Positions 1 through 64,000 of a stretch of DNA of 64,000 nt are shown here, piece by piece. The stretch lies in contig JBAZVO010000005.1 of NCBI GenBank assembly GCA_041660865.1, positions 62,626-126,625 of the forward strand. Direction: 5' to 3'. The notes below the pieces were generated by a model. It was not told where the DNA came from. It ran no database searches and saw only the letters and a program-made list of their open reading frames with translations. Position 1 is the first letter of the stretch, and every line of letters begins with the position of its first letter. The stretch comes from Candidatus Woesearchaeota archaeon (GTDB taxonomy: Archaea; Nanobdellota; Nanobdellia; Woesearchaeales; 21-14-0-10-32-9). The translations under genes and the position numbers were made by a program.

Positions 1-2
1 GC

Positions 3-340
3 TATGCGGGAATTGAATGGGCGCCAGGTAGAGAAGTTATTTTATTTCAAGAAAAGCCAGTTTGGAGTATGGCGTATCATGGAGTATGGCGTATCAAGGT
101 CAAACAATAAATAATTTATCAGAGGCGTTTGTTGAAAAAACATTTGATTTTCTAAAAAAAGCATTACGAAATATAGATGCTACGATGCCTTTTAGAGGAC
201 CTTCGCAATTTACAGATGGAGACTTTGAATATATTTTTGTATTGAAGGGAGATTATGTTTATTTTAGAGGAAGAGAAGCTGTAAACTATAAAGGTAAAGA
301 AGTTTTTTTTCAAGATGTCATCGGAAGTTTAATTAAGTAA
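3..340 (+). pseudogene. 3' part of a conserved hypothetical gene (possibly DUF5680-like), frameshifted by a 16-bp tandem duplication
   Basis: Frame 3 is open from the window edge (YAGIEWAPGREVILFQEKPVWSMAY). After the duplicated 16-mer it continues in frame 2 (QGQTINN...SLIK, stop at 340). Removing one 16-mer copy gives a single continuous ORF. Confidence 0.6.
64..95. repeat. Perfect tandem duplication, 2 x 16 bp (GGAGTATGGCGTATCA)
   Basis: Positions 64-79 and 80-95 are identical when read directly. Confidence 0.95.
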
Positions 341-482
341 GTTTATTTCAGCGTAGTTAGGTTTGCAGAAGTAATATGACATAGGACTTAGCTTTTGGTC
401 AAGTAATAATTATTTAGATAAATTATTTTGGGCAGAGCCTTCTTTTGGCAAGTTTTAAAAAGACCAGTATTATTCTTATGCT

Positions 483-1211
483 ATGGTTATAGACTTTGAA
501 GAGTTAAGAAGAAAAGCCTTGGGAATTACAAAAGATAAGATTAAAAATTCTTATTCCAAAGATTTAATGATAATTAATGCTATTAACAATGTTGAGGAAC
601 TTGAAAGATCAATAAACTCTATGGCAAGTAGGCTAAGAGATTGGTATATGATAAAAAATCCTGAACTCGAAAAAGCAACTCCTGATAATGAACATTTTGT
701 TAAAGTGGTTTTAGAACAATCAAGTTTAGAAACTATTGAATTTTCGCAAATGGGTGCGAGTTTAGATAAAAATGATGATGCTGCAATTTTATCCTTAGCA
801 TTAATAACTCAAGGACTTGTTGAAACCAAAGTGTTTTTATTATTATATTTAGAAAAAACTATGAAGGAATATTGTAAAAATATTCATGCACTTGCAGGCA
901 CAACTATTGGTGCTAAATTATTAAGGGATGCAAAAAGTCTTAAGAAATTAGCTTCTTTGCAAAGTAGCACTATACAATTGCTTGGCGCTGAAAAAGCATT
1001 ATTTAGACATATAAAAACAGGAGCTAAATCTCCTAAATATGGGCATATTGTGAACCATCCATTAATAATTAATGCTAAACGAGATGTTAGAGGAAAAGCT
1101 GCAAGAGCATTAGCAGACAAACTTAGTATTGCAGCAAGACTTGATTATTTTAAAGGTGAATTTCTGGCGGATAAATTGTATTCAGATCTTCAACAGAGGT
1201 TTAATCATTAG
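483..1211 (+). CDS. nop5: Nop5 (Nop56/58) C/D box sRNP core protein, short form
   Basis: NOSIC/Nop domain motifs (GAEKALFRHIKTG, KYGHIVNHPLI, RGKAARALADKLSIAARLDYF). It sits directly upstream of fibrillarin, as in the archaeal operon. Confidence 0.88.
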   Translation: MVIDFEELRRKALGITKDKIKNSYSKDLMIINAINNVEELERSINSMASRLRDWYMIKNPELEKATPDNEHFVKVVLEQSSLETIEFSQMGASLDKNDDAAILSLALITQGLVETKVFLLLYLEKTMKEYCKNIHALAGTTIGAKLLRDAKSLKKLASLQSSTIQLLGAEKALFRHIKTGAKSPKYGHIVNHPLIINAKRDVRGKAARALADKLSIAARLDYFKGEFLADKLYSDLQQRFNH

Positions 1212-1297
1212 TTTAGGTTTAATCATTAGTTTAATTGATTGAATTAACAATTAGCGATTTAAGATTTATTAATATTTAAGTATGAAATTTATGAAGT

Positions 1298-1981
1298 GTG
1301 ATTATCAAAATGGAAGAAATGAACAAAGTAGGAGTTTTCAGAGATAGATATGGGAGAAAAACCATGTATTTTACAAAGAGTTTATATCCTGGTTTTAGAG
1401 GATTTGATGAACGAATAGAAAAAATAAATGGCGTTGAATATAGGGAAGTTAAGCCTGAGAGAAGTAAATTTATTGCTGCAATTGCAAAAGGATTATCACA
1501 AACAGGAGTAAGAAATGGCTCTACTGTTTTATACTTAGGGGCAAGTCATGGATATACTTGTTCATTTATGTCAGATTTAATAGGTAAAGAAGGATTTATG
1601 TTTGCGCTTGATTTTGCGCCAAGAGTTGTTAAAGATCTTGTATTTGTTTGTGAAAAACGAGGTAATATGGCTCCTATGCTTGAAGATGCTTTGCATCCTG
1701 AAAATTATTCAACAGCAGTTCCTATGGTTGATGTTGTATTTCAAGACATTGCTCAAAGAGATCAAGTTAAAATATTTTTAAGAAATTGTGATATGTTTTT
1801 AAAACCTGGAGGATTTGGTCTTCTTGCAATAAAAGCTAGAAGTATAGATGTTAGTAAGAATCCAAAACAAATATTTAAAGAAGTGAGGGCAGAAATAGAA
1901 AAACATATTCTTATTGTTGATTACAGAGAACTCGAACCTTTTGAAAAGGACCACGCATTCTTTGTAGTTAAGAAGAAATAA
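1298..1981 (+). CDS. flpA: Fibrillarin, rRNA/tRNA 2'-O-methyltransferase
   Basis: VLYLGASHGYTCSFMSDLIG and DVVFQDIAQRDQ motifs. The start may be the ATG at 1310 rather than the GTG at 1298. Confidence 0.9.
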   Translation: MIIKMEEMNKVGVFRDRYGRKTMYFTKSLYPGFRGFDERIEKINGVEYREVKPERSKFIAAIAKGLSQTGVRNGSTVLYLGASHGYTCSFMSDLIGKEGFMFALDFAPRVVKDLVFVCEKRGNMAPMLEDALHPENYSTAVPMVDVVFQDIAQRDQVKIFLRNCDMFLKPGGFGLLAIKARSIDVSKNPKQIFKEVRAEIEKHILIVDYRELEPFEKDHAFFVVKKK

Positions 1982-2007
1982 GTTAACTTAAGTAAAGAGT
2001 TGAGTTA

Positions 2008-2694
2008 ATGCAAAAATATAAACGTCAAATGCTAATTTCGGGTGTTGGAGAGAAAGGTCAGAAGAAGTTAAATTCTGCATGCATTGCAATTATTGGTGTT
2101 GGCGCAATCGGGTCTCTTTCTGCAGATTACCTTGTAAGAGCAGGTGTTGGTAAAATTATTCTTGTTGATAAAGATAAAATTGAAGAAATGAATATTCATA
2201 GACAAACTCTTTATTCAGTAAAAGATATAGGAAAAAGAAAAGTGGATGTTGCAAGGCGTGAGCTTTTAAGAGCAAATCCTGATGTTGAAATTATTGTTAT
2301 AAAAGAATATATTTCAAATGAAAATGCACATGAAATTTTAAAGAGCGCAAGTCTTATTCTTGATTGTACTGATAATATGGCTTCAAGAAAAATTATTGAT
2401 GATTATTGTCAAAAATCAAAGAAGATTTGGATTCATGCTGCTGCGTCAGGCACAAAGTGTAATGTTTTGGTTCTTGATGAACCTTCAGATTTCTCAAGGT
2501 ATTTTGGAACAGGATCTTTCGGGAATTGTTCAGAGAATGCGATTTTAGGACCTGTTGCGGGCTTAGCCTCTTGTATACAATCTGCTGAAGCAATAAAAGT
2601 AATTGTGGGTTTACCTTATTTTGAACATCTTCAAAGGTTTGATTTGTTAAATAACAAACATGAAATAATAAAAGTTAAGAAAGTAAAGAAATAA
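2008..2694 (+). CDS. ThiF/MoeB/HesA-family E1-like adenylyltransferase
   Basis: Rossmann motif IIGVGAIGS, DKDKIEEMNIHRQ, DCTDNMASR. Confidence 0.8.
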   Translation: MQKYKRQMLISGVGEKGQKKLNSACIAIIGVGAIGSLSADYLVRAGVGKIILVDKDKIEEMNIHRQTLYSVKDIGKRKVDVARRELLRANPDVEIIVIKEYISNENAHEILKSASLILDCTDNMASRKIIDDYCQKSKKIWIHAAASGTKCNVLVLDEPSDFSRYFGTGSFGNCSENAILGPVAGLASCIQSAEAIKVIVGLPYFEHLQRFDLLNNKHEIIKVKKVKK

Positions 2695-2730
2695 GATAAA
2701 GAAAAATTAAACATAAAATAATAACAAAAT

Positions 2731-5133
2731 TTATTCGATTACAACGTTAAATTCTGTTCCTTCTTCAAGATTTAACTCTTGAATTAAACCTATTGTTTTT
2801 ATATCTTTAATTAAAGGTCCAAGTGCGTTTAATTGTTCTACATTTCCAGTTATTGTAACTTTTGAAAGTTCAGCTTTTAATGAAAGTTGTCTTGTGGATT
2901 TGTGTTTTCTTAATTCCGCAATAACTTGAACTAGTAATTCTCCTGCTTTTTCAGCGTGTTCATCAATTAATTCTGGATTATATTCTGGCCAAGAACTTAC
3001 ATGTATGCTTTCTTTGCATTCTATGTCTTTGAAATACATTTGATATATTTCTTCAGTTATGAATGGCATTATTGGTGCAAAGAGTTTTATTTGAGTAAGT
3101 AGAGCATAGTACAGAGTTTTTTGTGCTGCAATTTTAGATTCTTCATTTGTTGCATTATATGTTCTATGTTTTACAAATTCTAAATAATTATCGCAGAAGT
3201 TTTGCCAGAAAAATACATCTGTTTCACGTTTTGCCGCAGAATATTCGTATTTATCAAATGAGTCAGTTACATTTTTTATTATCTTCATAAGTTTAGAAAC
3301 AAGCCATTTATCCATAACTTCTATATTTTTCAAATCAATATCTTTTAGAGGTATTGCTTTGTAATCTTGAAGATTCATTAATGTAAATTTTGATGCGTTC
3401 CAAAGTTTTGTAACTGTTTTTTTACCTGTTAATACATCTTTTTCTTGATAAGGTAAATCTTCTCCAAGTTTGGAGCCTGCAGCCCAATATCTAAGAGCGT
3501 CCGCGCCATAGTTTGTTAAAACATCTTGAGGAGGAATTGCATTTCCTTTGCTCTTTGACATTTTATTTCCTTTAGGATCAAGAACATGGCCACTAATAAC
3601 AATATTTTTCCATGGAACTTGACCTTGATGATATAATCCTTTAACTATCGTATAAAATGCCCAAGTTCTAATTATATCATGAGCTTGAGGTCTAAGAGAT
3701 ATTGGATAATTTTTCATTTTTGAATCTTTTTCTGCCCAATTAAGAATTATTTGAGGAGAGATGCTTGAAATATTCCAAGTATCCATTACATCATTTTCAG
3801 GAATTAATTTGCTTGAATCTCCTTTGTAACTTGCAGGTTTATCTAAAAATGGATCAATTGGTAATTGAGATTCATCTGCAAGAATTACTTCGCCATTTGG
3901 AGTAAACCATAGTGGAAATGGAACGCCATAAAATCTTTGTCTTGATATGCACCAATCCCAATTAAGATTTTCTACCCAGTGGATATATCTTATTTTCATG
4001 TGTTGAGGATACCAATTTATATCGTTTGCTGCTAAAAGTAATTCTTCTTTATGATCTAGTATTTTAATGAACCATTGTGCTGTTTTCATGAATTCTATTT
4101 CAGTTCCGCATCTTTCATGAACATTAACAGGGTGAGTAATATTTTGTTGGTTTAGTAAAAGATTTGCGGTTTTTAAATCAGCAATTATTTGTTTTCTTGC
4201 ATCTTTTATTGAGAGACCAGCATAATTTTTAATTGATGCTTCCATTTTTCCATCGCGTGTAAAAACAACTCTCAATGGAAGATCATATTTATTCCATTTT
4301 TCTATATCTTCTTTATCTCCAAATGTACAACACATCATTAAGCCAGTTCCTTTATCTATTGCAACTGTTTCATCAAACATTATTGGAACTTCATAATTAA
4401 ATAAAGGAACATTCGCCATTTTACCTTTTAGATGTTTATATCTAACATCCTCGGGATGAGCAAATAATCCAACGCATGCAGGTAGAAGTTCAGGCCTTGT
4501 TGTTGCGATGATTAAATCATCAGTTCCAGATTTGAAAATTATATCATTAAAATGACTTTGAAGTTCAACATTTTCAAATTCCGCTTGAGCAATTGCGGTT
4601 TGGCACAAAGGACACCAAGAAATAGGAGTTTCTTTTCTATAAATTAAGTTTTTTCGATAAAGTTCTATAAATGATTTTTGTGCTGTTTTTTGACAATGAG
4701 GATCTATTGTTGAATATGATTTACTAAAATCACAACTCATTCCTAAATTTATCCAATCTTTTATGAATTCTTTTTTTAGTTCTTGTACTGTTTGAAGAGC
4801 TAATTTTCTATATGCGTCTCGTGTAAAATCTTTACTTCTAACATTTTTTGTTTTTTCAACAAGTTTATCTGTTGGAAGGCCATTATCGTCTGTTCCAAAC
4901 GGATAGAATACATTTTTTCCTTTCATTCTCTGATATCGTACAACGTAATCTTGTTGAGCATAACTAAATGAATGACCAAGATGCATTTTTCCACTAACAG
5001 TTGGAGGAGGAGTATCAACACTATAGACTTCAGATTCGCTATTTTCATCAAATTTGAAAATTTCTTTATCTTGCCAGTAATCTGACCATTTTTTTTCTGA
5101 TTCTGTCGTGTTATAGTTTTTTGGTAGTTCCAA
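2731..5133 (-). CDS. valS: Valyl-tRNA synthetase (TTG start)
   Basis: Class I signatures PPPTVSGKMHLGH and KMSKSKGN, plus the ValRS-type ATTRPELLPACVG. Confidence 0.85.
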   Translation of the reverse strand: MELPKNYNTTESEKKWSDYWQDKEIFKFDENSESEVYSVDTPPPTVSGKMHLGHSFSYAQQDYVVRYQRMKGKNVFYPFGTDDNGLPTDKLVEKTKNVRSKDFTRDAYRKLALQTVQELKKEFIKDWINLGMSCDFSKSYSTIDPHCQKTAQKSFIELYRKNLIYRKETPISWCPLCQTAIAQAEFENVELQSHFNDIIFKSGTDDLIIATTRPELLPACVGLFAHPEDVRYKHLKGKMANVPLFNYEVPIMFDETVAIDKGTGLMMCCTFGDKEDIEKWNKYDLPLRVVFTRDGKMEASIKNYAGLSIKDARKQIIADLKTANLLLNQQNITHPVNVHERCGTEIEFMKTAQWFIKILDHKEELLLAANDINWYPQHMKIRYIHWVENLNWDWCISRQRFYGVPFPLWFTPNGEVILADESQLPIDPFLDKPASYKGDSSKLIPENDVMDTWNISSISPQIILNWAEKDSKMKNYPISLRPQAHDIIRTWAFYTIVKGLYHQGQVPWKNIVISGHVLDPKGNKMSKSKGNAIPPQDVLTNYGADALRYWAAGSKLGEDLPYQEKDVLTGKKTVTKLWNASKFTLMNLQDYKAIPLKDIDLKNIEVMDKWLVSKLMKIIKNVTDSFDKYEYSAAKRETDVFFWQNFCDNYLEFVKHRTYNATNEESKIAAQKTLYYALLTQIKLFAPIMPFITEEIYQMYFKDIECKESIHVSSWPEYNPELIDEHAEKAGELLVQVIAELRKHKSTRQLSLKAELSKVTITGNVEQLNALGPLIKDIKTIGLIQELNLEEGTEFNVVIE

Positions 5134-5227
5134 TATTTCCCCTCAGATATTACGATTACGGGGTCATTTAAATAATTTTCTGGATTTAATCTTAGAATTC
5201 CACGAGAAAAGAATTGAGGTGTCCTGA

Positions 5228-5944
5228 TTATTTTTTTCTTAGTTCGTAGATTAATATTGTTGATTGCCAAATATTGTTTTTTTTGAAAAGTCCAATTTCT
5301 CCTTTTTCAATTAGTGGAAGATATTCTTCAAGGTTATCTTGAACGAAGTTTTTAGCAGGACTTGTCAGAACATCTAATAATTTAGGATAATAGTGCTTAT
5401 TTATCTTTTGAAGAGTTGTGAGATATTGAGTTAAGGTTCCAACTGCAATTAATGCTCTTGAGTTTTTAGTCATATGTTGATGTGCACAATCTAGAAACTT
5501 TAATAGGTGTTCATTTCCTCTTTTTCCTCCATTTATTGTTTCGTTCAGAGCGTTTATTTTTTTTGCATAATTTTGAGTGATGATTTCTTGAGGTAAATTT
5601 GCAATGATGTAGTCATATGTTGAAAAGGGGGTACAAAAATATTCTCCTGTATGTCCTGAAAGTAATACATCATTAAGTGTCGCATTTTCGAGTGCAAGTT
5701 TCACTGCGTTGGGTGAAGTATCGCTAACATCAACTATGCCTCCTTGTTTGGCTGCAAGTATTCCAAGCAGGCCTGTGCCTGTGCCCATATCTAATACTCG
5801 TTCATGTGGTTGCGCTATAACATGTTCTGCGAATTGTAATCCTTGTTGTGAGGGACAAAATACATCTGGTGTGAGTTTAAGAGTAATTTGTTGATTTTTA
5901 ATTATGTACTCTTTTGTTTCTATTTTATTTATGAAGTGAGTCAT
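5228..5944 (-). CDS. Class I SAM-dependent methyltransferase (small-domain/HemK-like)
   Basis: VLDMGTGTGLLGILAA motif I. IIANLPQ occupies the place of an NPPY-like motif. Confidence 0.6.
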   Translation of the reverse strand: MTHFINKIETKEYIIKNQQITLKLTPDVFCPSQQGLQFAEHVIAQPHERVLDMGTGTGLLGILAAKQGGIVDVSDTSPNAVKLALENATLNDVLLSGHTGEYFCTPFSTYDYIIANLPQEIITQNYAKKINALNETINGGKRGNEHLLKFLDCAHQHMTKNSRALIAVGTLTQYLTTLQKINKHYYPKLLDVLTSPAKNFVQDNLEEYLPLIEKGEIGLFKKNNIWQSTILIYELRKK

Positions 5945-6048
5945 GCTTAATCACTAATTAGTAATTAATAATGAATATATCAAATTTATGCCTTTGTTTT
6001 TTTACAAAATGGATAACTATTTATATACTAAATGTAATAATAGGTTTT

Positions 6049-7005
6049 ATGAGTGTTACAAAGAAAGACTTGGAAATATTGGGTAATTTAAGTTTAAATT
6101 CGAGATCAAGTCTTACTCAAATTGCTAAAGGTGTAAAAATTAGCAAGCAAAGATTAAGTTATAGATTAAAAAGTCTTTTAGAGGAGAAAATCTTGTTAGG
6201 AAATCATGCTGTCGTTAATACTTATGCTCTTGGTCAGACACATTTTAGATGGTTTATAAAATTTCATAATATGACTATTGTTCAAGAAAAAGAATTTTAT
6301 TCTTATATTCATGATCATGCGAAGGTGTCATGGTATGCAATATGTGATGGAAAATATGATGCTGCAATAATTGTTTGGGCAAAATCTATTGCGGAATATG
6401 AACAAGTTTATAGAGAAGTTACTCGATTATTTGGTAATTTTTTTAGAAATACTCAATTTTCTATTGTAACAGAAATAAATTATTTCAAACATAATTTCTT
6501 GACGGGAACTCACGATGAAAAAAGTTTGCGCTTCGGTGTTGTTTCAAAAGAAATTAATCTAGATGAGTTGGATGACGCAATAATTTCTGAATTAAATAAA
6601 GATGCTAGACGAAATCTTGTTGATATTGCAAACAAATGTAATGTGTCAGTTAAATTAGTGCATGATAGGATTAGTAAATTACAACAAAACAAAATTATTT
6701 TGGGGTTTAATACAAAAATAGATCATAAAAAATTAGGGTTTACTCATAGAAAAGTTCAAGTATGGTTAAATGATACATCAGAAAAAACTATTAAGAGAAT
6801 TTCAGGGTATTTAAGAGAACAACCTTCAACTATTTTTACTGTATTTTGTATCGGTGGGGCTGATTTAGAATTTGAACTAATGACTAAGTCAAACGAGGAA
6901 TATTATAATATTATGAAAAAATTTAGAAATGCGTTTTCGGAACTCATTTCAGATTATGGTGAGTTTATAATTTATGATGAACCAAAGTCGGGATTGTTAA
7001 ACTAA
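6049..7005 (+). CDS. Transcriptional regulator with two tandem Lrp/AsnC-like HTH modules
   Basis: Two HTH segments (LEILGNLSLNSRSSLTQIAKGVKISKQRLSYRLKSL and AIISELNKDARRNLVDIANKCNVSVKLVHDRISKL). The start is moved to the ATG at 6049 because a TATA-like ATTTATATA (about 6019-6027) lies inside the longer ORF. Confidence 0.6.
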   Translation: MSVTKKDLEILGNLSLNSRSSLTQIAKGVKISKQRLSYRLKSLLEEKILLGNHAVVNTYALGQTHFRWFIKFHNMTIVQEKEFYSYIHDHAKVSWYAICDGKYDAAIIVWAKSIAEYEQVYREVTRLFGNFFRNTQFSIVTEINYFKHNFLTGTHDEKSLRFGVVSKEINLDELDDAIISELNKDARRNLVDIANKCNVSVKLVHDRISKLQQNKIILGFNTKIDHKKLGFTHRKVQVWLNDTSEKTIKRISGYLREQPSTIFTVFCIGGADLEFELMTKSNEEYYNIMKKFRNAFSELISDYGEFIIYDEPKSGLLN

Positions 7006-7043
7006 ATTTGATAGGTCTATTTATAGACTAAATTTTAATTAAA

Positions 7044-8201
7044 TTACTTCTTTTTTCCGACGAGTTTTAAAAATCTATGGATTGTATGTGGATGTCCTTT
7101 GATAGGCTTTGGTTTTGTATTGATGAATTTTTCATTCATGTCATGAAGTGCAATTATAAATAGCGATTCTGCCCATCCAAGAGGAGTATTTTCGTTTGGT
7201 TTATTTGTATGAGAATAATATAATTCTGGAACTCCTTCTTTTGTTTGAGTTTTAAGCATCTTATCAATGAAAGTTTGTGCTTTTTCTTTATTTCCTAAAT
7301 GTTCATATATTATTGCAAGCCAGCTAAGTCCAAAGCACCATTCAGCTTCTTCGCTATACCCATCAGGATTTCTATTGTAATAATGGTCGTTTTTATATCT
7401 AATTACTCCTTTTTCTCTAAGAAGCAGATATTCTACATTTTCAAGAATTTTAACTCTCTGATCTTTTGTAACTATGTTGTATGGGTAGATTAATGAAAGT
7501 AATGCGAGGTCTACAAATTTTGTTTTTGATTCTCTTGGAAGTAAATCATTTAGTGTTTTTTCTCCACAAGATATTAAGTATTCTGGGACATTAATGCAAG
7601 GAAGTTGTTTTATTGATTGTAATCCTGCAACACAAGCGCCTACTGATGATGCGTGTACTTCTTCATTTTCTTCCCAAACTCCATTATCATCATCTTCCCA
7701 ATATCTAACACTTTCAAGATATTTTACAAGTTTATTTACTATTCTTATTTTATCATCTGTATCAATGATTAATCTTCTGTATTTGTATTCTAGTTCGCCA
7801 ATTGTGAAAAGAATAGCGCCTATAGAATCATTTTGTTTATTGCCCCAGTCTTCCCAGAATTCGTCAAATGTTTGAGGATTAAACCTAGCGTGAATGTGTT
7901 GATATTTGTGTTCTGGTTTTTTAGCGATTGCTTGATCTATTTTAGATTCGTGTTTTAAAAATATTTCAAGAAGTGCATGATATGTTTTTTCGACAGTTTG
8001 CCAATCTCTTAGAACTTCGAATGCTAGGCATTCATAAAAATTATCTCTTAGCCAAGATTTATCGTAGCCTGTTGTTACATTTTTTTTTGAAGCAGCAAAT
8101 AAGCCTGATTCATATTGAAGATTTTTTAATATAGTAAGATGTTGTTTTACTAATCTATCTCGTGTTAAAATAGGTTTAAGCGCCGAACGTTTAATTGTCA
8201 T
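7044..8201 (-). CDS. Glycoside hydrolase family 15 (glucoamylase-like)
   Basis: GYDKSWLRDNFY, EEVHASSVGACVAGL and PLGWAESLFIIA resemble a GH15 (alpha/alpha)6 catalytic domain. Confidence 0.65.
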   Translation of the reverse strand: MTIKRSALKPILTRDRLVKQHLTILKNLQYESGLFAASKKNVTTGYDKSWLRDNFYECLAFEVLRDWQTVEKTYHALLEIFLKHESKIDQAIAKKPEHKYQHIHARFNPQTFDEFWEDWGNKQNDSIGAILFTIGELEYKYRRLIIDTDDKIRIVNKLVKYLESVRYWEDDDNGVWEENEEVHASSVGACVAGLQSIKQLPCINVPEYLISCGEKTLNDLLPRESKTKFVDLALLSLIYPYNIVTKDQRVKILENVEYLLLREKGVIRYKNDHYYNRNPDGYSEEAEWCFGLSWLAIIYEHLGNKEKAQTFIDKMLKTQTKEGVPELYYSHTNKPNENTPLGWAESLFIIALHDMNEKFINTKPKPIKGHPHTIHRFLKLVGKKK

Positions 8202-8287
8202 ATTTTCCTCTTTTTTTTAATTTTAATTAAAGTTAATATAATTAATTAGTTGTGTAACTAATTAATTAAGGATATATCAAGATTATT

Positions 8288-8500
8288 TTAATCCCAAAAA
8301 TACTTGCTATGTTTAACTTTGAATTTTTCTATTTTTGTTTTTTCTATTGTGTCTTCGAATTGTTTAATTAAGTCAAGATATGCTTGTTTTTGGCCTTCAA
8401 TAAATTCTTTTTTAGTTTGATTGGCTTGCTTTTCTAAGGCTCTTTCGGCATTTTCAAAACCTATTATGCATGCATCCATTACATGTTCTGTTGTTGACAT
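8288..8500 (-). CDS. Small hypothetical protein
   Basis: An ORF of 70 aa with no recognised motif. Confidence 0.3.
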   Translation of the reverse strand: MSTTEHVMDACIIGFENAERALEKQANQTKKEFIEGQKQAYLDLIKQFEDTIEKTKIEKFKVKHSKYFWD

Positions 8501-8716
8501 AATATTTCACCTTTATTATTTTTGATGTTTATTTTATGGTTTTTTGTGAATTTTATTATTTTTTGTCTTTTTTTATTTATAAGTGTTATGATTTTTTTCT
8601 TTAATTTGTATTATAAATAAAGATTTAAGAGTTATGTTGTATATTTGTATGAACTAGAATAATAAAATAAAAAATAAAAGTAGTTATTGACTATTTGTTG
8701 TATTTGATTTGTTGAT

Positions 8717-9040
8717 TTATTTTTTTGTCACTTTTTCTTCTTTGAAGAATTTTTTAGCAACCATAAATACAACAAATGCAATTATTACAAAGTTTATAAT
8801 TGCTGCAAGGAATGCGCCCCAGCTTATAACAATTGGACCCATTGAAAATGTTGCAGTTTGCCATGCTCCTCCTGGAATGAATGGAGTAATTATCGGCATT
8901 ATAACATAATCAACTAATGATTTTATAAGTGCTGTTGCTGCAACGCCCATGATAAATGCAATTGCAAGACCAATTACTTTGTATTCTTCTAAAAATTCTT
9001 TGAATTCTCTCATTAATTTTCCCATTTTTTCCCTCATCAT
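8717..9040 (-). CDS. mscL: Large-conductance mechanosensitive channel MscL
   Basis: FKEFLEEYKVIGLAIAFIMGVAATALIKSLVDYVIMPII and a second TM segment. The start may be an internal Met. Confidence 0.8.
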   Translation of the reverse strand: MMREKMGKLMREFKEFLEEYKVIGLAIAFIMGVAATALIKSLVDYVIMPIITPFIPGGAWQTATFSMGPIVISWGAFLAAIINFVIIAFVVFMVAKKFFKEEKVTKK

Positions 9041-9111
9041 AGTTAGATATTTTGTTTTGGTAAAGGTATAATATAAATATTTTTATAATATCAATATTTT
9101 AGTGATTCAAG

Positions 9112-9753
9112 GTGGCAGAAATACAAACAATGCTAGGGGCAGAAAATATGAGTTCTGGAAGTAATGAGTTTTTGTTAGATGTGCTTAGAAATAAAATTTT
9201 AAAAGAGCTTAAGTGTCCTCTTAAAGATTCTGCGCGTAATTTAGTTTTTGGAAAAGGTAATTCTTGTGCTAAAATATTGTTTATAGGAGAAGCACCAGGT
9301 GAAAAAGAGGATTTGCAAGGTGTGCCTTTTGTTGGAGCTGCAGGTAAACAATTAGATAAATTATTATCTTCTTTAGGTCTTAGTATTAATGATGTATATA
9401 TTGCAAATATTTTGAAATATCGTCCTCCAAATAATAGAGATCCGACGGTCGAGGAAATAAAAAGACATACGCCTTATTTGGTCGAACAAATAAAGATTAT
9501 TAAGCCTAGAATAATTGCGACACTTGGCAATTATTCGACGAAATTTGTTCTTGCTGATTTTGATCCTGACTCGATGAAAAAAATAGAAGGCATATCTTTT
9601 CTGCACGGAAAACATATAGTGAAAAAAATAGATGGCTTTGAATTCATCGTGGTGCCGTTGTATCATCCTGCAGCAATGTTGTATAAACCGTCATTGCGTA
9701 CAGAATTAGAATCTGATTTTCTTGGTATGAAGGAAATTCTAGAAGATAAATGA
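9112..9753 (+). CDS. udg: Uracil-DNA glycosylase, family 4
   Basis: [24 protein letters not shown] and HPAA motifs. Confidence 0.85.
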
Positions 9754-9790
9754 TATATTAATTTATAATTTTTTTTAATTAGATGCGTAG

Positions 9791-10066
9791 TTATTTATTT
9801 TCTAATTCTTCAAGTCTTTTTTTTGTGTTTCGTAGCGATAAGTCTAAAAGAATTTTATTTTGTTGTTCTAGGTCTACAATTCTTTTGTCTTTTTTAAGAA
9901 GTTCATCTTTGTAAATATCTATTTTTTCTTTATCGGTTAGTTCTTTTACTTTGGGAATTTTAATAATTTTTATTTCTTTAGAATTGTTTTTAATGTTTTC
10001 TATTTTTGGCTTAGACGTCTGATTTTTATTTTCAGTATTTGTTTCATTCTTTGTTTTATTTGACAT
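9791..10066 (-). CDS. Lys/Glu-rich coiled-coil hypothetical protein
   Basis: An ORF of 91 aa, last gene of the three-gene minus-strand run 12374-9791. Confidence 0.4.
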   Translation of the reverse strand: MSNKTKNETNTENKNQTSKPKIENIKNNSKEIKIIKIPKVKELTDKEKIDIYKDELLKKDKRIVDLEQQNKILLDLSLRNTKKRLEELENK

Positions 10067-10073
10067 TTGGTAA

Positions 10074-10721
10074 TCATCCTATTATTTTATTTATTTCTTC
10101 TAAATCATCTTTAAAAACATGTGCTGAATTACTTATAGTTGATATATTGCCTCTTTCTATTTTGAGTTTTTCTGCAATAAATTTTTGTAAAGTATAAATT
10201 TGATATATATTTGCAGGCCATCCAAAAAATAAATCATTACTACGTATGTGGCAATTTAAACATAATTTGTTTTGTTTTATTCTAAATTGTATGTAAATTA
10301 TTCCTGGAGAATTTTTATTAGTAATATTAGAATCTTCTATCGGATCATAAAGCACAATTACTGCTCTTCTTGAAGAGGAGTCTTCTTTTAAAAGAGGAAT
10401 AATAAATGAATTTATTTGATCGAGTGTATCTCCAAATGAGAATATTCTTCTACCATAAGTATAATCATAAGTTGGTGCTTGATATTCTTTGAACATAATA
10501 TTTGAAAGTTCATCTTTAGATGGATAAATCCATTTTTTGCGTTCAATCATGCGTTCTATTGGTTCGCTTATTTTAGGTGTGCTCTCGGTTAATGTGAGAA
10601 CTAAATTATTTTCTTCAAGACATATTCTTCCATCGTTATCTTTGAATTCTTCACCTTGTTTTATGACTAATGTTAGTGCATTTTTCCAAAGGGCCATTAC
10701 GTCATCATTTATTAGTTCCAT
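10074..10721 (-). CDS. Thymidylate synthase (ThyA)-like protein lacking the catalytic cysteine
   Basis: It aligns by eye to the ThyA core: SSRRAVIVLYDP, SPGIIYIQF (ThyA has PCH here), IRSNDLFFGWPANI and SAHVF (ThyA THLY). Confidence 0.7.
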   Translation of the reverse strand: MELINDDVMALWKNALTLVIKQGEEFKDNDGRICLEENNLVLTLTESTPKISEPIERMIERKKWIYPSKDELSNIMFKEYQAPTYDYTYGRRIFSFGDTLDQINSFIIPLLKEDSSSRRAVIVLYDPIEDSNITNKNSPGIIYIQFRIKQNKLCLNCHIRSNDLFFGWPANIYQIYTLQKFIAEKLKIERGNISTISNSAHVFKDDLEEINKIIG

Positions 10722-10727
10722 TATTCA

Positions 10728-12374
10728 TCACAAAAAACTATTCAAAGTTAATTCTCCTTTTAATGATTCAAAGTCATATGAAAATAATTGCAAGTTAAAA
10801 GTATTTAGTAAAAAATTGAATTCTGAAATTATTTCTTCAGAGGTGAAAGTTTTATCTCTAAAGAATCTAACTCTATCTCCTCCATTAAATATTCTTGCGA
10901 GATCTTCTCTTTGTCTTATTTGATTTATAATTGTTTCAGTATAGAAATCATCTAAAGATTTAATTGAGATTTTTTTGTATGTTCTAGGACTCATGAATTC
11001 TTTATCAAAGCGTTCGAATGCACTTGATAGTACTACTTTGTATCGTATTGGTATTCCGCAGGATTTGAATATTGTTTCTTCGGCTTTGCAAAATTCATTT
11101 AATTCAGTCATTGTGCTCTCGAGTAGGTTTCGAAATCTTTCAAATTTTTGATTTTCATCTTGAAGATTTGTAAGATCGATAAAGTTACTTCCATAATTCC
11201 ATAATCTTATGTAATTGTAGGAAATTAGAAAAAATTTACTTGTATGATGTCCATTTAAATTATTTATTGTTTTAAATAAAATATCTGATTTTCGTCGTTG
11301 CATTGATGTTGCAAGAAGTGATGCTCGGGCACTTTTTAACAATAATTCTCTAAATTCAGAGTATGTGTGTTTTTCTTTGAAAAATTTATATACGTCGATA
11401 TATATGCTAGTATTAGAACAACATATTCCAATTGTTTTGTTTTTTATATTTTCTTGATATTGTGTCCAATCATCATCATTGAAGGTGTATGCGCCAGCTC
11501 TACCTAAAAGATAGGGTGCTTTGTGTATATCTTTATTTTGTATGTTAATTCTTAATTTGTGTTCGGAAAAGTTTTTAATTATTTGAGTTGCAAGTCTTGT
11601 TTGATTTGCGAGTGTTTTTGAATTTGTTTGAAATATTATTAAAATATTTAGTGGTTCAAGATTTGCATATGAACTTAAAAAATCTGTTAGTTTAATTGGA
11701 TTTTTTACTTGGGTTAAATCAATTATTAAATTTAAGTATTTATCATAATCTTTTGTATCTATGTCTATTTTTTTTAAAAAGTTAGTTAGTAATTCTAAAT
11801 CTTCTTTATCTATTATGGTTTGAAAATCATTTAGTGCAATAACATCATTGTATGTTGGATAAAGATTAGTTAGCAGTTCATATATTTTTTTTGTATCTTG
11901 TTGAGCGGGTGATTCTATGATATATGAATTGAGTTTTGTGAGCCAATTTTGTGAATCAAATTTTTTTACGATTTTTTCTGTTTCATATTGTTCAAGGCCT
12001 GATAAAAATGAGGCTTCTGTTTTTATTGTGGAGAAACTTTCAAGTAATCTTTTTGTTTTTTCTTCTTTATCTGTTTTTATTTGTTTATCTCCATTTAATA
12101 CGAAATATTTTTCACCTTTACCTTCAGATCTTGTGACTCTAATAAAATCTTCTTTTGCAAGGTTATTTAGATGATATAGTAGTTGTCTGTGAAGTCTTGC
12201 GTTGTTTCTTTTTCCATGTTTTATGAGCTCTTGATCTTTTTGAGAATTGTATAGATATTTTTTTATTTCTTCATATTTTTGAGAAAATATTTGTTTAACA
12301 AGATCTGATGTGGAAATTTCGCTTTCAGGTCTTGATGCGAGTATTTGAAGAATTTTTTGTTCTACTTCGTTCAT
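10728..12374 (-). CDS. Hypothetical 548-aa protein with a possible N-terminal winged-helix
   Basis: A long ORF 6 bp upstream of the TS-like gene. Beyond the wHTH-like N-terminus no enzymatic motif was recognised. Confidence 0.5.
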   Translation of the reverse strand: MNEVEQKILQILASRPESEISTSDLVKQIFSQKYEEIKKYLYNSQKDQELIKHGKRNNARLHRQLLYHLNNLAKEDFIRVTRSEGKGEKYFVLNGDKQIKTDKEEKTKRLLESFSTIKTEASFLSGLEQYETEKIVKKFDSQNWLTKLNSYIIESPAQQDTKKIYELLTNLYPTYNDVIALNDFQTIIDKEDLELLTNFLKKIDIDTKDYDKYLNLIIDLTQVKNPIKLTDFLSSYANLEPLNILIIFQTNSKTLANQTRLATQIIKNFSEHKLRINIQNKDIHKAPYLLGRAGAYTFNDDDWTQYQENIKNKTIGICCSNTSIYIDVYKFFKEKHTYSEFRELLLKSARASLLATSMQRRKSDILFKTINNLNGHHTSKFFLISYNYIRLWNYGSNFIDLTNLQDENQKFERFRNLLESTMTELNEFCKAEETIFKSCGIPIRYKVVLSSAFERFDKEFMSPRTYKKISIKSLDDFYTETIINQIRQREDLARIFNGGDRVRFFRDKTFTSEEIISEFNFLLNTFNLQLFSYDFESLKGELTLNSFL

Positions 12375-12785
12375 ACTTGTGTTTTTAGTATTTTCTTTAT
12401 ATAAATTTTCTGCAAATTTTGATGGTTTTTGATGGTTTTTGTGTTTTTTTCATATTTTTGTGTTTTTAAGTTTGTATTGTTGTGTCAAATCAGATTCTGA
12501 AAAGAGGTTTTGATTCAGAAAAGTTGGTTGTAAACTTGAATTAGTTTACTTTTTCGTATACTGGCTTTTGTTTATTTATGTTTAATTTTGTATTTAGAGT
12601 TTATTTGTTTCAGGGAAATTCCTGAACGAGTACATTTTGGGTCAGAAATAAGGTTTATATGATTTTGGAGATTTGCCTAGTTTATTGTTGATTACAGTTA
12701 ATGTTTTTTAAATTTCAATTGAATTGTTTGTTAAAAATTAAGAGGTGAGAAAATAACAAAGATGTGTTGAAACGGAGGAAAAAGT

Positions 12786-13250
12786 ATGTTAAAAGAAAAA
12801 GAAATGTTAATTTTGAGCCACTTTAGAACTGATGCGAGAATAAGTTTAACTAAACTTAGTAAAATTACTAAAGTTCCAGTTAGTACTATTTTTGATAAAA
12901 TTAAAGAGTATAAGAAATTAAATATAATAAGAAAATACACATCTTTAATTGATTTTAAAAAATTAGGTTATGAAATAAGAACTCAAATATTGCTCTCTGC
13001 GGGTAAAGATTCGAGGGAGTCATTACAAAAATTTTTGGTTCAACATCCAAGAGTTAATAATGTCTTTAGAATTAATAATGGGTTTGATTTTTTAATAGAA
13101 TCTTTGTTTAGAGATATGCAAGAGCTTGATGAATTTATGCGATCTTTAGAGGATTTTGGGCCTATGCAAAAAAAAGAGTTTTTTGTTATGGAAGATTTAA
13201 AACGAGAGGAGTTTTTAGGTAATGATATTGTGTTAGGGATAGTTAGATAA
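12786..13250 (+). CDS. Lrp/AsnC family transcriptional regulator
   Basis: HTH LILSHFRTDARISLTKLSKITKVPVSTIFDKIKEY plus a RAM-like C-terminal domain. Confidence 0.75.
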   Translation: MLKEKEMLILSHFRTDARISLTKLSKITKVPVSTIFDKIKEYKKLNIIRKYTSLIDFKKLGYEIRTQILLSAGKDSRESLQKFLVQHPRVNNVFRINNGFDFLIESLFRDMQELDEFMRSLEDFGPMQKKEFFVMEDLKREEFLGNDIVLGIVR

Positions 13251-13396
13251 TTTTTTTTTGTAGTATTTTTTTTGTATGTAAATTAGTTTACTTTTTTTAT
13301 TGTTACTTATTGATTTTTATTGATTTTTTTTAAAGCTAAATTTTTAGTTTAGACTTATTTAGTTTTAGTTATTTTTATTTATTTTTAAATGTAAAT

Positions 13397-14098
13397 TTAT
13401 AGAAAAAAAGTCGGTGTTTTTGTTGAGGGTTTTGTTTCACCTAATACTCGATCAATTCGTTTAATGTATCTTAAATCATTTTCAGTTAAATTGTTTGTTG
13501 CAATAAATTCTGGATTTATTAGACAATCTAAATGATAGGGTGCGCTTTTGAAAATAGTTATTTTTGTTTGTTGATCTAGAGAAGTTGCGCAATTATGACA
13601 AGGAGTATTAACATATTGCTTGCTTATTTTTTCATTTATTGCGTGCATGTAATCTCTAAATTCTCTATCTGACACGTCGGGCATATGTGGTTGTTCACTT
13701 TCGAGTATTTTAGTTAATGTTTCTAAATTAGAGGATGCTATTTTTTCAGTAGAGTCTGGTTGACCTACTCTAAAACTTATGTTTGATTTTGAAAAATATG
13801 GTTCTATGCTATAATTATTATTTGCAAGCGCGTCATGTATTTTTTTAAATTCTTTTTTTGCTTCTTCTTCTGTTTTGAATGGTGAGTTTACGGTTTCTAC
13901 TCGGTTAGAATGTGCTGAAGTTGATATTATTACAAAATAAGGATGTGTTGGAAACAAATCTCCCGGTCTTATGTATTCTTTTTTAGCAAGTTTTACAATT
14001 ATTTGAAGGTTTGAACTTTTATATGTAAATTCATCTATGATTGCTTTATCTGTTCCTCTATATATTTGAGGTATAAACATTTTACGTGTTGCATTCAT
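13397..14098 (-). CDS. Hypothetical protein
   Basis: An ORF of 233 aa. The CHNC...HLDC pattern may be a small zinc site. Confidence 0.4.
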   Translation of the reverse strand: MNATRKMFIPQIYRGTDKAIIDEFTYKSSNLQIIVKLAKKEYIRPGDLFPTHPYFVIISTSAHSNRVETVNSPFKTEEEAKKEFKKIHDALANNNYSIEPYFSKSNISFRVGQPDSTEKIASSNLETLTKILESEQPHMPDVSDREFRDYMHAINEKISKQYVNTPCHNCATSLDQQTKITIFKSAPYHLDCLINPEFIATNNLTENDLRYIKRIDRVLGETKPSTKTPTFFL

Positions 14099-14357
14099 TT
14101 TAGTTCTCTTTTATTAGAAATAAAGTTTAAGTTAAATACTTTTCTATTTTTCTTCACTCTTAAGGGAAAACAAATAAGTGGGTTGATGAATTTTATTTTA
14201 AGTAAATTTGAATTTTGTTAATTGCATGTGATACTTAAAAAAAGGAGATTAATATAGATAAGAATTTAATATTTAAAATAAGTTATAAAAAATAAACAAG
14301 AAATAAAAAAGCAAAAATAAAAAGAAAATAACTTTGATTAAATGTTGTTTTAATGAT

Positions 14358-14936
14358 TTATATTTTACCTACAAGATCAAGGCCTGGTTTTAAAGTTTTT
14401 CCGCCTGGTTTCCAATTTGCAGGACAAACTTCTCCATCGCTTTCTCGTACGAATTTTGATGCTTGAAGTTTTCTTAAAATTTCATCAGAACTTCGACCTA
14501 TGCTATTATCATGTATGTCCATTGCTTTTAGTACGCCGTCGGGGTCTATAATGAAACTTCCTCTTAATGAGAGTCCTTCGTCTTGAATGTATGTTCCGAA
14601 TTGTTTACATATTTTTCCAGTAGGATCTGCAAGCATAGGATATTTTACTTTGCCTATGGCTTTTGAACTATCGTGCCATGCTTTATGTACAAAAACAGTG
14701 TCTGTACTAACACTTAAAATTTCTGCATCTTCTTTTTTAAATTGATCATACATATTTGCTGCTTCTTCAAGTTCAGTTGGGCAAATAAATGTGAAATCTG
14801 CAGGATAGAATAATAATACTATCCATTTTCCTCTATAATCTGAGAGTTTTATTTTTTTTATTTTATTTTCATGATATGCGTCAGTGTAGAAATCATCTAC
14901 TGTTTCTCCTATTTGTACCATTTTATTTTCCTCCAA
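14358..14936 (-). CDS. Peroxiredoxin (AhpC/Prx family)
   Basis: FYPADFTFICPTEL peroxidatic Cys motif and a C-terminal EVCPANW. Confidence 0.9.
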   Translation of the reverse strand: MEENKMVQIGETVDDFYTDAYHENKIKKIKLSDYRGKWIVLLFYPADFTFICPTELEEAANMYDQFKKEDAEILSVSTDTVFVHKAWHDSSKAIGKVKYPMLADPTGKICKQFGTYIQDEGLSLRGSFIIDPDGVLKAMDIHDNSIGRSSDEILRKLQASKFVRESDGEVCPANWKPGGKTLKPGLDLVGKI

Positions 14937-15144
14937 TCTAACAATGAAAAAAAGAAGTATTGTTTTAAAAAGCTTGTGAATGATTTAAAAAATAATAATG
15001 TGTACTAGTTTTAAAAATAGGTTTAAAAATCATGTAAATGAAGATGAGTGTTATAAAATAAAGAAACACTTTTAAAATAAAGTATATTTTTATATTTATA
15101 TTAATACTTATATTTCCTAATTATAAATATGATGTTGGATTAAA

Positions 15145-16905
15145 ATGAAGCACAGAATAATGATTGTAAAAAAGGATAAATGTAATCCTGAAGGATGTGG
15201 AGGCTATCTTTGTATGAGAGTTAGCCCTAGTAATCGTGCAGGTAAAGAAGCAATTGTAAAAGATGTTGATGGTAAAGTAAAAGTTAATGAAAATGTTATA
15301 ACTGATGCTGATAGAATTGCTGCTAATAAATGTCCTTTTGAAGCATTAATGATGGTTAATCTTCCAGAGGCACTCAACCAAGAGCCATTGCATCGTTATC
15401 CTCCAAATGGTTTTGCATTATACAAACTTCCAATTCCTATATTTGGAAAAGTTGTAGGTATAATTGGAAGAAATGGAATTGGAAAATCAACCGCGATGAA
15501 AATTTTAGGTGGTCTTTTAAAACCTAATTTTGGAAATGCAGAAAAAGAAGCAACGCCTAAAGATTTAGTTCAACATTTTAAAGGAACAGAAGCTCAAATA
15601 TTTTTTGAAAAATTAAGTAAAGAAGAAGTTGTTGTATCATATAAACCGCAACATGTTGATATGATTCCAAAGCAAGTTTCAGGAACAGTAAGAGAACTTT
15701 TGAATAAAGCGGATCAAAAAGGCAAAATGGATGAAATCTCGAAGTTATTAGATTTAGATTTAGTTCTTGATAATAAAATAAGTGAAGTTTCAGGTGGAGA
15801 ACTTCAAAGAGTTGCAATTGCTGCGACTGTTTTAAAGAAAGCTAATTTGTATTTATTTGATGAACCAACGTCGTATCTTGATATAAAACAAAGAATAAAA
15901 GTTAGCAAATTTATTAAATCTTTAGCAGATGAAAATACTGCAGTTATGGTAATTGAACACGATTTAATAATTCTTGATTATATGACTGATTTAATTCATT
16001 TAATGTATGGAGAAGAAGGAGCATATGGTATTACTAGTCTTGCAAAGACGACAAAAGCAGGAATTAATACATATCTTGAAGGTTTTATTAAAGATGAAAA
16101 TATGCGATTTAGAGATTCGGCGATAAAATTTGAAAAAAATCCTGATATGAAAATGTATAAAGATGATTTGTTAACGGATTGGGAAGGTATGAGTTATTCT
16201 GTTGGTAATTTTTCTTTAACAATTAATCCTGGTGTAATTGAAAAACATGATGTTGTTGGAATTCTCGGAGAGAACGGAATTGGAAAAACTACTTTTGCAA
16301 AGATTATTGCAGGAGAACTTGATGTTGGAATAAATCTTCTTGAGAAGAAATTAAAAATTTCATATAAACCGCAGTACTTAAAACAATCTGATGATTTAGT
16401 GGCTGAGCATTTAAGGCATGCGTTAAAATATGAAATACAATTAATGAGACCTCTTAATTTAAAGAATTTATTAATGAAAAAAATGAATGAACTCTCAGGT
16501 GGAGAAATGCAAAGAGTTGCTATTGCTGAATGTTTGAGTGGTGATGCTGATTTATATTTATTAGACGAGCCTGCAGCATATTTAGATGTTGAACAAAGAC
16601 TTCATGTTTCAAAAGCAATAAAAGAGATGATGACTGAAAAAGGCAAAGCAGCATTAGTTATAGATCATGATTTATTATTTATTGATTATTTATCAAAAAA
16701 AATATTGGTATTTGATGGAGCTCCTGCAAGATTTGGAAAAACAGAAGGACCATATGCTATGGAAAAAGGTATGAATTCATTTTTGAAACATCTCGATATA
16801 ACTTTTAGACGAGATGAAGAGAGTGGTAGGCCTAGGGTTAATAAAGATGATAGTCAAAAAGATAAAGAACAAAAATCAACAGGTCAACTTTATTACACGA
16901 AGTGA
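15145..16905 (+). CDS. abce1: ABCE1/Rli1 ribosome-recycling ATPase with a reduced Fe-S domain
   Basis: Two ABC cassettes (GRNGIGKST/LSGGELQR/LFDEP and GENGIGKTT/LSGGEMQR/LLDEP). The N-terminal ferredoxin-like domain has only 4 of the 8 usual Cys. Confidence 0.9.
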   Translation: MKHRIMIVKKDKCNPEGCGGYLCMRVSPSNRAGKEAIVKDVDGKVKVNENVITDADRIAANKCPFEALMMVNLPEALNQEPLHRYPPNGFALYKLPIPIFGKVVGIIGRNGIGKSTAMKILGGLLKPNFGNAEKEATPKDLVQHFKGTEAQIFFEKLSKEEVVVSYKPQHVDMIPKQVSGTVRELLNKADQKGKMDEISKLLDLDLVLDNKISEVSGGELQRVAIAATVLKKANLYLFDEPTSYLDIKQRIKVSKFIKSLADENTAVMVIEHDLIILDYMTDLIHLMYGEEGAYGITSLAKTTKAGINTYLEGFIKDENMRFRDSAIKFEKNPDMKMYKDDLLTDWEGMSYSVGNFSLTINPGVIEKHDVVGILGENGIGKTTFAKIIAGELDVGINLLEKKLKISYKPQYLKQSDDLVAEHLRHALKYEIQLMRPLNLKNLLMKKMNELSGGEMQRVAIAECLSGDADLYLLDEPAAYLDVEQRLHVSKAIKEMMTEKGKAALVIDHDLLFIDYLSKKILVFDGAPARFGKTEGPYAMEKGMNSFLKHLDITFRRDEESGRPRVNKDDSQKDKEQKSTGQLYYTK

Positions 16906-16924
16906 ATTAAATTTATTGTGAAAT

Positions 16925-17584
16925 ATGAAAAAAAATAAATCTGAAAGAAAGTTTGAAAAAAAGCATTTAATAATATTTCCGAGAATCGTATTTTCTTTAT
17001 TTATTTTAATGATTGTATTTATTGTACCATTAATTTTCATATCTGGTAGCAAATCATTTTATCTTAATCGTTTAAATGAAAATAATTGTTATGATATGAT
17101 TAGCGAGAAGGATTGTAAGGATTTAGCATTAAATGCATTGAATTATTTGAAAGGAAAAGAAACTATTGATTCAAGATATAGTGTTCAAGAGCAAGGGCAT
17201 TTTACTGACGTAAAAAAAATACTTGATTTCGCAAAAGCATTTTCTTTATTGTTATTAATATTTGTAATGGTTTATTTTATTTTATTTTATTTTTTGGATA
17301 TAAAAGAAATATTTAACACATTAAAACTTGCAGGTTGGATGATTTTATCATCTGTGGTTTTGTTAATAGTTTTAATAACTATGAATTTTTCTGGAACGTT
17401 TTTATTTTTTCATGAGATGTTATTTCCTCAAGGAAATTGGACTTTTCCATTTGATAGTGTAATTATAACTGTGTTTTCAGAACAATTTTTTGTGCGCGCT
17501 GCATTAACATCATTTGTTTTATCTTTAAGTTTTGGTTTGTTAGTTTTAGGATTATCTTTTTTATGGTGTAAAAAAAATGAATAA
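16925..17584 (+). CDS. Integral membrane protein (possibly TIGR01906/DUF1461-like)
   Basis: Four or five predicted TM segments. The family assignment is tentative. Confidence 0.45.
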   Translation: MKKNKSERKFEKKHLIIFPRIVFSLFILMIVFIVPLIFISGSKSFYLNRLNENNCYDMISEKDCKDLALNALNYLKGKETIDSRYSVQEQGHFTDVKKILDFAKAFSLLLLIFVMVYFILFYFLDIKEIFNTLKLAGWMILSSVVLLIVLITMNFSGTFLFFHEMLFPQGNWTFPFDSVIITVFSEQFFVRAALTSFVLSLSFGLLVLGLSFLWCKKNE

Positions 17585-18104
17585 AAATATATTTGTTGAT
17601 GAAACTTTAGAAATATTAGATGTAGTTGATGAACATGATGTAGTTGTGGGTGAGATGAATCGTTGCGATATAAATAAAAAGTTATTATCTCATCGAATAG
17701 TTCACGTTTTAATTTTTGATAAAAATAAAAAATTACTTTTACAAAAAAGAAGTGCGAAAAAATCTTTTTGTCCTCGCAATTGGAGTACGTCAGTTGGAGG
17801 TCATGTGCAAAAAGGAGAAACTTATGAGCGTGCAGCGCTTAGAGAATTTGTTGAAGAATTAGGTTTCTCTAAACCCGTCGAGCTTTTATTCAAAACAAGA
17901 TTTGATGATCCTCGAGGATTTTTTATGTTTCTTGAAGTATTCAAAGCAACATATGAAGGTGAATTTAAACTCGATCCTGATGATGTTGAATCTGTTGAAT
18001 ATTTTTCAAGAGAAGAAATAAATAAGATGATTGAAACTGGAGAAAAATTTCATCCTGAATTAAAATTTATTTTAAAAGAATATGAAAAAGTAATATTTGA
18101 TTAA
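17577..18104 (+). CDS. NUDIX hydrolase
   Basis: Nudix box GGHVQKGETYERAALREFVEELG. Confidence 0.8.
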   Translation: MNKNIFVDETLEILDVVDEHDVVVGEMNRCDINKKLLSHRIVHVLIFDKNKKLLLQKRSAKKSFCPRNWSTSVGGHVQKGETYERAALREFVEELGFSKPVELLFKTRFDDPRGFFMFLEVFKATYEGEFKLDPDDVESVEYFSREEINKMIETGEKFHPELKFILKEYEKVIFD

Positions 18105-18200
18105 AACAGTTTATTTGATCAAATGTTTTATTAAATTCTTGATTTTTAAACGAGTAATTTAATGATTTAATTTTAATTTTTGAAATCGTTATTAATTTAT

Positions 18201-18971
18201 TCAATTTTTAATTTTTCTAACAAAACTTAAAAATGCTGTATGTCCAAAATCTTTTGTAACGGGGCGTAGAACTTTTTCTTTAACGCTCCATTCTCGCTCT
18301 ATTACTTCAATTGTTTGTTCATGTAAAAGATCATCTGTTAGAGAAATTATTGTTTGATGAATTTGATTTATGTTGGGTGCGTAAATTACAAGAAATCCTC
18401 CAACTTTAAGTGTTTTTGATGCGGTTGCAAGAGCATTCCAAGGTTCAGGAACATCGAGTGTGAATACGTCGTAGGTGTTTTCTTCAAAATTAGTCGAGTC
18501 ATAGATGTTTTTCGTTGAAATTGTAACATTATCAAGAGCTAATATTTTGATGTTTTTTCTCGCCATTTCAAGATGTGCTTCTTCAATGTCGAAAGAATCA
18601 ACTCTTTTTGCAATTTTTCCAAGAAACCCGCAAAGATGCCCGCTACCTGTTCCGGCATCTAAAATAATGCTTTCTTTATTAATTCCTGTGTATGTAATAA
18701 TAGGACCTATGTCTTTATGTGTTATTACTTGTGCTTTTCGTTTAAGGTTGCTAAACTCATCTGAAAAAGTAGCATCAAAAACAACTATTGAATCTTTTTC
18801 ACTCGTGAAAAATCCTCCTTTTTCGAGTTGTTCTTTTTTTGCAACGCCACCATTATAATGAAAATCTTTATTTTCAGTCACATAATATCTCTCTAAGTTA
18901 TTCAAAACTATGCGTCTGCCATTATCTTCAACAACTCTTGGGAGTCTTAATAGTACTTTTCTAAATGCCAT
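18201..18971 (-). CDS. trmI: tRNA (adenine-N1)-methyltransferase TrmI/Gcd14
   Basis: ILDAGTGSGHLCGFL and FTLDVPEPWNAL motifs. Confidence 0.8.
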   Translation of the reverse strand: MAFRKVLLRLPRVVEDNGRRIVLNNLERYYVTENKDFHYNGGVAKKEQLEKGGFFTSEKDSIVVFDATFSDEFSNLKRKAQVITHKDIGPIITYTGINKESIILDAGTGSGHLCGFLGKIAKRVDSFDIEEAHLEMARKNIKILALDNVTISTKNIYDSTNFEENTYDVFTLDVPEPWNALATASKTLKVGGFLVIYAPNINQIHQTIISLTDDLLHEQTIEVIEREWSVKEKVLRPVTKDFGHTAFLSFVRKIKN

Positions 18972-19042
18972 AATTGCAAGAAAGAGGCATGATTTTATAA
19001 AATTTTATAAATGGATTATGATTTCACGATTTATAGATAAAT

Positions 19043-19117
19043 GGGCCTGTAGCGCAGCCTGGATAGCGCGACAGCCTTCTAAGCTGTAGGTCGCGGGTTC
19101 GAATCCCGTCGGGCTCA
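19043..19117 (+). tRNA. tRNA-Arg (anticodon TCT)
   Basis: Cloverleaf folded by hand: acceptor GGGCCTG/CGGGCTC, anticodon arm ACAGC-CTTCTAA-GCTGT, T arm GCGGG-TTCGAAT-CCCGT. Confidence 0.9.
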
Positions 19118-19401
19118 TAGTATGGAACGGCGGTTTAAAACACGTATTTGTGTTTGCCGTCGGATTCATTTTTTTAATTCTTGTATTTTATGGTTTTTTT
19201 GAGAGAGTTTTATGTGTGCTGTATTGTGGCGTCTGGTTTTTTGTTTTTCATAGTCTTTGTTTTCATGGTTTTTTTTTGTTTTTTTTCCCTCTTTTCGTTT
19301 TTTTATTCTTTTTTTTTTGGGTTCGGTTTTTATTCTTTTATTTAGATGATTTGTATTTTTCTGCGATATATATTTAAAATAGAAATTTAACTAAACTATT
19401 T

Positions 19402-19830
19402 ATGTCAAAAGTAATAATTATTGCAGTAGGTAAATTAAAAGATAAATCTATTATTTTATTATTAGAGGAATATGTAAAAAGGTTAGGGCCTTATATTAAA
19501 CTTGAAATTAAAGAAATAAAAGATGAGGGAAAATTAAAAGAGTCAGAGAAAATATTAAATTTTATAGATGAAAATACATTTATTTTAGATGCTACTGGAA
19601 AAAATTATACGTCGGAAGAATTCTCAGAATTTTTAAAAAAGAATCAAGAAAAGGGAGATATCAAATTTATTATAGGTGGCCCTGAGGGATTTACGAATGA
19701 AGTTAGACAAAAATCAAAAGCTATTTCGTTATCTAAGATGACATTTACTCATGAAATGACAAGAATGCTTCTTTTAGAACAAATATATCGGGCAAAAATG
19801 ATAGAGAAAGGAAAACCTTACCATAAATGA
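19402..19830 (+). CDS. rlmH: SPOUT methyltransferase RlmH-like
   Basis: FIIGGPEGF...LSLSKMTFTHEMTRMLLLEQIYRA. Confidence 0.8.
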   Translation: MSKVIIIAVGKLKDKSIILLLEEYVKRLGPYIKLEIKEIKDEGKLKESEKILNFIDENTFILDATGKNYTSEEFSEFLKKNQEKGDIKFIIGGPEGFTNEVRQKSKAISLSKMTFTHEMTRMLLLEQIYRAKMIEKGKPYHK

Positions 19831-20061
19831 ATTTATAAATAAACTTTTAAAAAAATAAATGAAATGTAGTTCTAAAATGAGTTAATTTAGTGATATTGGC
19901 GGGTTTTGATATTACTTCAACTTAAATAGAAGCCTTCACAACGTATTTATAGTGGCAAGTCTTTACAGTAAATATAACAACTAAGAATCAATAGGTTTGT
20001 TATTTTAAAAAAATTCAATAAATATTGAAAGAATAAATATTAAAAAATATTATGACTTTAA

Positions 20062-22218
20062 ATGTCAGGGGATGAAAAAATGAAAGGAAAATTAATTTTA
20101 GGATTTTTTCTGATTGCAGCACTTGTTGTAACAGGATGTATTCCTCAAACGCCAATTAATGGAACTGAGGATTTATCAATAGGAACTCAAGAAGGTCTTC
20201 TTGGAAATAATAATGTTAAAGATAGTAACTTCAAAAACGTTGAAGAATATCAAGCATTCATTAAAGATCATTCTAGTGGAAGCGCAGGATATTATGGACG
20301 TCTGGGCGGAGTTATGATGGAAGCTACTGCGGCCATGAAATCTTCAGATTCAATAGATGTTTCAAATTCAGGTAGTGGTGTTGATTTTTCAGGCACAAAT
20401 AATCAAGTTATAGGTGTTGATGAAGCAGATATGTTAAAAACTGATGGAGAATATATTTATACAATAACTGAGAATGTTGTATTTATAATAAACTCATATC
20501 CTGGAAAAGAAGCTGAAGTTGTATCTAAAATAAAATTCGATAAAGATTATCCAACAGCATTATTTATCGAGGGTAATAAACTTGCAGTAATTGGAACTGT
20601 TAATGATTTTAATTTTTTAAGCGCTCAAGGATTTTCAAGAAATCAAGGATATACATTTGTAAAAATCTATGATATTTCAAATAGAGCAAAACCAACATTA
20701 TTAAAAGAATTAAAATACGAAGGACAATATAATGATGCAAGATTAATCGGATCTGATATGTATTTAGTATCTACATTTTATCCTGAATATAGAACTGATT
20801 ATCCAACTCCATTATATTTTGAAGGAACAGTAAAAAAAGAAATGGCTGTACAAAATATACATTATTTCAATATACCTTATACTAATCCTTCTTTTGTTAT
20901 TGTTAATTCTGTAAATTTAGAAAAACAAACAACGACGGATTCAGTTGCATTAACTGTTGAAGGATATCCTAATGTGTATATGTCAGAAGATAATTTGTAT
21001 TTAGTTTACACAGAATACATAAATGAATGGGAATTTGAACAACAAGTAAGATTGGAATTAATTGTTCCAAAATTATCTTTAGAAGATCAAAAATTTGTTC
21101 AAAAAATAAATGCTGCAGATTCTGATATTTTATCAAGATATGAAAAACAATCAAAAATAATGCAAGTTGTTGAAAAATATGTGTATAGTCTTCCAGAAAA
21201 AGATAGAGATGCACTTCAAGTAGAAATAGATGCAATTGTTAAAAAAAGACTATCTGAATACAAATATGCAGAATATACAATAATAAATAAAATAGGAATT
21301 AACAAAGGTCAAGTTTCAATTGAAGCTAATGGAAAAGTTCCAGGACATATATCAAATCAGTTTTCAATGGATGAATTTGAAGGAAACTTTAGAATTGCAA
21401 CAACCATAAGTCAAAGATGGTCAAGATTTATGACTGGTAATGATGTTACAACAACGAATGTTGCAACAGATGAAAAAATTGCAATAATGCCTCCAAATGG
21501 ACGATCTGAATCAATAAATAATATGTATGTTTTAGATTCAAATCTTAAAGAATTAGGCGCAATTGAGGGTTTAGCCAAAGGAGAGCAAATATATTCTGTA
21601 AGATTTATGGGTGATAGGGCATACGTTGTTACATTCAGACAAGTTGATCCTTTCTTTGTAATAGATTTGAAAGATCCATCAACACCTGCTGTACTTGGAG
21701 AATTAAAAATACCTGGCTTTTCAAAATACTTGCATCCATATGATGCAAATACCATAATAGGAATAGGACGAGACGCAACAGAATCAGGAAGAGCTGAAGG
21801 ATTAAAAGTTAGTCTTTTTGATGTATCTGATGTCGCAAATCCAAAAGAAATTGCAAAATATGTATCGGATGAAAAATATGCAAGTTCAACTGCAGAATGG
21901 GAACATAAAGCATTTTTATTCTCTAAAGAAAAGAATTTGCTTGTGCTTCCAGTATATAGCTACGGATACAATGGTGGGCAGAGTATGAATGGTGCACTTG
22001 TCTTTAAAATAACTAAAGATAGCATCAATTTAAGAGGTCTTGTTGATCATGGAAGTCAAAATAACTATGGTCCAACAGTTGAAAGAAGCCTATACATTAA
22101 TGACGAGCTTTATACAAAGAGTCCATATTTATTAAGAGTTAATTCACTTGTTGACTTGAGCAGCATAAAGAATGTAACTTTAATTGTAAATGAAGACTCA
22201 ATTATTAAAAAATATTAA
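20062..22218 (+). CDS. Secreted beta-propeller-domain lipoprotein
   Basis: Signal peptide with lipobox VVTGC. Beta_propel-like motifs (VDEADMLKTDGEYIY, RFMGDRAYVVTFRQVDPFFVIDL, GFSKYLHPY). The start may be the ATG at 20080. Confidence 0.7.
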   Translation: MSGDEKMKGKLILGFFLIAALVVTGCIPQTPINGTEDLSIGTQEGLLGNNNVKDSNFKNVEEYQAFIKDHSSGSAGYYGRLGGVMMEATAAMKSSDSIDVSNSGSGVDFSGTNNQVIGVDEADMLKTDGEYIYTITENVVFIINSYPGKEAEVVSKIKFDKDYPTALFIEGNKLAVIGTVNDFNFLSAQGFSRNQGYTFVKIYDISNRAKPTLLKELKYEGQYNDARLIGSDMYLVSTFYPEYRTDYPTPLYFEGTVKKEMAVQNIHYFNIPYTNPSFVIVNSVNLEKQTTTDSVALTVEGYPNVYMSEDNLYLVYTEYINEWEFEQQVRLELIVPKLSLEDQKFVQKINAADSDILSRYEKQSKIMQVVEKYVYSLPEKDRDALQVEIDAIVKKRLSEYKYAEYTIINKIGINKGQVSIEANGKVPGHISNQFSMDEFEGNFRIATTISQRWSRFMTGNDVTTTNVATDEKIAIMPPNGRSESINNMYVLDSNLKELGAIEGLAKGEQIYSVRFMGDRAYVVTFRQVDPFFVIDLKDPSTPAVLGELKIPGFSKYLHPYDANTIIGIGRDATESGRAEGLKVSLFDVSDVANPKEIAKYVSDEKYASSTAEWEHKAFLFSKEKNLLVLPVYSYGYNGGQSMNGALVFKITKDSINLRGLVDHGSQNNYGPTVERSLYINDELYTKSPYLLRVNSLVDLSSIKNVTLIVNEDSIIKKY

Positions 22219-22341
22219 TTTTTTTATTTTTTTTTAAATTATTTTTGAATCGTTCGCTCGATGACTTTTTTTTATTTTCTTTTTTTTCGATATTTATATA
22301 AATAAAGCATTTTTCTTTTTTCTTAAACGCAATTGTTAATT

Positions 22342-22474
22342 GCGGAGGTAGCCAAGCGGCCTAAGGCGACCGCCTGCAGAAGCAGACAACTGCTGTATTG
22401 AGCACGAACGTCAAGTTAGTGCGATGATAAAACTAGACAGCGGTTATCCGGGGGTTCGAATCCCTCCCTCCGCT
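22342..22474 (+). tRNA. tRNA-Cys (anticodon GCA) with a 59-nt intron (22380-22438) after position 37
   Basis: Acceptor GCGGAGG/CCTCCGC, anticodon stem ACCGC/GCGGT, loop CTGCAG..A, T arm GGGGG-TTCGAAT-CCCTC. The discriminator is U, as expected for tRNA-Cys. Confidence 0.8.
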
Positions 22475-22513
22475 CTTTTTTTTCGTTACTTCTCAGTGAC
22501 AATATACGAAAGA

Positions 22514-22521
22514 TTTAAATA
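22514..22521 (+). promoter_or_regulatory. Candidate TATA box (TTTAAATA) with a purine-rich BRE, for the thrS leader transcript
   Basis: GAAAGATTTAAATAAG is repeated exactly at 29158-29173 ahead of another cassette gene. It lies about 47 nt upstream of the leader ORF's ATG. Confidence 0.45.
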
Positions 22522-22567
22522 AGAGTTATGTTTCTATAATAAAATAATTAGTAAATATGGTGGTATT

Positions 22568-22648
22568 ATGAATGCAAACAAAAATAATGGAAAAGGAATT
22601 TTGTCTGAATTAGTTATTTCTCTAAATACCACTACAACCACTGCATGA
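22568..22648 (+). CDS. Candidate thrS leader peptide MNANKNNGKGILSELVISLNTTTTTA
   Basis: A 26-codon ORF with five consecutive Thr codons (ACC ACT ACA ACC ACT, 22628-22642). An SD-like GGTGG lies 5 nt upstream. It sits 222 nt upstream of the thrS start. Confidence 0.55.
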   Translation: MNANKNNGKGILSELVISLNTTTTTA

Positions 22649-22810
22649 ATGCAGCTCATTGTTATTCTATCTTAAAAAGAATCTCTGATTCTTGTTTTGT
22701 CTGGAGCTGGTAACTCTATAGATAAAATCTCAATCTTTAATTCTGATAAAAAACTCTGACTGAAAATTATAATTTTGAAAATAAGAAATAAGACTATAAA
22801 AAATAAAACA

Positions 22811-22862
22811 CGGAGGTAACGAAAATCAAAGATTTTCGAAACCTCCTCAATAAATTCGGAGG
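22811..22862 (+). promoter_or_regulatory. Decoy-SD / anti-SD hairpin plus the true thrS SD
   Basis: GGAGGTAACGAAAATC-AAA-GATTTTCGAAACCTCC forms a 14-bp stem with a 2x2 internal loop (22811-22845). ACCTCC (22840-22845) can alternatively pair with the thrS SD GGAGGT (22857-22862), which is 8 nt before the ATG at 22871. Confidence 0.55.
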
Positions 22863-22870
22863 TAATAAAA

Positions 22871-24316
22871 ATGGAAAATAATCAAAAATTTAAGAATAGA
22901 GAAGAAATAGTAAAAGAAATTCAAAGTAGGCATCTTATTTTAATGCCTGATGGACGAGAAATGCTGCTGGATCTAAAAAATCCTGAAGAAGTAAAAAGAA
23001 TACTAGATGAAGTTGGTGACGAAGAATTGAAAGCGTATATGCTCTCTGAAGAATTGAAGGGACAGCCAAAGGAAGAGCCACCTTCAATTAAAATGATGCA
23101 GCAACATGAACTCATAGGTTATGAGCCGTCGAGTGATTCAGGAAATTTTAGTATGTGGCCTAAAGGAAATTTAATATTTAGTCTCCTAAGAGATTGGTCG
23201 CATGAAATTGCTGTGAATAGATTGCAGGCAATGCAGATTGAGTCACCAGTATTATATGATTGGTCAGACCCAGAAATTCAGGAACAAGCAGGCTCTTTCC
23301 ATGAGAGGCATTACATAGTGAAAGCTCCAGATGATGATAAGAAAGAATTCATCTTGAGATTTGCAGCAGACTTTGGTCTCTTCAAAATTATGAAGAAAGC
23401 CAATTTTAGCCACAAGATGCTTCCTGTAAGAATGTATGAATTCTCCAAAAGTTTCAGATATGAAAAAAGCGGAGAATTATCTGGACTAAAAAGACTTCGA
23501 GCATTTCACATACCTGACTTGCATTGCTTCTGCAAAGATATTCCTCAAGGATGGGTTGAATATCAGCATCTCTACAAAGAGTATGTTAATCTTGCAAAAG
23601 GAGCAGGCGTTAAGTATGCAGTTGGATTTAGGATTGTGGAAGAGTTCTACAAAGAGCACAAAGAGAGACTTGTTGAGTTGCTGCAATACTCAAAGAGACC
23701 CGCATTTATAGAAGTGCTCTCAAAGATGAAGCATTATTGGGCTGTAAAAAATGAATTCCAAGGAATTGATAGCGTCGGTGGAAATATGCAACTGGTAACT
23801 GTGCAACTTGATGTCAAAGATGCGAAAGTCTATGGCATCAACTATGTGGATAGTGACGGAAGCAAAAAAGGATGCATAATTTGTCATTCAAGTATTGGCA
23901 GTATTGAAAGATGGATTTATGCAATACTTGAGGAAGCTTTGAAAAAAGAAAAACCTCAGCTTCCACTTTGGCTCTCTCCATCGCAGATAAGATTGATTCC
24001 AGTAAATCAAGCACAGATTGAATATTGTAAGTCGCTTAAATTTGACGGAGTTAGAATTGACATCGATGACAGCAATGATAGTTTAGGAAAGAAAATTGCG
24101 AATGCAAATAAAGAATGGATTCCTTACGTTGCAGTCATCGGCAATAAAGAAATGGAATCGGGCAAACTGATGGTGAACATAAGAGAAGATGGAAGCAAAA
24201 AAGAATTTTCCATCGTTGAACTTGAGAATGAGATTAAATCTAAATCTCAAGGAATGCCATTTAGACCTTTGCCTGTGCCTAAACTTGTAAGCCAAAGACC
24301 AATATTTTACGGATAA
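22871..24316 (+). CDS. thrS: Threonyl-tRNA synthetase, catalytic plus anticodon-binding domains only (no N-terminal editing domain)
   Basis: Class II motifs (FSKSFRYEKSGELSGLKRLRAFHIPDLHCF; GCIICHSSIGSIERWIYAILE). At 481 aa it is short, and the N-terminal ~70 aa do not resemble an editing domain. Confidence 0.85.
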   Translation: MENNQKFKNREEIVKEIQSRHLILMPDGREMLLDLKNPEEVKRILDEVGDEELKAYMLSEELKGQPKEEPPSIKMMQQHELIGYEPSSDSGNFSMWPKGNLIFSLLRDWSHEIAVNRLQAMQIESPVLYDWSDPEIQEQAGSFHERHYIVKAPDDDKKEFILRFAADFGLFKIMKKANFSHKMLPVRMYEFSKSFRYEKSGELSGLKRLRAFHIPDLHCFCKDIPQGWVEYQHLYKEYVNLAKGAGVKYAVGFRIVEEFYKEHKERLVELLQYSKRPAFIEVLSKMKHYWAVKNEFQGIDSVGGNMQLVTVQLDVKDAKVYGINYVDSDGSKKGCIICHSSIGSIERWIYAILEEALKKEKPQLPLWLSPSQIRLIPVNQAQIEYCKSLKFDGVRIDIDDSNDSLGKKIANANKEWIPYVAVIGNKEMESGKLMVNIREDGSKKEFSIVELENEIKSKSQGMPFRPLPVPKLVSQRPIFYG

Positions 24317-24347
24317 GAACTTTTTTCTTTCTTTTTTTCTTTTGATA

Positions 24348-24477
24348 TTTCTTGTTGGATTTTTTCGATCTCAAATTTTTCTTCAGTCGATAAAAAACAG
24401 GGATTTGAACGCTTTTGTAGTATTCCCTCCCTCCGCTCCTTATTTTAATTACTTGAAAGTGATAAACTTATAAATTG
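24348..24477 (+). repeat. Cassette-boundary repeat A1, containing an exact 15-nt copy of the tRNA-Cys 3' end
   Basis: TCCCTCCCTCCGCTC at 24424-24438 is identical to 22461-22475. The downstream TTACTTGAAAGTGATAA resembles TTACTTCTCAGTGACAA that follows the tRNA. Confidence 0.85.
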
Positions 24478-24499
24478 ATTTGTATTTCTTTTTAAAATA

Positions 24500-25168
24500 A
24501 TGGCTAATTTGAAACAAGATTTATTTATGGCTCATACGGCTTTGATGAAAAATATTGACTTGGGTGGCTTTTTAAGAGGATACACTTTACTTGATGTTGG
24601 CTCAGATTCTTTTGTGTATAAATCTAATTTAGAAGAAAAAATTATCAAAGTTTATGTCCCTCTTAGATTGACTTCAGGACAAGATTTTACTGTCGAGGAT
24701 GTTTTTGAAACTGTTAAATTATATAATTCTGATACATTGAAAGCAAAGAAAGCAGTAGAAGAAAGTTGGGGCGCGGTCTCTGATGAAATCAGAAGCATTG
24801 TCCTTAATGGCGTAAAATATGATGTTTTGGTTTCTATTTTGCCTCAAGGCGATGTGATGGGTATGGTGGGAGGTGAAGCTCTTGCTATTGGTCAGAGATA
24901 TATTGAAGGAAATAATTTAAAACAAATATTTGAACACAGTGAGAGAATTAAAGGGTTTGAAAATTTTTATAATGCACCAAATGAAAGTTCAACTAAAATT
25001 CGTCAAATGCTCGCTAATGCATCTATGTTAATAAATAACGCTGTCGGTGTTCCGTTTCAAATAGATAATAAAAATGTCAAGCCTGTTTTGTATTCTGATA
25101 ACAAAGTTCTTGATTTAATAGTAACTGACTTAGCAGATTCTATTGTTGCCAATTATTGTATTTTGTAA
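24500..25168 (+). CDS. Hypothetical protein (cassette gene)
   Basis: An ORF of 222 aa between repeats A1 and A2, with no recognised motif. Confidence 0.45.
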   Translation: MANLKQDLFMAHTALMKNIDLGGFLRGYTLLDVGSDSFVYKSNLEEKIIKVYVPLRLTSGQDFTVEDVFETVKLYNSDTLKAKKAVEESWGAVSDEIRSIVLNGVKYDVLVSILPQGDVMGMVGGEALAIGQRYIEGNNLKQIFEHSERIKGFENFYNAPNESSTKIRQMLANASMLINNAVGVPFQIDNKNVKPVLYSDNKVLDLIVTDLADSIVANYCIL

Positions 25169-25204
25169 TTGTTTTTTCTAAAAGTGTTTGCTTTGAATTT
25201 CTTA

Positions 25205-25337
25205 GTTTTTTTGTTGGATTTCTTCGAACCCAATTTTTTCTTCAGTCGATGCGAATTCGGGATTTGAACGCTTTTGTTATCTTTCCTCCCTCCGCTTCTT
25301 CACTTTTAAGTGATAACAAATCGAAATATTTATAAGT
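25205..25337 (+). repeat. Cassette-boundary repeat A2
   Basis: It aligns with A1 over about 130 bp at roughly 80% identity by eye (TTGTTGGATTT..TTCTTCAGTCGAT..GGGATTTGAACGCTTTTGT). Core CCTCCCTCCGCT is at 25285-25296. Confidence 0.85.
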
Positions 25338-25358
25338 CAGAAGAGATTATTTAATAGA

Positions 25359-25874
25359 ATGTTGAGAGTTGAACCGAATCTACCATATGCTGGAATAGTA
25401 GTTGATTTTAAACTATTGAGAAATGAGCTTGTAAAAGTGTATTTTACAAATATTCTTGGACGTGATCCTAGTATCTATGAGTGGGGCACTTGCGGTTTAT
25501 CACAAGATGATTTGCTGGTTGGCTTATCTAAATCGATTCCTGGGAAAGCTAATGTTGGTGTACCTCATATTGTTGTTTCATTTCCACATGTTACTGCAGT
25601 CTATAGGTGGGGAAATCCTTCTGAATCTAATGAACGAGAAACAAATATTTATCGTTTAGGTTTAGGTAAAACTGAAGAATTGACGGAAATAATATTTCCA
25701 GAACCAAAATTTCCTTTTGAGGTAGGATGTCCAGCAGAGATACATATTATTGGTAGGGAGATGGGATTTCGAAGTACAGCAAATACATTGGATGAGTATA
25801 TGAGGATGGCGGTACCAATTGGAACTTCAATACCTATAGCAAATTCTAATATGATTTATCAATCACGTAGATAA
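25359..25874 (+). CDS. Hypothetical protein (cassette gene)
   Basis: An ORF of 171 aa between A2 and A3. Confidence 0.45.
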   Translation: MLRVEPNLPYAGIVVDFKLLRNELVKVYFTNILGRDPSIYEWGTCGLSQDDLLVGLSKSIPGKANVGVPHIVVSFPHVTAVYRWGNPSESNERETNIYRLGLGKTEELTEIIFPEPKFPFEVGCPAEIHIIGREMGFRSTANTLDEYMRMAVPIGTSIPIANSNMIYQSRR

Positions 25875-25879
25875 TAAAA

Positions 25880-26040
25880 AATTCCCGCTTCGAACGCTTT
25901 CACGAAGTGAAACAAAGCAAAACGAAGCTTTGCGTGCACAGAAAATTTTTAATTTTCTCGTGGCTCGGAGCTTTAGCGACTGAGGTTTTGTTATCTTCCC
26001 TACCTCCGCTCCTTTTTATTCTACTTTTCCGACGGTATAA
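25880..26040 (+). repeat. Cassette-boundary repeat A3 (hairpin-rich long form)
   Basis: GCTTCGAACGCTTT, small hairpins (TTTCAC-GAA-GTGAAA), TAGCGACTGAGGTTTTGTTATCTTCCC. Core TCCCTACCTCCGCTC is at 25997-26011, with 1 mismatch. Confidence 0.8.
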
Positions 26041-26106
26041 TTGTGTTAATTAAGATATAGTTTCTGAATTAATGTTTAAAATATTAGAAAATTAAAAAAA
26101 CAGTTT

Positions 26107-26706
26107 TTACTTTTCGCATAACGCGATGTTCCAAACATTTCCTTTTTTTAAGTGGACTGATGAGAAATGCTGTTTTAGTAGTTTTTCAAACTGCGAGCTG
26201 GTCCAGTTTTGTAAATGCCCGGGAGAATTTCCAAAATCTGAGATGTATTTTCCTCTAATAAAATTTCCTAATCTGAAATATGGTTCATTTGGAACAGAAA
26301 AAATACTTTGTTTTTTCATAACTCTTTTAGCTTCATCTAAAAAAAGATGGGGGTGTTCTTGATGCTCTAATACTTCAGTAGCTATAACAAGATCGAAAGA
26401 GTTATTTTCAAAAGGGAGAGAATATCCGTTGCCAGTTATTGCTTTAAAGTTATATGTTTTACTACAAAAATTTATTTTTTCTGCAGATATGTCTATTCCA
26501 GTTACATCGTACCCATTTAATGTTGAAATGTAGTTTGTGATTTCTCCTTGTCCGCAACCTATGTCTAATACTGTTTTTGCATTTGTTTCTAATATTAATT
26601 GGTTTAGGTTTGAAAAATAAGTTTTTACTAGATATTTAATGATTGGATTGCCACTTCTTACATGATTGTAAAAATCTTTTTCTTCCATTTTTTTTATGAA
26701 AAACAA
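26107..26706 (-). CDS. Class I SAM-dependent methyltransferase (cassette gene)
   Basis: VLDIGCGQGE motif I and FDLVIATEVLEH. Confidence 0.75.
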   Translation of the reverse strand: MFFIKKMEEKDFYNHVRSGNPIIKYLVKTYFSNLNQLILETNAKTVLDIGCGQGEITNYISTLNGYDVTGIDISAEKINFCSKTYNFKAITGNGYSLPFENNSFDLVIATEVLEHQEHPHLFLDEAKRVMKKQSIFSVPNEPYFRLGNFIRGKYISDFGNSPGHLQNWTSSQFEKLLKQHFSSVHLKKGNVWNIALCEK

Positions 26707-26749
26707 AGGCGTTTATAAAACTTTCCTTTATTAATCACTTAATAGTAGT

Positions 26750-26912
26750 TTCAAACCCAGAATTTTGCTCTCGTCGATGTAAATTCCTGCTTCGAACGTT
26801 TCAACGACAGTTGAAGCTCGGAACGCTTTTACGCAAGTAAAAGTTCGGAACTTTGGTGACTGAATTAGCGACTGAGGTTTTGTTATCTTCCCACTTTTCG
26901 CTAACGTTCTAA
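26750..26912 (+). repeat. Cassette-boundary repeat A4 (long form, related to A3)
   Basis: It shares AATTCCTGCTTCGAACG and TTAGCGACTGAGGTTTTGTTATCTTCCC with A3. The hairpins are kept with different sequence (TTCAAC-GACA-GTTGAA; CTTTTAC-GCAA-GTAAAAG). The core has decayed to TTCCCACTTTTCGCT. Confidence 0.75.
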
Positions 26913-26914
26913 AT

Positions 26915-27739
26915 CTATTCCAATTTCTTCTTCTCTTCTCGTTTCGGCAAAAAGTTATTTTTAGAAACTATGCTTTTTCCGAGGTTCAATTCGAGATCTT
27001 CTCGTGCTCTTTTAGCGATGTTGCCTCCGATGTTTGCTGACTCTTTGCACTCTTCGAGTCCTTTGGAATCTTTAACTTTAGTAATATCTGTTGTAGCTTT
27101 TTCTCCAAGCATGGTAAAGATTAACTCCCAATCAGTCATGTGATCGCGCAAATTCTGATTTTGTTTCTTCAGTTCTTTGAATTCTTTGTATTCGCCAACT
27201 GTTTTTCCAAAAGTCGCTTTAGAAATCTCGTTTGTCAGTATTGCGAATTCTTGCTCAGTATTTACTTCTCTATTCTTCCATTCATCAGTTAATTCCTGTC
27301 GCACAGCAATTCCGCGAAGTCTTTTATCTATCCAGTCTTTTGGATAACCTTTCAATTCATAATACTCTTTGATTCTATCTTGCCCAAGTTCTGGATTCTC
27401 TATCTCTTCAATTCTTTCGTATCCGACTTGCGCAAGCCATAATTTGAATGGTTCTGCTTTCTTTGATGGGATAGATTGAATTATGCGAAATAATGATTTT
27501 GTGTTTGCACAATCTGTTTCATAAAATTTACCATCAGAAGAGGCCAATTTCAGTTGTCGACAATTTGTCGATAACTCGACTCCTTGCTCCAATTCTCTTT
27601 TTTTTAATCTGTACCAGTAGTCTTTTGGGTCTGTACTTTCAGTAAGAACAGCAACAACATCTACAACTGAGAAATACCATTCATTATCATACATTATTCT
27701 TCTGATTTTTTGGTCCTGGAATACAGCTATTTTGTTCAT
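26915..27739 (-). CDS. Bro-N / DinD-like (phage antirepressor-type) DNA-binding protein
   Basis: N-terminal Bro-N pattern (IRRIMYDNEWYFSVVDVVAVLTES..DPKDYW) and a DinD-like C-terminal region. The start is set at MNKIAVF because a TATA-like element lies inside the longer ORF. Confidence 0.65.
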   Translation of the reverse strand: MNKIAVFQDQKIRRIMYDNEWYFSVVDVVAVLTESTDPKDYWYRLKKRELEQGVELSTNCRQLKLASSDGKFYETDCANTKSLFRIIQSIPSKKAEPFKLWLAQVGYERIEEIENPELGQDRIKEYYELKGYPKDWIDKRLRGIAVRQELTDEWKNREVNTEQEFAILTNEISKATFGKTVGEYKEFKELKKQNQNLRDHMTDWELIFTMLGEKATTDITKVKDSKGLEECKESANIGGNIAKRAREDLELNLGKSIVSKNNFLPKREEKKKLE

Positions 27740-27796
27740 AGTTACAGAAAAGCATATCTTGTTTAAATATTTTGAGTGTAAATTTGTCCAGTGCAT

Positions 27797-27895
27797 CGAC
27801 TCAAATTTTCTGCTTCGTTCGATTTTGTTCTCTTTCCTTCGCTACTCTTAATTCACTGGTCAGAATATGTCGAAACATTTATATAATACCTTAAT
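27797..27895 (+). repeat. Cassette-boundary repeat A5 (decayed) plus a TATA-like CATTTATATAA
   Basis: CTGCTTCGTTCGATTTTGTTCTCTTTCCTTCGCTACTC aligns to the GCTTCGAACGCTTTTGTTATCTTCCCTCC..CGCT consensus. Confidence 0.6.
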
Positions 27896-27929
27896 TTAGG
27901 TATGATTGTACTATAAATAAGGTATTTGT

Positions 27930-28556
27930 ATGTTGACGCCGAAACAAATTAGAATATTTGAAGTGTTTTTGAGAAAACCTTACAAGGAAGTTACATATAA
28001 GGAAATAAAGGAGTTTTCAAGAGAAAAATCAAATTCTATTATTCAAACTGCGTTAATAAAGTTTCTTTCTGACGAACTTGTTATGAAGAGAGGTGTAGGA
28101 AATATTAATTTGTACTCGATAAATTTTGAGAATAGTTCAGTTTTTGCGTACTTTGACATATTAATAAAAGAAAAAACTCCAAAATTATTAAGGGCTAGCT
28201 TGAAGATAATAAGAGAAGAACTCTCAAACGTAGAATTTATTTCAATAGTTATTTTTGGTTCGTATGCGGAAGGAAAACAAAAAGAAAAATCGGATCTGGA
28301 CGTTGCGATTTTTGTGAATTCTGTAAATGATAAAAAAAGTTGCGAGTTCGCGATGAAATCGGCGGAGCTTAAATCAATATTGCCATTGGATGTTCATGTC
28401 ATAACTAAGAATGAGATGCGACAAATGCTCAAAGATAAAAATGAGAATTTAGGAAAGCAGATAGCTTGCAAACATCTTGCGGTTTATAATCCGATAATTT
28501 TTTATTCCATACTTGCTGAGGGGATAAATAATGGATTCAAAATTATATATTCATAG
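27930..28556 (+). CDS. wHTH plus minimal nucleotidyltransferase (MNT-type antitoxin-like)
   Basis: GSYAEGKQKEKSDLDVAIFV (G-S...D-x-D NTase signature). It overlaps the downstream HEPN gene by 26 nt. Confidence 0.75.
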   Translation: MLTPKQIRIFEVFLRKPYKEVTYKEIKEFSREKSNSIIQTALIKFLSDELVMKRGVGNINLYSINFENSSVFAYFDILIKEKTPKLLRASLKIIREELSNVEFISIVIFGSYAEGKQKEKSDLDVAIFVNSVNDKKSCEFAMKSAELKSILPLDVHVITKNEMRQMLKDKNENLGKQIACKHLAVYNPIIFYSILAEGINNGFKIIYS

Positions 28557-28998
28557 GGCGGAAAATGAGATAAAACTTGCTGGAATAATTTTTGTTATAA
28601 GTGAAGAACCAAGCATACAAAAAGAAACTTTTAAAGTTAATGATCCTGAAACATATTACAGTGCAGTTATTGCACACAGCTATTATAGTATATTTTATGG
28701 TGCGAAAGCATATCTGGCAAAGAAAGGAATTGATGTTTCTGCTCCAGAAGAACATAAGAAAGCATTTGTTGAATTCAAGAAATTTGTTGAGAGTGGAGAA
28801 CTCGACGTTGAACTCCTTAAAATATATCAAGAAGCGCTGGTTAGAGCAGAGTATTTGCTAGGACTCTTCAAAGAAGAGAAGAAGAAACGAGGAGAATTTA
28901 CTTATCGAACAATGCCTCAAGCGAACAAAGAGCCAGCAAAAGAGAGCATAGAACATGCTAAGACTTTCTTCAAACACATGTATGCTATTTTAGGATAA
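28531..28998 (+). CDS. HEPN domain protein (partner of the MNT gene)
   Basis: The HEPN-like helix pattern AHSYYSIFYGAKAYLAKKGI...HKKAFVEF. I saw no clear RX4-6H motif. Confidence 0.6.
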   Translation: MDSKLYIHRAENEIKLAGIIFVISEEPSIQKETFKVNDPETYYSAVIAHSYYSIFYGAKAYLAKKGIDVSAPEEHKKAFVEFKKFVESGELDVELLKIYQEALVRAEYLLGLFKEEKKKRGEFTYRTMPQANKEPAKESIEHAKTFFKHMYAILG

Positions 28999-29029
28999 GA
29001 CTGGTTTGTTATCTTTTATGTTTTGTATT

Positions 29030-29177
29030 GTCGAATTTTTTATGTTGGTTTTTTCGAATTCATTTTTCATCGTTTGATGAGATGAATTTTTCGCTTCGTT
29101 CGTTTTTGTTATTATTCTTTTTATGCTATTTTATTACTCAAAAGTGGTTAAAAATAGAAAGATTTAAATAAGTTCTT
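29030..29177 (+). repeat. Cassette-boundary repeat A6 (decayed) plus promoter element
   Basis: TTGTTGGTTTTTTCGAA..., hairpin AATTCAT-TTT-TCATC-GTTT-GATGA-G-ATGAATT, CGCTTCGTTCGTTTTTGTTATTATTC, then GAAAGATTTAAATAAG, which is identical to 22510-22525. Confidence 0.6.
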
Positions 29178-29192
29178 GAGTTACACATATTT

Positions 29193-29864
29193 ATGTTATT
29201 GAATGGAAGAATATTTGAACCTGAGGGGAATAATAATCATTATTTTCAAAAAACGTTGAAGTATTACAATTCTTTTGAAAGTGTGGTTTATGCTAAAGCT
29301 GCTTATGACGTGATCAATAGCAAAATTGGCTTTTCGAATATTAATTCAGTTAAAATTATGGCTTGCGGATTAGATCTGGCGGGTCAGGTTATTGCATACA
29401 CTCATCCTAATATTCAAGTTCACACATCTGATATTGATACGAATGTAATTGGTGAATTATATTATAAAAATCCCTTCAAGAATTTGGAATTGAGTGTTGA
29501 AGATGCAGAGAAAAATAGGAAAGAACACATAGAATGTTTTGACCTTGTCTATATGAGTATGAGTCTTCATCATATGTATAATCCTGAAATCGTGATAAAA
29601 AATATGTTATCTTATTCAAAAAAGCATGTTATGATTGTAGATTATTTAAGGGAGATGGAAGAAGATGCATATAATAATATACTCTCTCTTGAAAAATCAG
29701 GGGTACTTTATGGTTCTTTAGTATCAGATTCAATTCAAGCATCTTTGTCGAGGAAAGAATATGGAGAAATAGTTGAATCTTTAAATTTGAAAAATGTATT
29801 AGAATTTAGCAGAGAAAAAGAAGGATTGAAAACAAGTGCAGCATTTCTTATGCTTGAAAAATAA
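29193..29864 (+). CDS. Putative SAM-dependent methyltransferase-like protein (cassette gene)
   Basis: Weak motif I (IMACGLDLAG) and DLVYMSMSLHH. Tentative. Confidence 0.45.
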   Translation: MLLNGRIFEPEGNNNHYFQKTLKYYNSFESVVYAKAAYDVINSKIGFSNINSVKIMACGLDLAGQVIAYTHPNIQVHTSDIDTNVIGELYYKNPFKNLELSVEDAEKNRKEHIECFDLVYMSMSLHHMYNPEIVIKNMLSYSKKHVMIVDYLREMEEDAYNNILSLEKSGVLYGSLVSDSIQASLSRKEYGEIVESLNLKNVLEFSREKEGLKTSAAFLMLEK

Positions 29865-30091
29865 TATTTTTTGGGATAAACCTCTGAATGTGTATCTGGT
29901 TTAAATATTTTGAGTGCAAATTTATTTAATATTATTTTCTAAATTTATTAATTCGTTCTTGTTTGTTGTATTTCATTTTATTTGCTTCTTTTTCTTTCTT
30001 TTTGTTTATTTTCATTTAATTGTTATAATTCTTCTAAATTGAGAAATTTGGCGTTTTTTTCCGTAACGTGTATAAATGGAGGAGTATTACT

Positions 30092-30439
30092 ATGTTTATG
30101 GCAACAGCATATTACAAGGTAAATAAAAAAGAGAATAGATTTTTTAATGATAGGGTAAGATCAAGTCCTGTTGCCAAAAAAACGGATTCTGAGAAATCAA
30201 TTAAGGAATTACTAAATAGTTTGAGTCTTGATCAATTAAAAGTTATTGCAAAAAATCATGGTATTGTGCTTCAAGCAGTTATGGAAAAAGGATTGTTTGA
30301 AGCAAGAAGTGTTGAACCGACAAAATATCAATATGTTGAAAAACTTTTAAATGTTGTTGATTCTAAAGAATTAAAAATTGTACAAGTGGATGCTAAGGTT
30401 GTTAAAAAGGGAAGAAGACAATCAAATAATCCTTGGTAA
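30092..30439 (+). CDS. Hypothetical protein
   Basis: ATG preceded by GGAGG. It has a possible SAP/Rho-N-like helix pair (SIKELLNSLSLDQLKVIAKNHGI). Confidence 0.35.
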   Translation: MFMATAYYKVNKKENRFFNDRVRSSPVAKKTDSEKSIKELLNSLSLDQLKVIAKNHGIVLQAVMEKGLFEARSVEPTKYQYVEKLLNVVDSKELKIVQVDAKVVKKGRRQSNNPW

Positions 30440-30565
30440 ATTTTTATTAATTCTGGTTTAAGAGTATTTTTTGATAATCTTATTTGTTAATAAGATGATT
30501 TTTACCAAATTTATAAAAATATTTATAAAAAGAACTTAAAGATAGATGTTATTTTAGGAGGTGTA

Positions 30566-30991
30566 TTGATGAAAGCGTTATGGATTTTTGCATTAGTTTT
30601 GTTAATGTTGCCTTTTGCATATGCAGAAGAGTGTAAGTACAATGAAGATGTTTTAAGTTCGATGGATGGGGCTAATATTGCAGATAATGGTCTTGCTAAA
30701 AGATTGTTCGGAAAAGATACAGGTATAAAATTAATCATTTCTGATGAACAAAAAGAGTATTATTTTAGCATAACTAATTATACTGTCTCATACAAGGGAA
30801 CAGAGGTAGTTGAAACCATAGGGTTTATAGTAACAACTGATGCCTGCACATTACAAAGAATTGATCAAGGTGGAGATGTTTTTAAAGAATATCAGGATAA
30901 AAACATAGTTGTTAAAGGAAACACTGGTGGGAAAAAAACCAAAATGTTTTTTGGCAAAATAGGTTTTTGGTTCTATAATGTGTTTAGTTAA
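30566..30991 (+). CDS. Secreted hypothetical protein
   Basis: N-terminal signal peptide (WIFALVLLMLPFAYA). Confidence 0.45.
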   Translation: MMKALWIFALVLLMLPFAYAEECKYNEDVLSSMDGANIADNGLAKRLFGKDTGIKLIISDEQKEYYFSITNYTVSYKGTEVVETIGFIVTTDACTLQRIDQGGDVFKEYQDKNIVVKGNTGGKKTKMFFGKIGFWFYNVFS

Positions 30992-31124
30992 ATGATTTTT
31001 TTTCTTTTTAATTTTTCTTTTTTGTGTTTATTTATTGTTATTTGTTTTCTTTTTTTTTGTTTATTTGTTGTTTTTTTGAAGTAAAGTATATAAGATGATG
31101 ACACTTTCCCTAGTTTGAGCTATC

Positions 31125-31595
31125 ATGTTTCATTTTTCAAAAAAAGTAGAGTTTAAAGAACAATTAGAAGTCACGAGATCTTTTCTCGAAAGTAATGTGG
31201 GTGCTTTTCCAAAGTACAAGTGTCATTTATCTGCAGAATTTTTAAAAAGAACAATGGGTTTAGAAGTTAAAGTCGGCATATATATTCCTGAAAATATTAG
31301 AATATATTCGGAGCAGGATTTAAATATAATGTTGTGTTCGGGCCATGCATGGAATTATTCTCCTGAACAAAATAGAGATGTTGATCTCACATATGATCAA
31401 TTTACTAATAATTCAAGCGATAGGATTAAAATTTTGAAAGTAAATGATAAATCGTTAAGGGAATTATCTGATGGTTGGATTCAACATATGATTGTTCAAA
31501 ATGGTGAGAGTTTTAAATCAACAATTGATTATCTTGTGGATTCGTTTAAAAAAGAAGAATTTAAACTCATCGCCAATTATCTAGCTCGTCATTAA
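31125..31595 (+). CDS. Hypothetical protein, possibly of the transglutaminase-like Cys-His-Asp fold
   Basis: Spacing of KCH...GHAWN...DLTYD. Weak. Confidence 0.3.
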   Translation: MFHFSKKVEFKEQLEVTRSFLESNVGAFPKYKCHLSAEFLKRTMGLEVKVGIYIPENIRIYSEQDLNIMLCSGHAWNYSPEQNRDVDLTYDQFTNNSSDRIKILKVNDKSLRELSDGWIQHMIVQNGESFKSTIDYLVDSFKKEEFKLIANYLARH

Positions 31596-31917
31596 CTTTA
31601 GCGACCCATCTTGAGGTTGTATCTTTTATTCTTTGACGTAGTTCTTCGCGTTTTTTTAATTGATAATGAAACAAGTAGCCTCCTGAATCTAAGTTTTCTT
31701 GTCGTCTTAATAATATTTCTTTTTCATGAAGGCTTTTTACGCATCTTTGAATTGTGCTTAATTCTAGTTTTAAATCTTTAGAAAGTTCTTGCGTTGTAAA
31801 CCATTCTTTGTTTGTTGCAAGCATCATTTTAACAAGATTAAATTCGGCTTTAGTTAAACCTAGGCTACATTTTATTATTTCATCAAGATTAAATTCTTTG
31901 CATGCAAAATCTATCAT
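31567..31917 (-). CDS. Winged-helix transcriptional regulator
   Basis: wHTH pattern (WFTTQELSKDLKLELSTIQRCVKSLHEKEILLRR). Confidence 0.55.
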   Translation of the reverse strand: MIDFACKEFNLDEIIKCSLGLTKAEFNLVKMMLATNKEWFTTQELSKDLKLELSTIQRCVKSLHEKEILLRRQENLDSGGYLFHYQLKKREELRQRIKDTTSRWVAKVNDELDNWR

Positions 31918-32024
31918 AGTGTCTCCAATGATCTAGTAGTATTTATTTGTTTGTGATTTTTCAAAACAAATAAATTCGATGTTATTATTTGATGTTGTTA
32001 TATATGATTCGCGTTTATCGTTCT

Positions 32025-32375
32025 TTATTTCTTTATTTTCGAGAGTGTGTCATCGATTTGTTTTTTCAAATTATCTTTTGGAACAAATCCTACTATTCGA
32101 TTTATTTCTTCTTTTCCATTTATAATTGACAAAGAAGGAATTCCGCGTATATTGAATGTTCCTGCAAGTTCTGGTGAATCTTCAGTGCTTATTTTTACAA
32201 ATTTTAATTTTCCAGTATATTCTTTGCTTAATTCTTCAAAAACAGGTCCCATCATTTTACAAGGTCCACACCATGAAGCCCAAAAATCTATTATAACTGG
32301 TGTTGTTGATTGTAATACTTCTTTATCAAAGTTTTTTTCATTTACGTTTGTTACCATTTTTTCCTCCTTGTACAT
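32025..32375 (-). CDS. trxA: Thioredoxin
   Basis: WASWCGPCK active site. Confidence 0.9.
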
Positions 32376-32399
32376 TAATTAAATTAATAGTACGTCATT

Positions 32400-32421
32400 T
32401 TTTTAACAGTACTGTTAAAAA
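32400..32421. promoter_or_regulatory. Perfect 22-bp palindrome TTTTTAACAGTACTGTTAAAAA
   Basis: Read directly. It lies in the divergent trx/grpE intergenic region, and a half-site TTTTAACAGT recurs at 32470-32479. Confidence 0.5.
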
Positions 32422-32525
32422 TGGGCAGTTATATTTAAATGATGCGATGTACTGTATTTAAGACGTATTTTTTAACAGTTTAATTTCCGAAAGGTTTAAA
32501 TATAAAAACAAATACCTAAATTCAC

Positions 32526-32542
32526 GTTGACTTTAAGTCAAC
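32526..32542. promoter_or_regulatory. Inverted repeat GTTGACTT-T-AAGTCAAC just downstream of a TATA-like GGTTTAAATATAAAAA
   Basis: Perfect 8-bp arms. Further GTTGAC/GTCAxC-like copies lie at about 32554-32571 and 32584-32590. The position fits an operator overlapping the grpE transcription start. Confidence 0.45.
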
Positions 32543-32637
32543 ATCAAAAAGGGTTGTCGAACTAAAGTCATCAAGGAATATGTGTTGACTAATTGGTTTT
32601 GATATGTTTCAAAATTAAATCATGATTAATAAAGTAT

Positions 32638-33312
32638 ATGGATGGAAATTATATGAACAAAAAAGATAGTAACCAGGATTGTAAAACGGAAGACATAGAA
32701 AATAAGTGTAATTGTGATTGCCAGGATGATTTTAATTGTAATAAAGAAGAATCTTGCGATTGTGATGAATTATGTGGTTCTAAATCTAATGATTGTAAAA
32801 AATCTGATGATTGTGAAAATAAAGAAGGTAAGATTCAAAATCCACAAGATGATATTGTTAAACAAAATGAAAATTTAAAAAAACAATGTGATGAGTTTAA
32901 AACTACTCTTCAAAGAGTTTTTGCAGAATTTCAAAATTACAAAAAAAGAACTGTTGATGAAAGACAAAAAACTATGGAACTTGCAACTGTTGATTTAGTT
33001 AAAAGATTACTTCCAATTTTAGATACTCTTGAAATGGCATTAGCTCATAAAAAAATTGATGATGATTTTTCAAGAGGGATAGAATTAATTCATGTTCAGT
33101 TTGTTCAACTCTTAGAAGATGAAGGAGTAAAAACTATGATTTCAAAAGGTAAATTTGATCCTAAACTTCATGAAGTATTGTTAACTGAAGAATCAGATAA
33201 AGAAGAAGGGTTAATTTTAGAAGAAATACAAAAAGGATATACTCTTGGAAATAAAGTTATAAGACATTCAAAAGTTAAAATCGCCAAACAAAAACTTGGC
33301 TTGAAAAAATAA
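32638..33312 (+). CDS. grpE: GrpE nucleotide exchange factor with a Cys/Asp-rich N-terminal extension
   Basis: GrpE core (FQNYKKRT...LLPILDTLEMAL...VIRHSKVKI). The N-terminal ~60 aa contain 11 Cys. Confidence 0.85.
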   Translation: MDGNYMNKKDSNQDCKTEDIENKCNCDCQDDFNCNKEESCDCDELCGSKSNDCKKSDDCENKEGKIQNPQDDIVKQNENLKKQCDEFKTTLQRVFAEFQNYKKRTVDERQKTMELATVDLVKRLLPILDTLEMALAHKKIDDDFSRGIELIHVQFVQLLEDEGVKTMISKGKFDPKLHEVLLTEESDKEEGLILEEIQKGYTLGNKVIRHSKVKIAKQKLGLKK

Positions 33313-33331
33313 TATTTAAGGAGGTAATAAA

Positions 33332-35179
33332 ATGAGTAAAGTAATAGGAATTGATTTAGGAACAACATTTTCTGCGGTGGCAGTAATGGAGGGAGGTTCA
33401 TCAACGATAATCCCAAGTTCAGAAGGAGAAAGAACAACACCATCAGTAGTTTCAATATCTGCTGAAGGCGAAAGAATGGTTGGAAGAGTTGCACGAAATC
33501 AAGCAATACTAAATCCTGAACACACAATAAGAAGTATAAAAAGACATATGGGTGAAGATTTCAAAGTAAAAATATGGGATAAAGATTATTCGCCTCAGGA
33601 AATAAGCGCGATGATTCTTTCGAAATTAAAAGCTGATGCTGAAGCATACTTAGGAGAAAAAGTTACAAAAGCAGTTATAACTGTTCCTGCTTATTTTGAG
33701 GATTCTCAAAGACAGGCAACAAAGGATGCTGGAAAAATTGCAGGCCTTGAAGTTTTAAGAATAATAAATGAGCCTACTGCTGCTGCTTTAGCTTACGGTA
33801 TTGGAAAGGGGCATGAACATACAATTTTTGTATTCGATTTTGGAGGCGGAACATTTGATGTTAGCATTCTTGAACTCGGAGATGGAGTATTTGAAGTAAA
33901 GTCAACTAGCGGAGATAATCATCTTGGAGGAGATGATATTGATGAAATAATAATAGATTGGCTTGCTGAAGAATTTAAGAAAACAAATGTTATAGATTTA
34001 AGACAAGATAAAACTAGTTATCAAAGACTTAAAGATGCAGCTGAAAAAGCAAAGATTGAATTGAGTTCAAAATTAAAAACTACAATAAATCTTCCATTTA
34101 TTTCATCTGATAGCACAGGACCTAAACATTTGAATTTAGATTTGTCAAGAGCAAAATTCGAACAATTAATACAACCAATAATTAAAAGACTTGAAGGTCC
34201 AACAAAACAAGCTCTAAAAGATGCAAATCTTTCTCTTGATAAGTTAGACAAAGTTATTTTTGTTGGAGGATCAACAAGAATTCCTATAGTTCAAGAACTT
34301 GTTAAAAAATTAACTGGCAAAGATGGAGACAAATCCGTTAATCCTGATGAAGCAGTAGCTCAAGGTGCAGCAATTCAAGGAGCAATTTTAGCTGGAGAAG
34401 TTAAAGATGTATTATTACTTGATGTAACTCCTTTAAGTTTAGGAATTGAAACTCTTGGTGCAGTTATGACTACGATGATTGGAAGAAATACAACTATTCC
34501 AACAAGAAAGAGTCAAGTATTTAGTACTGCTGCTGACAATCAACCTGCTGTAAATATACATGTTCTTCAAGGAGAAAGACCAATGTCAAAAGATAACAAA
34601 ACTCTTGGAAGATTTGATTTATTAGGTATTCCTCCAGCTCCAAGAGGCGTTCCTCAAGTTGAAGTTACATTTGACATTGATGCGAATGGAATTGTTCATG
34701 TATCAGCTAAAGATTTAGGAACAGGTAAAGAGCAGAAGATACAAATAACTTCCTCAACAAATCTTTCTAAAGATGAAATAGAAAAGATGAGAAAAGATGC
34801 AGAGCTTCACGCTGAAGAAGATGCAAAAAAGAGAGAAGAAATAGAAGCTGTTAACAAAGCTGATTCATTAGTTTATACAGCTGAAACTATGTTTAAAGAT
34901 GTTGAAGGCAAAGTTGATTCAACAAAACTTGAAGAGATAAAAAAAGAAATAGCAACTCTAAAAGAACTTCTCGCTGAAGAGAACAAAGATGCATCAAAAA
35001 TAAATGCTAAGTTTGATGAGATAAATGAGAAAATACAAGCGATGACAACTGAGATGTATGCAAAAGCATCTCAAGAGCATAGTGCTCATGAAAATTCTCA
35101 GAATCAAGACGCAGGTTCATCAGATAATGTAAAAGATGCTGAGTTTGAAGAAGTAGAAGACAAAGATAAGAAGAAATAA
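33332..35179 (+). CDS. dnaK: Hsp70 chaperone DnaK
   Basis: [33 protein letters not shown]. Confidence 0.95.
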
Positions 35180-35301
35180 GTATAGATAAATTTTTTTATT
35201 TTTTTATTTTTTTTATTTTTAAGTCATTCATATTTACATTGTGAGTAGTGTATTAAATATTAAAGTAAAATTTATGAATAAATCATGATTTAAGTGATAT
35301 T

Positions 35302-36414
35302 ATGGGTAAGGACTATTACAAAATATTGGGTGTTGAGAAAAACGCAACGAAAGAGGATTTAAAAAAAGCATATAAAACATATGCTAAGAAATATCATCCT
35401 GATTTAAATAAAAATGATAAGGACGCAGAAAATAAATTTAAAGAAATAAATGAAGCCATCTCAGTTCTTGGTGATGATGAGAAAAGAAAAATTTACGATC
35501 AATATGGAGATGATGCATTTAAACACGGTGCAAGATCAGGTCAAGAACAAGGAGGAGATTTTTCTGGGTTCGATTTTGGTGCGGGCGATATAAATTTTGA
35601 TGAAGTTTTTGATATGTTCTTTGGCGGAAATCCTAGACGAAGATCAAGAGCTAGAGGCAATGATTTAAGATATGATGTTGAACTTGATTTAGAAGATGCT
35701 GCATTTGGAGTTGAAAAAACAGTTAGACTTAGAAAAAGAAATAATTGTGCTAAATGTAAAGGCTTAGGCGGGGAGGCTCTTGAAGTTTGTTCAACTTGTC
35801 ATGGTTCAGGTCAAGAAAGAATTATTAAAAGAACACCTTTTGGTTCATTTCAAGCAACAGGGCCTTGTGAAAAATGCAATGGTTCAGGAAAAATAGTAAA
35901 AGATATGTGCAAAGTTTGTGAAGGCAATGGATATGTTGTTGGAGAAAAAACTTTAAATGTTAAAATTCCTAAGGGTGTTGAAGATGGTTCAAGACTTAGA
36001 GTTGTAGGTGAGGGGGATGTTGGTTCTCGAGGTCAACAACCTGGAGATTTGTATTTATTTATCTCAATTAGAGATCATGAATTCTTTGAACGAGAAGGCA
36101 ATGACATAAATATGGAAGTACCAATAAGTTTTACTCAAGCAGTTTTTGGAGATGATATAGAAGTTCCAACGCTTAAAGGAAAAGCAAAACTTAAAATTCC
36201 TGCAGGAACTCAATCTGGAACTTTATTAAAAATGCGTGGTAAAGGAATTCCTTATGCTGATGGTCTTGGTACGGGAGATCAAAATGTAACTGTCGTTGTT
36301 GATGTTCCAACTAAATTAACTGCAACTCAAAAGGATGCTTTAAAGCAATATAGCGATTCTATAGGGGAGCAAGTAAGACCACAGAAAACTTTGTTTAAGA
36401 AAATTTTCAAATAA
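35302..36414 (+). CDS. dnaJ: Hsp40 co-chaperone DnaJ
   Basis: J domain with HPD (KKYHPDLN), a G/F region and four CxxCxGxG zinc motifs. Confidence 0.95.
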   Translation: MGKDYYKILGVEKNATKEDLKKAYKTYAKKYHPDLNKNDKDAENKFKEINEAISVLGDDEKRKIYDQYGDDAFKHGARSGQEQGGDFSGFDFGAGDINFDEVFDMFFGGNPRRRSRARGNDLRYDVELDLEDAAFGVEKTVRLRKRNNCAKCKGLGGEALEVCSTCHGSGQERIIKRTPFGSFQATGPCEKCNGSGKIVKDMCKVCEGNGYVVGEKTLNVKIPKGVEDGSRLRVVGEGDVGSRGQQPGDLYLFISIRDHEFFEREGNDINMEVPISFTQAVFGDDIEVPTLKGKAKLKIPAGTQSGTLLKMRGKGIPYADGLGTGDQNVTVVVDVPTKLTATQKDALKQYSDSIGEQVRPQKTLFKKIFK

Positions 36415-36730
36415 TTTTTTTAATTTTTTAATTTTGTTTTATTTTTTGTTTGTAAATTTTGTTCTATTTTATATTTTTATATTTTGTTTTTTTACGTTTC
36501 TTGTTTCTGAGGCATTTTTTATTATGTTAAGTGTATTGTTGGTTAAGTGGTATGAATTTTTGTTGTTTGTTAGTTGGTAGTATTATGTTGTTTAGCTTTA
36601 TGACGAATTATTCAATAATGTTTGTTTTTACTTTATGATAGAAATATTTATATACTACGTATAAGTATTCTGGTTTAGTTAGGGTTTTTAATTTAAACAA
36701 TCAATTAAAATTTCAAGGGGGAAAAATAAA

Positions 36731-37960
36731 ATGAACAAGAGAAATATTGTGATTGCAGTTTTATTGACAATGGTATTAATGTTAACTGCGTGCCAGACGC
36801 CTAGTGTAGAAACAAATACTACTGAAAATAATTTTTCTGAAGAAAATGTTACTGCACCGATAGTTGATGAGACGACAAGCGAAAATGCTACGCCTCAAGA
36901 AATCGAACAACCAAAAGTTGATGATGTAGATTTTAGTAAAGCATCATTTAAAGTTGTTGGTACAGAAGGGGATTTAGTAAAAGTTCCAGTTAAAGCTGTA
37001 GATTTAGACGGAGATTCACTTAAATACACATTTGCGAAACCTTTCAATGATCAAGGAATGTGGTTAACACAAATTGGTGATGAAGGAAAATATTTAGTTA
37101 AAGTCACAGTATCAGATGGTCTTGTTTCAACGTCCGAATTTGTTTTAGTTGAAGTAAAAAGAGCAAATAGAGCCCCTACAATAGAGTGTCCTGATATAAT
37201 GAATGTTCAAGAAACAGATACAATAAGAATAGATTGTAATATATTTGATGAAGAAGGAGATCCAGTTATTGTAGGTTATGAAGGTTGGATGAGAATTTCA
37301 ACATATCCTACAACTTATGGTGATTTCGGAGAACATTCAGTTATTGTTAGAGCTAAAGATCAAAATCATGAAACAACAAAGAATATAAAAATAATTGTTG
37401 AGAAGAAGAATAGAGCGCCAGTTATAACTTCTCTTGAAACTCAAGAAATTATGGAAACTGAAAAGATTCAAATAACGCCTGAAGTATATGATCCTGATGG
37501 AGATGTTGTGTTAGTATCTTTTTCAGAACCTTTAAGTGCTGATGGTTCTTGGACTCCACAATATGGAGATAGAGGAGAATACACTGTTGTTGTCACAGCA
37601 TCAGATGGAAAAACTAACGTTACATCAGAATTTAATTTAGTTGCTTTGAAGAAAAACAGAGTGCCTGTCCTTAAACAAATAGAACAATTAGAAGTATTTG
37701 AAGGAGACAAGGTAAGTATACCTGTTCAAGCATATGATCCTGATGGTGATGATATAACTGTTACATATTCTGGTTGGAAAGAAGTTGGCGAATTCACAAC
37801 ATCTTATGATGATGCGTATCCTGAAGGATGTAATTCTAAAGGATGTACTGCTACATATTATGTTGATGTAACTGTAAGCGACGGAACACTTGTTGCAACT
37901 CAGAATGTTAAAATAAAAGTAACAGATAAGAATAGACCTCCAGAATTACTTTGGGACTAA
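36731..37960 (+). CDS. Surface lipoprotein with four tandem Ig/cadherin-like repeats
   Basis: Lipobox LMLTAC. Repeats of about 90 aa each start with NR(A/V/P)P and contain D(P/E)(D/E)GD. Confidence 0.6.
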   Translation: MNKRNIVIAVLLTMVLMLTACQTPSVETNTTENNFSEENVTAPIVDETTSENATPQEIEQPKVDDVDFSKASFKVVGTEGDLVKVPVKAVDLDGDSLKYTFAKPFNDQGMWLTQIGDEGKYLVKVTVSDGLVSTSEFVLVEVKRANRAPTIECPDIMNVQETDTIRIDCNIFDEEGDPVIVGYEGWMRISTYPTTYGDFGEHSVIVRAKDQNHETTKNIKIIVEKKNRAPVITSLETQEIMETEKIQITPEVYDPDGDVVLVSFSEPLSADGSWTPQYGDRGEYTVVVTASDGKTNVTSEFNLVALKKNRVPVLKQIEQLEVFEGDKVSIPVQAYDPDGDDITVTYSGWKEVGEFTTSYDDAYPEGCNSKGCTATYYVDVTVSDGTLVATQNVKIKVTDKNRPPELLWD

Positions 37961-37988
37961 ATTTTTATTTTTTTTATTTTTTTTGAAT

Positions 37989-38030
37989 TTTGTTTTTCTT
38001 AGTTTGTTTTTCTTAGTTTGTTTTTCTTAG
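37989..38030. repeat. Tandem repeat, 3 x 14 bp (TTTGTTTTTCTTAG)
   Basis: Three perfect units read directly, in the T-rich terminator region after the lipoprotein gene. Confidence 0.9.
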
Positions 38031-38209
38031 AGTTTTAATTGTTGTTCTTTAAAAAATTTAAAAAAGTTCTAGTTGCCATAAAAGTATATTAGTTACCATT
38101 TATGGTATTTATCCGAAATATTTATATAGTAGAAGTTTAGTAAATAGAACTTAAGTATTATAATTAAAAAGAGTATGGCGATTTAATTGCGCTTATGAGG
38201 TGAAAAAGA

Positions 38210-38728
38210 ATGGGTAAAATATTTGGAAAAAAAGGACAAGCAGCGTTAGAATTCTTAACGACATATGGTTGGGCATTCATGGTAATATTAGTAATGATTG
38301 GAGCACTCGCATACTTCGGAGTTTTAAATCCACAAAACATGGTTCCTGATTCATGTTCAATTACAGCAGGTTTAACATGTGTTGATGCGCAAGTAAATAC
38401 TAGTGATGCTAGTTTTTCATTCATAAATAATATGGGTGAAGCAATAACTGTAACTAATCTTGTAATTAATAGAGGCGGAACAGAAATCTTTAATGGAGAT
38501 CCAGATGCTGTTTGCACATTTAATGTTGGTTCTGTAGGATATGATACTGTTACAGGAATAGGAGATGGAGAAACATTTTCAATTGCTGCATGCCCTTATG
38601 ATGCTGTTGGTCTAGGAAAGAAAACTGGTCAGAAAGCTAAATTATCATTTACTTTAACTTACGCAAAGATGGTTGATGGTGCTTATTCGCACGATGCAAC
38701 AGGAACTCTTACAGCAACAGTTAGGTAA
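38210..38728 (+). CDS. Archaeal type IV pilin-like protein (class III signal peptide)
   Basis: KKGQAALEFLTTYGWAFMVILVMIGAL: a prepilin-peptidase-type site followed by a hydrophobic helix. Confidence 0.6.
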   Translation: MGKIFGKKGQAALEFLTTYGWAFMVILVMIGALAYFGVLNPQNMVPDSCSITAGLTCVDAQVNTSDASFSFINNMGEAITVTNLVINRGGTEIFNGDPDAVCTFNVGSVGYDTVTGIGDGETFSIAACPYDAVGLGKKTGQKAKLSFTLTYAKMVDGAYSHDATGTLTATVR

Positions 38729-38815
38729 GTAAATAATATTTTTTTATTTTTTTATTTTTAATTTATCTTTTAATTTTAGAGTTTGTGTTTAATTAATTCA
38801 GGGAGATGTTATTAA

Positions 38816-39256
38816 ATGAAAAAAAAAGCCCAAGCAGCAATAGAATTTTTAATGACTTATGGTTGGGCATTATTGATGATTATTGGTATTATTTCTGCAA
38901 TATATTTATTTAGTTCAAACCCAAAAGATGTTATTCCTAATTCATGTTCATTTGGTGATTCATTTGATTGTGTAGATGCACAAATTTTACAAACAGGTAA
39001 AGTTTTAGTTTCTTTGAAAAATTTAGTAGGAACTGATATTTTAATAAATTCAACTATATGTGAATACAACTCAAATAAAGTATTTACTCAAGAATCTAAA
39101 ACTGTAGCGCCTGGTGAATTATTTCAATTAAATTGTAGTACTGGACAACAAATTATTGATAAAGCAAAAGTTGATTTTGTTGTTGTGTACATAAAAGAAG
39201 GATACACGTTTCCATCATCTTCTGATGGAGTAATTATTGCAGAGCCTAGTTCTTAA
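38816..39256 (+). CDS. Archaeal type IV pilin-like protein, paralog of the preceding gene
   Basis: KKAQAAIEFLMTYGWALLMIIGIISAI, with the shared motif PNSCSF..CVDAQ. Confidence 0.6.
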   Translation: MKKKAQAAIEFLMTYGWALLMIIGIISAIYLFSSNPKDVIPNSCSFGDSFDCVDAQILQTGKVLVSLKNLVGTDILINSTICEYNSNKVFTQESKTVAPGELFQLNCSTGQQIIDKAKVDFVVVYIKEGYTFPSSSDGVIIAEPSS

Positions 39257-39299
39257 ATTTTTTATGCTCTAGGGTATTTTATTCTCTAGTTTAGAAGAA

Positions 39300-39427
39300 T
39301 TTGTAGAAAGTCTTTTTATGCCAGCGCCAGTTATCGATAATCATTATTTTTGTGGTATCGAGTCTAGTGTTTTATTATAATTATGTCTATTAACTGGCAA
39401 GCTGGCTGTGACTTTTTTTATAGAGCC
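39300..39427 (+). mobile_element. MITE-like element, copy 1 (~128 bp), flanked by a 12-bp direct repeat AGTTTAGAAGAA
   Basis: Imperfect terminal inverted repeats (AAAGTC..GCCAGC.GCCAGTTA / TAACTGGCAAGCTGGC..GACTTT). Exact 12-mers lie at 39288-39299 and 39428-39439. A second copy is at 50978-51106. Confidence 0.7.
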
Positions 39428-39484
39428 AGTTTAGAAGAAATATTTATATAACGTGACATTTTTTTAATTATTCGAGGGAAAAAT

Positions 39485-42337
39485 ATGTTTAAAAATTACG
39501 ATTTCAAAGAAGTAGAAGAAGCAATAATAAATCTTTGGACAGAAAAAGAAATATATCAAAAGACAAAAGAGAATAATAAAGGTGGAACGCCGTATTATTT
39601 TCTTCAAGGTCCTCCGTATACTAGTGGAAAATTACATATTGGCCACGCGTGGAATAACGCATTAAAAGATATGGTTCTAAGATATAAGAGAATGAAAGGT
39701 TTTGATGTGTGGGATCGTGCAGGATATGATATGCATGGACTTCCAACTGAGAGAAAAGTTATGGAAATTCATAAAATGAAGTTTAAATCAGACATAGAAA
39801 AATTTGGAATTCAAAAATTTAGTGAAGAATGTTTGAAGTTCTCAACTAATAATGCGCTTCAAATGAATAAGGATTTATTTAGATTAGGAATTTGGATGGA
39901 TTATGATTCAGCATATATGCCTGTTACTAATGAATTCATGGAAGGTGAATGGTTCCTTGTTAAAAAAGCACATGAAAAAGGACGATTATTTGAAGGAGAT
40001 AGAACTCTTACATGGTGTCCTAATTGTGCAACAGCAATGGCAAAACATGAATGTGATTACAAAACTGTTGAAGATACTAGTGTTTTTTTAAAATTTAAAA
40101 TTAAAGGAACAGAAAATGAATATTTATTGATTTGGACAACGACGCCTTGGACGATAATGTTTAATTTAGCAATAATGGTAAATCCTGAACTTGAATATGT
40201 AAAAGTTGAAGTTGATGGCGAAAAATGGGTTATTGCAAAAGCATTAGTAAATGTATTTATTCAAGGCGTAGTTGGAAAGAATTACAAATTAGTTGAAGAA
40301 TTTTATGGTGACAAACTTGAAGGAGTTGAATATGTTCATCCATGGTTTGATTTGTTACCATTTTATAAAACTTTGAAAGAGAATCATCCAAGAGTTCATA
40401 GTGTTGTTATGTCCTCAGAATATGTAACAACTGATTCAGGTACAGGGTTAGTTCATTGTGCTCCTGGCTGTGGTCCTGAGGATTTTGAAGTAGGATATAG
40501 AAATAATATTCCTCCATTTAATATAATTGATGAGAGAGGAATGTTTCCTCAAGAAGCAGGAGAATTTGCAGGAAGAGTTGCAAGAAAAGATGACGCTTTA
40601 TTTATAGAAGATTTCAAAACAGCAGGAATGTTTGTTGCAGATAATCCAGTTGAACATGAATATGCACATTGTGAAAGATGTTCATCTCCTGTTGTTTTTA
40701 GAAAAACTAAACAATGGTTCTTCAAGGTAGAAGATTTAAAAGATAAAATGCTTGAATTTAATAGAAATATTTATTGGGTTCCAAAAGCAGGGCAGAATGC
40801 GTTTAACTCTTGGCTTGAGAATTTAAGAGATAATAGTATTTCAAAACAAAGATATTGGGGAACACCCGTTCCTATTTGGAGATGCAATACTTGCGAGCAT
40901 TATGATGTAATAGGAAGCATAGCTGAATTAACTCAAAAGGCAGGAAAACTTCCAGATAATCTTCACAAACCTTGGATAGATGAAGTTAAGTATTCGTGTG
41001 TTTGTGGTGGAGAAATGAAAAGAGTTCCTGACATATTAGATGTTTGGATCGATGCTGGAACTGCAAGTTGGAATTGTTTGTATTATCCTCAAAGAACTGA
41101 TTTGTTTGAAAAATATTTCCCTGCAGATTTTATACTTGAAGCAAAAGAGCAAATTAGAGGATGGTTTAATTTGTTAATGGTTGCAAGTGTTATTGCATTT
41201 GATAAGCCTAGCTTCAAATCAGTTTACATGCACGGTATGATTACTGATTATGAAGGTAAAAAGATGAGTAAGAGTTTAGGCAATGTTTTATCTCCCTATG
41301 AAGTTATAGATAAACACGGATCTGATACTCTTAGATATTATATGTGTGAAACAAAACCTGGACAAGATATTAATTTTTCATGGGAAGATGTAAAATTAAA
41401 ATTTAAGAATCTTCAGGTTTTATGGAATGTGCAGAATTATTTATTTGATTTAACAAGAACGCACAAATTAAGTCCTGAATCTATAGGTTTAAAAGATATG
41501 GATGTTGAAGAAAAATACATTTTCTCAAAAGTTAATTCTGCAATAAAGCAAGTTACAGAATTAAATGAAAATTATTTGTTAAATGATATAACTCCTGTAA
41601 TAGAATCTGCATTCCTTGCTCTTTCAAGAGATTACATACAATTTATTAGAGATAAAGAAAATAAGCAATTAATAGTAAATACATTGCATGATTGTTTGCT
41701 TAACATTGTTAAGATGTTAGCACCTAGTACGCCATTTATTGCTGAAGCCATTTATCAAAATATGAAAGAAGAATATGGTTATGAAGAAGAATCTATACAT
41801 TTGTGTTCGTGGCCAAATTATGATGAATTGTATATTAATGAGAATTTAGAAACTGAAATGAGATTATCAAGAGAAATTATGACTGAAATTCTTGCAAAAA
41901 GAGAAATTGCTGGAATAGGTGTTAGATGGCCTTTACTAAAAGCAACAGTTACTCTTGTAGAATCTGATTCAATAAAAGATACAAAAAAATTAATCATACA
42001 ACAAACAAATATAAAATCAGTTGAGATAAACAAAGGTCAATTTAGTGTAGAACTTGATACGCAAATGACGCCTATTTTAGAGCAAGAAGGGTTTATGAGA
42101 GAGATTGGACGAAGAATGCAAGCATTAAGAAAAAAATCAGGTCTTAAAAAGAATGATAGAATAAAAATGATTGTTGAAACCGAGTTTAAATTAGAACAAA
42201 AATTCAAAGACGATCTTAAAGAAAAAGTTGGCGCTGATTTATTGGATTTTGTTGTTAAGACAAACATCGTATCTGAATTTATGGATGAAGCAGATATTAA
42301 AGGCAAGAAATTTAAGTTTGTGTTAGAAAAAATTTGA
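39485..42337 (+). CDS. ileS: Isoleucyl-tRNA synthetase
   Basis: PPYTSGKLHIGHAWN, WTTTPWT, KMSKSLGN. Confidence 0.88.
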   Translation: MFKNYDFKEVEEAIINLWTEKEIYQKTKENNKGGTPYYFLQGPPYTSGKLHIGHAWNNALKDMVLRYKRMKGFDVWDRAGYDMHGLPTERKVMEIHKMKFKSDIEKFGIQKFSEECLKFSTNNALQMNKDLFRLGIWMDYDSAYMPVTNEFMEGEWFLVKKAHEKGRLFEGDRTLTWCPNCATAMAKHECDYKTVEDTSVFLKFKIKGTENEYLLIWTTTPWTIMFNLAIMVNPELEYVKVEVDGEKWVIAKALVNVFIQGVVGKNYKLVEEFYGDKLEGVEYVHPWFDLLPFYKTLKENHPRVHSVVMSSEYVTTDSGTGLVHCAPGCGPEDFEVGYRNNIPPFNIIDERGMFPQEAGEFAGRVARKDDALFIEDFKTAGMFVADNPVEHEYAHCERCSSPVVFRKTKQWFFKVEDLKDKMLEFNRNIYWVPKAGQNAFNSWLENLRDNSISKQRYWGTPVPIWRCNTCEHYDVIGSIAELTQKAGKLPDNLHKPWIDEVKYSCVCGGEMKRVPDILDVWIDAGTASWNCLYYPQRTDLFEKYFPADFILEAKEQIRGWFNLLMVASVIAFDKPSFKSVYMHGMITDYEGKKMSKSLGNVLSPYEVIDKHGSDTLRYYMCETKPGQDINFSWEDVKLKFKNLQVLWNVQNYLFDLTRTHKLSPESIGLKDMDVEEKYIFSKVNSAIKQVTELNENYLLNDITPVIESAFLALSRDYIQFIRDKENKQLIVNTLHDCLLNIVKMLAPSTPFIAEAIYQNMKEEYGYEEESIHLCSWPNYDELYINENLETEMRLSREIMTEILAKREIAGIGVRWPLLKATVTLVESDSIKDTKKLIIQQTNIKSVEINKGQFSVELDTQMTPILEQEGFMREIGRRMQALRKKSGLKKNDRIKMIVETEFKLEQKFKDDLKEKVGADLLDFVVKTNIVSEFMDEADIKGKKFKFVLEKI

Positions 42338-42619
42338 TGATTTTTTTTGTTTTTTTTGGCCGTAAAAAACTAGTCAAATAATAATAAATGTTTATGCGCT
42401 AGTGATGGTGATAATCTGGAATTTATATATAATTATTGTTTGCATGAGTTGAGTCATACTGTTACTAGAATTTTAAGAATTAAAAATACGCCTCATAATA
42501 ACAAGAGGTCTAATGATAAATTTAACATTTTTTGTATTAATAAAAACTATCAGTCACAAAATAGACGTAGAAGAAGGCAAAATTCGTGCAAGTGGATAAG
42601 ATTATATACTGTGAGAAGA

Positions 42620-43543
42620 TTAGAAATTAATCTTGATGATGGAAAAAGAATTTTGATTGTTGTGTATACGATATTTTTCTTGTTTCTTTTTCATATTTTT
42701 TGCTACAATTACAAATTCACATTCAAATGTATCGAATTGTTGTAAATGTATTTTCTCAATGCCGAGTAAATTGTGCCCTATCTCTGGATAGATAATTTCA
42801 AGATTAAATTGTCCGTTATCTTGACCATAGTTAGAATTAGACGATGTTTTGCTACCATTAATTATTTTTTTGGACAATGTCATCAAAACGCATACTTTTT
42901 CAGCAGGAATTAGAGACGTATTGAAAGCAGTTATATTGAGTGAAGCTATTCCTCGAGAATCATTAATTTTAGTTAATTCTAATTTTAAATTGATGTCCGC
43001 ATAGTTCTTTCTATAAAAAATATCTTGTACCAACAAGCCACTAATGGGGCGTGATTTGCCTTCAACTCTTGAAAAGTATTTGTAGCTAGATTGTCCATGA
43101 CTAGCTTGATGTGGTGCATGCTCACTTTCATCAACAATTATGGCATAAAGATATTTGCTGTTATGTGGGATTTTTTTGACATAAAAATTATTGATTGAAG
43201 GTGTACAACTCGTGCAGATAACATCGCTAAGCCATTCTTTTTTAGTTCTGTTTTTATAAATATCCTCAGTTCCTATTTCAACATCGCCGTTATCAGTTAC
43301 TCCTATTAATAAGATGCCTCCGCCATAATTAGAAAAAGCACTTATTTCTTTTGATAACATTTCTTTAATCTTAGAGGTATTTGTGTCAATATCATTAAAA
43401 TCCGATATAGATTTTCGCTCAATTAGATTTGGTTCTCCTTTACTTGCTAACTCTTCAAATTCTGCAAAAGGCATAATTTCAGTTGAGTCATCAATATATT
43501 TTTTAATAAATTTATTAGGCATAGTAAATATATGGTGTGTCAT
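42620..43543 (-). CDS. AlbA_2 (Schlafen-like divergent AAA) domain protein
   Basis: ERKSI...KEISAFSNYGGGILLIGVTDNGDVEIG pattern. The C-terminal half is unknown. Confidence 0.5.
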   Translation of the reverse strand: MTHHIFTMPNKFIKKYIDDSTEIMPFAEFEELASKGEPNLIERKSISDFNDIDTNTSKIKEMLSKEISAFSNYGGGILLIGVTDNGDVEIGTEDIYKNRTKKEWLSDVICTSCTPSINNFYVKKIPHNSKYLYAIIVDESEHAPHQASHGQSSYKYFSRVEGKSRPISGLLVQDIFYRKNYADINLKLELTKINDSRGIASLNITAFNTSLIPAEKVCVLMTLSKKIINGSKTSSNSNYGQDNGQFNLEIIYPEIGHNLLGIEKIHLQQFDTFECEFVIVAKNMKKKQEKYRIHNNQNSFSIIKINF

Positions 43544-43714
43544 ATTAAATAGTTTTCCGTAGTATGTTAATTTAGATGTGTTTTATGGGTCAATTAATAA
43601 TTTAAGTATAAGAAGAAAACGGAGAGTTGCTGTAAAGTGTTTTTAGTAGTATTTTTTTTATAGTTCTTTTTAATATTTTTTTATAGTTTTTTACAGCGAT
43701 ATTTCGTCGTCTAA

Positions 43715-46474
43715 TTATTCGTCTAGTATTTCTTTAATTTTAGAATATATTTCTGGATTTTTATAAGGATTTAAAAGATTCATGTGCGCGCCACCTGTTA
43801 AAGAACAAATACTATTAAATGCGAAATTTTGAGAATAATTAAGAGGAACACTTGCGCTTTGCACAATTCCATCGCCGTCGCTACCAAATGTCGTACATCC
43901 TTCTCCTCTTATTGTAAAGATTGGAATGTTTGGAATTGGTTCTTGTTGTAAATTTATTAAAAAATCGCTATTTATTGTCATTTCATCACATTCTTTGTCT
44001 CGTCCAAAAAGTTTGCAAAATACTGTTGTTTCAGGGGGGACACCGTTATTTGGAGTTCCTACAATGATTATTTTATCAACATTATTTGTGCCGTAATTTT
44101 TTATATATTCTCGAGTTACAAGTCCGCCCATTGAATGTGCGATGATTATCACTTTATCTTTTCCTGTTTCTTCTTTTACATTTTCAATTATCGAGTTTAT
44201 TCGACCAGCGAAAATAGTTATGCTTTCATTATTTAATAATTCATCAGGATAATATGACGCTTTGTAAACAAATGGGGCATTTATGAATCCGAGAGAATCA
44301 ATTGTAATTGAATCATCTTTTTCTTTTATATATCCTGCAGGAATATATTTTTGTTCATTTAGAAGTATTTCTTCAAAAGAATTATACACTTGAGCAGGTG
44401 ATGTGGGGTCATTACCTGAATAAAATCCATGTCCGTGAACAAGTAGCAGAGGATAATTGTTTGACTCATTATTAACACAAGGAGTGCATTCGTTTTTAAA
44501 ACAACATAAAGGTTCTAGGTTAGGTAATGAATCAAGGTATGTTTGTGTTGCGATGTCTATTATTGTTTCATAGCTTAGATTAATATTAATAAATGAATTT
44601 GAATTTATTTGTGTGCAAGAAGTCATAGCTGTTAAGGTAAAATTTATAGGTAAAAAGAATTTAAATAAACTCGTATTAAAGGTAGGATTAATTAATAGTT
44701 GTTCGTTAATTGTTTGATTAGAAGTTATTTGTAAAATATAATTGTCGATGAGTTCAATAGCTCTTAGTGCTGCAAAATCAGTTCTATTTATTAGCTGTTG
44801 TTTGTATTGGGTTAAAATGTGTGTTCTATATTTTATTGATTCATTATCTACTGCCGATAAAAATTGAGATGTTTGATTGTTTCTATTTAATAATACTTGA
44901 TTTAATATATTTGTTTTTTCAGCCTCTAATAAATCATAATTTTCGCACATATTTGTGAGTTTTAAATTTATTGCATCGTAATTTGTATTTTCAAAATTTA
45001 TTAATTGTTCTGAAATATTTTGTGTGCATGATGAGAAATAATTTAAAAAATCATTATTGTTGTTATTGTTACGATTGTTGTTGTCGCGTTTATTGTTACG
45101 ATTATTGTTGTGATTGTTATTGTTAGATGTATTATTATTTGTTGTGTTAGTTTCATCGTTGTTATTTGGAGCAATATCGCTATTTGTATAGTTTAATATT
45201 GTACAATAATCGTTAGTTGTTAGAAGAATATCTAAATCTGCTTTAATAAATTGAGTATTATTTATTAGATTTGTCGTATATAAATTTCTAGCGGAATCTA
45301 AAGATGTATCTACACTTAATAAAGTGAGTGAAAGATCATAATAGTTTGAAAAATCTTTTCGTTCAATGCTTCGATATACAAATAAAAGAAGAGATTCGGC
45401 TTCAGATATGTGATTTGCAATCTCAGAATTTACAGATGGTGTGAATTGTTCACTTTTTTTTGTCGTGATTTTTGTTAGTTCTGTTTTTTCTTTTAAGAAG
45501 TATGCAGAAGTTATTGTGTTATTGTGCGTTTCTATTCTAAGTTTTGTTTCATTTAGAATTGTATTTGTAGTCGCATTAAAATTAGTTGAAAGTTTAGTTA
45601 AATTTGTTGTTTGAATTGTTTTTTGTACTAATGTATGATTTCTTGTTAGCCAAGAAGATGTAGAAAGTGTTAAGGCGTTGCTAAGTGGTTGTATTTGTTT
45701 GTTTGCGTTATTTATGTTGAAAGTTATATCGTCGACTTTGGCATATTTAGTTTGCAAAATTATGTTTTCAGCTTTGTCTAATTTAGATCTGCCTTCATTG
45801 AATTTATCGTAGCTATTTTGAAGCAATGATTGTTGCGTGTTTTTCATTGAAAGTTCTTCAAGATCAAGTTTTCGTTGAATTGTAATAATTGCAGTTTCAG
45901 ATATGGAATTATTTCCTGCAGGGCATGTTCTTGTCGCTATATTTATGCAAGATATGGAATAAACATAAATGTCCTGTCCTTCTCCGAGAATTGTTGGCGA
46001 AATGGTTTGTTCAAAACGTATATTTTTTGATGTTCTAAATATTATTTTTTCTGAGGACATTATTTTGTTTGAATTTATGTTTATGAAGTTTTGTGTGCAA
46101 CTTGCTTTACATAATCTGCTCGTTTCTAAGTTAACTGGAATTGTGAGTTTTGCTGGATTCTCTTTTGTTGTGAAAAGTGAAATGTGTCTTTGAGTTATTG
46201 ATATTTTCAAATCTTCTTTTACTGAAAATATAGCAGTTAATATGAGAAAAACAATTAATAAAAATATTATGCATGCAAGTGTTGTAATTCCTGTTTTTTT
46301 AATGTGATGTTTATGTTTTATCGCAAAATGTTTAGCTCTAAAAAGTAGAGTTATTGATTGAATTTCTCTCTCTAAAATATCTTTAACAGGAGAAGGGGTA
46401 TTAGCGGGATTATGGTTGGGAGTATTTACATGCGAGCTATTCTGTTTTTTTTTATTTTTAATATTAGTCGTCAT
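43715..46474 (-). CDS. Membrane-anchored 919-aa protein with a C-terminal alpha/beta-hydrolase (lipase/PGAP1-like) domain and an Asn-rich low-complexity tract
   Basis: N-terminal TM segment. LLLVHGHG and the nucleophile elbow IIIAHSMGGLV. An N-rich tract (NNDETNTTNNNTSNNNNHNNNRNNKRDNNNRNNNNNND) is encoded at about 45050-45170. Confidence 0.6.
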   Translation of the reverse strand: MTTNIKNKKKQNSSHVNTPNHNPANTPSPVKDILEREIQSITLLFRAKHFAIKHKHHIKKTGITTLACIIFLLIVFLILTAIFSVKEDLKISITQRHISLFTTKENPAKLTIPVNLETSRLCKASCTQNFININSNKIMSSEKIIFRTSKNIRFEQTISPTILGEGQDIYVYSISCINIATRTCPAGNNSISETAIITIQRKLDLEELSMKNTQQSLLQNSYDKFNEGRSKLDKAENIILQTKYAKVDDITFNINNANKQIQPLSNALTLSTSSWLTRNHTLVQKTIQTTNLTKLSTNFNATTNTILNETKLRIETHNNTITSAYFLKEKTELTKITTKKSEQFTPSVNSEIANHISEAESLLLFVYRSIERKDFSNYYDLSLTLLSVDTSLDSARNLYTTNLINNTQFIKADLDILLTTNDYCTILNYTNSDIAPNNNDETNTTNNNTSNNNNHNNNRNNKRDNNNRNNNNNNDFLNYFSSCTQNISEQLINFENTNYDAINLKLTNMCENYDLLEAEKTNILNQVLLNRNNQTSQFLSAVDNESIKYRTHILTQYKQQLINRTDFAALRAIELIDNYILQITSNQTINEQLLINPTFNTSLFKFFLPINFTLTAMTSCTQINSNSFININLSYETIIDIATQTYLDSLPNLEPLCCFKNECTPCVNNESNNYPLLLVHGHGFYSGNDPTSPAQVYNSFEEILLNEQKYIPAGYIKEKDDSITIDSLGFINAPFVYKASYYPDELLNNESITIFAGRINSIIENVKEETGKDKVIIIAHSMGGLVTREYIKNYGTNNVDKIIIVGTPNNGVPPETTVFCKLFGRDKECDEMTINSDFLINLQQEPIPNIPIFTIRGEGCTTFGSDGDGIVQSASVPLNYSQNFAFNSICSLTGGAHMNLLNPYKNPEIYSKIKEILDE

Positions 46475-46802
46475 GTTTTCTCATTTTTTTATTTTTTAAA
46501 ATTAATTTTTAAGCTTATTTGTATCTATGTGTGGTTATTTTAATTATATAGGTGATATTTTAACTATACGTATTATATTTTAACTATATTGATCATTTAA
46601 TGTTTATGTGTTTTTATCTGTTTGCTTTTTTTAATGGGTTTTTTGGGGTATTTGTGTTTTTTTGAGATTTTTTAATTTTTTTATTTGTTTATATTTCATA
46701 GCGTATATTGAATTTTGAGGTAATATTTTTTAAACTAATCTAGTTTCTCATGTGTATTAATATAAATAATTAATTCAACTTTAAAAGCAAAGAGACATAT
46801 GA

Positions 46803-48641
46803 ATGGAAATTGAAAACATTAATTCAAATACAAATAGTGGAGATGTGTCTACTATTAATTTAACTATATTTTTAGAAAAACTACTAGAATTTATAAAAAG
46901 CAGAGGGGCTGATAATTCATCTAAAATAGATATTGCTAAACAAAAAGTTGTTCTTTGTAAAGAATTAAAGATTAAACGTATTCCGACGGATATAGAATTG
47001 TTTCTTAATGCAAAAAAAGAAGATGTTGAATTTTTAAAAAAATATATGCAAACAAAACCTATGCGAACAGAATCAGGAGTTGCAGTTGTTGCAGTTATGT
47101 CAGCGCCAGGTAAATGTCCTCATGGAAAATGTATATACTGTCCTGGAGGGATGGGAAGTGTCTTTGGTGATGTTCCACAATCATATACGGGTAATGAGCC
47201 TGCAACAATGAGGGGGCTTAGAAATAATTATGATGCCTATCTTCAGGTTATGAATAGACTTGAACAATATGTTGCAATAGGTCAAAATCCAGAAAAGGTA
47301 GAACTTATAATTCTCGGAGGAACATTTTTAGCATTTGAAAAAGAATATCAAGATAATTTTATTAGAGATATATATCAAGCTATGAATGATTTTTCTAAAG
47401 AATTTTATGCTGAATATGTGCAAGAGTCTAAGTTAAACTTAGACGTATGCGACTTAGATAACAAAGATATCGATTCAAAAACAGATGTTGTTCTTGATAA
47501 AGTTAAAGTATTTAATATTGATAAATTCAAAGAATTTTTTGAATTACCAGGTAATATAAAAAATAAAATTAGAACTGATTCAATAAAGTTAAAACTCATA
47601 TCTTTGAAAAAAAGAAGAGAAGTTACTTTGAAAAAGGCTCAGAAAGAAAATGAATTATCTATGATTAGATGTGTTGGTCTTACAATAGAAACAAAACCTG
47701 ATTGGGGATTTGTCACTCAAGGAAATAGTATGTTAGAGTATGGATGTACTCGAGTAGAACTCGGAATTCAAACATTAAATGATGATACACTTCAAAAAGT
47801 TAATAGAGGCCATTCTCTTAATGATACCAAAAAAAGTGTAAGAGAATTAAAAGATTTAGGATTTAAATTAAATTTTCATATGATGCCAGGGCTTCCAGGT
47901 TCAACAAAAGAAACAGACATAAATGATTTAAAAAATTTATTTGAAGATGAATCTTATGTTCCCGATATGCTTAAAATATATCCTACTATGGTGATGCCTG
48001 GAACTGGACTTGCAGAGTTATATAAACGAAAAGAATATGTTCCTCTTACACTCGAAGGTGCAGTTGATATAATTTCTGATGGCTTAAAGTATGTTCCTAA
48101 ATATTGTAGGGTTATGAGAATTCAAAGAGATATTCCTGCAAAATTTGCAAATATTGCAATAGCACAAAATAATTTAAGACAATTAGTATCTTTAGAAGTT
48201 ATAAGAAAAGGATTTAAAGAAAAAGATATAAAAGCAAGAGAAATAGGAAATAGAGAAATTACTATTCCAGTAGATTTTGAAATAATAAATTATAAATCTA
48301 GTGGTGGAGACGAATATTTTATTAGTCTTGTTGATTCTAAAGATATGCTTTTAGGTTTTATTAGATTGAGATTTCCGTCACAATTATTAAGAATAGAAAT
48401 TACAAAAAATACGGCGTTAATAAGAGAATTACATGTTTACGGTAAATCTCTTGCCTTAAAAGGTGAAAATGGTAAAGTTCAACATAAAGGATATGGTCGT
48501 TTGCTTATGGCGAAGGCCGAAGAAATAGCCAAAAGTCAAGAAAAAGATAAAATTCTAGTTATTTCTGGAATTGGTGTTAGAGAATATTATAAAAAATTAG
48601 GCTATTGCCAAGAAGGACCATATATGGCGAAGAAACTTTGA
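46803..48641 (+). CDS. elp3: Elp3-type radical SAM / GNAT tRNA-modification enzyme
   Basis: CPHGKCIYCPGG radical-SAM cluster motif and a C-terminal GNAT (HKGYGRLLMAKAEEIA). Confidence 0.9.
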   Translation: MEIENINSNTNSGDVSTINLTIFLEKLLEFIKSRGADNSSKIDIAKQKVVLCKELKIKRIPTDIELFLNAKKEDVEFLKKYMQTKPMRTESGVAVVAVMSAPGKCPHGKCIYCPGGMGSVFGDVPQSYTGNEPATMRGLRNNYDAYLQVMNRLEQYVAIGQNPEKVELIILGGTFLAFEKEYQDNFIRDIYQAMNDFSKEFYAEYVQESKLNLDVCDLDNKDIDSKTDVVLDKVKVFNIDKFKEFFELPGNIKNKIRTDSIKLKLISLKKRREVTLKKAQKENELSMIRCVGLTIETKPDWGFVTQGNSMLEYGCTRVELGIQTLNDDTLQKVNRGHSLNDTKKSVRELKDLGFKLNFHMMPGLPGSTKETDINDLKNLFEDESYVPDMLKIYPTMVMPGTGLAELYKRKEYVPLTLEGAVDIISDGLKYVPKYCRVMRIQRDIPAKFANIAIAQNNLRQLVSLEVIRKGFKEKDIKAREIGNREITIPVDFEIINYKSSGGDEYFISLVDSKDMLLGFIRLRFPSQLLRIEITKNTALIRELHVYGKSLALKGENGKVQHKGYGRLLMAKAEEIAKSQEKDKILVISGIGVREYYKKLGYCQEGPYMAKKL

Positions 48642-48756
48642 ATAGTCTTTAGTTTGGTTGCTTAAACGAAAGGTTTATATATCTATATCTTAATCGGTAT
48701 ACATCAAGCTTAGATATTAAGTTAGAGGATAAAACGAGATTTAGGAGGAATTAACA

Positions 48757-49188
48757 ATGGCAGGATTCTTTTCGATGAAGAAGTTCACGAAGAAAGAGTA
48801 TGACGCGGATGATGGCCTCGAAGCAGAGGATGAATATGTCGAATTGAACACTGATAGTTCAAGAGGAGGCGCTTCAAGAGTTATTGTGCGACCTTTTGTA
48901 CTTGAAGACTTTGCAGACATAAAAGGCGTTCTTGAGGCATTAAGAGAAGGTAATACTATTTGTCTAGTTAACATAAGACCTCTTAAAGAAAAAGATATGG
49001 TTGAATTAAAAAGAGCAATAAATAAGCTGAAAAAGACCATAGAGGCAATTAGTGGAGACATTGCAGGATTTGGCGAAGAATACATAGTTGTAGTTCCTAG
49101 TTTTGCAGAAATATACAAAGCATCTGAAACATTGAAAGAATCAAAGGGTAACTCCTCGATGAAATCAACTGTTGAAGACGACGAATAA
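48757..49188 (+). CDS. sepF: SepF-like cell division protein
   Basis: DUF552-like core (VRPFVLEDFADIKGVLEALREGNTICLVNIRPL...GDIAGFGEEYIVVVP). Confidence 0.75.
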   Translation: MAGFFSMKKFTKKEYDADDGLEAEDEYVELNTDSSRGGASRVIVRPFVLEDFADIKGVLEALREGNTICLVNIRPLKEKDMVELKRAINKLKKTIEAISGDIAGFGEEYIVVVPSFAEIYKASETLKESKGNSSMKSTVEDDE

Positions 49189-49538
49189 GTATTTGCGCAT
49201 ATTTTTTTCTTTTATATTTTTCTAGTTATTTTTAATGAGTACAAGATAAATTTAGATTATATTTGTTAACTAAGTATTTGTTAATTGAAAAGTTCAGTTT
49301 TTTTTGGGGCATTATTTTTTGAGTATCGGTCTAATTCTCGTATTAGCTTATCGATTTGTTTCTTAAATTTAGTTTTTTGGCTTGTTTTTCGTCTTTTTTG
49401 TTATTGTTGTTATAATTTATTTCTTAAATTGGGTTATTGATTCGTGTTTGGTGTTATATGTTCAAAGTTATTATCAAAACAAAATGAGTTTTCGTGCATA
49501 ACAAAGTTTTTAAATTACATTAATAAAAAACATTTATT

Positions 49539-50129
49539 ATGACTGATAAAAAAGAATCCAAACAAGCGTTAAAGACTGAAATAAAAAAGGAAGTTAAAAA
49601 AGAGGATGATTTCAACATAGACATTCTCGAAGGAGAACCTTGTCCATTTTGTCATAAAAATACATTAACTCTAAGACAAGCAGAAAGAGAAGTTCCTTAT
49701 TTTGGGAATTTGTTAATTTACTCAATGGATTGTGAGAATAGTGAATGTAATTATCATAAAGCAGACGTTGAAGCAGATGAGCAAAAAAGTCCTGTTAAAT
49801 TATCTTTTGAAATTTCTTCAGAAGAAGATCTTAAAGTTAGAGTAATAAAATCATCTAATGCAACAGTTAAGATTGCACACATAGGTAGCATTGAACCTGG
49901 TGAGGCAAGTAATGGATACATTACAAATATCGAAGGCGTATTAAATAGAATAAAAAAACAAATAGAACTTTTAAGAGATACTGCTGATGAAGAATCAGAT
50001 AAAAAGAAAGCTAAAAATATGCTTAAAAAATTAATGAGAGTTATGATGGGACAAGAAAAATTAGTAATTACGCTCGTAGATCCATCGGGAAATTCTGCAA
50101 TTATTAGCGATAGAACAATTAAGAAATGA
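49539..50129 (+). CDS. ZPR1-type zinc-finger protein
   Basis: CPFC...EVPYFGNLLIYSMDCENSEC pattern. Confidence 0.7.
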   Translation: MTDKKESKQALKTEIKKEVKKEDDFNIDILEGEPCPFCHKNTLTLRQAEREVPYFGNLLIYSMDCENSECNYHKADVEADEQKSPVKLSFEISSEEDLKVRVIKSSNATVKIAHIGSIEPGEASNGYITNIEGVLNRIKKQIELLRDTADEESDKKKAKNMLKKLMRVMMGQEKLVITLVDPSGNSAIISDRTIKK

Positions 50130-50566
50130 AAACAAATATATTTTTTTTAGTTCATGAAATGCAGGGAAAAATATCTGGAGTAGATTTTGTTCGAAGAAAA
50201 AGAAAGAAGTCTAATAAATTATCTTCTCTTGAATTGCGATGTATGCAGCAAATAAATGAATATTTTAGTTGCTCAAGAAAAAAGTTTTCTGTGCCTATAT
50301 TATTTAAAGGGACTATTTTTCAAGAGAAGGTTTGGCGAGAAATACAAAAAATTCCATATGGAGAAATTATTTCATACAAAGAGCTTTCACAAAAAATAGG
50401 TGCTCCAAAAGCATACCGTGCAGTTGCAAATGCCTGCAAAAAAAATCCTCTACCGATAATAATTCCTTGTCATAGAGTTGTTGCAAGTAACGGTCTTGGA
50501 GGATACTTTGCAGGAATAGAAATAAAAAAGAAATTATTAACGATAGAATCTTCTAAAAAAAATTAA
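50126..50566 (+). CDS. ogt: Methylated-DNA-protein-cysteine methyltransferase
   Basis: IPCHRVV active site and the IPYGEIISYKELS helix. Confidence 0.85.
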   Translation: MKTNIFFLVHEMQGKISGVDFVRRKRKKSNKLSSLELRCMQQINEYFSCSRKKFSVPILFKGTIFQEKVWREIQKIPYGEIISYKELSQKIGAPKAYRAVANACKKNPLPIIIPCHRVVASNGLGGYFAGIEIKKKLLTIESSKKN

Positions 50567-50586
50567 TTAAATTTTATTTGATATTT

Positions 50587-50931
50587 TTAAAGTAATTTAA
50601 GATGGCCAGTAACTCTATTTATTTTTTCTTCAGTATCAGGGCCGATGCCTAAAACAGTTGTTGTACCAGGGGCAAGACATGTTCGTCCAGCGTCATTAAT
50701 CCAACCGACTTTTAACCCTTCGTTTTTTGCATTAATTAAAAGTTGTTCTAATTCTTTTAACGATTCAACTTTAACAACTGATTTTTTCATGCCTTGCTTT
50801 TTCCAAGCTTGAACGAGTTTAACGTCAGAATTAAGAACTGCTTCAACACTGCCATGAGCAACTTGAGCTGCAAGTTTACCTTTAGGCATTTTAAGATCAT
50901 TTCTAACAACTATTACTTGTTTTAATTCCAT
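50587..50931 (-). CDS. pth2: Peptidyl-tRNA hydrolase, archaeal Pth2 type
   Basis: GKLAAQVAHGSV...DAGRTCLAPGTTTVLGIGP. Confidence 0.85.
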   Translation of the reverse strand: MELKQVIVVRNDLKMPKGKLAAQVAHGSVEAVLNSDVKLVQAWKKQGMKKSVVKVESLKELEQLLINAKNEGLKVGWINDAGRTCLAPGTTTVLGIGPDTEEKINRVTGHLKLL

Positions 50932-50977
50932 ATTTGTATAAATATAGTGTCTTCTTTTTTAATTTTCTCTTTTCTTA

Positions 50978-51106
50978 GGCTTTATAGAAAAAGTCTGCGC
51001 CTGTCTGCCAGTAATTAGACTAAAACATCAAAAATAACCAGACTCGGTTTTAAAATTAGGTAATATATCGATAACTGGCGCAGGCTAAAAAAGACTTTCT
51101 ACAAAA
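50978..51106 (-). mobile_element. MITE-like element, copy 2, inverted relative to copy 1
   Basis: Its reverse complement aligns to 39300-39427 along the full length (TTGTAGAAAGTCTTTTT..GCGCCAGTTATCGATA..GAGTCT..ACTGGCA..GACTTTTT.TATA.AGCC). Confidence 0.7.
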
Positions 51107-51276
51107 CCTTTTTTTAATTGAATTATATGATTAAATTAAAAAATTAATTCTAAAGTTAAATTAATTAAAAAATAAAAAATGAATTAAATTTGGATAAAAA
51201 TTAAAATTTAATAATTGGAGTTGATTAAATAAATAATTATAAATCAAGATAAATAACTATTAAAATTAGAAAAAAA

Positions 51277-51612
51277 TTATTTTTTCTCTGATTCTTTTTT
51301 TTCAATAACAATTTTATTTGAATGCATCAATAAATAATGTTGATAGATAAAAACATAAAGTATAAATGCTATAAATATTGTCTTGAAAAAATCTCTTAAC
51401 TCAGGTATGATTGTTTGATTGTCAAGAATAGCTCCACTTAGCTCAAAAACAAAAAAAGATATGACTGCAACAAAAAGAAAAATCCAAGGAGTTCTATTTT
51501 TATGAGGTTTAGATTTCTTAAAAAAAATGTATGCAAATATCATTATAAAAAAAGAAATGAATACATTGGCCCATTGAAGTAAATGAGCAAGATAGGATGA
51601 ATCTGGTATCAT
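51277..51612 (-). CDS. Small membrane protein
   Basis: Three hydrophobic segments. Confidence 0.4.
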   Translation of the reverse strand: MIPDSSYLAHLLQWANVFISFFIMIFAYIFFKKSKPHKNRTPWIFLFVAVISFFVFELSGAILDNQTIIPELRDFFKTIFIAFILYVFIYQHYLLMHSNKIVIEKKESEKK

Positions 51613-51769
51613 AAGTGTAATTTAAGAAGTCTGTTTTAAATAGTTTTCTTTAATTTGGAATTTGGGTGTCTTTTTTTTCTATTTTTAAGTAAAATTAAAA
51701 TATTTAACAGTTAAATGGCCTATAATTATAAAAAATTATATAAATGAATCACAAGTCTTTTATTTTAGT

Positions 51770-51880
51770 GCCTCCGTGGCTTAGCGGTATAGCGCGACAT
51801 TGGTATTTTTGCTGCAAGCAAAAGCTTGGAATGCAATGACAAAGATGTCGAGGTCGTGAGTTCAAATCTCACCGGAGGCT
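51770..51880 (+). tRNA. tRNA-Thr (anticodon GGT) with a 39-nt intron (51806-51844)
   Basis: Acceptor GCCTCCG/CGGAGGC, anticodon stem CGACA/TGTCG, loop TTGGTA..A, T arm GTGAG-TTCAAAT-CTCAC. Confidence 0.75.
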
Positions 51881-51946
51881 TATTTTCTTCATTTTTATTC
51901 TAATAAAATAACCTTTATATACTGATTGTTTGTTCTTTAGTTTTAT

Positions 51947-52061
51947 GAGGAGGTAGCAAAGCCTGGTCAAATGCGCAGGACTTAAGTTGCCCGATAAAGA
52001 ATGTCGGTTTGAGACATCCTGTCCCTTAGTGGGTTCAAGGGTTCGAATCCCTTCCTCCTCA
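51947..52061 (+). tRNA. tRNA-Leu (anticodon TAA) with a 29-nt intron (51987-52015)
   Basis: Acceptor GAGGAGG/CCTCCTC, anticodon stem CAGGA/TCCTG, loop CTTAAG..A, a long variable arm (CCC-TTAGT-GGG), T arm AAGGG-TTCGAAT-CCCTT. Confidence 0.8.
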
Positions 52062-52217
52062 GATTAATTGTGAGAAAGGTTTGATGTAATATTCACTTAT
52101 TGCATTTTCCTTTCTCATTTTTTTCTTTTTATGATTGGCTATTCTTGCCAAATATTCTAATAACTCAATAGAAATGTTTAAAAAAGAATTCGAATTTACT
52201 ATTATTTGTGAATAATA

Positions 52218-52673
52218 ATGGATACTCTTGTAAGTGATGACAAAAAAAATAACGATAATTATTTGTTCTTTTTAGCACGAAAAAATGATTTAAATTATTT
52301 GAACAATATGATTAAAGTATATATTAACAAAATAAATAGAAGTACTGATTCAAATATAATTTATTTATCAGGGGTTTGTTCTCAAGGTAAGAAATATAGA
52401 GGTGAACAAAGTCAAATAGATGAATTAGTTTTACAAAAAATGATTGAATTGACGGCAAATAATGATAAATATATGGTTTTGCTTTGGTCTCACTATCAGC
52501 ATGAACACGAAGAAATTGCATCTAAATTAAAAAAAATTAATGTAAATGCTACGCTTGTTGCAGGTGCATCAGAAGTTGATAGTTATAAATTATTATCAAA
52601 AGGCTTTAATGAAGTAGTAGAACATTTGGATTATATGACAATAGATAAAATAGTTAAAAAATATTTAAATTAA
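52218..52673 (+). CDS. Hypothetical protein
   Basis: An ORF of 151 aa with no recognised motif. Confidence 0.4.
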   Translation: MDTLVSDDKKNNDNYLFFLARKNDLNYLNNMIKVYINKINRSTDSNIIYLSGVCSQGKKYRGEQSQIDELVLQKMIELTANNDKYMVLLWSHYQHEHEEIASKLKKINVNATLVAGASEVDSYKLLSKGFNEVVEHLDYMTIDKIVKKYLN

Positions 52674-52690
52674 TTTTTTTAGAATATAGT

Positions 52691-53143
52691 TCAATTTATT
52701 TTTACTTTATCTCCTATTTTTATGTTATATTTTTCTACATTGCCGAAATTAATTTCAAGAACATATTTAGCCGTCGAATTTGGGTATATAGGAATACAAA
52801 TACTATCGTTGCAAGGAAGTGCATTTGTGTATATAAAAACTACTTCTTGACGTTCATTAACCCAAATTATGTCTAGAGGAATATATGTATTTTTCATCCA
52901 AAATGGATAAATCTTTTCAACTTCAAATAAAAATAGCATTCCAGAATCATCGTTTAAATGTGTACGATACATAAGACCTTTTGAAAGATCTTCTTTAGTT
53001 GAAACTTTTTCAACTTTAAAACATTTAGACGAGAAACAAACAGTGTTGTTCATGTAATTTAACATTAGTATTGTAAAAATAAAAAGTAAGATTAGTATTA
53101 AAATTAAAATTTTTGTTTTAATTGAAATTTTGTGTTTTTTCAT
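52691..53143 (-). CDS. DUF192-family protein with an N-terminal membrane anchor
   Basis: GLMYRTHLNDDSGMLFLF...FWMKNTYIPLDIIWV. Confidence 0.7.
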   Translation of the reverse strand: MKKHKISIKTKILILILILLFIFTILMLNYMNNTVCFSSKCFKVEKVSTKEDLSKGLMYRTHLNDDSGMLFLFEVEKIYPFWMKNTYIPLDIIWVNERQEVVFIYTNALPCNDSICIPIYPNSTAKYVLEINFGNVEKYNIKIGDKVKIN

Positions 53144-53239
53144 GAGTATTCATATAGATGAGCTTTTGGAGTTATATTTTTTTTGTAAAAATTCGAAACT
53201 TTTAAAAGAGGATTGAGTATCCTTATAAAAACAGCGTGT

Positions 53240-53311
53240 GCGAGAGTAGTATAGTGGTTAGTATTTGGCCTTGCCAAGGCTGAGACACGGGTTCGAATCC
53301 CGTCTCTCGCA
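53240..53311 (+). tRNA. tRNA-Gly (anticodon GCC)
   Basis: Acceptor GCGAGAG/CTCTCGC, anticodon loop TTGCCAA, T arm CACGG-GTTCGAATC-CCGTC. Confidence 0.85.
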
Positions 53312-53337
53312 TGCGAAACACGTGCTAAGAGGGTGTT

Positions 53338-53443
53338 GAGCCCGTAGCTTAGCCTGGTGGAGCGCCGGTCTTATATGACTTCGTTTCATTGCAGACGGCT
53401 CGAAGAGAGCCGGTGGTCGGGAGTTCAAATCTCCCCGGGCTCA
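53338..53443 (+). tRNA. tRNA-Ile (apparent anticodon TAT) with a 32-nt intron (53376-53407)
   Basis: Acceptor GAGCCCG/CGGGCTC, anticodon stem CCGGT/GCCGG, loop CTTATA..A, T arm GGGAG-TTCAAAT-CTCCC. The anticodon call assumes the canonical 37/38 intron position. Confidence 0.6.
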
Positions 53444-53539
53444 TGAAACTATGAGGCTGGGGGCTGAGAGCAAAAGCGACTCTGTCCCCGGGCTCACCTT
53501 CATCAATAATTAATATTCATTGGACTGTAAGATCAGGTT

Positions 53540-53614
53540 GCTCCTGTGGTGTAGTCCGGCCAATCATTTCGCCCTTTCGAGGCGAAGACTCGGGTTCGAA
53601 TCCCGGCGGGAGCA
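53540..53614 (+). tRNA. tRNA-Glu (anticodon TTC)
   Basis: Acceptor GCTCCTG/CGGGAGC, anticodon arm TCGCC-CTTTCGA-GGCGA, T arm TCGGG-TTCGAAT-CCCGG. Confidence 0.88.
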
Positions 53615-53661
53615 CTTCTTTTTTTATTAAGAATTAGGGCATTTTCTTTAGAAATACATTA

Positions 53662-54300
53662 TTATTTTGTGAAAACTATTTTCGAATAATAATCAATTAG
53701 CTTTTGACCTAAATCAGTAATGCTCGCAGATTGTCTGTGTTTGTATTCATTAAATTCGGCAACGCATGTTTTCCACATGTCTTCTCCAAATTTAATTCCT
53801 TGTTCAACTAATTCAGGATTTTCTAAATCTTCTGGTTGCCATTTTCTGTGAATTAAACTAAGAGCGTAGTCCTTGTTAGTCCAATTATCTCTATAAATTA
53901 GATTTGTATAATCCAAACCAAAAAGATTAACTTTTTTGTTTAATTTTTCTCCAAGGATATTCCAATCTGCTTGTTTAGGGATGAAAATACCTTCTGATTC
54001 AAGTGTATTTATTGGAGCAACAAAAAATCCATATTTCTTGATGGCAAATTCTAAACCTATATCTTTTCCGTCTGTTAAAAAACCTAAATTATATTTTTGT
54101 ATAAATTCTCCTTTTGAAAGTTTTCCCGCAGAAACATCTTCGGCCTTCTGCATTAAATAATTATGTGTTATTGCTTCTACGCCATACAAAAGTAATCCAT
54201 GATTAAAACCGTGGTTGACATCTGTGCCAAACTTCAAATTTTCCAGAGTTAAGGAGTTCAAAGTATTTTTTAACATTATGTCTAAATCAGGCAAGTTCAT
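53662..54300 (-). CDS. Hypothetical protein (cassette gene)
   Basis: An ORF of 212 aa between tRNA-Glu and repeat B1. Confidence 0.45.
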   Translation of the reverse strand: MNLPDLDIMLKNTLNSLTLENLKFGTDVNHGFNHGLLLYGVEAITHNYLMQKAEDVSAGKLSKGEFIQKYNLGFLTDGKDIGLEFAIKKYGFFVAPINTLESEGIFIPKQADWNILGEKLNKKVNLFGLDYTNLIYRDNWTNKDYALSLIHRKWQPEDLENPELVEQGIKFGEDMWKTCVAEFNEYKHRQSASITDLGQKLIDYYSKIVFTK

Positions 54301-54365
54301 GATGACTTGTAGTTATTTCTAATTTATAAATGTTTTGTTTTTTATCACTTATAAGTAATTATTAT

Positions 54366-54441
54366 TTGTTTCGTTTTTCCTCTCTAACCTGCGAAATGCA
54401 CGGCGGGAGCACTTCTTTTTTTATTAACAAAAAGAGCATTA
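54366..54441 (+). repeat. Cassette-boundary repeat B1, containing an exact 27-nt copy of the tRNA-Glu 3' end plus trailer
   Basis: CGGCGGGAGCACTTCTTTTTTTATTAA at 54401-54427 is identical to 53604-53630. It is preceded by the arm TTCGTTTTTCCTCTCTAACCTGCGAAATGCA. Confidence 0.9.
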
Positions 54442-54507
54442 AGTATTTGTTCTTGTTGAATCAGTTTTCCAATAATTATATAATTATTATAAGTCTTCTA
54501 TTTGTTT

Positions 54508-54873
54508 ATGGAATTACATGCTCTAATATCTGCCTTGAGAAAATCTTGGAATAAAGATACTTGTCATCTTTCTATATCAAATAACTGGTCTAAAGATAAT
54601 AGGGCATATGGTCAATGTGTTGTCACTGCATTAATTGTACAAGATTATTTTGGTGGTGAAATTCTTCATTGCGAGCACACACATCATCACTGGAATAAAA
54701 TATCCTCAGGAGAGGAAATTGACCTTACAAAAGAACAATTCTCACTAGGAACAAAAATATGCATAGATGATAAACCTTCTCGAGAATATTTATTAAATAA
54801 TCCTGGAGCAATCAAATCTAAAACTATGGAAAGATATTTATTATTAAAAATGCGTGTTGACGCAAATTTCTAA
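54508..54873 (+). CDS. Conserved hypothetical protein (possibly YunG-like; cassette gene)
   Basis: GQCVVTALIVQDYFGGEIL...HHWNKI...IDLTKEQF. The family name is from memory only. Confidence 0.45.
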   Translation: MELHALISALRKSWNKDTCHLSISNNWSKDNRAYGQCVVTALIVQDYFGGEILHCEHTHHHWNKISSGEEIDLTKEQFSLGTKICIDDKPSREYLLNNPGAIKSKTMERYLLLKMRVDANF

Positions 54874-55002
54874 TCCATAACTACACTCACCAAAAGGCAG
54901 AAATAAACACTATGCCCAATCTATGCTCTTATGTATACTTGATATGTCTCGCTTCCAGAATCAATACTTTAAATTTTTATGGAATGTTGCTGAAAAATAA
55001 AA

Positions 55003-55050
55003 TTTCGTTTTTCTGTTCTAACTATGAAATGCACGGCGGGAGCGCTTTAT
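55003..55050 (+). repeat. Cassette-boundary repeat B2
   Basis: TTTCGTTTTTCTGTTCTAACTATGAAATGCACGGCGGGAGCGC has the same arm as B1. Core CGGCGGGAGC is at 55034-55043. Confidence 0.85.
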
Positions 55051-55111
55051 AATCTTCAATTTTTGGGATTGATATTTTTTTAAAATCAAGATTTATTTCT
55101 TTCTTTTTACA

Positions 55112-55762
55112 TTATATAATTAATCTCTTCAAAACATCAAATGCTCTAGAAGAATCTTCATCTTTCACAATTAAATTAAGTTCTGTGTAAGTAGAAACTA
55201 TGTCTATTACACTTATATTTTCCCAATTTAATGCTTTTGTAATTACATAAAACAAGCCGATTCCTTCTACGGCAGATTCTGATATATTTACAGAAACTAT
55301 GCTCAGGTCATTTATTTTTTTCTTGATTAATCTTTTTGGAATTATTTTTAATATTTTAGACATATTTTTTTCATTGGTAATTATCATAAGTTCATTAATT
55401 CCTTGAGTAATTGTTAAAAGATCTCCTTTTTTAAAATTCATTATTTTGTATATTTTTCTTATATATTCAGAGATGTTGTCGTCCTTGTAAAGTACGATTT
55501 CGACAACATTTGATTTTAGATTAATTTCAGTATCTTTATTGAACTTTAAATTAATAACTGGTTTTACTTCAAGCCCTTCAGCCATTCTTCTTATTGCAAG
55601 ATTAACTGCTGAGAATTTTACTTTCTTTTTTAATTCCTGTTCTAATTCTGGAATCATCTTTTGAGCTAGTGCAGCATTATTAATTATTCCATCTGACAGC
55701 GATTCCTCTAAAAAAGGCTTCTTTTCTATTATTTTTCTTGTTAAATGGGCTACTGTTGGCAT
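55112..55762 (-). CDS. Hypothetical protein (possibly with an ACT-like C-terminal domain)
   Basis: An ORF of 216 aa. The domain guess is weak. Confidence 0.4.
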   Translation of the reverse strand: MPTVAHLTRKIIEKKPFLEESLSDGIINNAALAQKMIPELEQELKKKVKFSAVNLAIRRMAEGLEVKPVINLKFNKDTEINLKSNVVEIVLYKDDNISEYIRKIYKIMNFKKGDLLTITQGINELMIITNEKNMSKILKIIPKRLIKKKINDLSIVSVNISESAVEGIGLFYVITKALNWENISVIDIVSTYTELNLIVKDEDSSRAFDVLKRLII

Positions 55763-55854
55763 TTTTATCAGTTTCTAAAAAATGTAAATTATTTTACATA
55801 AAGTAAATATATTATATAAAGCTTTCTAATTAGTACAAATAGGAGGTTTACAAA

Positions 55855-56364
55855 ATGGGAATAGAAGAAGAAATAGTAAGAGCGGAACAATGGCATGTCC
55901 AAGATGAACAAAGAGGGAGAGATCTTGAATGGAATAATAGACCAAAAGAAGTTACAAGATTTCACGAACGTCTAATTGAAAATATGAATAGAATAATAAC
56001 TGTTGCTGACGCAGGAAAACTTGATTATGTAACAAATTTAGGTGGATTCAGAATATATTTAGTGGAAAAAGAAAATATTCCTTACTACATGGAAGATTTT
56101 GAGGGACAGTATCATGCATGCGGCGAATACTTTCATTACAGGAGACTTAATGAATCTTTAATTGGAACTACGTTTTATGCTCTGCGATGCAGAGAAGGAT
56201 TGGAAAAAAGTACATCTACGGAAAATGCCGCATCAGCAGTACAACAACTCAGGAGTTTATCAACAATACCTTTCCAGTCTACAGGTGATATTCCTGCAAT
56301 TGTAAGAAAAATTGATGACGTAAGAGAGAATTATTTGGGAATAGAAAAACTACGAATGTATTAA
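55855..56364 (+). CDS. Hypothetical protein
   Basis: An ORF of 169 aa preceded by AGGAGG. Confidence 0.4.
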   Translation: MGIEEEIVRAEQWHVQDEQRGRDLEWNNRPKEVTRFHERLIENMNRIITVADAGKLDYVTNLGGFRIYLVEKENIPYYMEDFEGQYHACGEYFHYRRLNESLIGTTFYALRCREGLEKSTSTENAASAVQQLRSLSTIPFQSTGDIPAIVRKIDDVRENYLGIEKLRMY

Positions 56365-56434
56365 TTTTTTATTTTTAACTAAATAGAAATTATTCAAACA
56401 ATACAAAAAAGTGATTAAATATGAAAAAATTAGA

Positions 56435-56752
56435 TTAGTTAGTTTTTTTGAATGGCGGAGAATTAACTAAAACTGCTTTGAAACTTCCTTTGAAAGTATA
56501 TTCAATATTAGCAGAAATAAAAACAACATCTCCTTTTTTTGCAATCATCTTATTGTTCACTATTAATTTGCCTTTTAAAATATAATAAACCCTATCGCTT
56601 GTCGTTTTTGTTGTTTCGTCATGATTTTCTGCAGTGCTTACGGCTAAACTTACTTTATCGCTATCATTTGCTGTAAGCAGATTTAATACAGAATATGACT
56701 CAGATATTTTTCTAATAACTCCATCTTCAGATTTTATAATTTTTATCGTCAT
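56435..56752 (-). CDS. Cupin-fold protein
   Basis: RVYYILKGKLIVNNKMIAKKGDVVFISANIEYTFKG is a beta-barrel pattern. Confidence 0.55.
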   Translation of the reverse strand: MTIKIIKSEDGVIRKISESYSVLNLLTANDSDKVSLAVSTAENHDETTKTTSDRVYYILKGKLIVNNKMIAKKGDVVFISANIEYTFKGSFKAVLVNSPPFKKTN

Positions 56753-56809
56753 AATATATTATTAATTAAAGAAGTTTTATATAAATTTAATGTCTTATTT
56801 GTTAATATT

Positions 56810-56855
56810 TTATGATTTAAGTGGCGGGAGTATTTTCTTTTATTATTAACGAAGT
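56810..56855 (+). repeat. Cassette-boundary repeat B3 (decayed)
   Basis: GTGGCGGGAGTATTTTCTTTTATTATTAACGAAG aligns to CGGCGGGAGCACTTCTTTTTTTATTAAC. Confidence 0.65.
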
Positions 56856-56912
56856 GAACAATCGATTATTATTTTCAATATATTTTTAAATTCTAGACTT
56901 TGATAATTATGT

Positions 56913-57359
56913 ATGATTAAAAGAAACTATACTTCTGAAGATTTGAATAGTCATCATGCGATTGCAGTAATAATAAAAAATAAGAGAGGAGAAGTATTAA
57001 TGCAAGAACATGCAAAATATGGTTTTTGGACAATTCCATTAGGAAAAGTGCATCAAAAACAAACTATTGAAGAAGGATTAAAACAAGAAATGTTTGATGA
57101 ATGTAATATTTTAATAAAAGAGTTTAAAGAATTAAAAAATAAAAAATATTATTATAGTCGTTTAGGAAAAAGAATACTTGTTTCAGGTCATCTTTTTGAA
57201 ATATCTAAATTTGAAGGGAAAATTAAAAATAATGAATTTCAAAAACATAAACAACAGATTTTTTTATCAATTGATAAAATAAAACAACTTTCTTATCTGT
57301 CTGATTTAACGTTATTATATTTAGAAACGATCGGTATTAAACGAAAAGCAAAAATTTAG
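56913..57359 (+). CDS. NUDIX-like hydrolase (cassette gene)
   Basis: A partial Nudix box, GKVHQKQTIEEGLKQEMFDECNI. Confidence 0.5.
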   Translation: MIKRNYTSEDLNSHHAIAVIIKNKRGEVLMQEHAKYGFWTIPLGKVHQKQTIEEGLKQEMFDECNILIKEFKELKNKKYYYSRLGKRILVSGHLFEISKFEGKIKNNEFQKHKQQIFLSIDKIKQLSYLSDLTLLYLETIGIKRKAKI

Positions 57360-57360
57360 A

Positions 57361-57420
57361 GTTCGTTTTCCTGTTCCAGAAAACGAAATGCACGACGGAA
57401 GTATTTATTTTATTAACGAA
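57361..57420 (+). repeat. Cassette-boundary repeat B4 (decayed)
   Basis: GTTCGTTTTCCTGTTCCAGAAAACGAAATGCACGACGGAAGTATTTATTTTATTAACGAA has the same arm as B1/B2, with a degenerate core. Confidence 0.7.
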
Positions 57421-57504
57421 ATGGATTTTAAGAACGTGATTCATTTAGTTTTTTAATTTGCATTTTTATATTATTAGATAGAGGATTCTAGAAGAAAAAT
57501 ATCT

Positions 57505-58041
57505 TCAAATGAATTTTTTTATATCTATAGTTTCTATTGGTATGCTCTCTAAATTTTTAGGTTTATCATTTTGTTTAAAATCATATATTGGTTCGGTGGC
57601 CGAATATAGTTTGTGTCCTGTATCCATAAATTCTTTAATGAGATCTATTGGTTTTTTACAAACATATATTTGGTCTTCAGCATAACTATACAAGTAACTA
57701 TCTCTCCAGTGATTTAAACCAGAAGTATTAGGAAAATAAATTAAGTTATTATCAATTAATTGAACTAATCCTGAAAATGGTGCAATTCCTGAAATTGTTA
57801 ATGGAATGTGGTCTTTATTATATCCTCCAATTGTTCCTTTGTCAAATTTTTGAAATGGTAAATCTATATTTTTCAGATTATTATTTAGATACTTGTTGTA
57901 TTCAATTAATTTTTTTTCACTTTCAATATATTTGATTGAAAAATTATAAATATTTGTTTGTAATAGTTTTAGAATATATTTAGAAATATTTTCTTCTATT
58001 AATGTAGGAATTATTGTTCTATTGTGTAAAATTAAATCCAT
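57505..58041 (-). CDS. Hypothetical protein
   Basis: An ORF of 178 aa. Confidence 0.4.
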   Translation of the reverse strand: MDLILHNRTIIPTLIEENISKYILKLLQTNIYNFSIKYIESEKKLIEYNKYLNNNLKNIDLPFQKFDKGTIGGYNKDHIPLTISGIAPFSGLVQLIDNNLIYFPNTSGLNHWRDSYLYSYAEDQIYVCKKPIDLIKEFMDTGHKLYSATEPIYDFKQNDKPKNLESIPIETIDIKKFI

Positions 58042-58292
58042 AATTTTATTCTCTTTGTATTATTTTATGTTGATGGAATCTATGATTATTTATAAATTTT
58101 ATATTATTAACTATTTAATAGTAGATGTAAAATGAATGAACTTTCACATTTTTTTTTGTTTTTACAAAATAAAAATATGCAAAAGTAGTATGTCCTAATT
58201 TAATTTATGCAAAAACAACAATTAATAAAATTAATAAAAAAATTCTTAAATAGAAACATATTTGATAATAAAAAACCGTGGAGGGTTACAAA

Positions 58293-59390
58293 ATGAAAAA
58301 AAGTGTATTAAATAAACTTTCTCCAGAACTTAGAAATATGATTATTCTTGAGACAAATAAATCAACAGGAACATTAAGTAATAATGTAAAAAATTCTAAA
58401 ACTCCTGTCTCGACGTTTGCTCGAAAAACATTAAATCATACAAATGGTGGCGCCACAATGGAGGCAGCGTTATGGTTAAAAAATCATTTAGCTAAGGGTG
58501 GTAAACTCGTAATTACTCTTGCTGGAGCATTAAGCTCATTTCAAATAGGTGTTATGCTTGCAGAATTAATTAGACAAAACAAAGTTCATATGATTTCGGC
58601 AACGGGTGCAAACCATGAGGAATCATATTATAGGTATGTTGCGCATTCTCATTATGCAAATATTCCTAGATACACTGAATTGACGCCAAATCAGGAAGCA
58701 GAATTAAGAGATGCAGGTCTTAGAAGAATTACAGATACTTTTTTACCTGAGGATGAAAGTGTAAGAATTATGGAGCCTCATTTATTAAAAATGTGGAAAG
58801 ATGCTGCAATAAAAAAAGAAAGTTATTTTCCGCATGAATACTTTAGAAGATTATTCAAAGAAGGATTAATAAGTCCTGATCCGTTAGCCAATCCGGCTGA
58901 TTGTTGGGTACTTGCAGCTTTTGAAAAAAATATTCCAATAGTTGTTCCAGGTTTTGAAGATTCGACGATGGGAAATATTTTTTCAAGTTACACATACAAT
59001 GGTAAACATAAAATAAAAGGCGATGTATCTGTTGATCCAAGTGTTATGAAAACAGGACTTGAATATTTTCATTTAATGTATGATTGGTATATGGAAGAGA
59101 GCAAAAATACTCCAATTGCATTCTTGCAACTCGGTGGAGGAATTTCAGCAGATTTCCCAATATGTGTCGTTCCATCATTAAAACATGATTTAAAAGTAAA
59201 GAAAGTTAGAGATTGGGCAGGATTTATCGAAATAGGTTCGTCTCCAATGTCATATGGTTCTTATTCGGGAGCTGGTGGAAAAGAAAAAATTACATGGGAT
59301 AAATTATCGACTCAGAGTTATTATCAAATAATTCAAAGCGACGTAAATGTTGCATTTCCATGGATAGCTGCAGTTTTGCTTGACTTGTAA
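58293..59390 (+). CDS. Deoxyhypusine synthase-like protein, with Ala at the position of the catalytic Lys
   Basis: DHS-family segments (ITLAGALSS, ISATGANHEES, PGFEDSTMGN, LGGGISADF, GSYSGAGGKEKITWDKL). The ATG at 58293 is preceded by GGAGGG. Confidence 0.7.
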   Translation: MKKSVLNKLSPELRNMIILETNKSTGTLSNNVKNSKTPVSTFARKTLNHTNGGATMEAALWLKNHLAKGGKLVITLAGALSSFQIGVMLAELIRQNKVHMISATGANHEESYYRYVAHSHYANIPRYTELTPNQEAELRDAGLRRITDTFLPEDESVRIMEPHLLKMWKDAAIKKESYFPHEYFRRLFKEGLISPDPLANPADCWVLAAFEKNIPIVVPGFEDSTMGNIFSSYTYNGKHKIKGDVSVDPSVMKTGLEYFHLMYDWYMEESKNTPIAFLQLGGGISADFPICVVPSLKHDLKVKKVRDWAGFIEIGSSPMSYGSYSGAGGKEKITWDKLSTQSYYQIIQSDVNVAFPWIAAVLLDL

Positions 59391-59568
59391 GTAATTTTTA
59401 ATTTTTTTTTAATTTTTTTTTTGTTTTATTGATTAGTGTTTGTTTTGTGTTTTATTGATTTTTTTTTTTTTGTGCTGTTGTTTCTTGTTTTCATACTTTT
59501 GTTTTCTTTTTTTTCTTGTTTTTTTTTGTTTAGTAAATTTTATATATTAGGTGATTCGTTTTGAATAT

Positions 59569-60195
59569 ATGAAATATTTAGCAATTGATGTTGCAATAAT
59601 TCCTCAAGAAATTATTTTGGAAAAACTTGTAGATATTAATAAAAATTTAAAGCAAAAATCATCATCTTATTTTGAACTTGGTAAAAAAGATTATTTACCT
59701 CACATAACTTTGGCTATGGGTGTTGTTAAATCAGAAGATGTTTTAAAAATAAAAAATATTATGAAAGAAATTTCTTTGAAACATCATCAAATAGAATTAA
59801 TAGGCGAGGAATTTAAATCTAATTTGCAAGCAAATGGTGAGTGGAATTCTTCTTTATCAATTAAAAAAAACAAAGATTTAGTTAGTATTCATAAAGAGTT
59901 GATGGATTTAATTGGTGGTTTTTTCCAAGAACATTCGTCTCCTGAAATGTTTTATTCTGTGCCGAAAGTAGAAGAAGGATCAAATGCATTAAAATGGGTT
60001 AAAGAATATAAACAAATTGCAGCCTATGAAAATTATAATCCGCACATTAGTTTGAGTAAAGGAAAAATTTCTGAAGATGATTTATTTAAAATGAAAACTC
60101 CTTTTGAGTTTACAAGTTCAAGACTTGTAATTTCACATCTCGGAGTTCATTGCACTTGTCGAAAAATATTATTTGAAGTGTATTTAAGTAAATAA
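59569..60195 (+). CDS. 2H phosphoesterase superfamily (LigT/ThpR-like)
   Basis: Two H-x-T/S-x motifs, LPHITLAMG and NPHISLSKG. Confidence 0.65.
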   Translation: MKYLAIDVAIIPQEIILEKLVDINKNLKQKSSSYFELGKKDYLPHITLAMGVVKSEDVLKIKNIMKEISLKHHQIELIGEEFKSNLQANGEWNSSLSIKKNKDLVSIHKELMDLIGGFFQEHSSPEMFYSVPKVEEGSNALKWVKEYKQIAAYENYNPHISLSKGKISEDDLFKMKTPFEFTSSRLVISHLGVHCTCRKILFEVYLSK

Positions 60196-60246
60196 GTGAA
60201 TTTGTATTTTATTCAAGTAAATTTTATTTAAAATTAATTTAATATT

Positions 60247-61197
60247 TTAATTCTTTCTTATTTTAGCGACGAAGAATCCTTCTGAATCATTATCTTGAGG
60301 ATAAATTCTTAAACATTTCTCAACTCTAGAATCGTATTGTTTTCCGTTAAATGAAGTGACTGCAGGACTTCTAATAATGTCTAGTTTTATATCGAGAAGT
60401 TCGGCATTTGAAAATTCTTTAAGTAATCTATCGACGATTTCTTCATCTTCTTCAGGCTCTAGTGTGCATGTGCTATAAACTAATTCTCCTCCTGTTTTTA
60501 GAAGATTAAAAGAATTTTTAAGTAATTTGTATTGAACGTTTGACATTCTTTTAACAAGACCAGGGCTCCACATTTCAGCTATTTTAAAATTTCGTCTTAT
60601 GGTTCCAGTTCCAGAGCAAGGAGCATCAACTAAAATTTTGTCGAATTGTTCTTCTTTTTTACTAAGTCTTTCGCCGTCCATTTTTGTAATTATGCAATTC
60701 ATAACGCCGCATCTTTGAAGATTTATTCCAAGTGCGCTAAGTCTGCTTCCTTGTGAATCATTGGCGATAAGCAAACCTGAATTTTTCATGTATTGTGCAA
60801 TTTGTGTTGTTTTACTTCCAGGTGCTGCGCATAAATCAAGAACTGAATCATTCTCATTAGGTGCAAGAACAACAGGAGGAATCATTGATGCGGCATCTTG
60901 AACATAAATATATCCTAGTTGATGTTCTGGAAGATTTCCAATATCAAATCTTGGGCCATCTTTATATGTTATCCAAAATCCGTCGGGGCACCATGGTACT
61001 TGTTCAAGTGTCCACAAGTCTCCTAGTCTTTTTTTAATTTCAGAAACGCTACTCTTTAGAGTATTTACTCTTATGGATTTTCTAATATATCTAGAACTAC
61101 AATTAATGAATGCGTCATAATTATCTCCGAGAAGAAGTTTATATCTTTCTTCAAATGCGGGTTTGAGAATTGCTTTTCTCTTAAATGTATCTTCCAT
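60247..61197 (-). CDS. NOL1/NOP2/Sun-family RNA cytosine-C5 methyltransferase
   Basis: DLCAAPGSKTTQ, DAPCSGTG, YSTCT. Confidence 0.85.
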   Translation of the reverse strand: MEDTFKRKAILKPAFEERYKLLLGDNYDAFINCSSRYIRKSIRVNTLKSSVSEIKKRLGDLWTLEQVPWCPDGFWITYKDGPRFDIGNLPEHQLGYIYVQDAASMIPPVVLAPNENDSVLDLCAAPGSKTTQIAQYMKNSGLLIANDSQGSRLSALGINLQRCGVMNCIITKMDGERLSKKEEQFDKILVDAPCSGTGTIRRNFKIAEMWSPGLVKRMSNVQYKLLKNSFNLLKTGGELVYSTCTLEPEEDEEIVDRLLKEFSNAELLDIKLDIIRSPAVTSFNGKQYDSRVEKCLRIYPQDNDSEGFFVAKIRKN

Positions 61198-61528
61198 AAT
61201 TAAACAAGAATAAATCTGGATTATTTAATTGTTATTTATTATTAGGGGGGTTAAAGAGAAATATTTATAAAATAAGGGTGTTTCTTCTCCTGTATTCTTC
61301 TAGTGATTTTAACCAGGGTCACTTTGGAGAGCAAAAAGAAAACAAAACTTATTTTTGTGTAGATATAAATTAAAATAATTATTAAAAAATAAGTTAAAAT
61401 AAATTGATTAAAATAAATTAATTAAAATAAATTAATTAAAATCAATCAAAATTAATTAAAATCAATAAAATAAGTTAAAAATAAATTAATCAAAATAAAT
61501 TAAAATAAATTAAACTGAAGGTGTAAAA

Positions 61529-62242
61529 ATGAACATAAGCAAAGGAGATTTTATAGAACTTGATTACACAGCAAAAATAGTAGATGAAAATATTGTTTTT
61601 GATACAACTGAATTTGATGAGGCTAAAAAAGCAGGGTTATTTCATGATCATGCAAATGATGAGCCTAATTCTCATAATCACAATCATAATCATCTTCATA
61701 AGGACGATTTAAAACCAATTACAATATGTGTTGGAGAAAAACATGTTCTTCCAGGTCTTGATTCAAAATTAATAGGTTTAGATTTAGGCAAACATACAAT
61801 AGTATTAGAGGAAGAAAACGCATTCGGAAAAAAAGACACTAAACTTTTAAAGCTTATGACTAGGGCATTATTTAAACAACAAAATATAAGACCTTATGTT
61901 GGATTAGTTCTTGATATGGATGGTTCAAGAGGAACTGTTAGAAGTATAAGTGGAGGAAGAGTAATTGTTGATTTTAATCATCCTCTTGCTGGAAAAAAAA
62001 TAGAATACAGTTTAAATATAAAAAGAAAAGTTACAGATCATAAAGATCAATTAGCATCAATATTAAAAATGATAAAATTTCCATTTTCATCAGTTGATGT
62101 TGTAGGGTTAAATGCTAAAATTAATACTAAAATAGATTTACCAAAAGAAGTAAAATTAGCGCTTGAAACTGATCTTAAAAGATTAACAACACTTAATGTT
62201 GAATTAATTTCAGAACCAAAAATTAAAGATGATAAAAAATAA
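61529..62242 (+). CDS. FKBP-type peptidyl-prolyl isomerase (SlyD-like) with an internal His-rich insert
   Basis: DYTAKIVDENIVFDTT, VLPGLDSKLIGL, VDFNHPLAGK. The insert is HDHANDEPNSHNHNHNHLH. Confidence 0.8.
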   Translation: MNISKGDFIELDYTAKIVDENIVFDTTEFDEAKKAGLFHDHANDEPNSHNHNHNHLHKDDLKPITICVGEKHVLPGLDSKLIGLDLGKHTIVLEEENAFGKKDTKLLKLMTRALFKQQNIRPYVGLVLDMDGSRGTVRSISGGRVIVDFNHPLAGKKIEYSLNIKRKVTDHKDQLASILKMIKFPFSSVDVVGLNAKINTKIDLPKEVKLALETDLKRLTTLNVELISEPKIKDDKK

Positions 62243-62382
62243 TTGTATTAGAAAATAAATGAGTAATTTATGCTAGAGTTGGTAATAAACATAACAAAGT
62301 TTAAATATGTTTAAGTCCAAAAAAAATAAGTTACTTGCTGGGGAATGATTTTTATTACATCCTTTGGCCAAGGAGGATCATT

Positions 62383-63477
62383 ATGGCAGAATCAATAAAA
62401 AATGTTAAAGCATCAGATGTTCAAAGAAAGACTAATGCTCTCGACGCTGAACTTGAAGATATGATTGAAAAGCAGAAGGCAAGAATTAAAGTATTTGGTT
62501 GTGGCGGTGGAGGAAATAACACAATAAATAGAATAACTGAAATAGGTGTTGTTGGCGCAGAAACTGTAGCACTTAATACTGATGCTCAAGATTTATTATA
62601 TACATCATCTGATAAAAAAATACTTCTTGGTAAAACACTAACAAAAGGATTAGGTGCAGGAAGTATTCCAAAAGTAGGAGAAGAAGCAGCAAAAGAATCA
62701 GAGCATGAAATAAGACAAGCAATGGAAGGAGCCGATATGGTTTTTGTCACATGCGGTTTAGGTGGAGGAACTGGAACAGGTTCAGCACCAGTTGTTGCAG
62801 AAATGGCAAAAAAATTAGGTGCATTAACTGTTGCAGTTGTAACTATGCCATTTAAAATGGAAGGACAAAAAAGATATGAAAATGCAGTTTATGGTTTAGA
62901 AGGTTTAAAAAAACATGTCGATACATTAATTGTAATCCCTAATGATAAACTCTTAGAATTGGCACCAGATTTGCCATTGCATACTGCATTTAAAATCGCA
63001 GATGAAATATTAACAAATGCAGTTAAGGGTGTAGCTGAACTTGTAACTAAAGCAGGATTAGTTAATCTTGATTTTGCAGATATAAAAACAGTTATGGGCG
63101 ATGGAGGAGTTGCTTTAATTGGTGTTGGAGAATCAGATTCTGAAAACAGAGCATCTGATGCTGTCGATAAAGCAATTAATAATCCATTACTTGATGTTGA
63201 TATAACTGGCGCAACAGGTGCTTTAATTAATGTTGCAGGTGGGCCTGATTTAACTTTAGAAGAAGCAAGAAGAGTTGTTGAAAAAATATCTGAAAGAATA
63301 GATCCCAATGCAAGAATGATTTGGGGTGCACAAATAGCTGAAGAACTTCAAGGAACAGTGAGGGTTATGATTGTTGTAACTGGAGTTAAATCGACACAAA
63401 TTACAGGAAGCTCAATTGGTACTAAAAATAAAAAAGAAGAAACAGGACATGAATTGGGAATTACATTTGTAGACTAA
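62383..63477 (+). CDS. ftsZ: Cell division GTPase FtsZ
   Basis: [32 protein letters not shown]. The ATG at 62383 is preceded by AGGAGG. Confidence 0.95.
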
Positions 63478-63491
63478 AATGGTGAAATAAA

Positions 63492-63734
63492 ATGGCATTA
63501 AAAAAACTTAGAGAATTTATTACAGAATGTGGCCGAGTGCTAAGGGTTGCAAAGAAACCATCAAAACAAGAATATTGGACAATAGCAAAAGTATCTGGAA
63601 TTGGAATTCTAGTTATAGGATTAATGGGATTTTTATTGCATTTAATAGATCGTCTTACATCTGTTGTAATAGTGTCTGTTTTAGTTGCAGTTATTGTATT
63701 AATACTATTATTTATGAAAGGTAAAAATAATTAA
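63492..63734 (+). CDS. secE: Protein translocase subunit SecE/Sec61-gamma
   Basis: The amphipathic N-terminus KKPSKQEYWTIAKVSGIGILVIGLMGFLL plus a TM segment. It sits in the conserved ftsZ-secE-spt5 order. Confidence 0.7.
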   Translation: MALKKLREFITECGRVLRVAKKPSKQEYWTIAKVSGIGILVIGLMGFLLHLIDRLTSVVIVSVLVAVIVLILLFMKGKNN

Positions 63735-63758
63735 AATAAATGAAAAGAGTGAATTGAT

Positions 63759-64000
63759 ATGGAAGAAAATATTTTAAAACAAAACAAACTTGATGAAGGA
63801 GAAATACAGAGAATAAAAGAAATAGAACAACAAGAAGTAGATGATGATAAATTACTTAAGGAAAAACCTAAAGATAATAAACAAAAAATAAACACTCATC
63901 TTTTTGCTTTAAGAGTAACTGCGAATCGAGAAGATCAAGTTATGACTTTTGTTGCAAGCAATGTTGTTAGAAAAAAAGTTGCAATTTATTCAGTAATAAG
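63759..64000 (+). CDS. spt5: Transcription elongation factor Spt5/NusG (5' part, runs off the window)
   Basis: The start of an NGN domain (HLFALRVTANREDQVMTFV), located after secE. Confidence 0.7.
   Translation, partial: MEENILKQNKLDEGEIQRIKEIEQQEVDDDKLLKEKPKDNKQKINTHLFALRVTANREDQVMTFVASNVVRKKVAIYSVI

Follow-up and report, generated by a model that had tools for sequence, protein, structure and literature searches.

A tRNA-Cys-anchored array of small gene units in a Candidatus Woesearchaeota archaeon, probably an additive genomic island

Seven gene units behind tRNA-Cys

We have analysed a stretch of 64,000 nt (hereafter the window) from Candidatus Woesearchaeota archaeon (GCA_041660865.1 JBAZVO010000005.1:62626-126625). 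After a beta-propeller protein gene, the window carries on its + strand an intron-containing tRNA-Cys(GCA) gene at 22342-22475 (end 22474/5; Rfam RF00005, 48.2 bits; ARAGORN with introns allowed, -i), followed by an island of 7.6 kb (22476-29986) in which seven junctions, A1 to A7, delimit seven units of 0.7-2 kb with one or two genes each. In every junction an upstream arm, related from one junction to the next, precedes a copy of the last 13-15 nt of tRNA-Cys; the last 15 nt of the tRNA gene itself, TCCCTCCCTCCGCTC (22461-22475), represent the recombination core on the attL side. An intact tRNA gene at one end together with displaced same-strand 3' fragments, five out of seven of them above chance, is the make-up of a tDNA island, and the units, with att-type repeats on their flanks and no recombination genes, would correspond to cis-mobilizable elements.

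Unit 1, putatively the newest (22476-24438, + strand), has a promoter module (22476-22545), a leader ORF with Thr codons (22568-22648) and a thrS gene recognised by Pfam, lacking the editing domain (22871-24316, +), and ends in junction A1 (arm 24348-24423, core 24424-24438). thrS, a normally essential gene, is odd as the newest cargo. The same promoter and leader accompany thrS in two contigs without tRNA-Cys (L062 and L064), and since the two closest contigs with a thrS gene have the unit at a site other than tRNA-Cys, this proximal unit appears to be an inserted gene unit and not the remnant of a classical mobile element. In Unit 2 (24439-25297, +) a palindrome and TATA promoter precede the gene of a 222-aa protein of unknown function (24500-25168, +), without match in Pfam, PHROG or PADLOC, and junction A2 follows (arm 25207-25282, core 25283-25297). 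Unit 3 (25298-26011, +), also with its own promoter, codes for a 171-aa protein of unknown function (25359-25874, +), and its junction A3 (25876-25996, core 25997-26011) includes a hairpin-rich insert of ~90 nt (folding z -2.1).

The next two units are oriented the other way. Unit 4 (26012-26902, -) codes for a SAM methyltransferase (26107-26691, -; Pfam Methyltransf_11, 4e-22) driven by the palindrome and TATA module in inverted copy (26713-26746; inverted repeat I1), and is closed by junction A4 (26744-26887, core 26888-26902). The single gene of Unit 5 (26903-27845, -) codes for a Bro-N protein (26915-27742, -; Pfam Bro-N; PADLOC PDC-S13, 2e-118; phrog_15286, 6e-96) with 54% identity to a gene from the contig of a bacterial temperate phage (L065); junction A5 spans 27755-27832, with a core remnant at 27833-27845. 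Unit 6 (27846-29128, +) holds an MNT nucleotidyltransferase gene that matches PADLOC candidates (27930-28556, +; Pfam NTP_transf_2) and a HEPN gene (28531-28998, +; Pfam HEPN), ahead of junction A6 (29039-29115, core remnant 29116-29128). Unit 7 (29129-29986, +), putatively the oldest, has a promoter module, a methyltransferase-like gene (29193-29864, +) and junction A7 (29892-29973, core remnant 29974-29986). What follows (29987-30991, +) is the original chromosomal flank, with conserved genes at 30093-30439 and 30566-30991 that have orthologues in a relative, L003.

The cargo includes defence-type genes (the MNT-HEPN pair and the Bro-N defence candidate), a ThrRS, methyltransferases and proteins to which no function can be assigned. 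The gene calls that an initial annotation had made between the boundaries were upheld by Pfam, and its impression that the island is richer in GC than its surroundings was correct, if modestly so: island genes have a GC of 0.333 vs 0.302 (p 0.018) and a GC3 of 0.259 vs 0.181 (p 0.0003). It had also stated that the window contains no recombinase. Indeed, no recombinase domain, Phage_integrase included, was found by Pfam in the 56 window ORFs scanned (those of the island among them), nor was a recombinase found among nine ORFs scanned in the island of another relative (L002). A phmmer search of low sensitivity, run on 1760 ORFs from all loci, was equally negative, and no free or viral copy of a junction was retrieved when IMG/VR and the JGI metagenomes were scanned for the pattern.

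Junction repeats and decay of the core

The sequence TCCCTCCCTCCGCTC is found exactly at 22461 and 24424, with two mismatches at 25283 and with one at 25997 (4 matches vs 0.1 expected). When the 13-nt core was scored in register behind a TTTTGT anchor, junctions A1 to A7 gave 13, 12, 12, 9, 9, 6 and 6 matches out of 13, while 242 control sites had a mean of 4.5, a 95th percentile of 6 and a maximum of 9. The decay of the core described in the initial annotation is therefore real, with scores that never increase with distance from the tRNA. As the cores of A6 and A7 are at chance level, it is by the upstream arm alone that these two belong to the family.

The junctions are also related to each other outside the core. 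A1 and A2 share 83% identity over 94 nt, A3 and A4 have an exact 28-mer in common, and a 31-nt stretch of A7 is 94% identical to A5 (family D9). An nhmmer profile built from A1-A7 matched in the 64 kb just those seven (E 5e-10 to 8e-28; 75, 68 and 36 bits for Units 1, 6 and 7) and the 3' end of tRNA-Cys with its flank, which is absent from the model (E 0.003). The upstream arm was not found by nhmmer elsewhere in the window, and with no further match of the profile in the 64 kb the alternative of a generic intergenic motif failed; the core copies, the repeat family and the Rfam and ARAGORN calls of the tRNA all bear out an array with seven boundaries anchored at tRNA-Cys. Two details of the first description stood only in part. 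The arm quoted there, GCTTCGAACGCTTTTGTTATCTT, is a consensus: a related arm is present in all junctions, but it is intact in no single copy, the nearest match being the one at 25263 with 1 mismatch, and the ~90-nt hairpin-rich insert splits it in two in A3 and A4. The conserved spacer with a TATA element is present after A0, A1, A2 and A6, weak after A3 and A5, and absent after A4 and A7. Its conservation is in part that of a palindromic operator and of a BRE/TATA promoter that fits the consensus, which both occur elsewhere too; the palindrome of this downstream arm is also found at 5948 and 54342, and a 23-mer of the arm in two unrelated viral contigs.

The arms on either side of the core behave as separate entities. 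The junctions of two relatives (L002 and L056) score 73 to the right and 11 to the left (background 99th percentile 25), the promoter module of Unit 7 scores 64 against the L002 junction with unrelated genes downstream, and the three left-arm subfamilies are out of step with the order of the array. Left and right arms are thus combined independently of each other, which puts the breakpoint at the core between them. We found no tRNA-like or other significant fold in A1, A2, A5 and A6 (RNA z -0.23 to +0.66), and Rfam at E<=1 over 22300-30200 returned the true tRNA and no further RNA family.

The same site in relatives and other tRNA genes

The tRNA-Cys gene has orthologues located after the beta-propeller gene in L002, L003, L051 and L056, and what lies behind it varies. 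L003, a woesearchaeote, has an empty site, in which orthologues of w30068 and w30566, the genes of the distal flank (58.5% and 64% identical), come 24 nt after tRNA-Cys. At the same place L002 has a different 4.9-kb unit, a coherent eight-gene metal/redox operon whose bounds are exactly the tRNA and a full junction (nhmmer 61 bits, E 9e-18). L056 has just a 115-bp filler before a downstream unit of the L002 type, the protein of which is 84% identical to its L002 counterpart (other orthologues 64-90%). In a JGI metagenome contig (JGI 3300075153) two unrelated genes are followed by a conserved block of DnaD_N, thioredoxin, GrpE and DnaK, the same downstream block as in our distal flank. The only other assembly of the organism (L001) has an identical gene order. 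DNA has been inserted at this site, and the content of the units differs between relatives, with junctions of one and the same type as bounds in L002, L056 and the JGI contig; genomes with the same gene order but no repeats, the possibility that had been raised against the initial annotation, were not what we encountered. The empty site, the different fillings and the assortment of the arms support its proposal that the junctions are of the attR type and stem from serial integration at the tRNA, the closest unit being the newest.

This architecture is not restricted to tRNA-Cys but extends to tRNA-Glu and further tRNAs of the lineage. A second array in the window (53540-57403, +) is anchored at tRNA-Glu (53540-53615), with core copies at 54401 (11/11), 55034 (10/11), 56822 (9/11, with a weak arm) and 57393 (8/11) and 1-3 genes per interval. 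Its arm is a family of its own, TTTCGTTTTTC..TTCTAAC...GAAATGCA, scoring 32 vs a background 99th percentile of 25, and at 54401 the identity extends 28 nt, into the flank; core lengths range from 13-15 nt at tRNA-Cys through 17 nt in another contig (L060) to about 28 nt at tRNA-Glu. Several tRNAs are followed by gene-less mini-units of 40-140 bp, such as the one after tRNA-Ile (53445-53496, +), a 37-nt filler ending in GCGACTCTGT and then a tRNA-Ile 3' copy, and a decayed one after tRNA-Arg(TCT) (19119-19168, +; copy CGTCGGATTCA at 19158), which is intact in L051, L054 and L056. The arm motif GCGACTYTGT abuts the 3' copies of three tRNAs, Arg, Cys and Ile. In a census of 39 tRNAs in 928 kb of related DNA, partial copies of the tRNA's own 3' end were downstream and on the same strand in 16 cases, and never upstream or inverted (binomial p 2e-10); 11 of the 39 had such a downstream copy.

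Origin of the island

The explanation that we favour, with a probability of roughly 0.6, is serial site-specific integration at the tRNA-Cys 3' end by an enzyme encoded elsewhere, each new unit taking the place next to the tRNA, the product being an additive genomic island. An incoming unit would carry a short copy of the 3' strands of the tRNA T-stem and acceptor, i.e., the 13-15-nt core; recombination at the core would restore the tRNA from the unit's own copy, and the old core and all that lies behind it would be displaced one step farther from the tRNA. Displaced cores, freed from tRNA function, would then decay, and it is this decay that would give the order of the units, from thrS, the newest, to the methyltransferase-like gene, the oldest. 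At an internal junction the newer unit would contribute its right arm and the older one its left arm, with the core in between. This left arm would contain the palindromic operator and the BRE/TATA promoter. The units would be small modules of cargo ready for expression, 0.7-2 kb long in this island, with one of 4.9 kb in a relative. Since no unit has a recombinase of its own, the enzyme would have to be supplied in trans, by a gene at another genomic location or on a co-resident element. The most likely type is a tyrosine recombinase, and the units presumably move as circles with one core. Some observations count against serial integration: the recombinase and the free form that were not found, thrS as the newest unit, the generic promoter in the downstream arm, the unchanged gene order in L001, and the GCGACTYTGT arm beside three different cores, which a fixed-specificity integrase does not predict.

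Additive tRNA islands built by serial integrase insertion are already known, as in the tycheposons of Prochlorococcus, the Islander-type tDNA islands and the ssrA islands of Dehalococcoides (10.1101/2020.12.28.424599; PMC4383910; PMC3146451). Like ours, these have an intact proximal tRNA and partial same-strand 3' copies between units, new units push the older ones inward, copies decay with age, the genes carried are adaptive or defensive and several tRNAs per genome are used. What is unusual here is that the units are so small and have no integrase: they contain one or two genes in a DPANN host, integrase and replication genes are absent from them and from the neighbouring region, and the junction arms are long (90-160 nt), conserved and include a promoter. 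Of the features by which Islander-type islands are recognised, an empty site exists in a relative (L003), while an integrase gene inside the island does not. Comparable too are the CIMEs and the accretions of integrative elements of streptococci, att-flanked segments without recombination genes found in tandem at the 3' end of a tRNA or other gene, and thought to be mobilised by the integrase of a related element. However, CIMEs are bacterial, associated with conjugation and derived from decayed ICEs, and do not form arrays of seven single-gene units. Among archaea, the SSV-type, pNOB8-type and thaumarchaeal elements share the targeting of tRNA 3' ends, the direct repeats and the tandem integration (PMC8371274, PMC6563490), but their defining feature is an integrase gene (a split one in the SSV type), of which there is not even a fragment here; DPANN have 0 mentions in the 2021 review (PMC8371274). 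The size of our units, far below the 2.6-98 kb of archaeal cryptic integrated elements (PMC6563490), is another point against serial integration of the kind that we favour.

One could think instead that the units are decayed stubs of larger proviruses or plasmids that did bear an integrase and were serially integrated at tRNA-Cys, later deletion having removed the integrase and most genes, so that the small units were never mobile. We consider this unlikely, although DPANN genomes are subject to strong reduction and the gene-less 40-140 bp mini-units do resemble extreme remnants. Loss of the integrase after integration and tandem integration are both documented in archaea (PMC8371274), and tycheposon islands contain degraded remnants and scattered partial tRNAs (10.1101/2020.12.28.424599). 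However, the upstream arm is kept in 7 out of 7 units and the promoter arm in most, and random deletion is not expected to spare both arms seven times. The island genes are intact and lie close together, and neither pseudogenes nor pieces of an integrase occur between the ORFs; the L002 unit fits its bounds as a complete operon.

Less probable still is a transposase or casposase-like enzyme making staggered cuts at the tRNA 3' end, in which case the core would be a 13-17-bp target-site duplication not carried by the unit. Family 2 casposons also target tRNA 3' ends, insert there in tandem and generate direct repeats of ~14-15 bp (PMC4779613), similar in length to the 13-17 nt repeats found here, and the occurrence of GCGACTYTGT next to three different tRNA 3' ends would fit such an enzyme. 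But casposons are far larger and have terminal inverted repeats, absent from our units (left end vs reverse complement of the right end in 12 units, scores 10-20; background 95th percentile 19, 99th 22), as Cas1, PolB and transposase domains are from the window; besides, the arms are asymmetric on the two sides of the core, and the identity at tRNA-Glu reaches 28 nt into the flank. Equally hard to sustain is the idea that nothing moved, i.e., that a terminator-promoter module or a tRNA-like processing signal was duplicated, spread by unequal crossing-over or slippage and kept for the expression of the neighbours. The downstream arm, a consensus BRE/TATA plus palindromic operator that also occurs beyond the island, the T-rich stretches ahead of the arms and the exact 77-bp tandem copies in L060, which resemble slippage, would agree with it, but relatives have an empty site and alternative contents, the core decays and is not conserved, and the lack of a tRNA-like or significant fold in the junctions, the absence of the upstream arm from the rest of the window and the independent recombination of left and right arms argue in the same direction. 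Finally, an integron or CALIN with attC cassettes recombined by IntI can practically be discarded, in spite of the resemblance to a stock of small, mostly single-gene units separated by ~100-nt repeats at one site with the newest nearest the anchor, and of integrons reported in archaeal MAGs (PMC9668308), because there is no intI gene, the anchor is a tRNA 3' end and not attI, no single-stranded attC hairpin is formed (DNA z -1.7 to +0.55, both strands of A1, A2 and A6), neither R''/R' GTTRRRY boxes nor GTTRRRY/RYYYAAC pairs are visible in the junctions, and the units have their own TATA promoters and some inverted genes.

More speculatively, and with much less confidence than in serial integration at tRNA-Cys itself, Woesearchaeota (DPANN) might possess a general integron-like platform for gene capture anchored at tRNA 3' ends, where promoter-bearing, recombinase-free cargo units would be inserted, stockpiled and perhaps reshuffled. 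The trans-acting enzyme would read generic features of the tRNA T-arm and acceptor, so that the target could be switched between tRNAs. Behind this idea are the presence of GCGACTYTGT at Arg, Cys and Ile, the arrays at both tRNA-Cys and tRNA-Glu, the mini-units, the 11 tRNAs out of 39, and the fact that even a gene for an aminoacyl-tRNA synthetase, its own leader included, is treated as a unit.

To our knowledge, the tiny genomes of DPANN archaea contain few recognisable mobile elements, no cultured genetic system exists for them, and it is largely obscure by what route they obtain accessory and defence genes. This locus and its relatives show the point at which new genes enter these genomes, the tRNA 3' ends, and the form in which they arrive, expression-ready one-gene units. 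Present detection pipelines depend on the integrase gene, and partial tRNA copies offer a simple signature for finding such islands in MAGs without one. If the units are mobilised in trans, they would constitute a functional analogue of the integron built on tRNA-targeted recombination, and the recombinase would then be worth finding.

The repeat family downstream of tRNA-Cys

The tRNA-Cys(GCA) gene at 22342-22475 contains an intron (Rfam, and ARAGORN with introns allowed) and is followed by seven junctions, A1 (the nearest) to A7, each consisting of a core that copies the tRNA 3' end and an arm on either side. The last 15 nt of the tRNA are found exactly at 24424, with two mismatches at 25283 and with one at 25997, and altogether there are four matches in the window against 0.1 expected. 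When the 13-nt core was scored in register behind the TTTTGT anchor, A1 to A7 gave 13, 12, 12, 9, 9, 6 and 6 matches and, as 242 control sites had a mean of 4.5 and a 95th percentile of 6, the decay with distance from tRNA-Cys that the initial annotation had described is real, with the cores of A6 and A7 at chance level. The 60-110 nt preceding the core unite the seven junctions in one repeat family: A1 matches A2 with 83% identity across 94 nt, A3 and A4 have in common an exact 28-mer and a hairpin-rich insert of ca. 90 nt, and A5 and A7 are 94% identical over 31 nt. An nhmmer profile of A1-A7, built leaving out the tRNA-Cys 3' end and its downstream flank (A0), matched within the 64 kb just these seven units plus A0. 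The possibility that the repeat is a generic intergenic motif, which the initial annotation had itself raised, is rejected for the upstream arm and holds in part for the promoter section of the downstream arm, which occurs elsewhere. To judge from its sequence, this part is a strong archaeal promoter; a 23-mer of the downstream arm (TTAAAAATAGAAAGATTTAAATA) is also present in promoters on two unrelated viral contigs, and a TCACTT-N2-AAGTGA-type palindrome is found at two other promoters of the window and, inverted, ahead of the minus-strand methyltransferase. Rfam also gave a sub-threshold match to the PreQ1 riboswitch within the upstream arm of A2 (25196-25238, minus strand; 28.5 bits, gathering score 39, E 0.013), which is probably due to chance in T-rich sequence.

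The genes first listed for the island (22476-29986) were confirmed by Pfam. It is also richer in GC than its surroundings, as had been judged by eye (genes 0.333 vs 0.302), and the shift is clearer in GC3 (0.259 vs 0.181 in the other genes, p 0.0003). The chromosomal flanks are ordinary, with Nop56, fibrillarin, ValRS, IleRS, GrpE, DnaK, DnaJ, FtsZ and several tRNAs. Only one other assembly has exactly these proteins, in the same gene order.

Empty and differently filled sites in relatives

The loci used for comparison were fetched through relatives of the upstream beta-propeller gene (20062-22218). In L003, one of them, whose propeller protein is 59% identical, 24 nt separate tRNA-Cys from the orthologues of two genes, w30068 and w30566, that in the window are located just past A7. 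The site in L003 is thus empty, and the whole of 22476-29986 is extra DNA. In another (L002) tRNA-Cys is directly followed by a 4.9-kb operon for metal/redox homeostasis (DUF5320, peroxiredoxin, DUF134, Mrp/NUBPL ATPase, EncFtn-like, FeMo-cofactor-type protein, ZIP and DsbD-like), in which no integrase was found, then by a complete junction (nhmmer 61 bits, E 9e-18, core 15/16) and by the gene for a 237-aa protein without assigned function. L056/L057 carry the orthologue of this gene (236 aa, 84% identical) behind the same downstream arm; here tRNA-Cys and the gene are separated by no more than 115 bp of hairpin-rich filler, whose upstream arm is different, and 3' of the gene comes a further arm, its core decayed. 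Since five flanking orthologues of L002 and L056 are 64-90% identical, the operon represents a presence/absence difference between related genomes at the level of a single unit. Horizontal transfer of the 237-aa gene was considered (84% vs 64% for the beta-propeller protein) and rejected because other orthologues of both genomes are 68-90% identical.

A JGI contig (3300075153), seen as a gene map only, has two unrelated genes downstream of the propeller gene, for a 314-aa protein without assigned function and for a GNAT acetyltransferase, and beyond them the conserved DnaD_N-thioredoxin-GrpE-DnaK block, which in the window comes after the island. In L051, tRNA-Cys is followed by a promoter resembling the downstream arm and yet another unknown gene. 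We put at about 0.85 the probability of an insertion island bounded by junctions of the att type. A tRNA-Cys with what is apparently a second intron, in the D-arm region, was seen in L055 (12321-13145; GCGGAGGTA[ttctgaaaagaactccaga]GCCAAGCGG); it gave no ARAGORN call and has an ORF with LAGLIDADG-like motifs immediately 5'.

Other tRNA anchors and probable recombination at the core

A second array (53540-57403) was found behind tRNA-Glu (53540-53615), with four boundaries at which copies of the tRNA 3' end decay from 11/11 at 54401, where identity runs on for 28 nt, to 10/11 at 55034, 9/11 at 56822 and 8/11 at 57393. Its copies have their own common upstream arm (TTTCGTTTTTC..TTCTAAC...GAAATGCA), and 1-3 genes lie between boundaries. 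The cargo includes a 212-aa unknown on the minus strand, whose expression is predicted to be driven by the same kind of palindrome plus TATA module as in the tRNA-Cys array (54342-54361). Gene-less mini-units are present in the window at tRNA-Ile (53482) and, decayed, at tRNA-Arg (19158), and also at tRNAs of six other loci (L028, L051, L053, L054, L056 and L060). In L060 (9621-9880) two exact 77-bp units stand in tandem behind an intron-containing tRNA, each consisting of hairpin-rich filler and a copy of the last 17 nt of the tRNA; a homologue (47% identical) of the 222-aa cassette protein of the window is encoded close by on the upstream side, in between a tRNA-Thr and this tRNA. The homologues of this protein in L060 and L061 were rejected as array members, being near tRNAs but not flanked by the repeat of A1-A7. 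Five tRNA genes of the window form two tight clusters (51770-52062 and 53239-53615), three of them with introns. ARAGORN without the intron option detects three of the seven tRNAs in the window, so default tRNA annotation misses most such anchors in this lineage.

Among 39 tRNAs in 928 kb, copies of a tRNA's own 3' end (up to two mismatches in 15 nt) were found downstream on the same strand 16 times and never upstream or inverted (p 2e-10). The 10-mer GCGACTYTGT, which reads GCGACTGAGG in A3/A4, occurs five times in the same 928 kb (L056 5580 and 9756; window 53476, 25976 and 26868), and in three cases it stands immediately 5' of a copy of a tRNA 3' end, with three different tRNAs represented (Arg-TCT, Cys and Ile). 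One arm with different cores is not accounted for by a fixed-specificity integrase. It is possible that the core copies are created by a target-duplication mechanism, in favour of which speaks the same arm adjoining different cores.

The alternative of in-situ duplication can be judged from the sequence on either side of the core, scored over 70 nt at 15 junctions (99th percentile of the background, 25). The right flanks are a single family, comprising A0, A2 and A6 of the window, the L002 and L056 junctions and the tRNA flank of L051, with scores up to 73. The left flanks fall into three subfamilies (A1/A2/L002, 57-78; A3/A4, 50; A5/A6/A7, 35-37) that do not track the order of the array. No two junctions are closer in their right flanks than those of L002 and L056 (73), whose left flanks are unrelated (11), and A6 resembles the L002 junction in its right flank (64) while the genes after it are unrelated. 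Because left and right scores disagree across junctions, the two sides of the core have different histories, which is the expected outcome of recombination at the core and is not given by in-situ duplication and drift.

Junction RNA and DNA folds were no better than shuffles, the A3/A4 insert excepted, and Rfam recognised the tRNA gene but none of the junctions, which disfavours a structured RNA or t-element, a tRNA-like processing signal and, for want of a significant single-stranded DNA fold, the integron attC sites for which a check had been proposed. A casposon-like or IS-like insertion is disfavoured by the lack of terminal inverted repeats on the units and of Cas1 or transposase in the window.

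Cargo and place among known systems

The proximal unit encodes a 481-aa ThrRS that lacks an editing domain. The homologues nearest to it (78% and 70% identical) are in other contexts; as they are away from tRNA-Cys and without the arm, thrS was rejected as a recurrent cassette with this junction. They retain the same promoter and leader, so that the whole promoter-leader-thrS block behaves as a transferable unit. The leader regions (window 22568-22870; L062 1262-1474; L064 9775-10000) have the look of archaeal control of a threonyl-tRNA synthetase gene by a leader peptide, mediated by the ribosome. In the window a 26-codon upstream ORF has Thr at all of its last five codons before the stop (MNANKNNGKGILSELVISLNTTTTTA), and those of the two homologues, from other genomes, end in KTTTTTTA and YTTTTTA. 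In each, a conserved hairpin overlaps the final Thr codons and the stop, and a second stem with seven covarying pairs (n=3) comes after it. Two alternative pairings are open to ACCTCC (22841) of the window, one with GGAGGT at 22812 and the other with the Shine-Dalgarno GGAGGT of thrS at ~22858. The leader has no Rfam match, and a full-text search of the literature for leader peptides of archaeal thrS returned no paper. In more distant Woesearchaeota (L005, L006, L010 and L011) a thrS just 37% identical to that of the window lies 2-6 kb downstream of the beta-propeller gene, with no tRNA-Cys there; the region 3' of this gene seems to draw thrS in two unrelated forms.

Among the other cargo, the Bro-N protein matches the PADLOC candidate PDC-S13 (2e-118) and phrog_15286 (6e-96) and is 54% identical to the product of a gene on a bacterial temperate-phage contig encoding GH25 lysozyme, holin and integrase. 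The MNT protein of the MNT-HEPN pair has PADLOC candidate matches and the HEPN protein has none. A recombinase domain was found in none of the 56 window ORFs scanned, in agreement with the initial annotation, and a phmmer search with phage integrase, of low sensitivity, gave no match among all fetched ORFs. Exact junction patterns had 0 matches in IMG/VR, and the match listed for the JGI metagenomes was a pyrimidine-rich contig (L050), otherwise unlike a junction; these pattern scans gave no free or viral junction copy.

For bacterial tDNA islands there is ample documentation of serial integration at tRNA 3' ends, and serial site-specific integration of this kind is the best-supported account of the array. 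Each unit would bring a replacement tRNA 3' end, displacing the previous one. The full statement, including trans-acting site-specific recombination of small units, we favour on balance, with less confidence than the insertion island itself. Tycheposon islands have been described in the same terms (10.1101/2020.12.28.424599), and tandem integration has been documented for archaeal elements (PMC8371274, PMC6563490). The membership tests speak against both a casposon and an integron. In operation the array is comparable to an additive tDNA island, and functionally also to an integron; of the testable features of a tDNA island, all were found except a resident integrase. The array differs from the known islands in its host lineage (Woesearchaeota, DPANN), in its long and conserved arms, in units that are very small, recombinase-free and, as far as their sequence suggests, expression-ready, and in that related arms apparently use several tRNAs.

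Follow-up and report, generated by a model that had tools for sequence, protein, structure and literature searches.

The locus considered here raises the question of whether an archaeal threonyl-tRNA synthetase gene (thrS) is controlled by ribosomes translating a short ORF upstream of it. In bacteria, the sensing of an amino acid through ribosomes that stall on a leader peptide is textbook knowledge. Upstream of thrS in the window (the whole 64 kb stretch of DNA that was analysed), a leader ORF closes with five consecutive Thr codons, a feature that is specific to Thr and is kept in relatives. From the comparison of related loci we consider it probable that the region is a conserved leader that regulates thrS in cis by ribosome-mediated attenuation, most likely at the level of translation. 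The leader is conserved, bears signatures of translation, contains covarying helices and has the potential for mutually exclusive pairings.

The thrS gene (22871-24316, + strand), identified by Pfam and protein matches, encodes a short-form threonyl-tRNA synthetase (ThrRS) of 481 aa. The product has the class II core and the anticodon-binding domain (PF00587 and PF03129 are the only Pfam domains), and solved-structure matches span the catalytic and anticodon-binding part of ThrRS. The N-terminal editing domain is absent by Pfam. In E. coli, the N-terminal domain of ThrRS is the part that competes with the ribosome. The protein is 100 % identical to one encoded by a Candidatus Woesearchaeota metagenome-assembled genome.

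The leader ORF (22568-22648, + strand) has 26 codons, MNANKNNGKGILSELVISLNTTTTTA followed by a stop, and has homologous ORFs in relatives. Its Thr run (22628-22642, + strand; ACC ACT ACA ACC ACT) is the proposed stall site. A sequence-only reading of this DNA had reported this ORF and judged the run unlikely by chance; the sequence is confirmed, and neither strand of the 64 kb window has another run of at least four consecutive ACN triplets. Of the 1006 ATG-initiated ORFs of 10-60 codons in the window, just one has at least four Thr among its last seven codons, and ACC, which makes up 4 % of the Thr codons in the window's long ORFs, accounts for two of the five in the run. Given these counts of ACN runs, Thr-ending ORFs and ACC usage, a chance origin of the run is excluded.

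Across leaders, the Thr tail codons are ACC (21), ACT (48) and ACA (7), with no ACG. Thus ACY codons, which are read by tRNA-Thr(GGU), form 91 % of the leader tails, compared with 42 % in the window's long ORFs. Variation within the run is restricted to third codon positions and is therefore synonymous. In 12 of 13 group-A leaders, 17-21 codons separate the ATG from the start of the Thr run, and an open leader ORF with such spacing has a 3-9 % chance in each of them by shuffling. The start codon, the open frame and the stop codon directly after the run are all kept in relatives. Conservation covers the Thr codons and RNA helices and does not extend to the N-terminal half of the peptide. Two other small ORFs were considered and set aside: a minus-strand ORF of 41 aa (22659-22534) is not conserved in relatives, and an ORF with a Cys run (27680-27639, - strand) is attributed to chance and lies out of frame within a 293-aa ORF.

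Small ORFs with Thr-rich ends were found upstream of thrS at 19 of 29 short-form loci compared with 2 of 97 long-form loci, a comparison among related thrS genes that the sequence-only reading had proposed. No other amino acid was enriched at the ends of upstream ORFs, and the reverse strand gave 3 of 29. The loci with Thr-ending leader ORFs range from 22 to 64 % GC, and their thrS homologues are 55-78 % identical.

The alignment places a promoter upstream of the ORF, at 22509-22521 (+ strand), with a BRE-like AAAGA and the TATA box TTTAAATA (22514-22521). This box had been noted before; its columns are invariant across nine aligned relatives, and the BRE/TATA element is conserved about 50 nt upstream of the leader ATG. 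The 13-mer AAAGATTTAAATA recurs in front of another ORF of the window, at 29193, 30 nt ahead of its ATG. We predict that transcription starts near 22544, about 30 nt past the TATA box.

The whole leader (22545-22888) folds at -61.9 kcal/mol (z = -2.75 relative to shuffled sequences). Two short helices involve the ORF itself. In helix H0, the leader Shine-Dalgarno (SD) region UGGUGGUAUU (22558-22567, + strand), which has GGUG 5 nt before the AUG, forms a 10-bp helix with 22625-22634, i.e., the first Thr codons. H0 is present in both the minimum free energy (MFE) and centroid folds, and includes GTGGTATT (22560-67) and AATACCAC (22625-32), whose complementarity had already been pointed out. This pairing covaries. 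In a duplex test on 14 leaders, cognate pairs reached -9.06 kcal/mol and non-cognate pairs -7.40 kcal/mol (permutation p≈0.001); this and the other duplex tests (cognate versus non-cognate) were devised for this analysis and use 12-20 related sequences. Compensatory examples are GGUGGUAUC/GAUACCACU in locus L169 and GGAGUAGUC/GACUACU in L170. The second helix is the hairpin H1 (22641-22654, + strand; CUGCA-UGAA-UGCAG), with the last Thr and Ala codons in its 5' arm and the stop codon in its loop. It had been described from the window alone. Relatives preserve it with compensatory changes, which affect three of its five pairs in alignment A4 (for instance CUGCU/AGCAG in L166 and ACUUG/CAAGU in L171), where 84.6 % of cells pair.

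Downstream of H1 we identified a long imperfect hairpin, the rod (22656-22759, + strand; about 105 nt), by MFE folds and covariation. Its base helices are UCA:UGA, GUU:AAC, UU:AA and UAUC:GAUA, its 5' base strand is segment 1 (22656-22671, + strand) and its 3' base strand is segment 2 (22745-22759, + strand), both placed by folding. Segment 1 starts 10 nt after the first base of the leader stop codon. Folded one by one, most relatives have this rod in their MFE structure. Since RNAalifold on the group-A MAFFT alignments returned the apical stem alone, the rod structure is the MFE of one sequence, with pairs then counted on a sequence-based alignment; on this basis, 77.6 % of cells pair in MAFFT alignment A4, compared with 68.1 % when shuffled (none of 500 shuffles gets to the observed values) and 36-44 % when slid. 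Compensatory changes occur in 26 of 42 pairs, covariation is 0.329 versus 0.183, and a test of the closing helix gives p=0.002. In the window itself the base helices are weak (3+3+2+4 bp), and the rod folded in isolation has a z-score of only -1.28. The covariance model R1 matches 22636-22763 at 106.8 bits, with no other match in the window, and its matches in 1.1 Mb of sequence lie upstream of thrS only. It misses the divergent leaders of L010, L012, L095 and L083.

The rod ends in an apical stem-loop, UGGAG-CUGGUAA-CUCUA (22702-22718, + strand), supported by stem covariation and a loop scan. The 7-nt loop is shaped like the anticodon loop of tRNA-Thr(GGU) (Y32 U33 G34 G35 U36 A37 A38); the window's own tRNA-Thr(GGU) (51770-51880) has the anticodon loop UUGGUAA. 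The scan of group-A loci showed YUGGUAA closed by a 5-bp stem in L001, L081, L082 and L092/L094; on visual inspection, the remaining group-A leaders have this loop or one resembling it (8 nt in three of them). L083 lacks it. The background rate of such stem-loops is 0.04 per kb. The stem covaries (p<5e-5; closing pairs GC:8/AU:5 and GC:8/AU:3/UA:1), and among the non-coding features of group-A leaders YUGGUAA on this stem is the one conserved best. The scanned loci have one such anticodon mimic per leader, with a second, weaker candidate in L094.

Several other structures in this region were weighed. The sequence-only reading had proposed that CAGCTC (22652-57) and GAGCTG (22704-09) pair in competition with H1. 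Both motifs are present, but their pairing does not covary (p=0.37) and competes with the strongly covarying apical stem, leaving it an unproven local alternative. The inverted repeat AAGAATC-TCT-GATTCTT (22677-93) also exists as it had stated; its 5' arm more often pairs the distal GAUUCU within the long rod. The block that follows the stop codon was also tried as a partner of the apical stem's 3' flank and rejected (p=0.57); its true partner is the GAUUCUGAU block. CUGA/UGAU were dropped as C/D-box or K-turn motifs because these bases sit within covarying Watson-Crick helices, and a tRNA-like cloverleaf for the whole domain was dropped, as no T-arm can be drawn.

Segment 2 has a second potential partner. 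Its core AACUCUGAC (22752-22760, + strand; folding and duplex test), part of the rod 3' base strand, is also an anti-SD; its possible partners are UUCGGAGG in the real SD and ACGGAGG, the nearly identical sequence of the decoy. The real SD lies in segment 3, the thrS ribosome-binding region (22858-22873, + strand; SD GGAGGU at 22858-63, ATG at 22871). In both the MFE and centroid folds, CUCUGA (22754-59) pairs with UCGGAG (22856-61). Tested in 12 leaders, segment 2 pairs with its cognate thrS ribosome-binding region at -9.87 kcal/mol compared with -7.68 kcal/mol for non-cognate regions (p=0.00035), and the window ranks 1 of 12; the control against thrS codons 11-19 gave p=0.59. Examples are UGAACUUCU:GAGAAGUUCA in L001, ACUAUCUC:GAGGUAGU in L170 and CAUCCUCUGG:ACGGAGGAUG in L169. 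The nucleotides of segment 2 used in the rod overlap those used with thrS, making the two pairings mutually exclusive. The sequence-only reading had overlooked this covarying pairing of segment 2 with the thrS SD and AUG, along with the rod and the anticodon-like loop.

A relay hairpin (22812-22846, + strand), found by folding, lies between segments 2 and 3. It joins a decoy GGAGGU (22812-17) to an anti-SD ACCUCC (22841-46) through the inner stem CGAAAAUC/GAUUUUCG. The proposal that this decoy hairpin exchanges with the real SD is partly borne out: the hairpin is real (-18.2 kcal/mol) and the alternative pairing of ACCUCC with the real SD (-15.3 kcal/mol) makes the switch cheap, at about 3 kcal/mol, but the arrangement is lineage-specific, and relatives have AGCC..GGCUAUAAACUGGGAG in its place. 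All elements named in the sequence-only reading exist; three of its positions (the decoy, the ACCUCC and the real SD) were off by one and are corrected here.

The Thr-codon region may also contribute to SD sequestration. The pyrimidine-rich block UUAUUUCUCU (22614-22624, + strand; codons V-I-S-L), recognized in the alignments, where it recurs as TTTCTCTAA, is a possible additional anti-SD. Across all groups, the leader tail pairs preferentially with the cognate thrS ribosome-binding region in the duplex test (p=0.009, against p=0.36 for the control); in the window itself this pairing is weak (-7.1 kcal/mol, rank 16 of 20). In a simulation of ribosome footprints at equilibrium, the accessibility of the window's thrS SD is 0.45 for the free RNA, 0.67-0.73 with a ribosome on the Thr run and 0.53 with a ribosome at the stop codon. 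A clear effect was obtained only for the window, L012 and L171, and most relatives were inconsistent. Thus, the switch would have to be kinetic.

We infer the transcription start, the translation of the leader, the polarity and kinetics of the switch and any binding of ThrRS in the following scheme. Transcription would begin about 30 nt past the TATA box at 22514, and a ribosome would load at the GGUG SD and translate the 26-codon leader ORF. Segment 1, just past the stop-codon hairpin, and segment 2 would close the base of the rod of about 105 nt; the other partner of segment 2 would be segment 3 with the thrS SD and AUG. The position of the ribosome would choose between these two partners. 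When charged tRNA-Thr(GGU) is scarce, the ribosome would stall on the five ACY/ACA codons, covering the conserved UUUCUCU block and the Thr run and leaving segment 1 free. The rod would then close, segment 2 would be locked and the thrS ribosome-binding site would be open (ON). When Thr-tRNA is plentiful, the ribosome would enter the stop hairpin and the rod base, and segment 2 would be free to pair with the thrS SD (OFF). In the window, segment 2 may act on the SD directly or via the decoy SD and the ACCUCC relay. H0 would then shut the leader ORF, so that the choice would be made a single time, while the RNA is being transcribed, and the OFF state would need a transcription-coupled ribosome. 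As a hypothesis only, the rod tip, as a mimic of the tRNA-Thr(GGU) anticodon loop, may add ThrRS binding as a second input.

The relatives vary this plan. In compact ones, the Thr-codon region can pair directly with the thrS SD (L083, UACUUCUG:CGGAGGUA; L092). Methanocella leaders have the same three-segment layout, with a start codon that would be CUG or UUG; both alternative helices are conserved there, with zero compensatory changes. In bacterial relatives (group C), the leader codons pair with the thrS SD, the strand that does so in the alifold consensus being CUUUCC (the equivalent of the UUAUUUCUCU block), a perfect sigma-70 promoter is present, and GC hairpins and then U runs precede thrS. 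Methanocella, the bacterial relatives, the AT-rich DPANN relatives (group D) and L083 keep the Thr-codon ORF and lack the mimic, so the ORF and not the mimic is the common denominator. A sensor that combines tRNA-Thr(GGU) charging, via stalling at ACY codons, with free ThrRS, via the rod-tip mimic, can be proposed only tentatively. If true, one RNA would join leader-peptide attenuation and a thrS operator, which are separate in bacteria, and would be both the first ribosome-mediated attenuation and the first synthetase operator described in Archaea, in a cassette common to DPANN archaea, Methanocella and some bacteria.

The conserved loop could also mean that the leader is mainly an operator of the E. 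coli type, in which free ThrRS binds the rod-tip mimic and represses thrS, with the small ORF incidental or secondary. The E. coli thrS operator uses such mimics (PMC9976931), the loop matches the window's own tRNA-Thr(GGU), and no other non-coding feature of group-A leaders is as conserved as YUGGUAA on its covarying 5-bp stem. We regard this as unlikely, as scanned leaders have a single mimic (apart from the weaker second one in L094), the window's mimic is about 150 nt from the thrS SD, the short ThrRS is without the N-terminal domain, the leader ORF is conserved in coding fashion, and the Thr-codon ORF persists in the Methanocella, bacterial, group-D and L083 leaders from which the mimic is missing.

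The remaining readings differ in what the ORF and helices would do. A classical transcription attenuator, in which ribosome position decides between terminator and antiterminator (in archaea perhaps by factor-dependent termination on untranslated RNA), would share an identical sensing half, i.e., a cognate-codon ORF followed by alternative helices, and is consistent with the sigma-70 promoter, GC hairpins and U runs of group C bacteria and with H1 and its T-rich tail, the sole match of a simple scan for terminator-like sequences. Yet the T-rich block after H1 is a strand of a covarying helix, archaeal leaders have no conserved U-tract after H1 or the rod, and segment 2 has the thrS ribosome-binding site itself as its other, covarying partner, making this reading quite improbable. 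Because archaeal leaders lack a conserved U-tract terminator, a translational output through SD sequestration appears more likely than termination. The earlier idea of an attenuator thus holds, on comparative evidence, for a Thr-codon ORF that would report the supply of Thr-tRNA, and is less likely for its termination output. That the ORF and hairpins have nothing to do with thrS control, and represent instead a gene for a small protein, an independent small RNA or a product of chance, is highly unlikely, and appears largely refuted by the comparative data. Small ORFs and hairpins are plentiful in AT-rich DNA, and a TATA-like CTATAAAAAAT near 22795 could give thrS a promoter of its own; but the window contains 34 copies of TATAAAAA, relatives do not keep the minus-strand ORF, and the element goes with thrS whatever the lineage or GC content. 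What is conserved is the Thr codons and helices, not the first half of the peptide. Moreover, the leader segments covary with the thrS ribosome-binding site, and so probably share one RNA with it. Hardly credible at all is a T-box-like riboswitch, in which uncharged tRNA-Thr would bind the leader without any need for translation, the Thr codons serving as the specifier while the 3' end of the tRNA pairs with UGGU. Both elements, Thr codons and UGGN, do occur together upstream of an aminoacyl-tRNA synthetase gene, but the window has no T-box match, and its leader no Rfam match at all, at the gathering threshold or at E<=10, and 16 related loci have none at gathering. The discriminator of the window's tRNA-Thr(GGU) is U73, so UGGU would face UCCA with a mismatch at the specificity-defining position; the Thr codons are in a helix with the leader SD and not in a specifier loop; and the start codon, open frame and stop right after the Thr run are conserved.

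We found no description of ribosome-mediated attenuation in Archaea in full-text literature searches or in Rfam 15, and judged by its conserved ORF and covarying RNA structure the leader is a strong candidate for it. The family is concrete and testable, with covarying helices ready to mutate, and spans uncultured DPANN archaea and Methanocella, where experiments may be feasible (a complete genome is that of Methanocella sp. MCL-LM). It bears on whether regulation exploits the coupling of archaeal transcription and translation, and on how aminoacyl-tRNA synthetases are tuned in genome-reduced, probably auxotrophic DPANN archaea. As bacterial loci have a homologous leader with a sigma-70 promoter, it also bears on whether regulatory leaders travel with genes between domains. 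The anticodon-loop mimic raises the question of synthetase autoregulation in archaea.

Among known systems, no Rfam family (T-box, Thr_leader or any other) matches the leader in the window or, at the gathering threshold, the 16 related loci. The leader resembles Gram-positive thrS/thrZ T-boxes in being long and structured and in its presumed goal, more ThrRS when tRNA-Thr is poorly charged. It differs in that sensing would be via the ribosome and not by direct binding of tRNA, in missing the T-box sequence and Stem I features, and in showing neither a covariance-model match nor a UGGN complementary to the tRNA NCCA end. The E. coli thrS translational operator relies on mimicry of the tRNA-Thr anticodon arm (PMC9976931), and like it the present leader has a hairpin with a 7-nt loop that copies the Thr anticodon loop. 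In contrast to that operator, it has one mimic rather than two, with none beside the SD (the distance is about 150 nt), a Thr-codon ORF in addition, and a synthetase without N-terminal domains whose binding is hypothetical. The bacterial leader-peptide attenuators of the thr operon (thrL) and of pheST (pheM) have in common with it a short ORF rich in cognate codons upstream of a pathway or synthetase gene, a stop codon adjoining alternative helices and RNA refolding that reads ribosome position. Unlike these, it has an archaeal host, a BRE/TATA promoter, no Rfam Thr_leader match and no conserved intrinsic terminator (hairpin and U-tract); its alternative partner is the downstream ribosome-binding site, so its output is probably translation initiation. 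Small ORFs with polycysteine codons form mycobacterial attenuators in which scarce charged tRNA stalls the ribosome at the cognate codon run (bioRxiv 10.1101/834739), and the ermC and cat leaders exemplify translational attenuation by stalled ribosomes (PMC5499644, PMC5118997). Compared with these, the present leader involves Thr, an aminoacyl-tRNA synthetase target and Archaea, adds a covarying rod of about 105 nt with an anticodon-like tip, and pairs its own SD with the sensor codons. With translational attenuation it shares, as pairing potential, the SD-sequestering duplex, and it has the mutually exclusive partner for the sequestering strand.

The thrS gene (22871-24316) encodes a 481-aa protein consisting of the class II core and the anticodon-binding domain only, without an editing domain, and identical to a protein from a Candidatus Woesearchaeota metagenome-assembled genome. 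The window has a GC content of 30 %, and introns in four of its tRNA genes fit an archaeon. One of these genes (51770-51880), called tRNA-Phe(aaa) by ARAGORN, reads by hand as tRNA-Thr(GGU), with anticodon stem CGACA/UGUCG, discriminator U and loop UUGGUA/A, where the slash marks a 39-nt intron after position 37. Its neighbours include intron-bearing genes for tRNA-Leu (51947-52061) and tRNA-Ile (53338-53443), as well as Gly and Glu genes. A tRNA-Cys(GCA) gene with a ~60-nt intron (22342-22474; found by Rfam, overlooked by plain ARAGORN) immediately precedes the promoter of the thrS leader, with its own TATA box at 22293 and a T8 run after the gene; upstream of it is encoded a 718-aa beta-propeller protein (PF09826; 20062-22218). 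The genes downstream of thrS, 24500-25168 and 25359-25874, have no Pfam match.

The sequence-only reading had proposed a leader ORF rich in Thr codons and switchable hairpins as an attenuator of thrS, and all of its sequence elements were found at the locus. The ORF has 26 codons (22568-22648; product MNANKNNGKGILSELVISLNTTTTTA, then stop). ACC ACT ACA ACC ACT is the sole run of at least four ACN triplets on both strands of the 64 kb window, and of 1006 small ATG ORFs there, no other has at least four Thr within the final 7 codons. Among 171 fetched loci with thrS homologues, small upstream ORFs with a Thr-rich end recur in relatives of 55-78 % identity, at 22-64 % GC. The peptides end, directly before the stop, in KTTTTTTA (locus L001), KTTTTTA (L081), LTTTTTTA (L163), KTTTTTTTA (L166), DTTTTTA (L169, 49 % GC), QTTTTTTA (L170) and QTTHTTTSATTTY (L083), in ATTTTTD in Methanocella, and in ITTPATTVAA at bacterial loci. 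Counting non-redundant loci and at least four Thr in the last 10 codons, such an ORF precedes 19 of 29 short-form thrS genes but only 2 of the 97 that are long-form, with an editing domain; at short-form loci, 3 of 29 have one on the reverse strand, and no other amino acid was found enriched upstream of short-form thrS.

Across leaders, only third codon positions vary inside the Thr run. The tally is ACC 21, ACT 48, ACA 7 and ACG 0, with ACY, the codons read by tRNA-Thr(GGU), at 91 % vs 42 % in the window's long ORFs. Within the window's lineage, the N-terminal peptide sequences have diverged, and in 12 of 13 distinct leaders the Thr run begins 17-21 codons from the ATG; shuffling puts the chance of each such open frame at 3-9 %. 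The leader ORF thus carries signs of translation at the sequence level.

A BRE/TATA element, AAAGATTTAAATA (22509-22521), is invariant in aligned relatives, and its spacing to the ORF downstream is nearly constant. Since the same 13-mer occurs 30 nt before the ATG of an ORF at 29193, transcription of thrS is expected to start near 22544. This would give the leader ORF 24 nt of untranslated sequence, in which GGUG lies 5 nt from the AUG, and thrS an unusually long 5' region of ~327 nt. An internal thrS promoter near 22795, beyond the leader ORF, is a conceivable alternative to this upstream start. At loci L092 and L094 the distance from TATA box to leader ATG is 30 nt, so the ORF there would be leaderless. 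TTTAWATA boxes at 29163, 59539, 27878 and 39443 of the window lie 30 nt or 42-52 nt before ORF ATGs, spacings that suggest leaderless (30 nt) as well as SD-led mRNAs in this genome.

The predicted leader RNA contains several conserved helices. The leader SD region, UGGUGGUAUU (22558-67), pairs with the first Thr codons, AAUACCACUA (22625-34), in the window fold, as suggested previously. This helix (H0) covaries in a duplex test of each leader's own partner vs other leaders' partners (-9.06 vs -7.40 kcal/mol, p≈0.001), and some cases are clearly compensatory; the duplex permutation tests used here are our own construction and cover 12-20 related sequences. The hairpin with the stop codon in its loop (H1), likewise predicted, shows compensatory changes among relatives in the leader alignment. 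Directly after H1 begins an imperfect hairpin of ~105 nt (the rod), recovered independently by single-sequence folds in most relatives. When 13 leaders are aligned by sequence, 77.6 % of the rod's cells pair vs 68.1 % when shuffled (0 of 500 shuffles), and 36-44 % when partners are slid; compensatory changes occur at 26 of 42 pairs (covariation 0.329 vs 0.183). In the window itself, the base of the rod is weak. The rod tip, UGGAG-CUGGUAA-CUCUA (22702-18), has a 5-bp stem that covaries (p<5e-5) and a YUGGUAA loop, the form of the tRNA-Thr(GGU) anticodon loop, and the window's copy is nearly the same as that of its own tRNA; the background frequency of such anticodon-like hairpins is 0.04 per kb. 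A covariance model built from H1 and the rod has a single match in the window (22636-22763, 106.8 bits) and, over 1.1 Mb of loci, matches only upstream of thrS.

The 3' strand of the rod base with its flank (segment 2) is also complementary to the SD/AUG region of thrS in the same leader, and this pair covaries (-9.87 vs -7.68 kcal/mol, p=0.00035), unlike segment 2 and the control region, thrS codons 11-19 (p=0.59). In L001, segment 2 pairs through AUGAACU with AGUUCAU of the 5' strand (segment 1) and through UGAACUUCU with the ribosome-binding region GAGAAGUUCA. Because the two pairings use overlapping segment 2 nucleotides, they are mutually exclusive. The window's MFE and centroid structures both contain the pairing of ACUCUGAC (22753-60) with UUCGGAGG (22855-62). 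A further switch is possible closer to thrS, where the 9-mer CGGAGGUAA is duplicated (decoy 22811-19, real 22857-65). ACCUCC can pair with either copy (-18.2 vs -15.3 kcal/mol), a difference of only ~3 kcal/mol; the decoy GGAGGT (22812-17), ACCTCC (22841-46) and the real SD (22858-63) each lie one nucleotide from where the sequence-only reading had put them. Capture of the decoy by segment 2 would pass ACCUCC to the real SD, as in a relay. At the position of this hairpin, L001, L081, L164 and L082 have a conserved AGCC-N5-GGCUAUAAACUGGGAG just upstream of thrS, with a TATA-like core too near the ATG to serve as thrS promoter.

From evidence that is comparative or thermodynamic throughout, we infer the transcription start, leader translation, any ThrRS binding and the following polarity. 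Segment 1 begins 10 nt past the first base of the stop codon. Given the usual ribosome footprint, a terminating ribosome would be expected to reach segment 1, and one with its A site on the first Thr codons would not. Stalling on Thr codons would leave segment 1 free, the rod would close, and the open ribosome-binding site would yield more ThrRS. Without a stall, the ribosome at the stop codon would open the rod base, allowing segment 2 to pair with the SD region and turn thrS off. H0 would close the leader ORF after the first ribosome passage; in the E. coli trp leader, the leader's own ribosome-binding site is likewise sequestered. The proposed polarity matches physiology, because bacterial T-box and pheST systems respond likewise. 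It also fits compact relatives, in which the thrS SD has the Thr-codon region as its direct pairing partner (L083, UACUUCUG:CGGAGGUA; L092), and the SD accessibilities simulated for the window (0.45 for the free leader, 0.67-0.73 when the Thr run is occupied by a ribosome and 0.53 when the stop codon is). In several relatives the equilibrium favours the sequestered state with any footprint, and the decision would thus have to be kinetic and co-transcriptional.

Methanocella leaders contain GGUGGUAAC, then an in-frame conserved CUG (UUG in L090), followed after ~17 codons by the Thr run and a stop. The stop codon overlaps GAGGRC, which pairs with GUCCUC, and the latter strand includes CCUCU, a complement of the thrS SD. 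Pairability is 90-94 % in both helices; no compensatory change was found in them among these leaders, and a hairpin scan of the leaders found no anticodon-like loop. At L084-L088, L090, L096 and L007, UUGUAG/AUGUAG, a start codon with immediate stop, is conserved ~10 nt after the TATA box and before the GGUGGU SD; the UUG/AUG variation keeps the start codon, and the position implies no transcription from that TATA box. The complete Methanocella sp. MCL-LM genome (L096 1-1649, ~3001) has a 23S-5S rRNA operon ~1.3 kb upstream of the thrS leader. Five loci labelled 'uncultured bacterium' (L004, L008, L014, L089, L091) have the same short-form thrS, a perfect TTGACA-17-TATAAT (sigma-70) promoter, a homologous Thr-rich leader peptide ending in LIISLSSRGYRSITTPATTVAA, and a conserved CUUUCC inside the ORF that pairs with the thrS SD. 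The sequences suggest a joint transfer of thrS and leader between Bacteria and Archaea. Across all groups, the leader tail pairs with the thrS ribosome-binding region (p=0.009; control p=0.36), making the Thr-codon ORF and SD sequestration the common denominator, on which the window's lineage has elaborated with the rod and its anticodon-like tip. A differing layout is seen in Clostridiales bacterium GWD2_32_19 (L093/L009) and a human gut metagenome (L013), where two successive small ORFs precede thrS, the first with an internal ITTTTI or ITTVTV and the second sharing the conserved block TTCTTMTCYTCWGARATAACCTG.

Rfam 15 has no family that matches any of these leaders, and both the model search and the UGGU/U73 mismatch speak against T-box membership. 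In the full texts searched, no archaeal synthetase is described as controlled by a leader-peptide attenuator, an absence that is not proof. The rod tip is reminiscent of the E. coli thrS operator (PMC9976931), but the leader has one mimic rather than two, distant from the SD. For these reasons, and with ThrRS binding as a hypothesis, we keep it out of the operator family. The leader's sensing logic is the same as that of the thr-operon and pheST attenuators, with an output that is probably of the translational attenuation type.

Follow-up and report, generated by a model that had tools for sequence, protein, structure and literature searches.

The region downstream of a tRNA-Glu gene in a tiny Woesearchaeota (DPANN) archaeon is probably a tRNA-anchored genomic island, produced by repeated site-specific integration, of the type catalysed by tyrosine integrases, at the 3' end of the tRNA gene. 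The window that we analysed covers 64 kb of a 141.8-kb contig and contains four small gene blocks beside tRNA-Glu, each closed by a copy of the tRNA 3' end. The pattern is a classic scar of serial integration, unusual only in that its units carry about one gene each and lack an integrase. The process of accretion is itself already known, i.e., integrase-mediated insertion into the 3' end of tRNA genes, and does not call for a new mechanism.

The anchor is an intact tRNA-Glu(TTC) gene on the forward strand (53540..53615, attB/attL side), identified by ARAGORN and by the Rfam tRNA model (55.2 bits). Its last 11 nt with the discriminator context, and the 16 nt of T-rich trailer that come next, form the first copy of the repeat (copy 0, 53604..53630, forward strand). 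This 27-nt sequence, CGGCGGGAGCACTTCTTTTTTTATTAA, has an exact copy at 54401-54427, 797 nt downstream, as a preliminary description of this DNA had indicated, and the likeness extends to 40 nt at 90% identity. It is one of only two exact direct repeats of at least 20 nt outside low-complexity sequence in the whole window, the other one lying within an array next to tRNA-Cys.

The copy at 54401 belongs to the first of four boundaries, all on the forward strand. Boundary B1 (54370..54427) is composed of a 31-nt right arm (54370-54400), the 11-nt core (54401-54411), and the trailer. B2 (55003..55045) has its arm at 55003-55033 and its core at 55034-55044. B3 (56822..56860) comprises the core TGGCGGGAGTA and a T-rich trailer, with no recognisable upstream arm, and B4 (57362..57440) has an arm (57362-57392), the core CGACGGAAGTA (57393-57403), and then a trailer. 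The boundaries are placed 786, 1419, 3207, and 3778 nt from the end of the tRNA, and their match to its 11 bases decays monotonically with this distance: 11/11 at B1 (54401), 10/11 at B2 (55034), 9/11 at B3 (56822), and 8/11 at B4, which of the recognisable boundaries lies farthest out and is the most decayed. The gradient proposed in the preliminary description is therefore borne out, with a correction of one base at B4, whose best register is 57393 rather than 57392. The upstream arm that it had reported could also be placed at B1, B2, and B4, as a 31-nt sequence (TTCGTTTT...GAAATGCA) common to the three and absent from tRNA-Glu. An intact tRNA followed by 3'-end fragments on the same strand is the signature of tDNA integration, and an arm that does not derive from the tRNA, adjacent to the core in B1, B2, and B4, is what one expects of attP arms borne by an element.

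All four boundaries lie between genes. The junction 17-mer GAAATGCACGRCGGRAG has three exact matches (0.12 expected), and leave-one-out profile searches of the window recovered all four boundaries, with E=1.7e-8 for B1, 7.4e-7 for B2, 0.022 for B3, and 8.5e-5 for B4. The weakest one, B3, was recovered by its core and downstream part only (model positions 43-79), and the profile search found no more boundaries beyond B4. A scan for downstream echoes of tRNA 3' ends, which the preliminary description had suggested as a check across the genome, was made on the seven tRNA genes of the window using their 3'-terminal 12-mers (at most 2 mismatches, same strand, within 5 kb downstream). It revealed 7 recurrences where 0.24 were expected (P about 8e-9), whereas the control with the 5' 12-mers of the same genes gave a single, nonsignificant match. 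The tRNA-Cys array of the window shows the same tRNA-anchored pattern, and the parallel previously drawn between the two arrays, in architecture and in decay gradient, is real. Their repeats had been called unrelated, but they differ simply because each array echoes its own tRNA.

Could these sequences have arisen without any mobility, as chance matches or as a terminator or regulatory module reused between genes? Each boundary has a T-rich tract (read from the sequence) that could terminate archaeal transcription. Yet the repeat, profile, 17-mer, and echo statistics oppose chance, the core that recurs is a strand of the acceptor stem of the tRNA itself, and the same pattern is found at tRNA-Cys and in other genomes (L130 and L133, see below). 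This makes an origin without mobility very unlikely.

Measured between cores, the blocks are 797, 633, 1788, and 571 bp long, for an array of 3.8 kb overall, and these units of 0.6-1.8 kb have one to three genes each, in both orientations. Block 1, which spans 797 bp from repeat to repeat and is the youngest unit of the array, has one gene on the reverse strand (53662..54300, NCBI tag WC758_06840) encoding a 212-aa protein without a Pfam family. Two homologues of this protein (P0003 and P0004) occur in other repeat-bounded arrays. Block 2 encodes a protein of the YunG family (54502..54873, forward strand; PF24585, E=8e-33). Block 3 has three genes on both strands (55112..56752): a DUF7523/ACT protein (55112-55762, reverse), an unknown 169-aa protein (55855-56364, forward), and a protein with a weak cupin/EutQ-like match (56435-56752, reverse). 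The gene of block 4 encodes a NUDIX hydrolase-like protein (56913..57359, forward; PF00293, E=1.3e-8). Apart from the weakness of the cupin/EutQ match, this is the content described before: unknowns, YunG-like, cupin, and Nudix-like proteins in either orientation. An older part of the island may extend over 57505..59390, a stretch with genes on both strands and no detectable boundaries. It includes an unknown 178-aa gene on the reverse strand and a deoxyhypusine-synthase-like gene on the forward strand (58278-59390), which does not share its gene neighbourhood with close homologues elsewhere.

Small, mostly single-gene units parted by a recurring site are reminiscent of an integron or integron-like array, in which folded attC cassettes are captured by an IntI-type integrase, and Ghaly et al. 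reportedly described integrons in archaeal MAGs in 2022. The two kinds of array also have in common that the units lack a recombinase and that the newest one is proximal. However, we found no hairpins at B1-B4: the boundaries do not fold, with DNA folding z-scores of -1.0 to +1.2 on both strands, no better than shuffled sequences. The array matches no Rfam family besides the tRNA itself, which together with the lack of hairpins leaves no competing structural explanation. Furthermore, there is no intI beside the array and no attI, a tRNA occupies the head of the array, the genes point either way, and what recurs between the units is a double-stranded copy of the tRNA 3' end. With neither attC structure nor IntI, membership in the integrons is refuted, and we give this origin almost no credence.

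A six-frame profile search of the 64-kb window revealed no integrase, or fragment of one, of the DPANN family described below (best E=0.23), none of the window's genes has a Pfam match to PF00589, and the family profile, also in six frames, found no integrase fragments in the approximately 11 blocks of the window's two arrays. The statement that no recombinase is visible thus stands for the window, but related DPANN genomes encode a candidate family of tyrosine integrases. In one of them (L119), a 33-nt fragment of the tRNA-Glu 3' end precedes a 379-aa tyrosine integrase (PF00589) with more than 870 homologues, five small genes, a second core echo (9/11), and a homologue of the block 1 protein (41% identical) in inverted orientation, as in the window. 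An integrase-bearing element adjoins an integrase-less block at this locus, an arrangement that would agree with mobilisation by a neighbouring element but does not prove it. In three independent genomes an intact integrase gene begins 51 nt past a tRNA, next to tRNA-Glu in L120 and L121 and to tRNA-Cys in L123, i.e., the same two tRNA species that anchor the arrays of the window. Two out of six integrase loci (L126 and L128) have no upstream tRNA. Both sides of the 7-kb element of L121 have the identical 11-nt sequence CGGACGGGGCA, which occupies the tRNA register of CGGCGGGAGCA in the window. Overall, the arrays of the window and the integrases of the relatives share the target tRNA species and the crossover register (last ~11 nt of the tRNA). 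These integrases are only distantly XerA-like (NF040815, 56 bits versus a cut-off of 220). A GAAAGGGG motif lies 10 nt past the tRNA in the integrase-bearing loci; a profile of the integrase-proximal arms did not detect it statistically at the boundaries of the window, and the profile of the window boundaries detected no homology between their arms and the boundaries of L119, L130, and L133. Because no shared arm sequences are detectable, the tie to this integrase family rests on the identity of the target and of the register. We infer from these that the array of the window was built by the DPANN tRNA-Glu/tRNA-Cys integrase family or by one closely related to it.

The lack of an integrase in the window would also fit an integrase-independent process, in which small circular or linear DNAs, homologous to the 3' end of the tRNA and its trailer over 27-59 nt, are inserted by host homologous recombination (Campbell-type single crossover), or in which gene conversion spreads or homogenises the boundaries. 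The repeats indeed run well into the trailer: the window has an exact repeat of 27 nt, and trailer makes up 51 out of 59 nt of the repeat in L133. Nevertheless, the insertion points keep to one register of the tRNA, namely the final 8-11 nt of its acceptor strand, and they coincide with the target of the integrase family found beside the same tRNAs. There is also, upstream of the core, an element-specific arm of the sort that typifies attP sites. For recombination of the RecA/RadA type, 27 nt is a very short stretch of homology. We therefore regard this process as an unlikely source of the array.

Small integrase-less units are also found in other genomes. L133, from Nanoarchaeia, has a tRNA-Glu(CTC) whose 3' end is identical to that of the window's tRNA-Glu, and next to it a 567-bp unit with one gene and no integrase, flanked by a repeat of 54-59 nt (90-93% identity). 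A YunG gene 74% identical to that of block 2 lies 2.4 kb downstream of this tRNA-Glu(CTC), among different neighbours. In L130, another homologue of the block 1 protein is inside an array whose boundaries repeat over 63-67 nt (95-97% identity), and a closer homologue, in L132 (62% identical), has no boundary on its single visible side. We saw neither circular forms nor empty sites, and no polymorphism in the presence of units; the Logan contig, which comes from the same sample (SRR18595301), is identical to the window. The preliminary description had preferred a general tRNA-targeted mechanism over a one-off event. The echo enrichment and the L133 unit strongly favour recurrent accretion, but the mechanism is probably the classical, integrase-mediated one.

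The same type of integration could have left these blocks as remnants of complete, multi-kb, integrase-bearing elements (such as those of L119-L123). Deletion bias in a streamlined genome would have removed the integrase and most genes, so that cis-mobilizable elements (CIMEs) formed without later mobilisation, and the units, now fixed, would never have moved without an integrase. We consider such pure decay a real possibility, although we lean against it. CIMEs arise by deletion in a documented bacterial route (PMC5704250; PMC3146451), and archaeal elements are reported to lose their integrase after integration (PMC8371274). The integrase-bearing elements of the relatives range from 4 kb to more than 11 kb. 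Moreover, the arms and cores of the distal boundaries decay at similar rates, so that nothing suggests selection on the sites. On the other hand, the youngest units, those with the best-kept repeats, are the smallest and have no integrase in two genomes (797 bp in the window, with a repeat of 27 nt exact, and 567 bp in L133, with a repeat of 54 nt at 93% identity), and none of the approximately 11 blocks of the window's two arrays keeps an integrase fragment. The blocks of these arrays are compact and retain both arms, which under pure decay would require many precise and independent deletions.

The architecture of the tRNA-Glu array matches known bacterial cases. The ssrA islands of Dehalococcoides are in tandem downstream of one tRNA-like gene, with direct repeats of ~20 bp from its 3' end and a conserved motif directly upstream of each repeat that cannot be aligned to the target gene; 15 of them, which have no integration module, have been put forward as cis-mobilizable elements (McMurdie et al. 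2011, PMC3146451). The window shares with them the tandem units, the repeats of the target 3' end, the non-target upstream arm, and the units without integration module. But those islands are bacterial, target tmRNA, use a serine recombinase (DsiB), span multiple kb, and carry rdhA operons, whereas the window is from a DPANN archaeon, with tRNA-Glu and tRNA-Cys as targets, a candidate tyrosine recombinase, units of 0.6-1.8 kb, and an integration module in none of them. The tycheposon islands of Prochlorococcus use few anchor tRNAs, contain scattered partial tRNAs, and have earlier elements pushed inward, and their tyrosine integrases group according to the tRNA that they use (Hackl et al., bioRxiv 10.1101/2020.12.28.424599). 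Both are tRNA-anchored islands of streamlined genomes, with partial tRNAs inside and earlier integrations displaced by later ones. Tycheposons, however, are elements of marine bacteria with their own integrase of a specific clade, usually replication genes, and cargo of up to 10 kb, while the array has neither integrase nor replication gene and comes from another domain, where the candidate integrase family is probably a different one. In the accretion of ICESt1/ICESt3 in Streptococcus, CIMEs keep attL and attR without integration or transfer genes, lie in tandem at the 3' end of the target gene, and can be excised by the integrase of a neighbour (PMC5704250). Boundaries likewise flank every block of the tRNA-Glu array, and none of the blocks has a recombinase. 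CIMEs descend from conjugative elements of Firmicutes, and experiments have demonstrated that they are mobilised; the units of the window are much smaller, known from sequence alone, and with no known conjugation machinery.

In archaea, tyrosine recombinases insert elements into tRNA genes, and both tandem integrations and integrase loss are documented in a review in which neither DPANN nor Nanoarchaeota occurs (PMC8371274). In elements of the SSV type, the int ORF contains attP and is cut in two when the element integrates; the integrase genes of the relatives are intact beside the tRNA, and no Int(N) or Int(C) fragments flank the blocks of the window. Islander searches for an intact tRNA with a displaced 3' fragment in the same orientation and for a tyrosine integrase in each island of 2-200 kb, every member of a tandem array having one of its own (PMC4383910). 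The tRNA-Glu array has the tRNA and its downstream 3' fragments, its genes include no PF00589 integrase (best six-frame E=0.23), and its length falls in this range as a whole (3.8 kb) and not block by block.

Serial integration at tRNA-Glu would have proceeded by recombination between the 3' end of the tRNA and small circular DNAs. These circles may have carried an attP-like site with a right arm of ~31 nt, a core of 11 nt identical to the tRNA, and a T-rich left arm. Each integration would restore the tRNA, and a displaced duplicate of its 3' end would mark the distal limit of the insert. A later one would reuse the intact tRNA, which would place the newest unit proximal to it and shift the older ones distally, where the repeats would lose matches to the tRNA (11, 10, 9, and 8 of its last 11 bases). 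For units without an integrase, the enzyme would be supplied in trans, and its likely source is the DPANN-specific family found beside tRNA-Glu and tRNA-Cys. This large and poorly described integrase family of the relatives is our candidate recombinase for the arrays of the window.

The array is anchored by a tRNA-Glu(TTC) gene (53540-53615), the last of a tRNA cluster that includes tRNA-Gly (53239-53312) and an intron-containing tRNA (53338-53443) and that adjoins a DUF192 gene. The stretch 53604-53630, which consists of the last 11 nt of the tRNA (the core) and 16 nt of its T-rich trailer, recurs as an exact 27-nt copy at 54401-54427, in the first of four downstream boundaries (B1 to B4), and the similarity between tRNA-Glu and B1 reaches 40 nt at 90% identity. 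When low-complexity sequence is excluded, the only other exact direct repeat of at least 20 nt in the whole window lies within the second array, anchored at tRNA-Cys. The core is exact at B1 (54401, 786 nt past the end of tRNA-Glu) and matches at 10/11 positions at B2 (55034, 1419 nt), 9/11 at B3 (56822, 3207 nt), and 8/11 at B4 (57393, 3778 nt); identity drops at each step, and the decay with distance is thus monotonic. Directly upstream of the core, B1, B2, and B4 have in common a 31-nt arm (TTCGTTTT...GAAATGCA) that is absent from the tRNA, and the 17-mer at the junction of arm and core occurs 3 times, against 0.12 expected. In a leave-one-out profile search, every boundary was the best match outside the training set (B1 1.7e-8, B2 7.4e-7, B4 8.5e-5, B3 0.022). 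B3 was found solely by its core and T-rich trailer and is therefore the weakest of the four. All boundaries are intergenic, and the profile search revealed no significant further boundary distal to B4 (e.g., near 58070). The tRNA-Glu 3'-end repeat with decaying copies, as claimed in the preliminary description, is upheld by the exact repeat, the stepwise core identity, and the leave-one-out matches; B4 also stands as a boundary, although its best register, 57393, is one base to the right of the position first proposed.

The blocks delimited by these boundaries encode a 212-aa protein of unknown family on the minus strand (block 1), YunG on the plus strand (block 2), a DUF7523/ACT protein (minus), an unknown 169-aa protein (plus), and a weak match to cupin/EutQ (minus) in block 3, and a NUDIX protein on the plus strand (block 4). 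In a metagenome-assembled genome (MAG) of Nanoarchaeota (L035, 5348-7642), an intron-containing tRNA-Lys(CTT) stands between two genes for paralogues of the DUF7523/ACT protein, which share 33% and 25% identity with it. DNA folding of B1 to B4 gave no hairpin or attC-like structure; hence, they are not attC sites. A low-threshold Rfam scan of the array matched only the tRNA, and the boundaries fit no Rfam family. We also considered an inverted repeat of the core type in B1 (GAAATGCA-CGGCGGG-AGCACTTC, 6/8 complementary), which we do not claim because it is weaker in B2 and B4. The matches of the junction 17-mer in IMG/VR (33, all in unrelated sequence) and of the arm-plus-core pattern in JGI metagenome contigs (2, both high-GC bacterial) were attributed to chance.

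The composition of the array is not anomalous. The window is archaeal and AT-rich (GC about 30%), includes intron-containing tRNAs and fibrillarin- and Nop-like genes, and encodes FtsZ and ABCE1-like and Elp3-like genes recognised by eye in the translations. Exact protein matches at NCBI carry the locus tags WC758_06840 and WC758_06845. In the Logan assembly of the same sample, the contigs show no difference from the window, and their breaks fall at unrelated places. Just distal to the array lies a deoxyhypusine-synthase-like gene (58278-59390), whose full-length identity to genes on 80 contigs of GTDB genomes is 77-87%; these contigs bear the labels of a wide variety of CPR bacteria and of a few DPANN archaea. 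None of these 80 loci shares the tRNA-Glu neighbourhood, and no orthologous loci were obtained by synteny through this gene. Such identity across varied taxa without shared synteny suggests either a recent and wide horizontal spread of the gene or unreliable MAG labels.

Copies of tRNA 3' ends are a general feature of the window. The tRNA-Cys gene (22342-22474) has copies of its 3' end at 24424 (14/14), 25283 (13/14), and 25997 (13/14), with upstream arms of up to 94 nt at 83% identity and decayed arm-plus-core remnants near 26889, 27830, 29111, and 29968, i.e., reaching about 30 kb. This array (22342-30000) is longer than that of tRNA-Glu. Its blocks encode methyltransferases, a Bro-N protein, and an NTase/HEPN pair, the first block holding a prolyl-tRNA-synthetase-like gene (22871-24316) with a GC of 0.39 vs 0.30. 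At shorter range, within 19106-19168, the 3' 12-mer of tRNA-Arg has a copy about 40 nt downstream (10/12), and within 53432-53496 that of the intron-containing tRNA has an exact one (12/12) after a spacer of 41 nt; these copies may be cargo-less scars or deletion products. Over the window's 7 tRNA genes, same-strand copies of the 3' 12-mer within 5 kb downstream number 7, against 0.24 expected (P ~8e-9), and the 5' 12-mers of the same genes, used as a control, show no such recurrence. Both the parallel with tRNA-Cys, where arms are again shared, and, within the window, the generality of the 3'-end copies, for which the preliminary description had proposed a scan of all tRNA genes, are borne out. 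Its remark that no recombinase is visible also agrees with our searches of the 64-kb window: no integrase domain was found in the genes of either array or in unannotated open reading frames, and a six-frame search with the profile of the integrase family described below gave a best E-value of 0.23.

Homologues of the block 1 protein are few. One of them (P0003, 41% identical) lies on a 5.4-kb contig, L119. In the orientation of the tRNA, L119 carries a tRNA-Glu remnant, a 3' fragment of 33 nt (T arm plus CGGCGGGAGC). This fragment is followed by an intact 379-aa tyrosine integrase, five small genes, a second core echo (CGGCGGGGGAG, 9/11), and P0003, inverted relative to the tRNA like the block 1 gene in the window. 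Another (P0004, 43% identical) lies in an array on L130, whose units are separated by 63-67-nt repeats with 95-97% identity and a G-rich core (GGTCGGGGGC) resembling the tRNA-Glu 3' end of the type found in L120. The closest of the three (P0002, 62% identical, on L132) has no boundary on its single visible side, so this gene family does not always form one-gene units.

Homologues of the L119 integrase number more than 870, and the best 120 are all at least 48% identical. The few that are named come from MAGs labelled DPANN or "archaeon"; the family is only distantly XerA-like and had no match in IMG/VR, GenBank phages, or PLSDB plasmids. The integrase gene starts 51 nt past a tRNA in three independent genomes: tRNA-Glu(TTC) in L120 and L121 and tRNA-Cys(GCA) in L123. 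The same two tRNA species serve as anchors of the arrays in the window. The element in L121 spans about 7 kb and includes a Cdc6/Orc-like gene; it ends in an exact repeat of 11 nt, CGGACGGGGCA, in the same tRNA register as the window core, CGGCGGGAGCA. Two further integrase loci (L126 and L128) have no upstream tRNA; hence, the family is not exclusively tRNA-linked. We infer a link between this specific DPANN family and the window's array from target identity and register; arm sequences are not shared across genomes, and no homology of the window's boundary arms to boundaries in L119, L130, or L133 was detected.

In the 51-59 nt that separate the tRNA end from the integrase start in L119-L123, four integrase-bearing loci, that at tRNA-Cys among them, have the motif GAAAGGGG exactly 10 nt past the end of the tRNA (or of its fragment), with a TATA-like box after it. 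The motif may serve the integrase as an arm site or act as a promoter element. A profile did not detect it at the window's boundaries, nor did a profile test support the impression by eye that the window's left arms are decayed versions of this region. Cargo varies greatly from one integrase-bearing element to another. L120 (10001-20961) encodes a protein-primed family-B DNA polymerase, a PD-(D/E)XK nuclease, a Dam-like methylase, and SduA_C and AbiTii defence domains; L121 (9950-16997) encodes a Cdc6/Orc-like ATPase and a further integrase, which is short; and L123 (10001-21170) encodes an N6/N4 methylase and a ResIII helicase. Several kinds of mobile element thus seem to rely on a single family of integrases. 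TrmB-like genes adjoin the L126 integrase and occur within the L119 element, and a small winged-helix protein (DnaD_N/TrmB-like, 31567-31917) is encoded at the distal end of the tRNA-Cys island; this gene may be a conserved module of integrase-bearing elements.

A second genome has YunG downstream of a tRNA-Glu. The closest homologue of the block 2 protein (74% identical) is encoded on L133, a 631-kb Nanoarchaeia contig, 2.4 kb downstream of a tRNA-Glu(CTC) whose isoacceptor gene and neighbourhood differ from those of the window and whose 3' end is identical (CCCGGCGGGAGCA). This tRNA is directly followed by an integrase-less unit of 567 bp, whose single gene encodes 119 aa. The repeat on either side of the unit comprises 8 tRNA bases and 51 trailer bases (identity of 90% over 59 nt by repeat search and, in BLAST, of 93% over 54 nt with E=2.5e-17). 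The neighbours of YunG are unlike those in the window, and no boundaries are recognisable around it in L133.

The array bears the established signature of recombination, by an integrase, of an attP holding a tRNA 3' fragment with the tRNA gene (Islander principle, PMC4383910), which is why we assign it, with good confidence, to serial site-specific integration by an enzyme acting in trans or since lost. In such a process, the integrase would recombine attP with the tRNA gene, each later integration would use the regenerated tRNA again, and this repeated use would leave young units proximal and old ones distal. The same gradient, from reuse of a regenerated target, has been described in tycheposon islands (bioRxiv 10.1101/2020.12.28.424599) and in the Dehalococcoides ssrA islands, many of which lack an integration module and which, like the array with its arms, carry a non-target motif directly upstream of each repeat (PMC3146451).

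Two origins are proposed for the units of about one gene. They may be deletion relics of larger elements, since deletion is the documented route to cis-mobilizable elements (PMC5704250), integrase-bearing relatives measure 4 kb to >11 kb, and the boundary sites show no sign of selection. Or they may have entered as integrase-less minicircles: the youngest unit is tiny and integrase-less in two genomes (the window and L133), no block keeps integrase debris, and two cargo families, that of the 212-aa protein and that of YunG, are met again in different arrays and at two tRNA-Glu isoacceptor genes. These observations are compatible with a more speculative possibility, which we consider less likely than not: that DPANN archaea (Woesearchaeales/Nanoarchaeia) keep a functional analogue of integrons. 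In it, a dedicated tyrosine integrase acting in trans would excise integrase-less att cassettes of about one gene, drawn from a shared pool, and would insert these minicircles again at tRNA-Glu and tRNA-Cys 3' ends.

Tandem islands anchored at tRNA genes and including integrase-less members are already known, well in bacteria and in outline in archaea (PMC8371274). What is new here is the host lineage, the integrase family with its Glu and Cys targets, and units miniaturised to an extreme degree. DPANN archaea are host-dependent organisms with tiny genomes, and to our knowledge their gene gain and exchange are poorly understood. In the literature searched, work joining Woesearchaeota, integrases, and tRNA is sparse and DPANN gene exchange is not covered; DPANN go unmentioned in the review of archaeal tyrosine recombinases (PMC8371274). 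The locus and its relatives show a route of gene flux, with an abundant, uncharacterised family of tyrosine integrases whose target is the final ~11 nt of these two tRNAs (Glu and Cys) and with tRNA-anchored islands that gather very small units of accessory genes. The sites are short and well defined and could interest integrase engineering. Should the units prove to be moved in trans, the system would be integron-like but would act on double-stranded, tRNA-derived sites, and such an analogue of integrons would provide ultra-small, host-dependent cells with a modular means of sampling genes.
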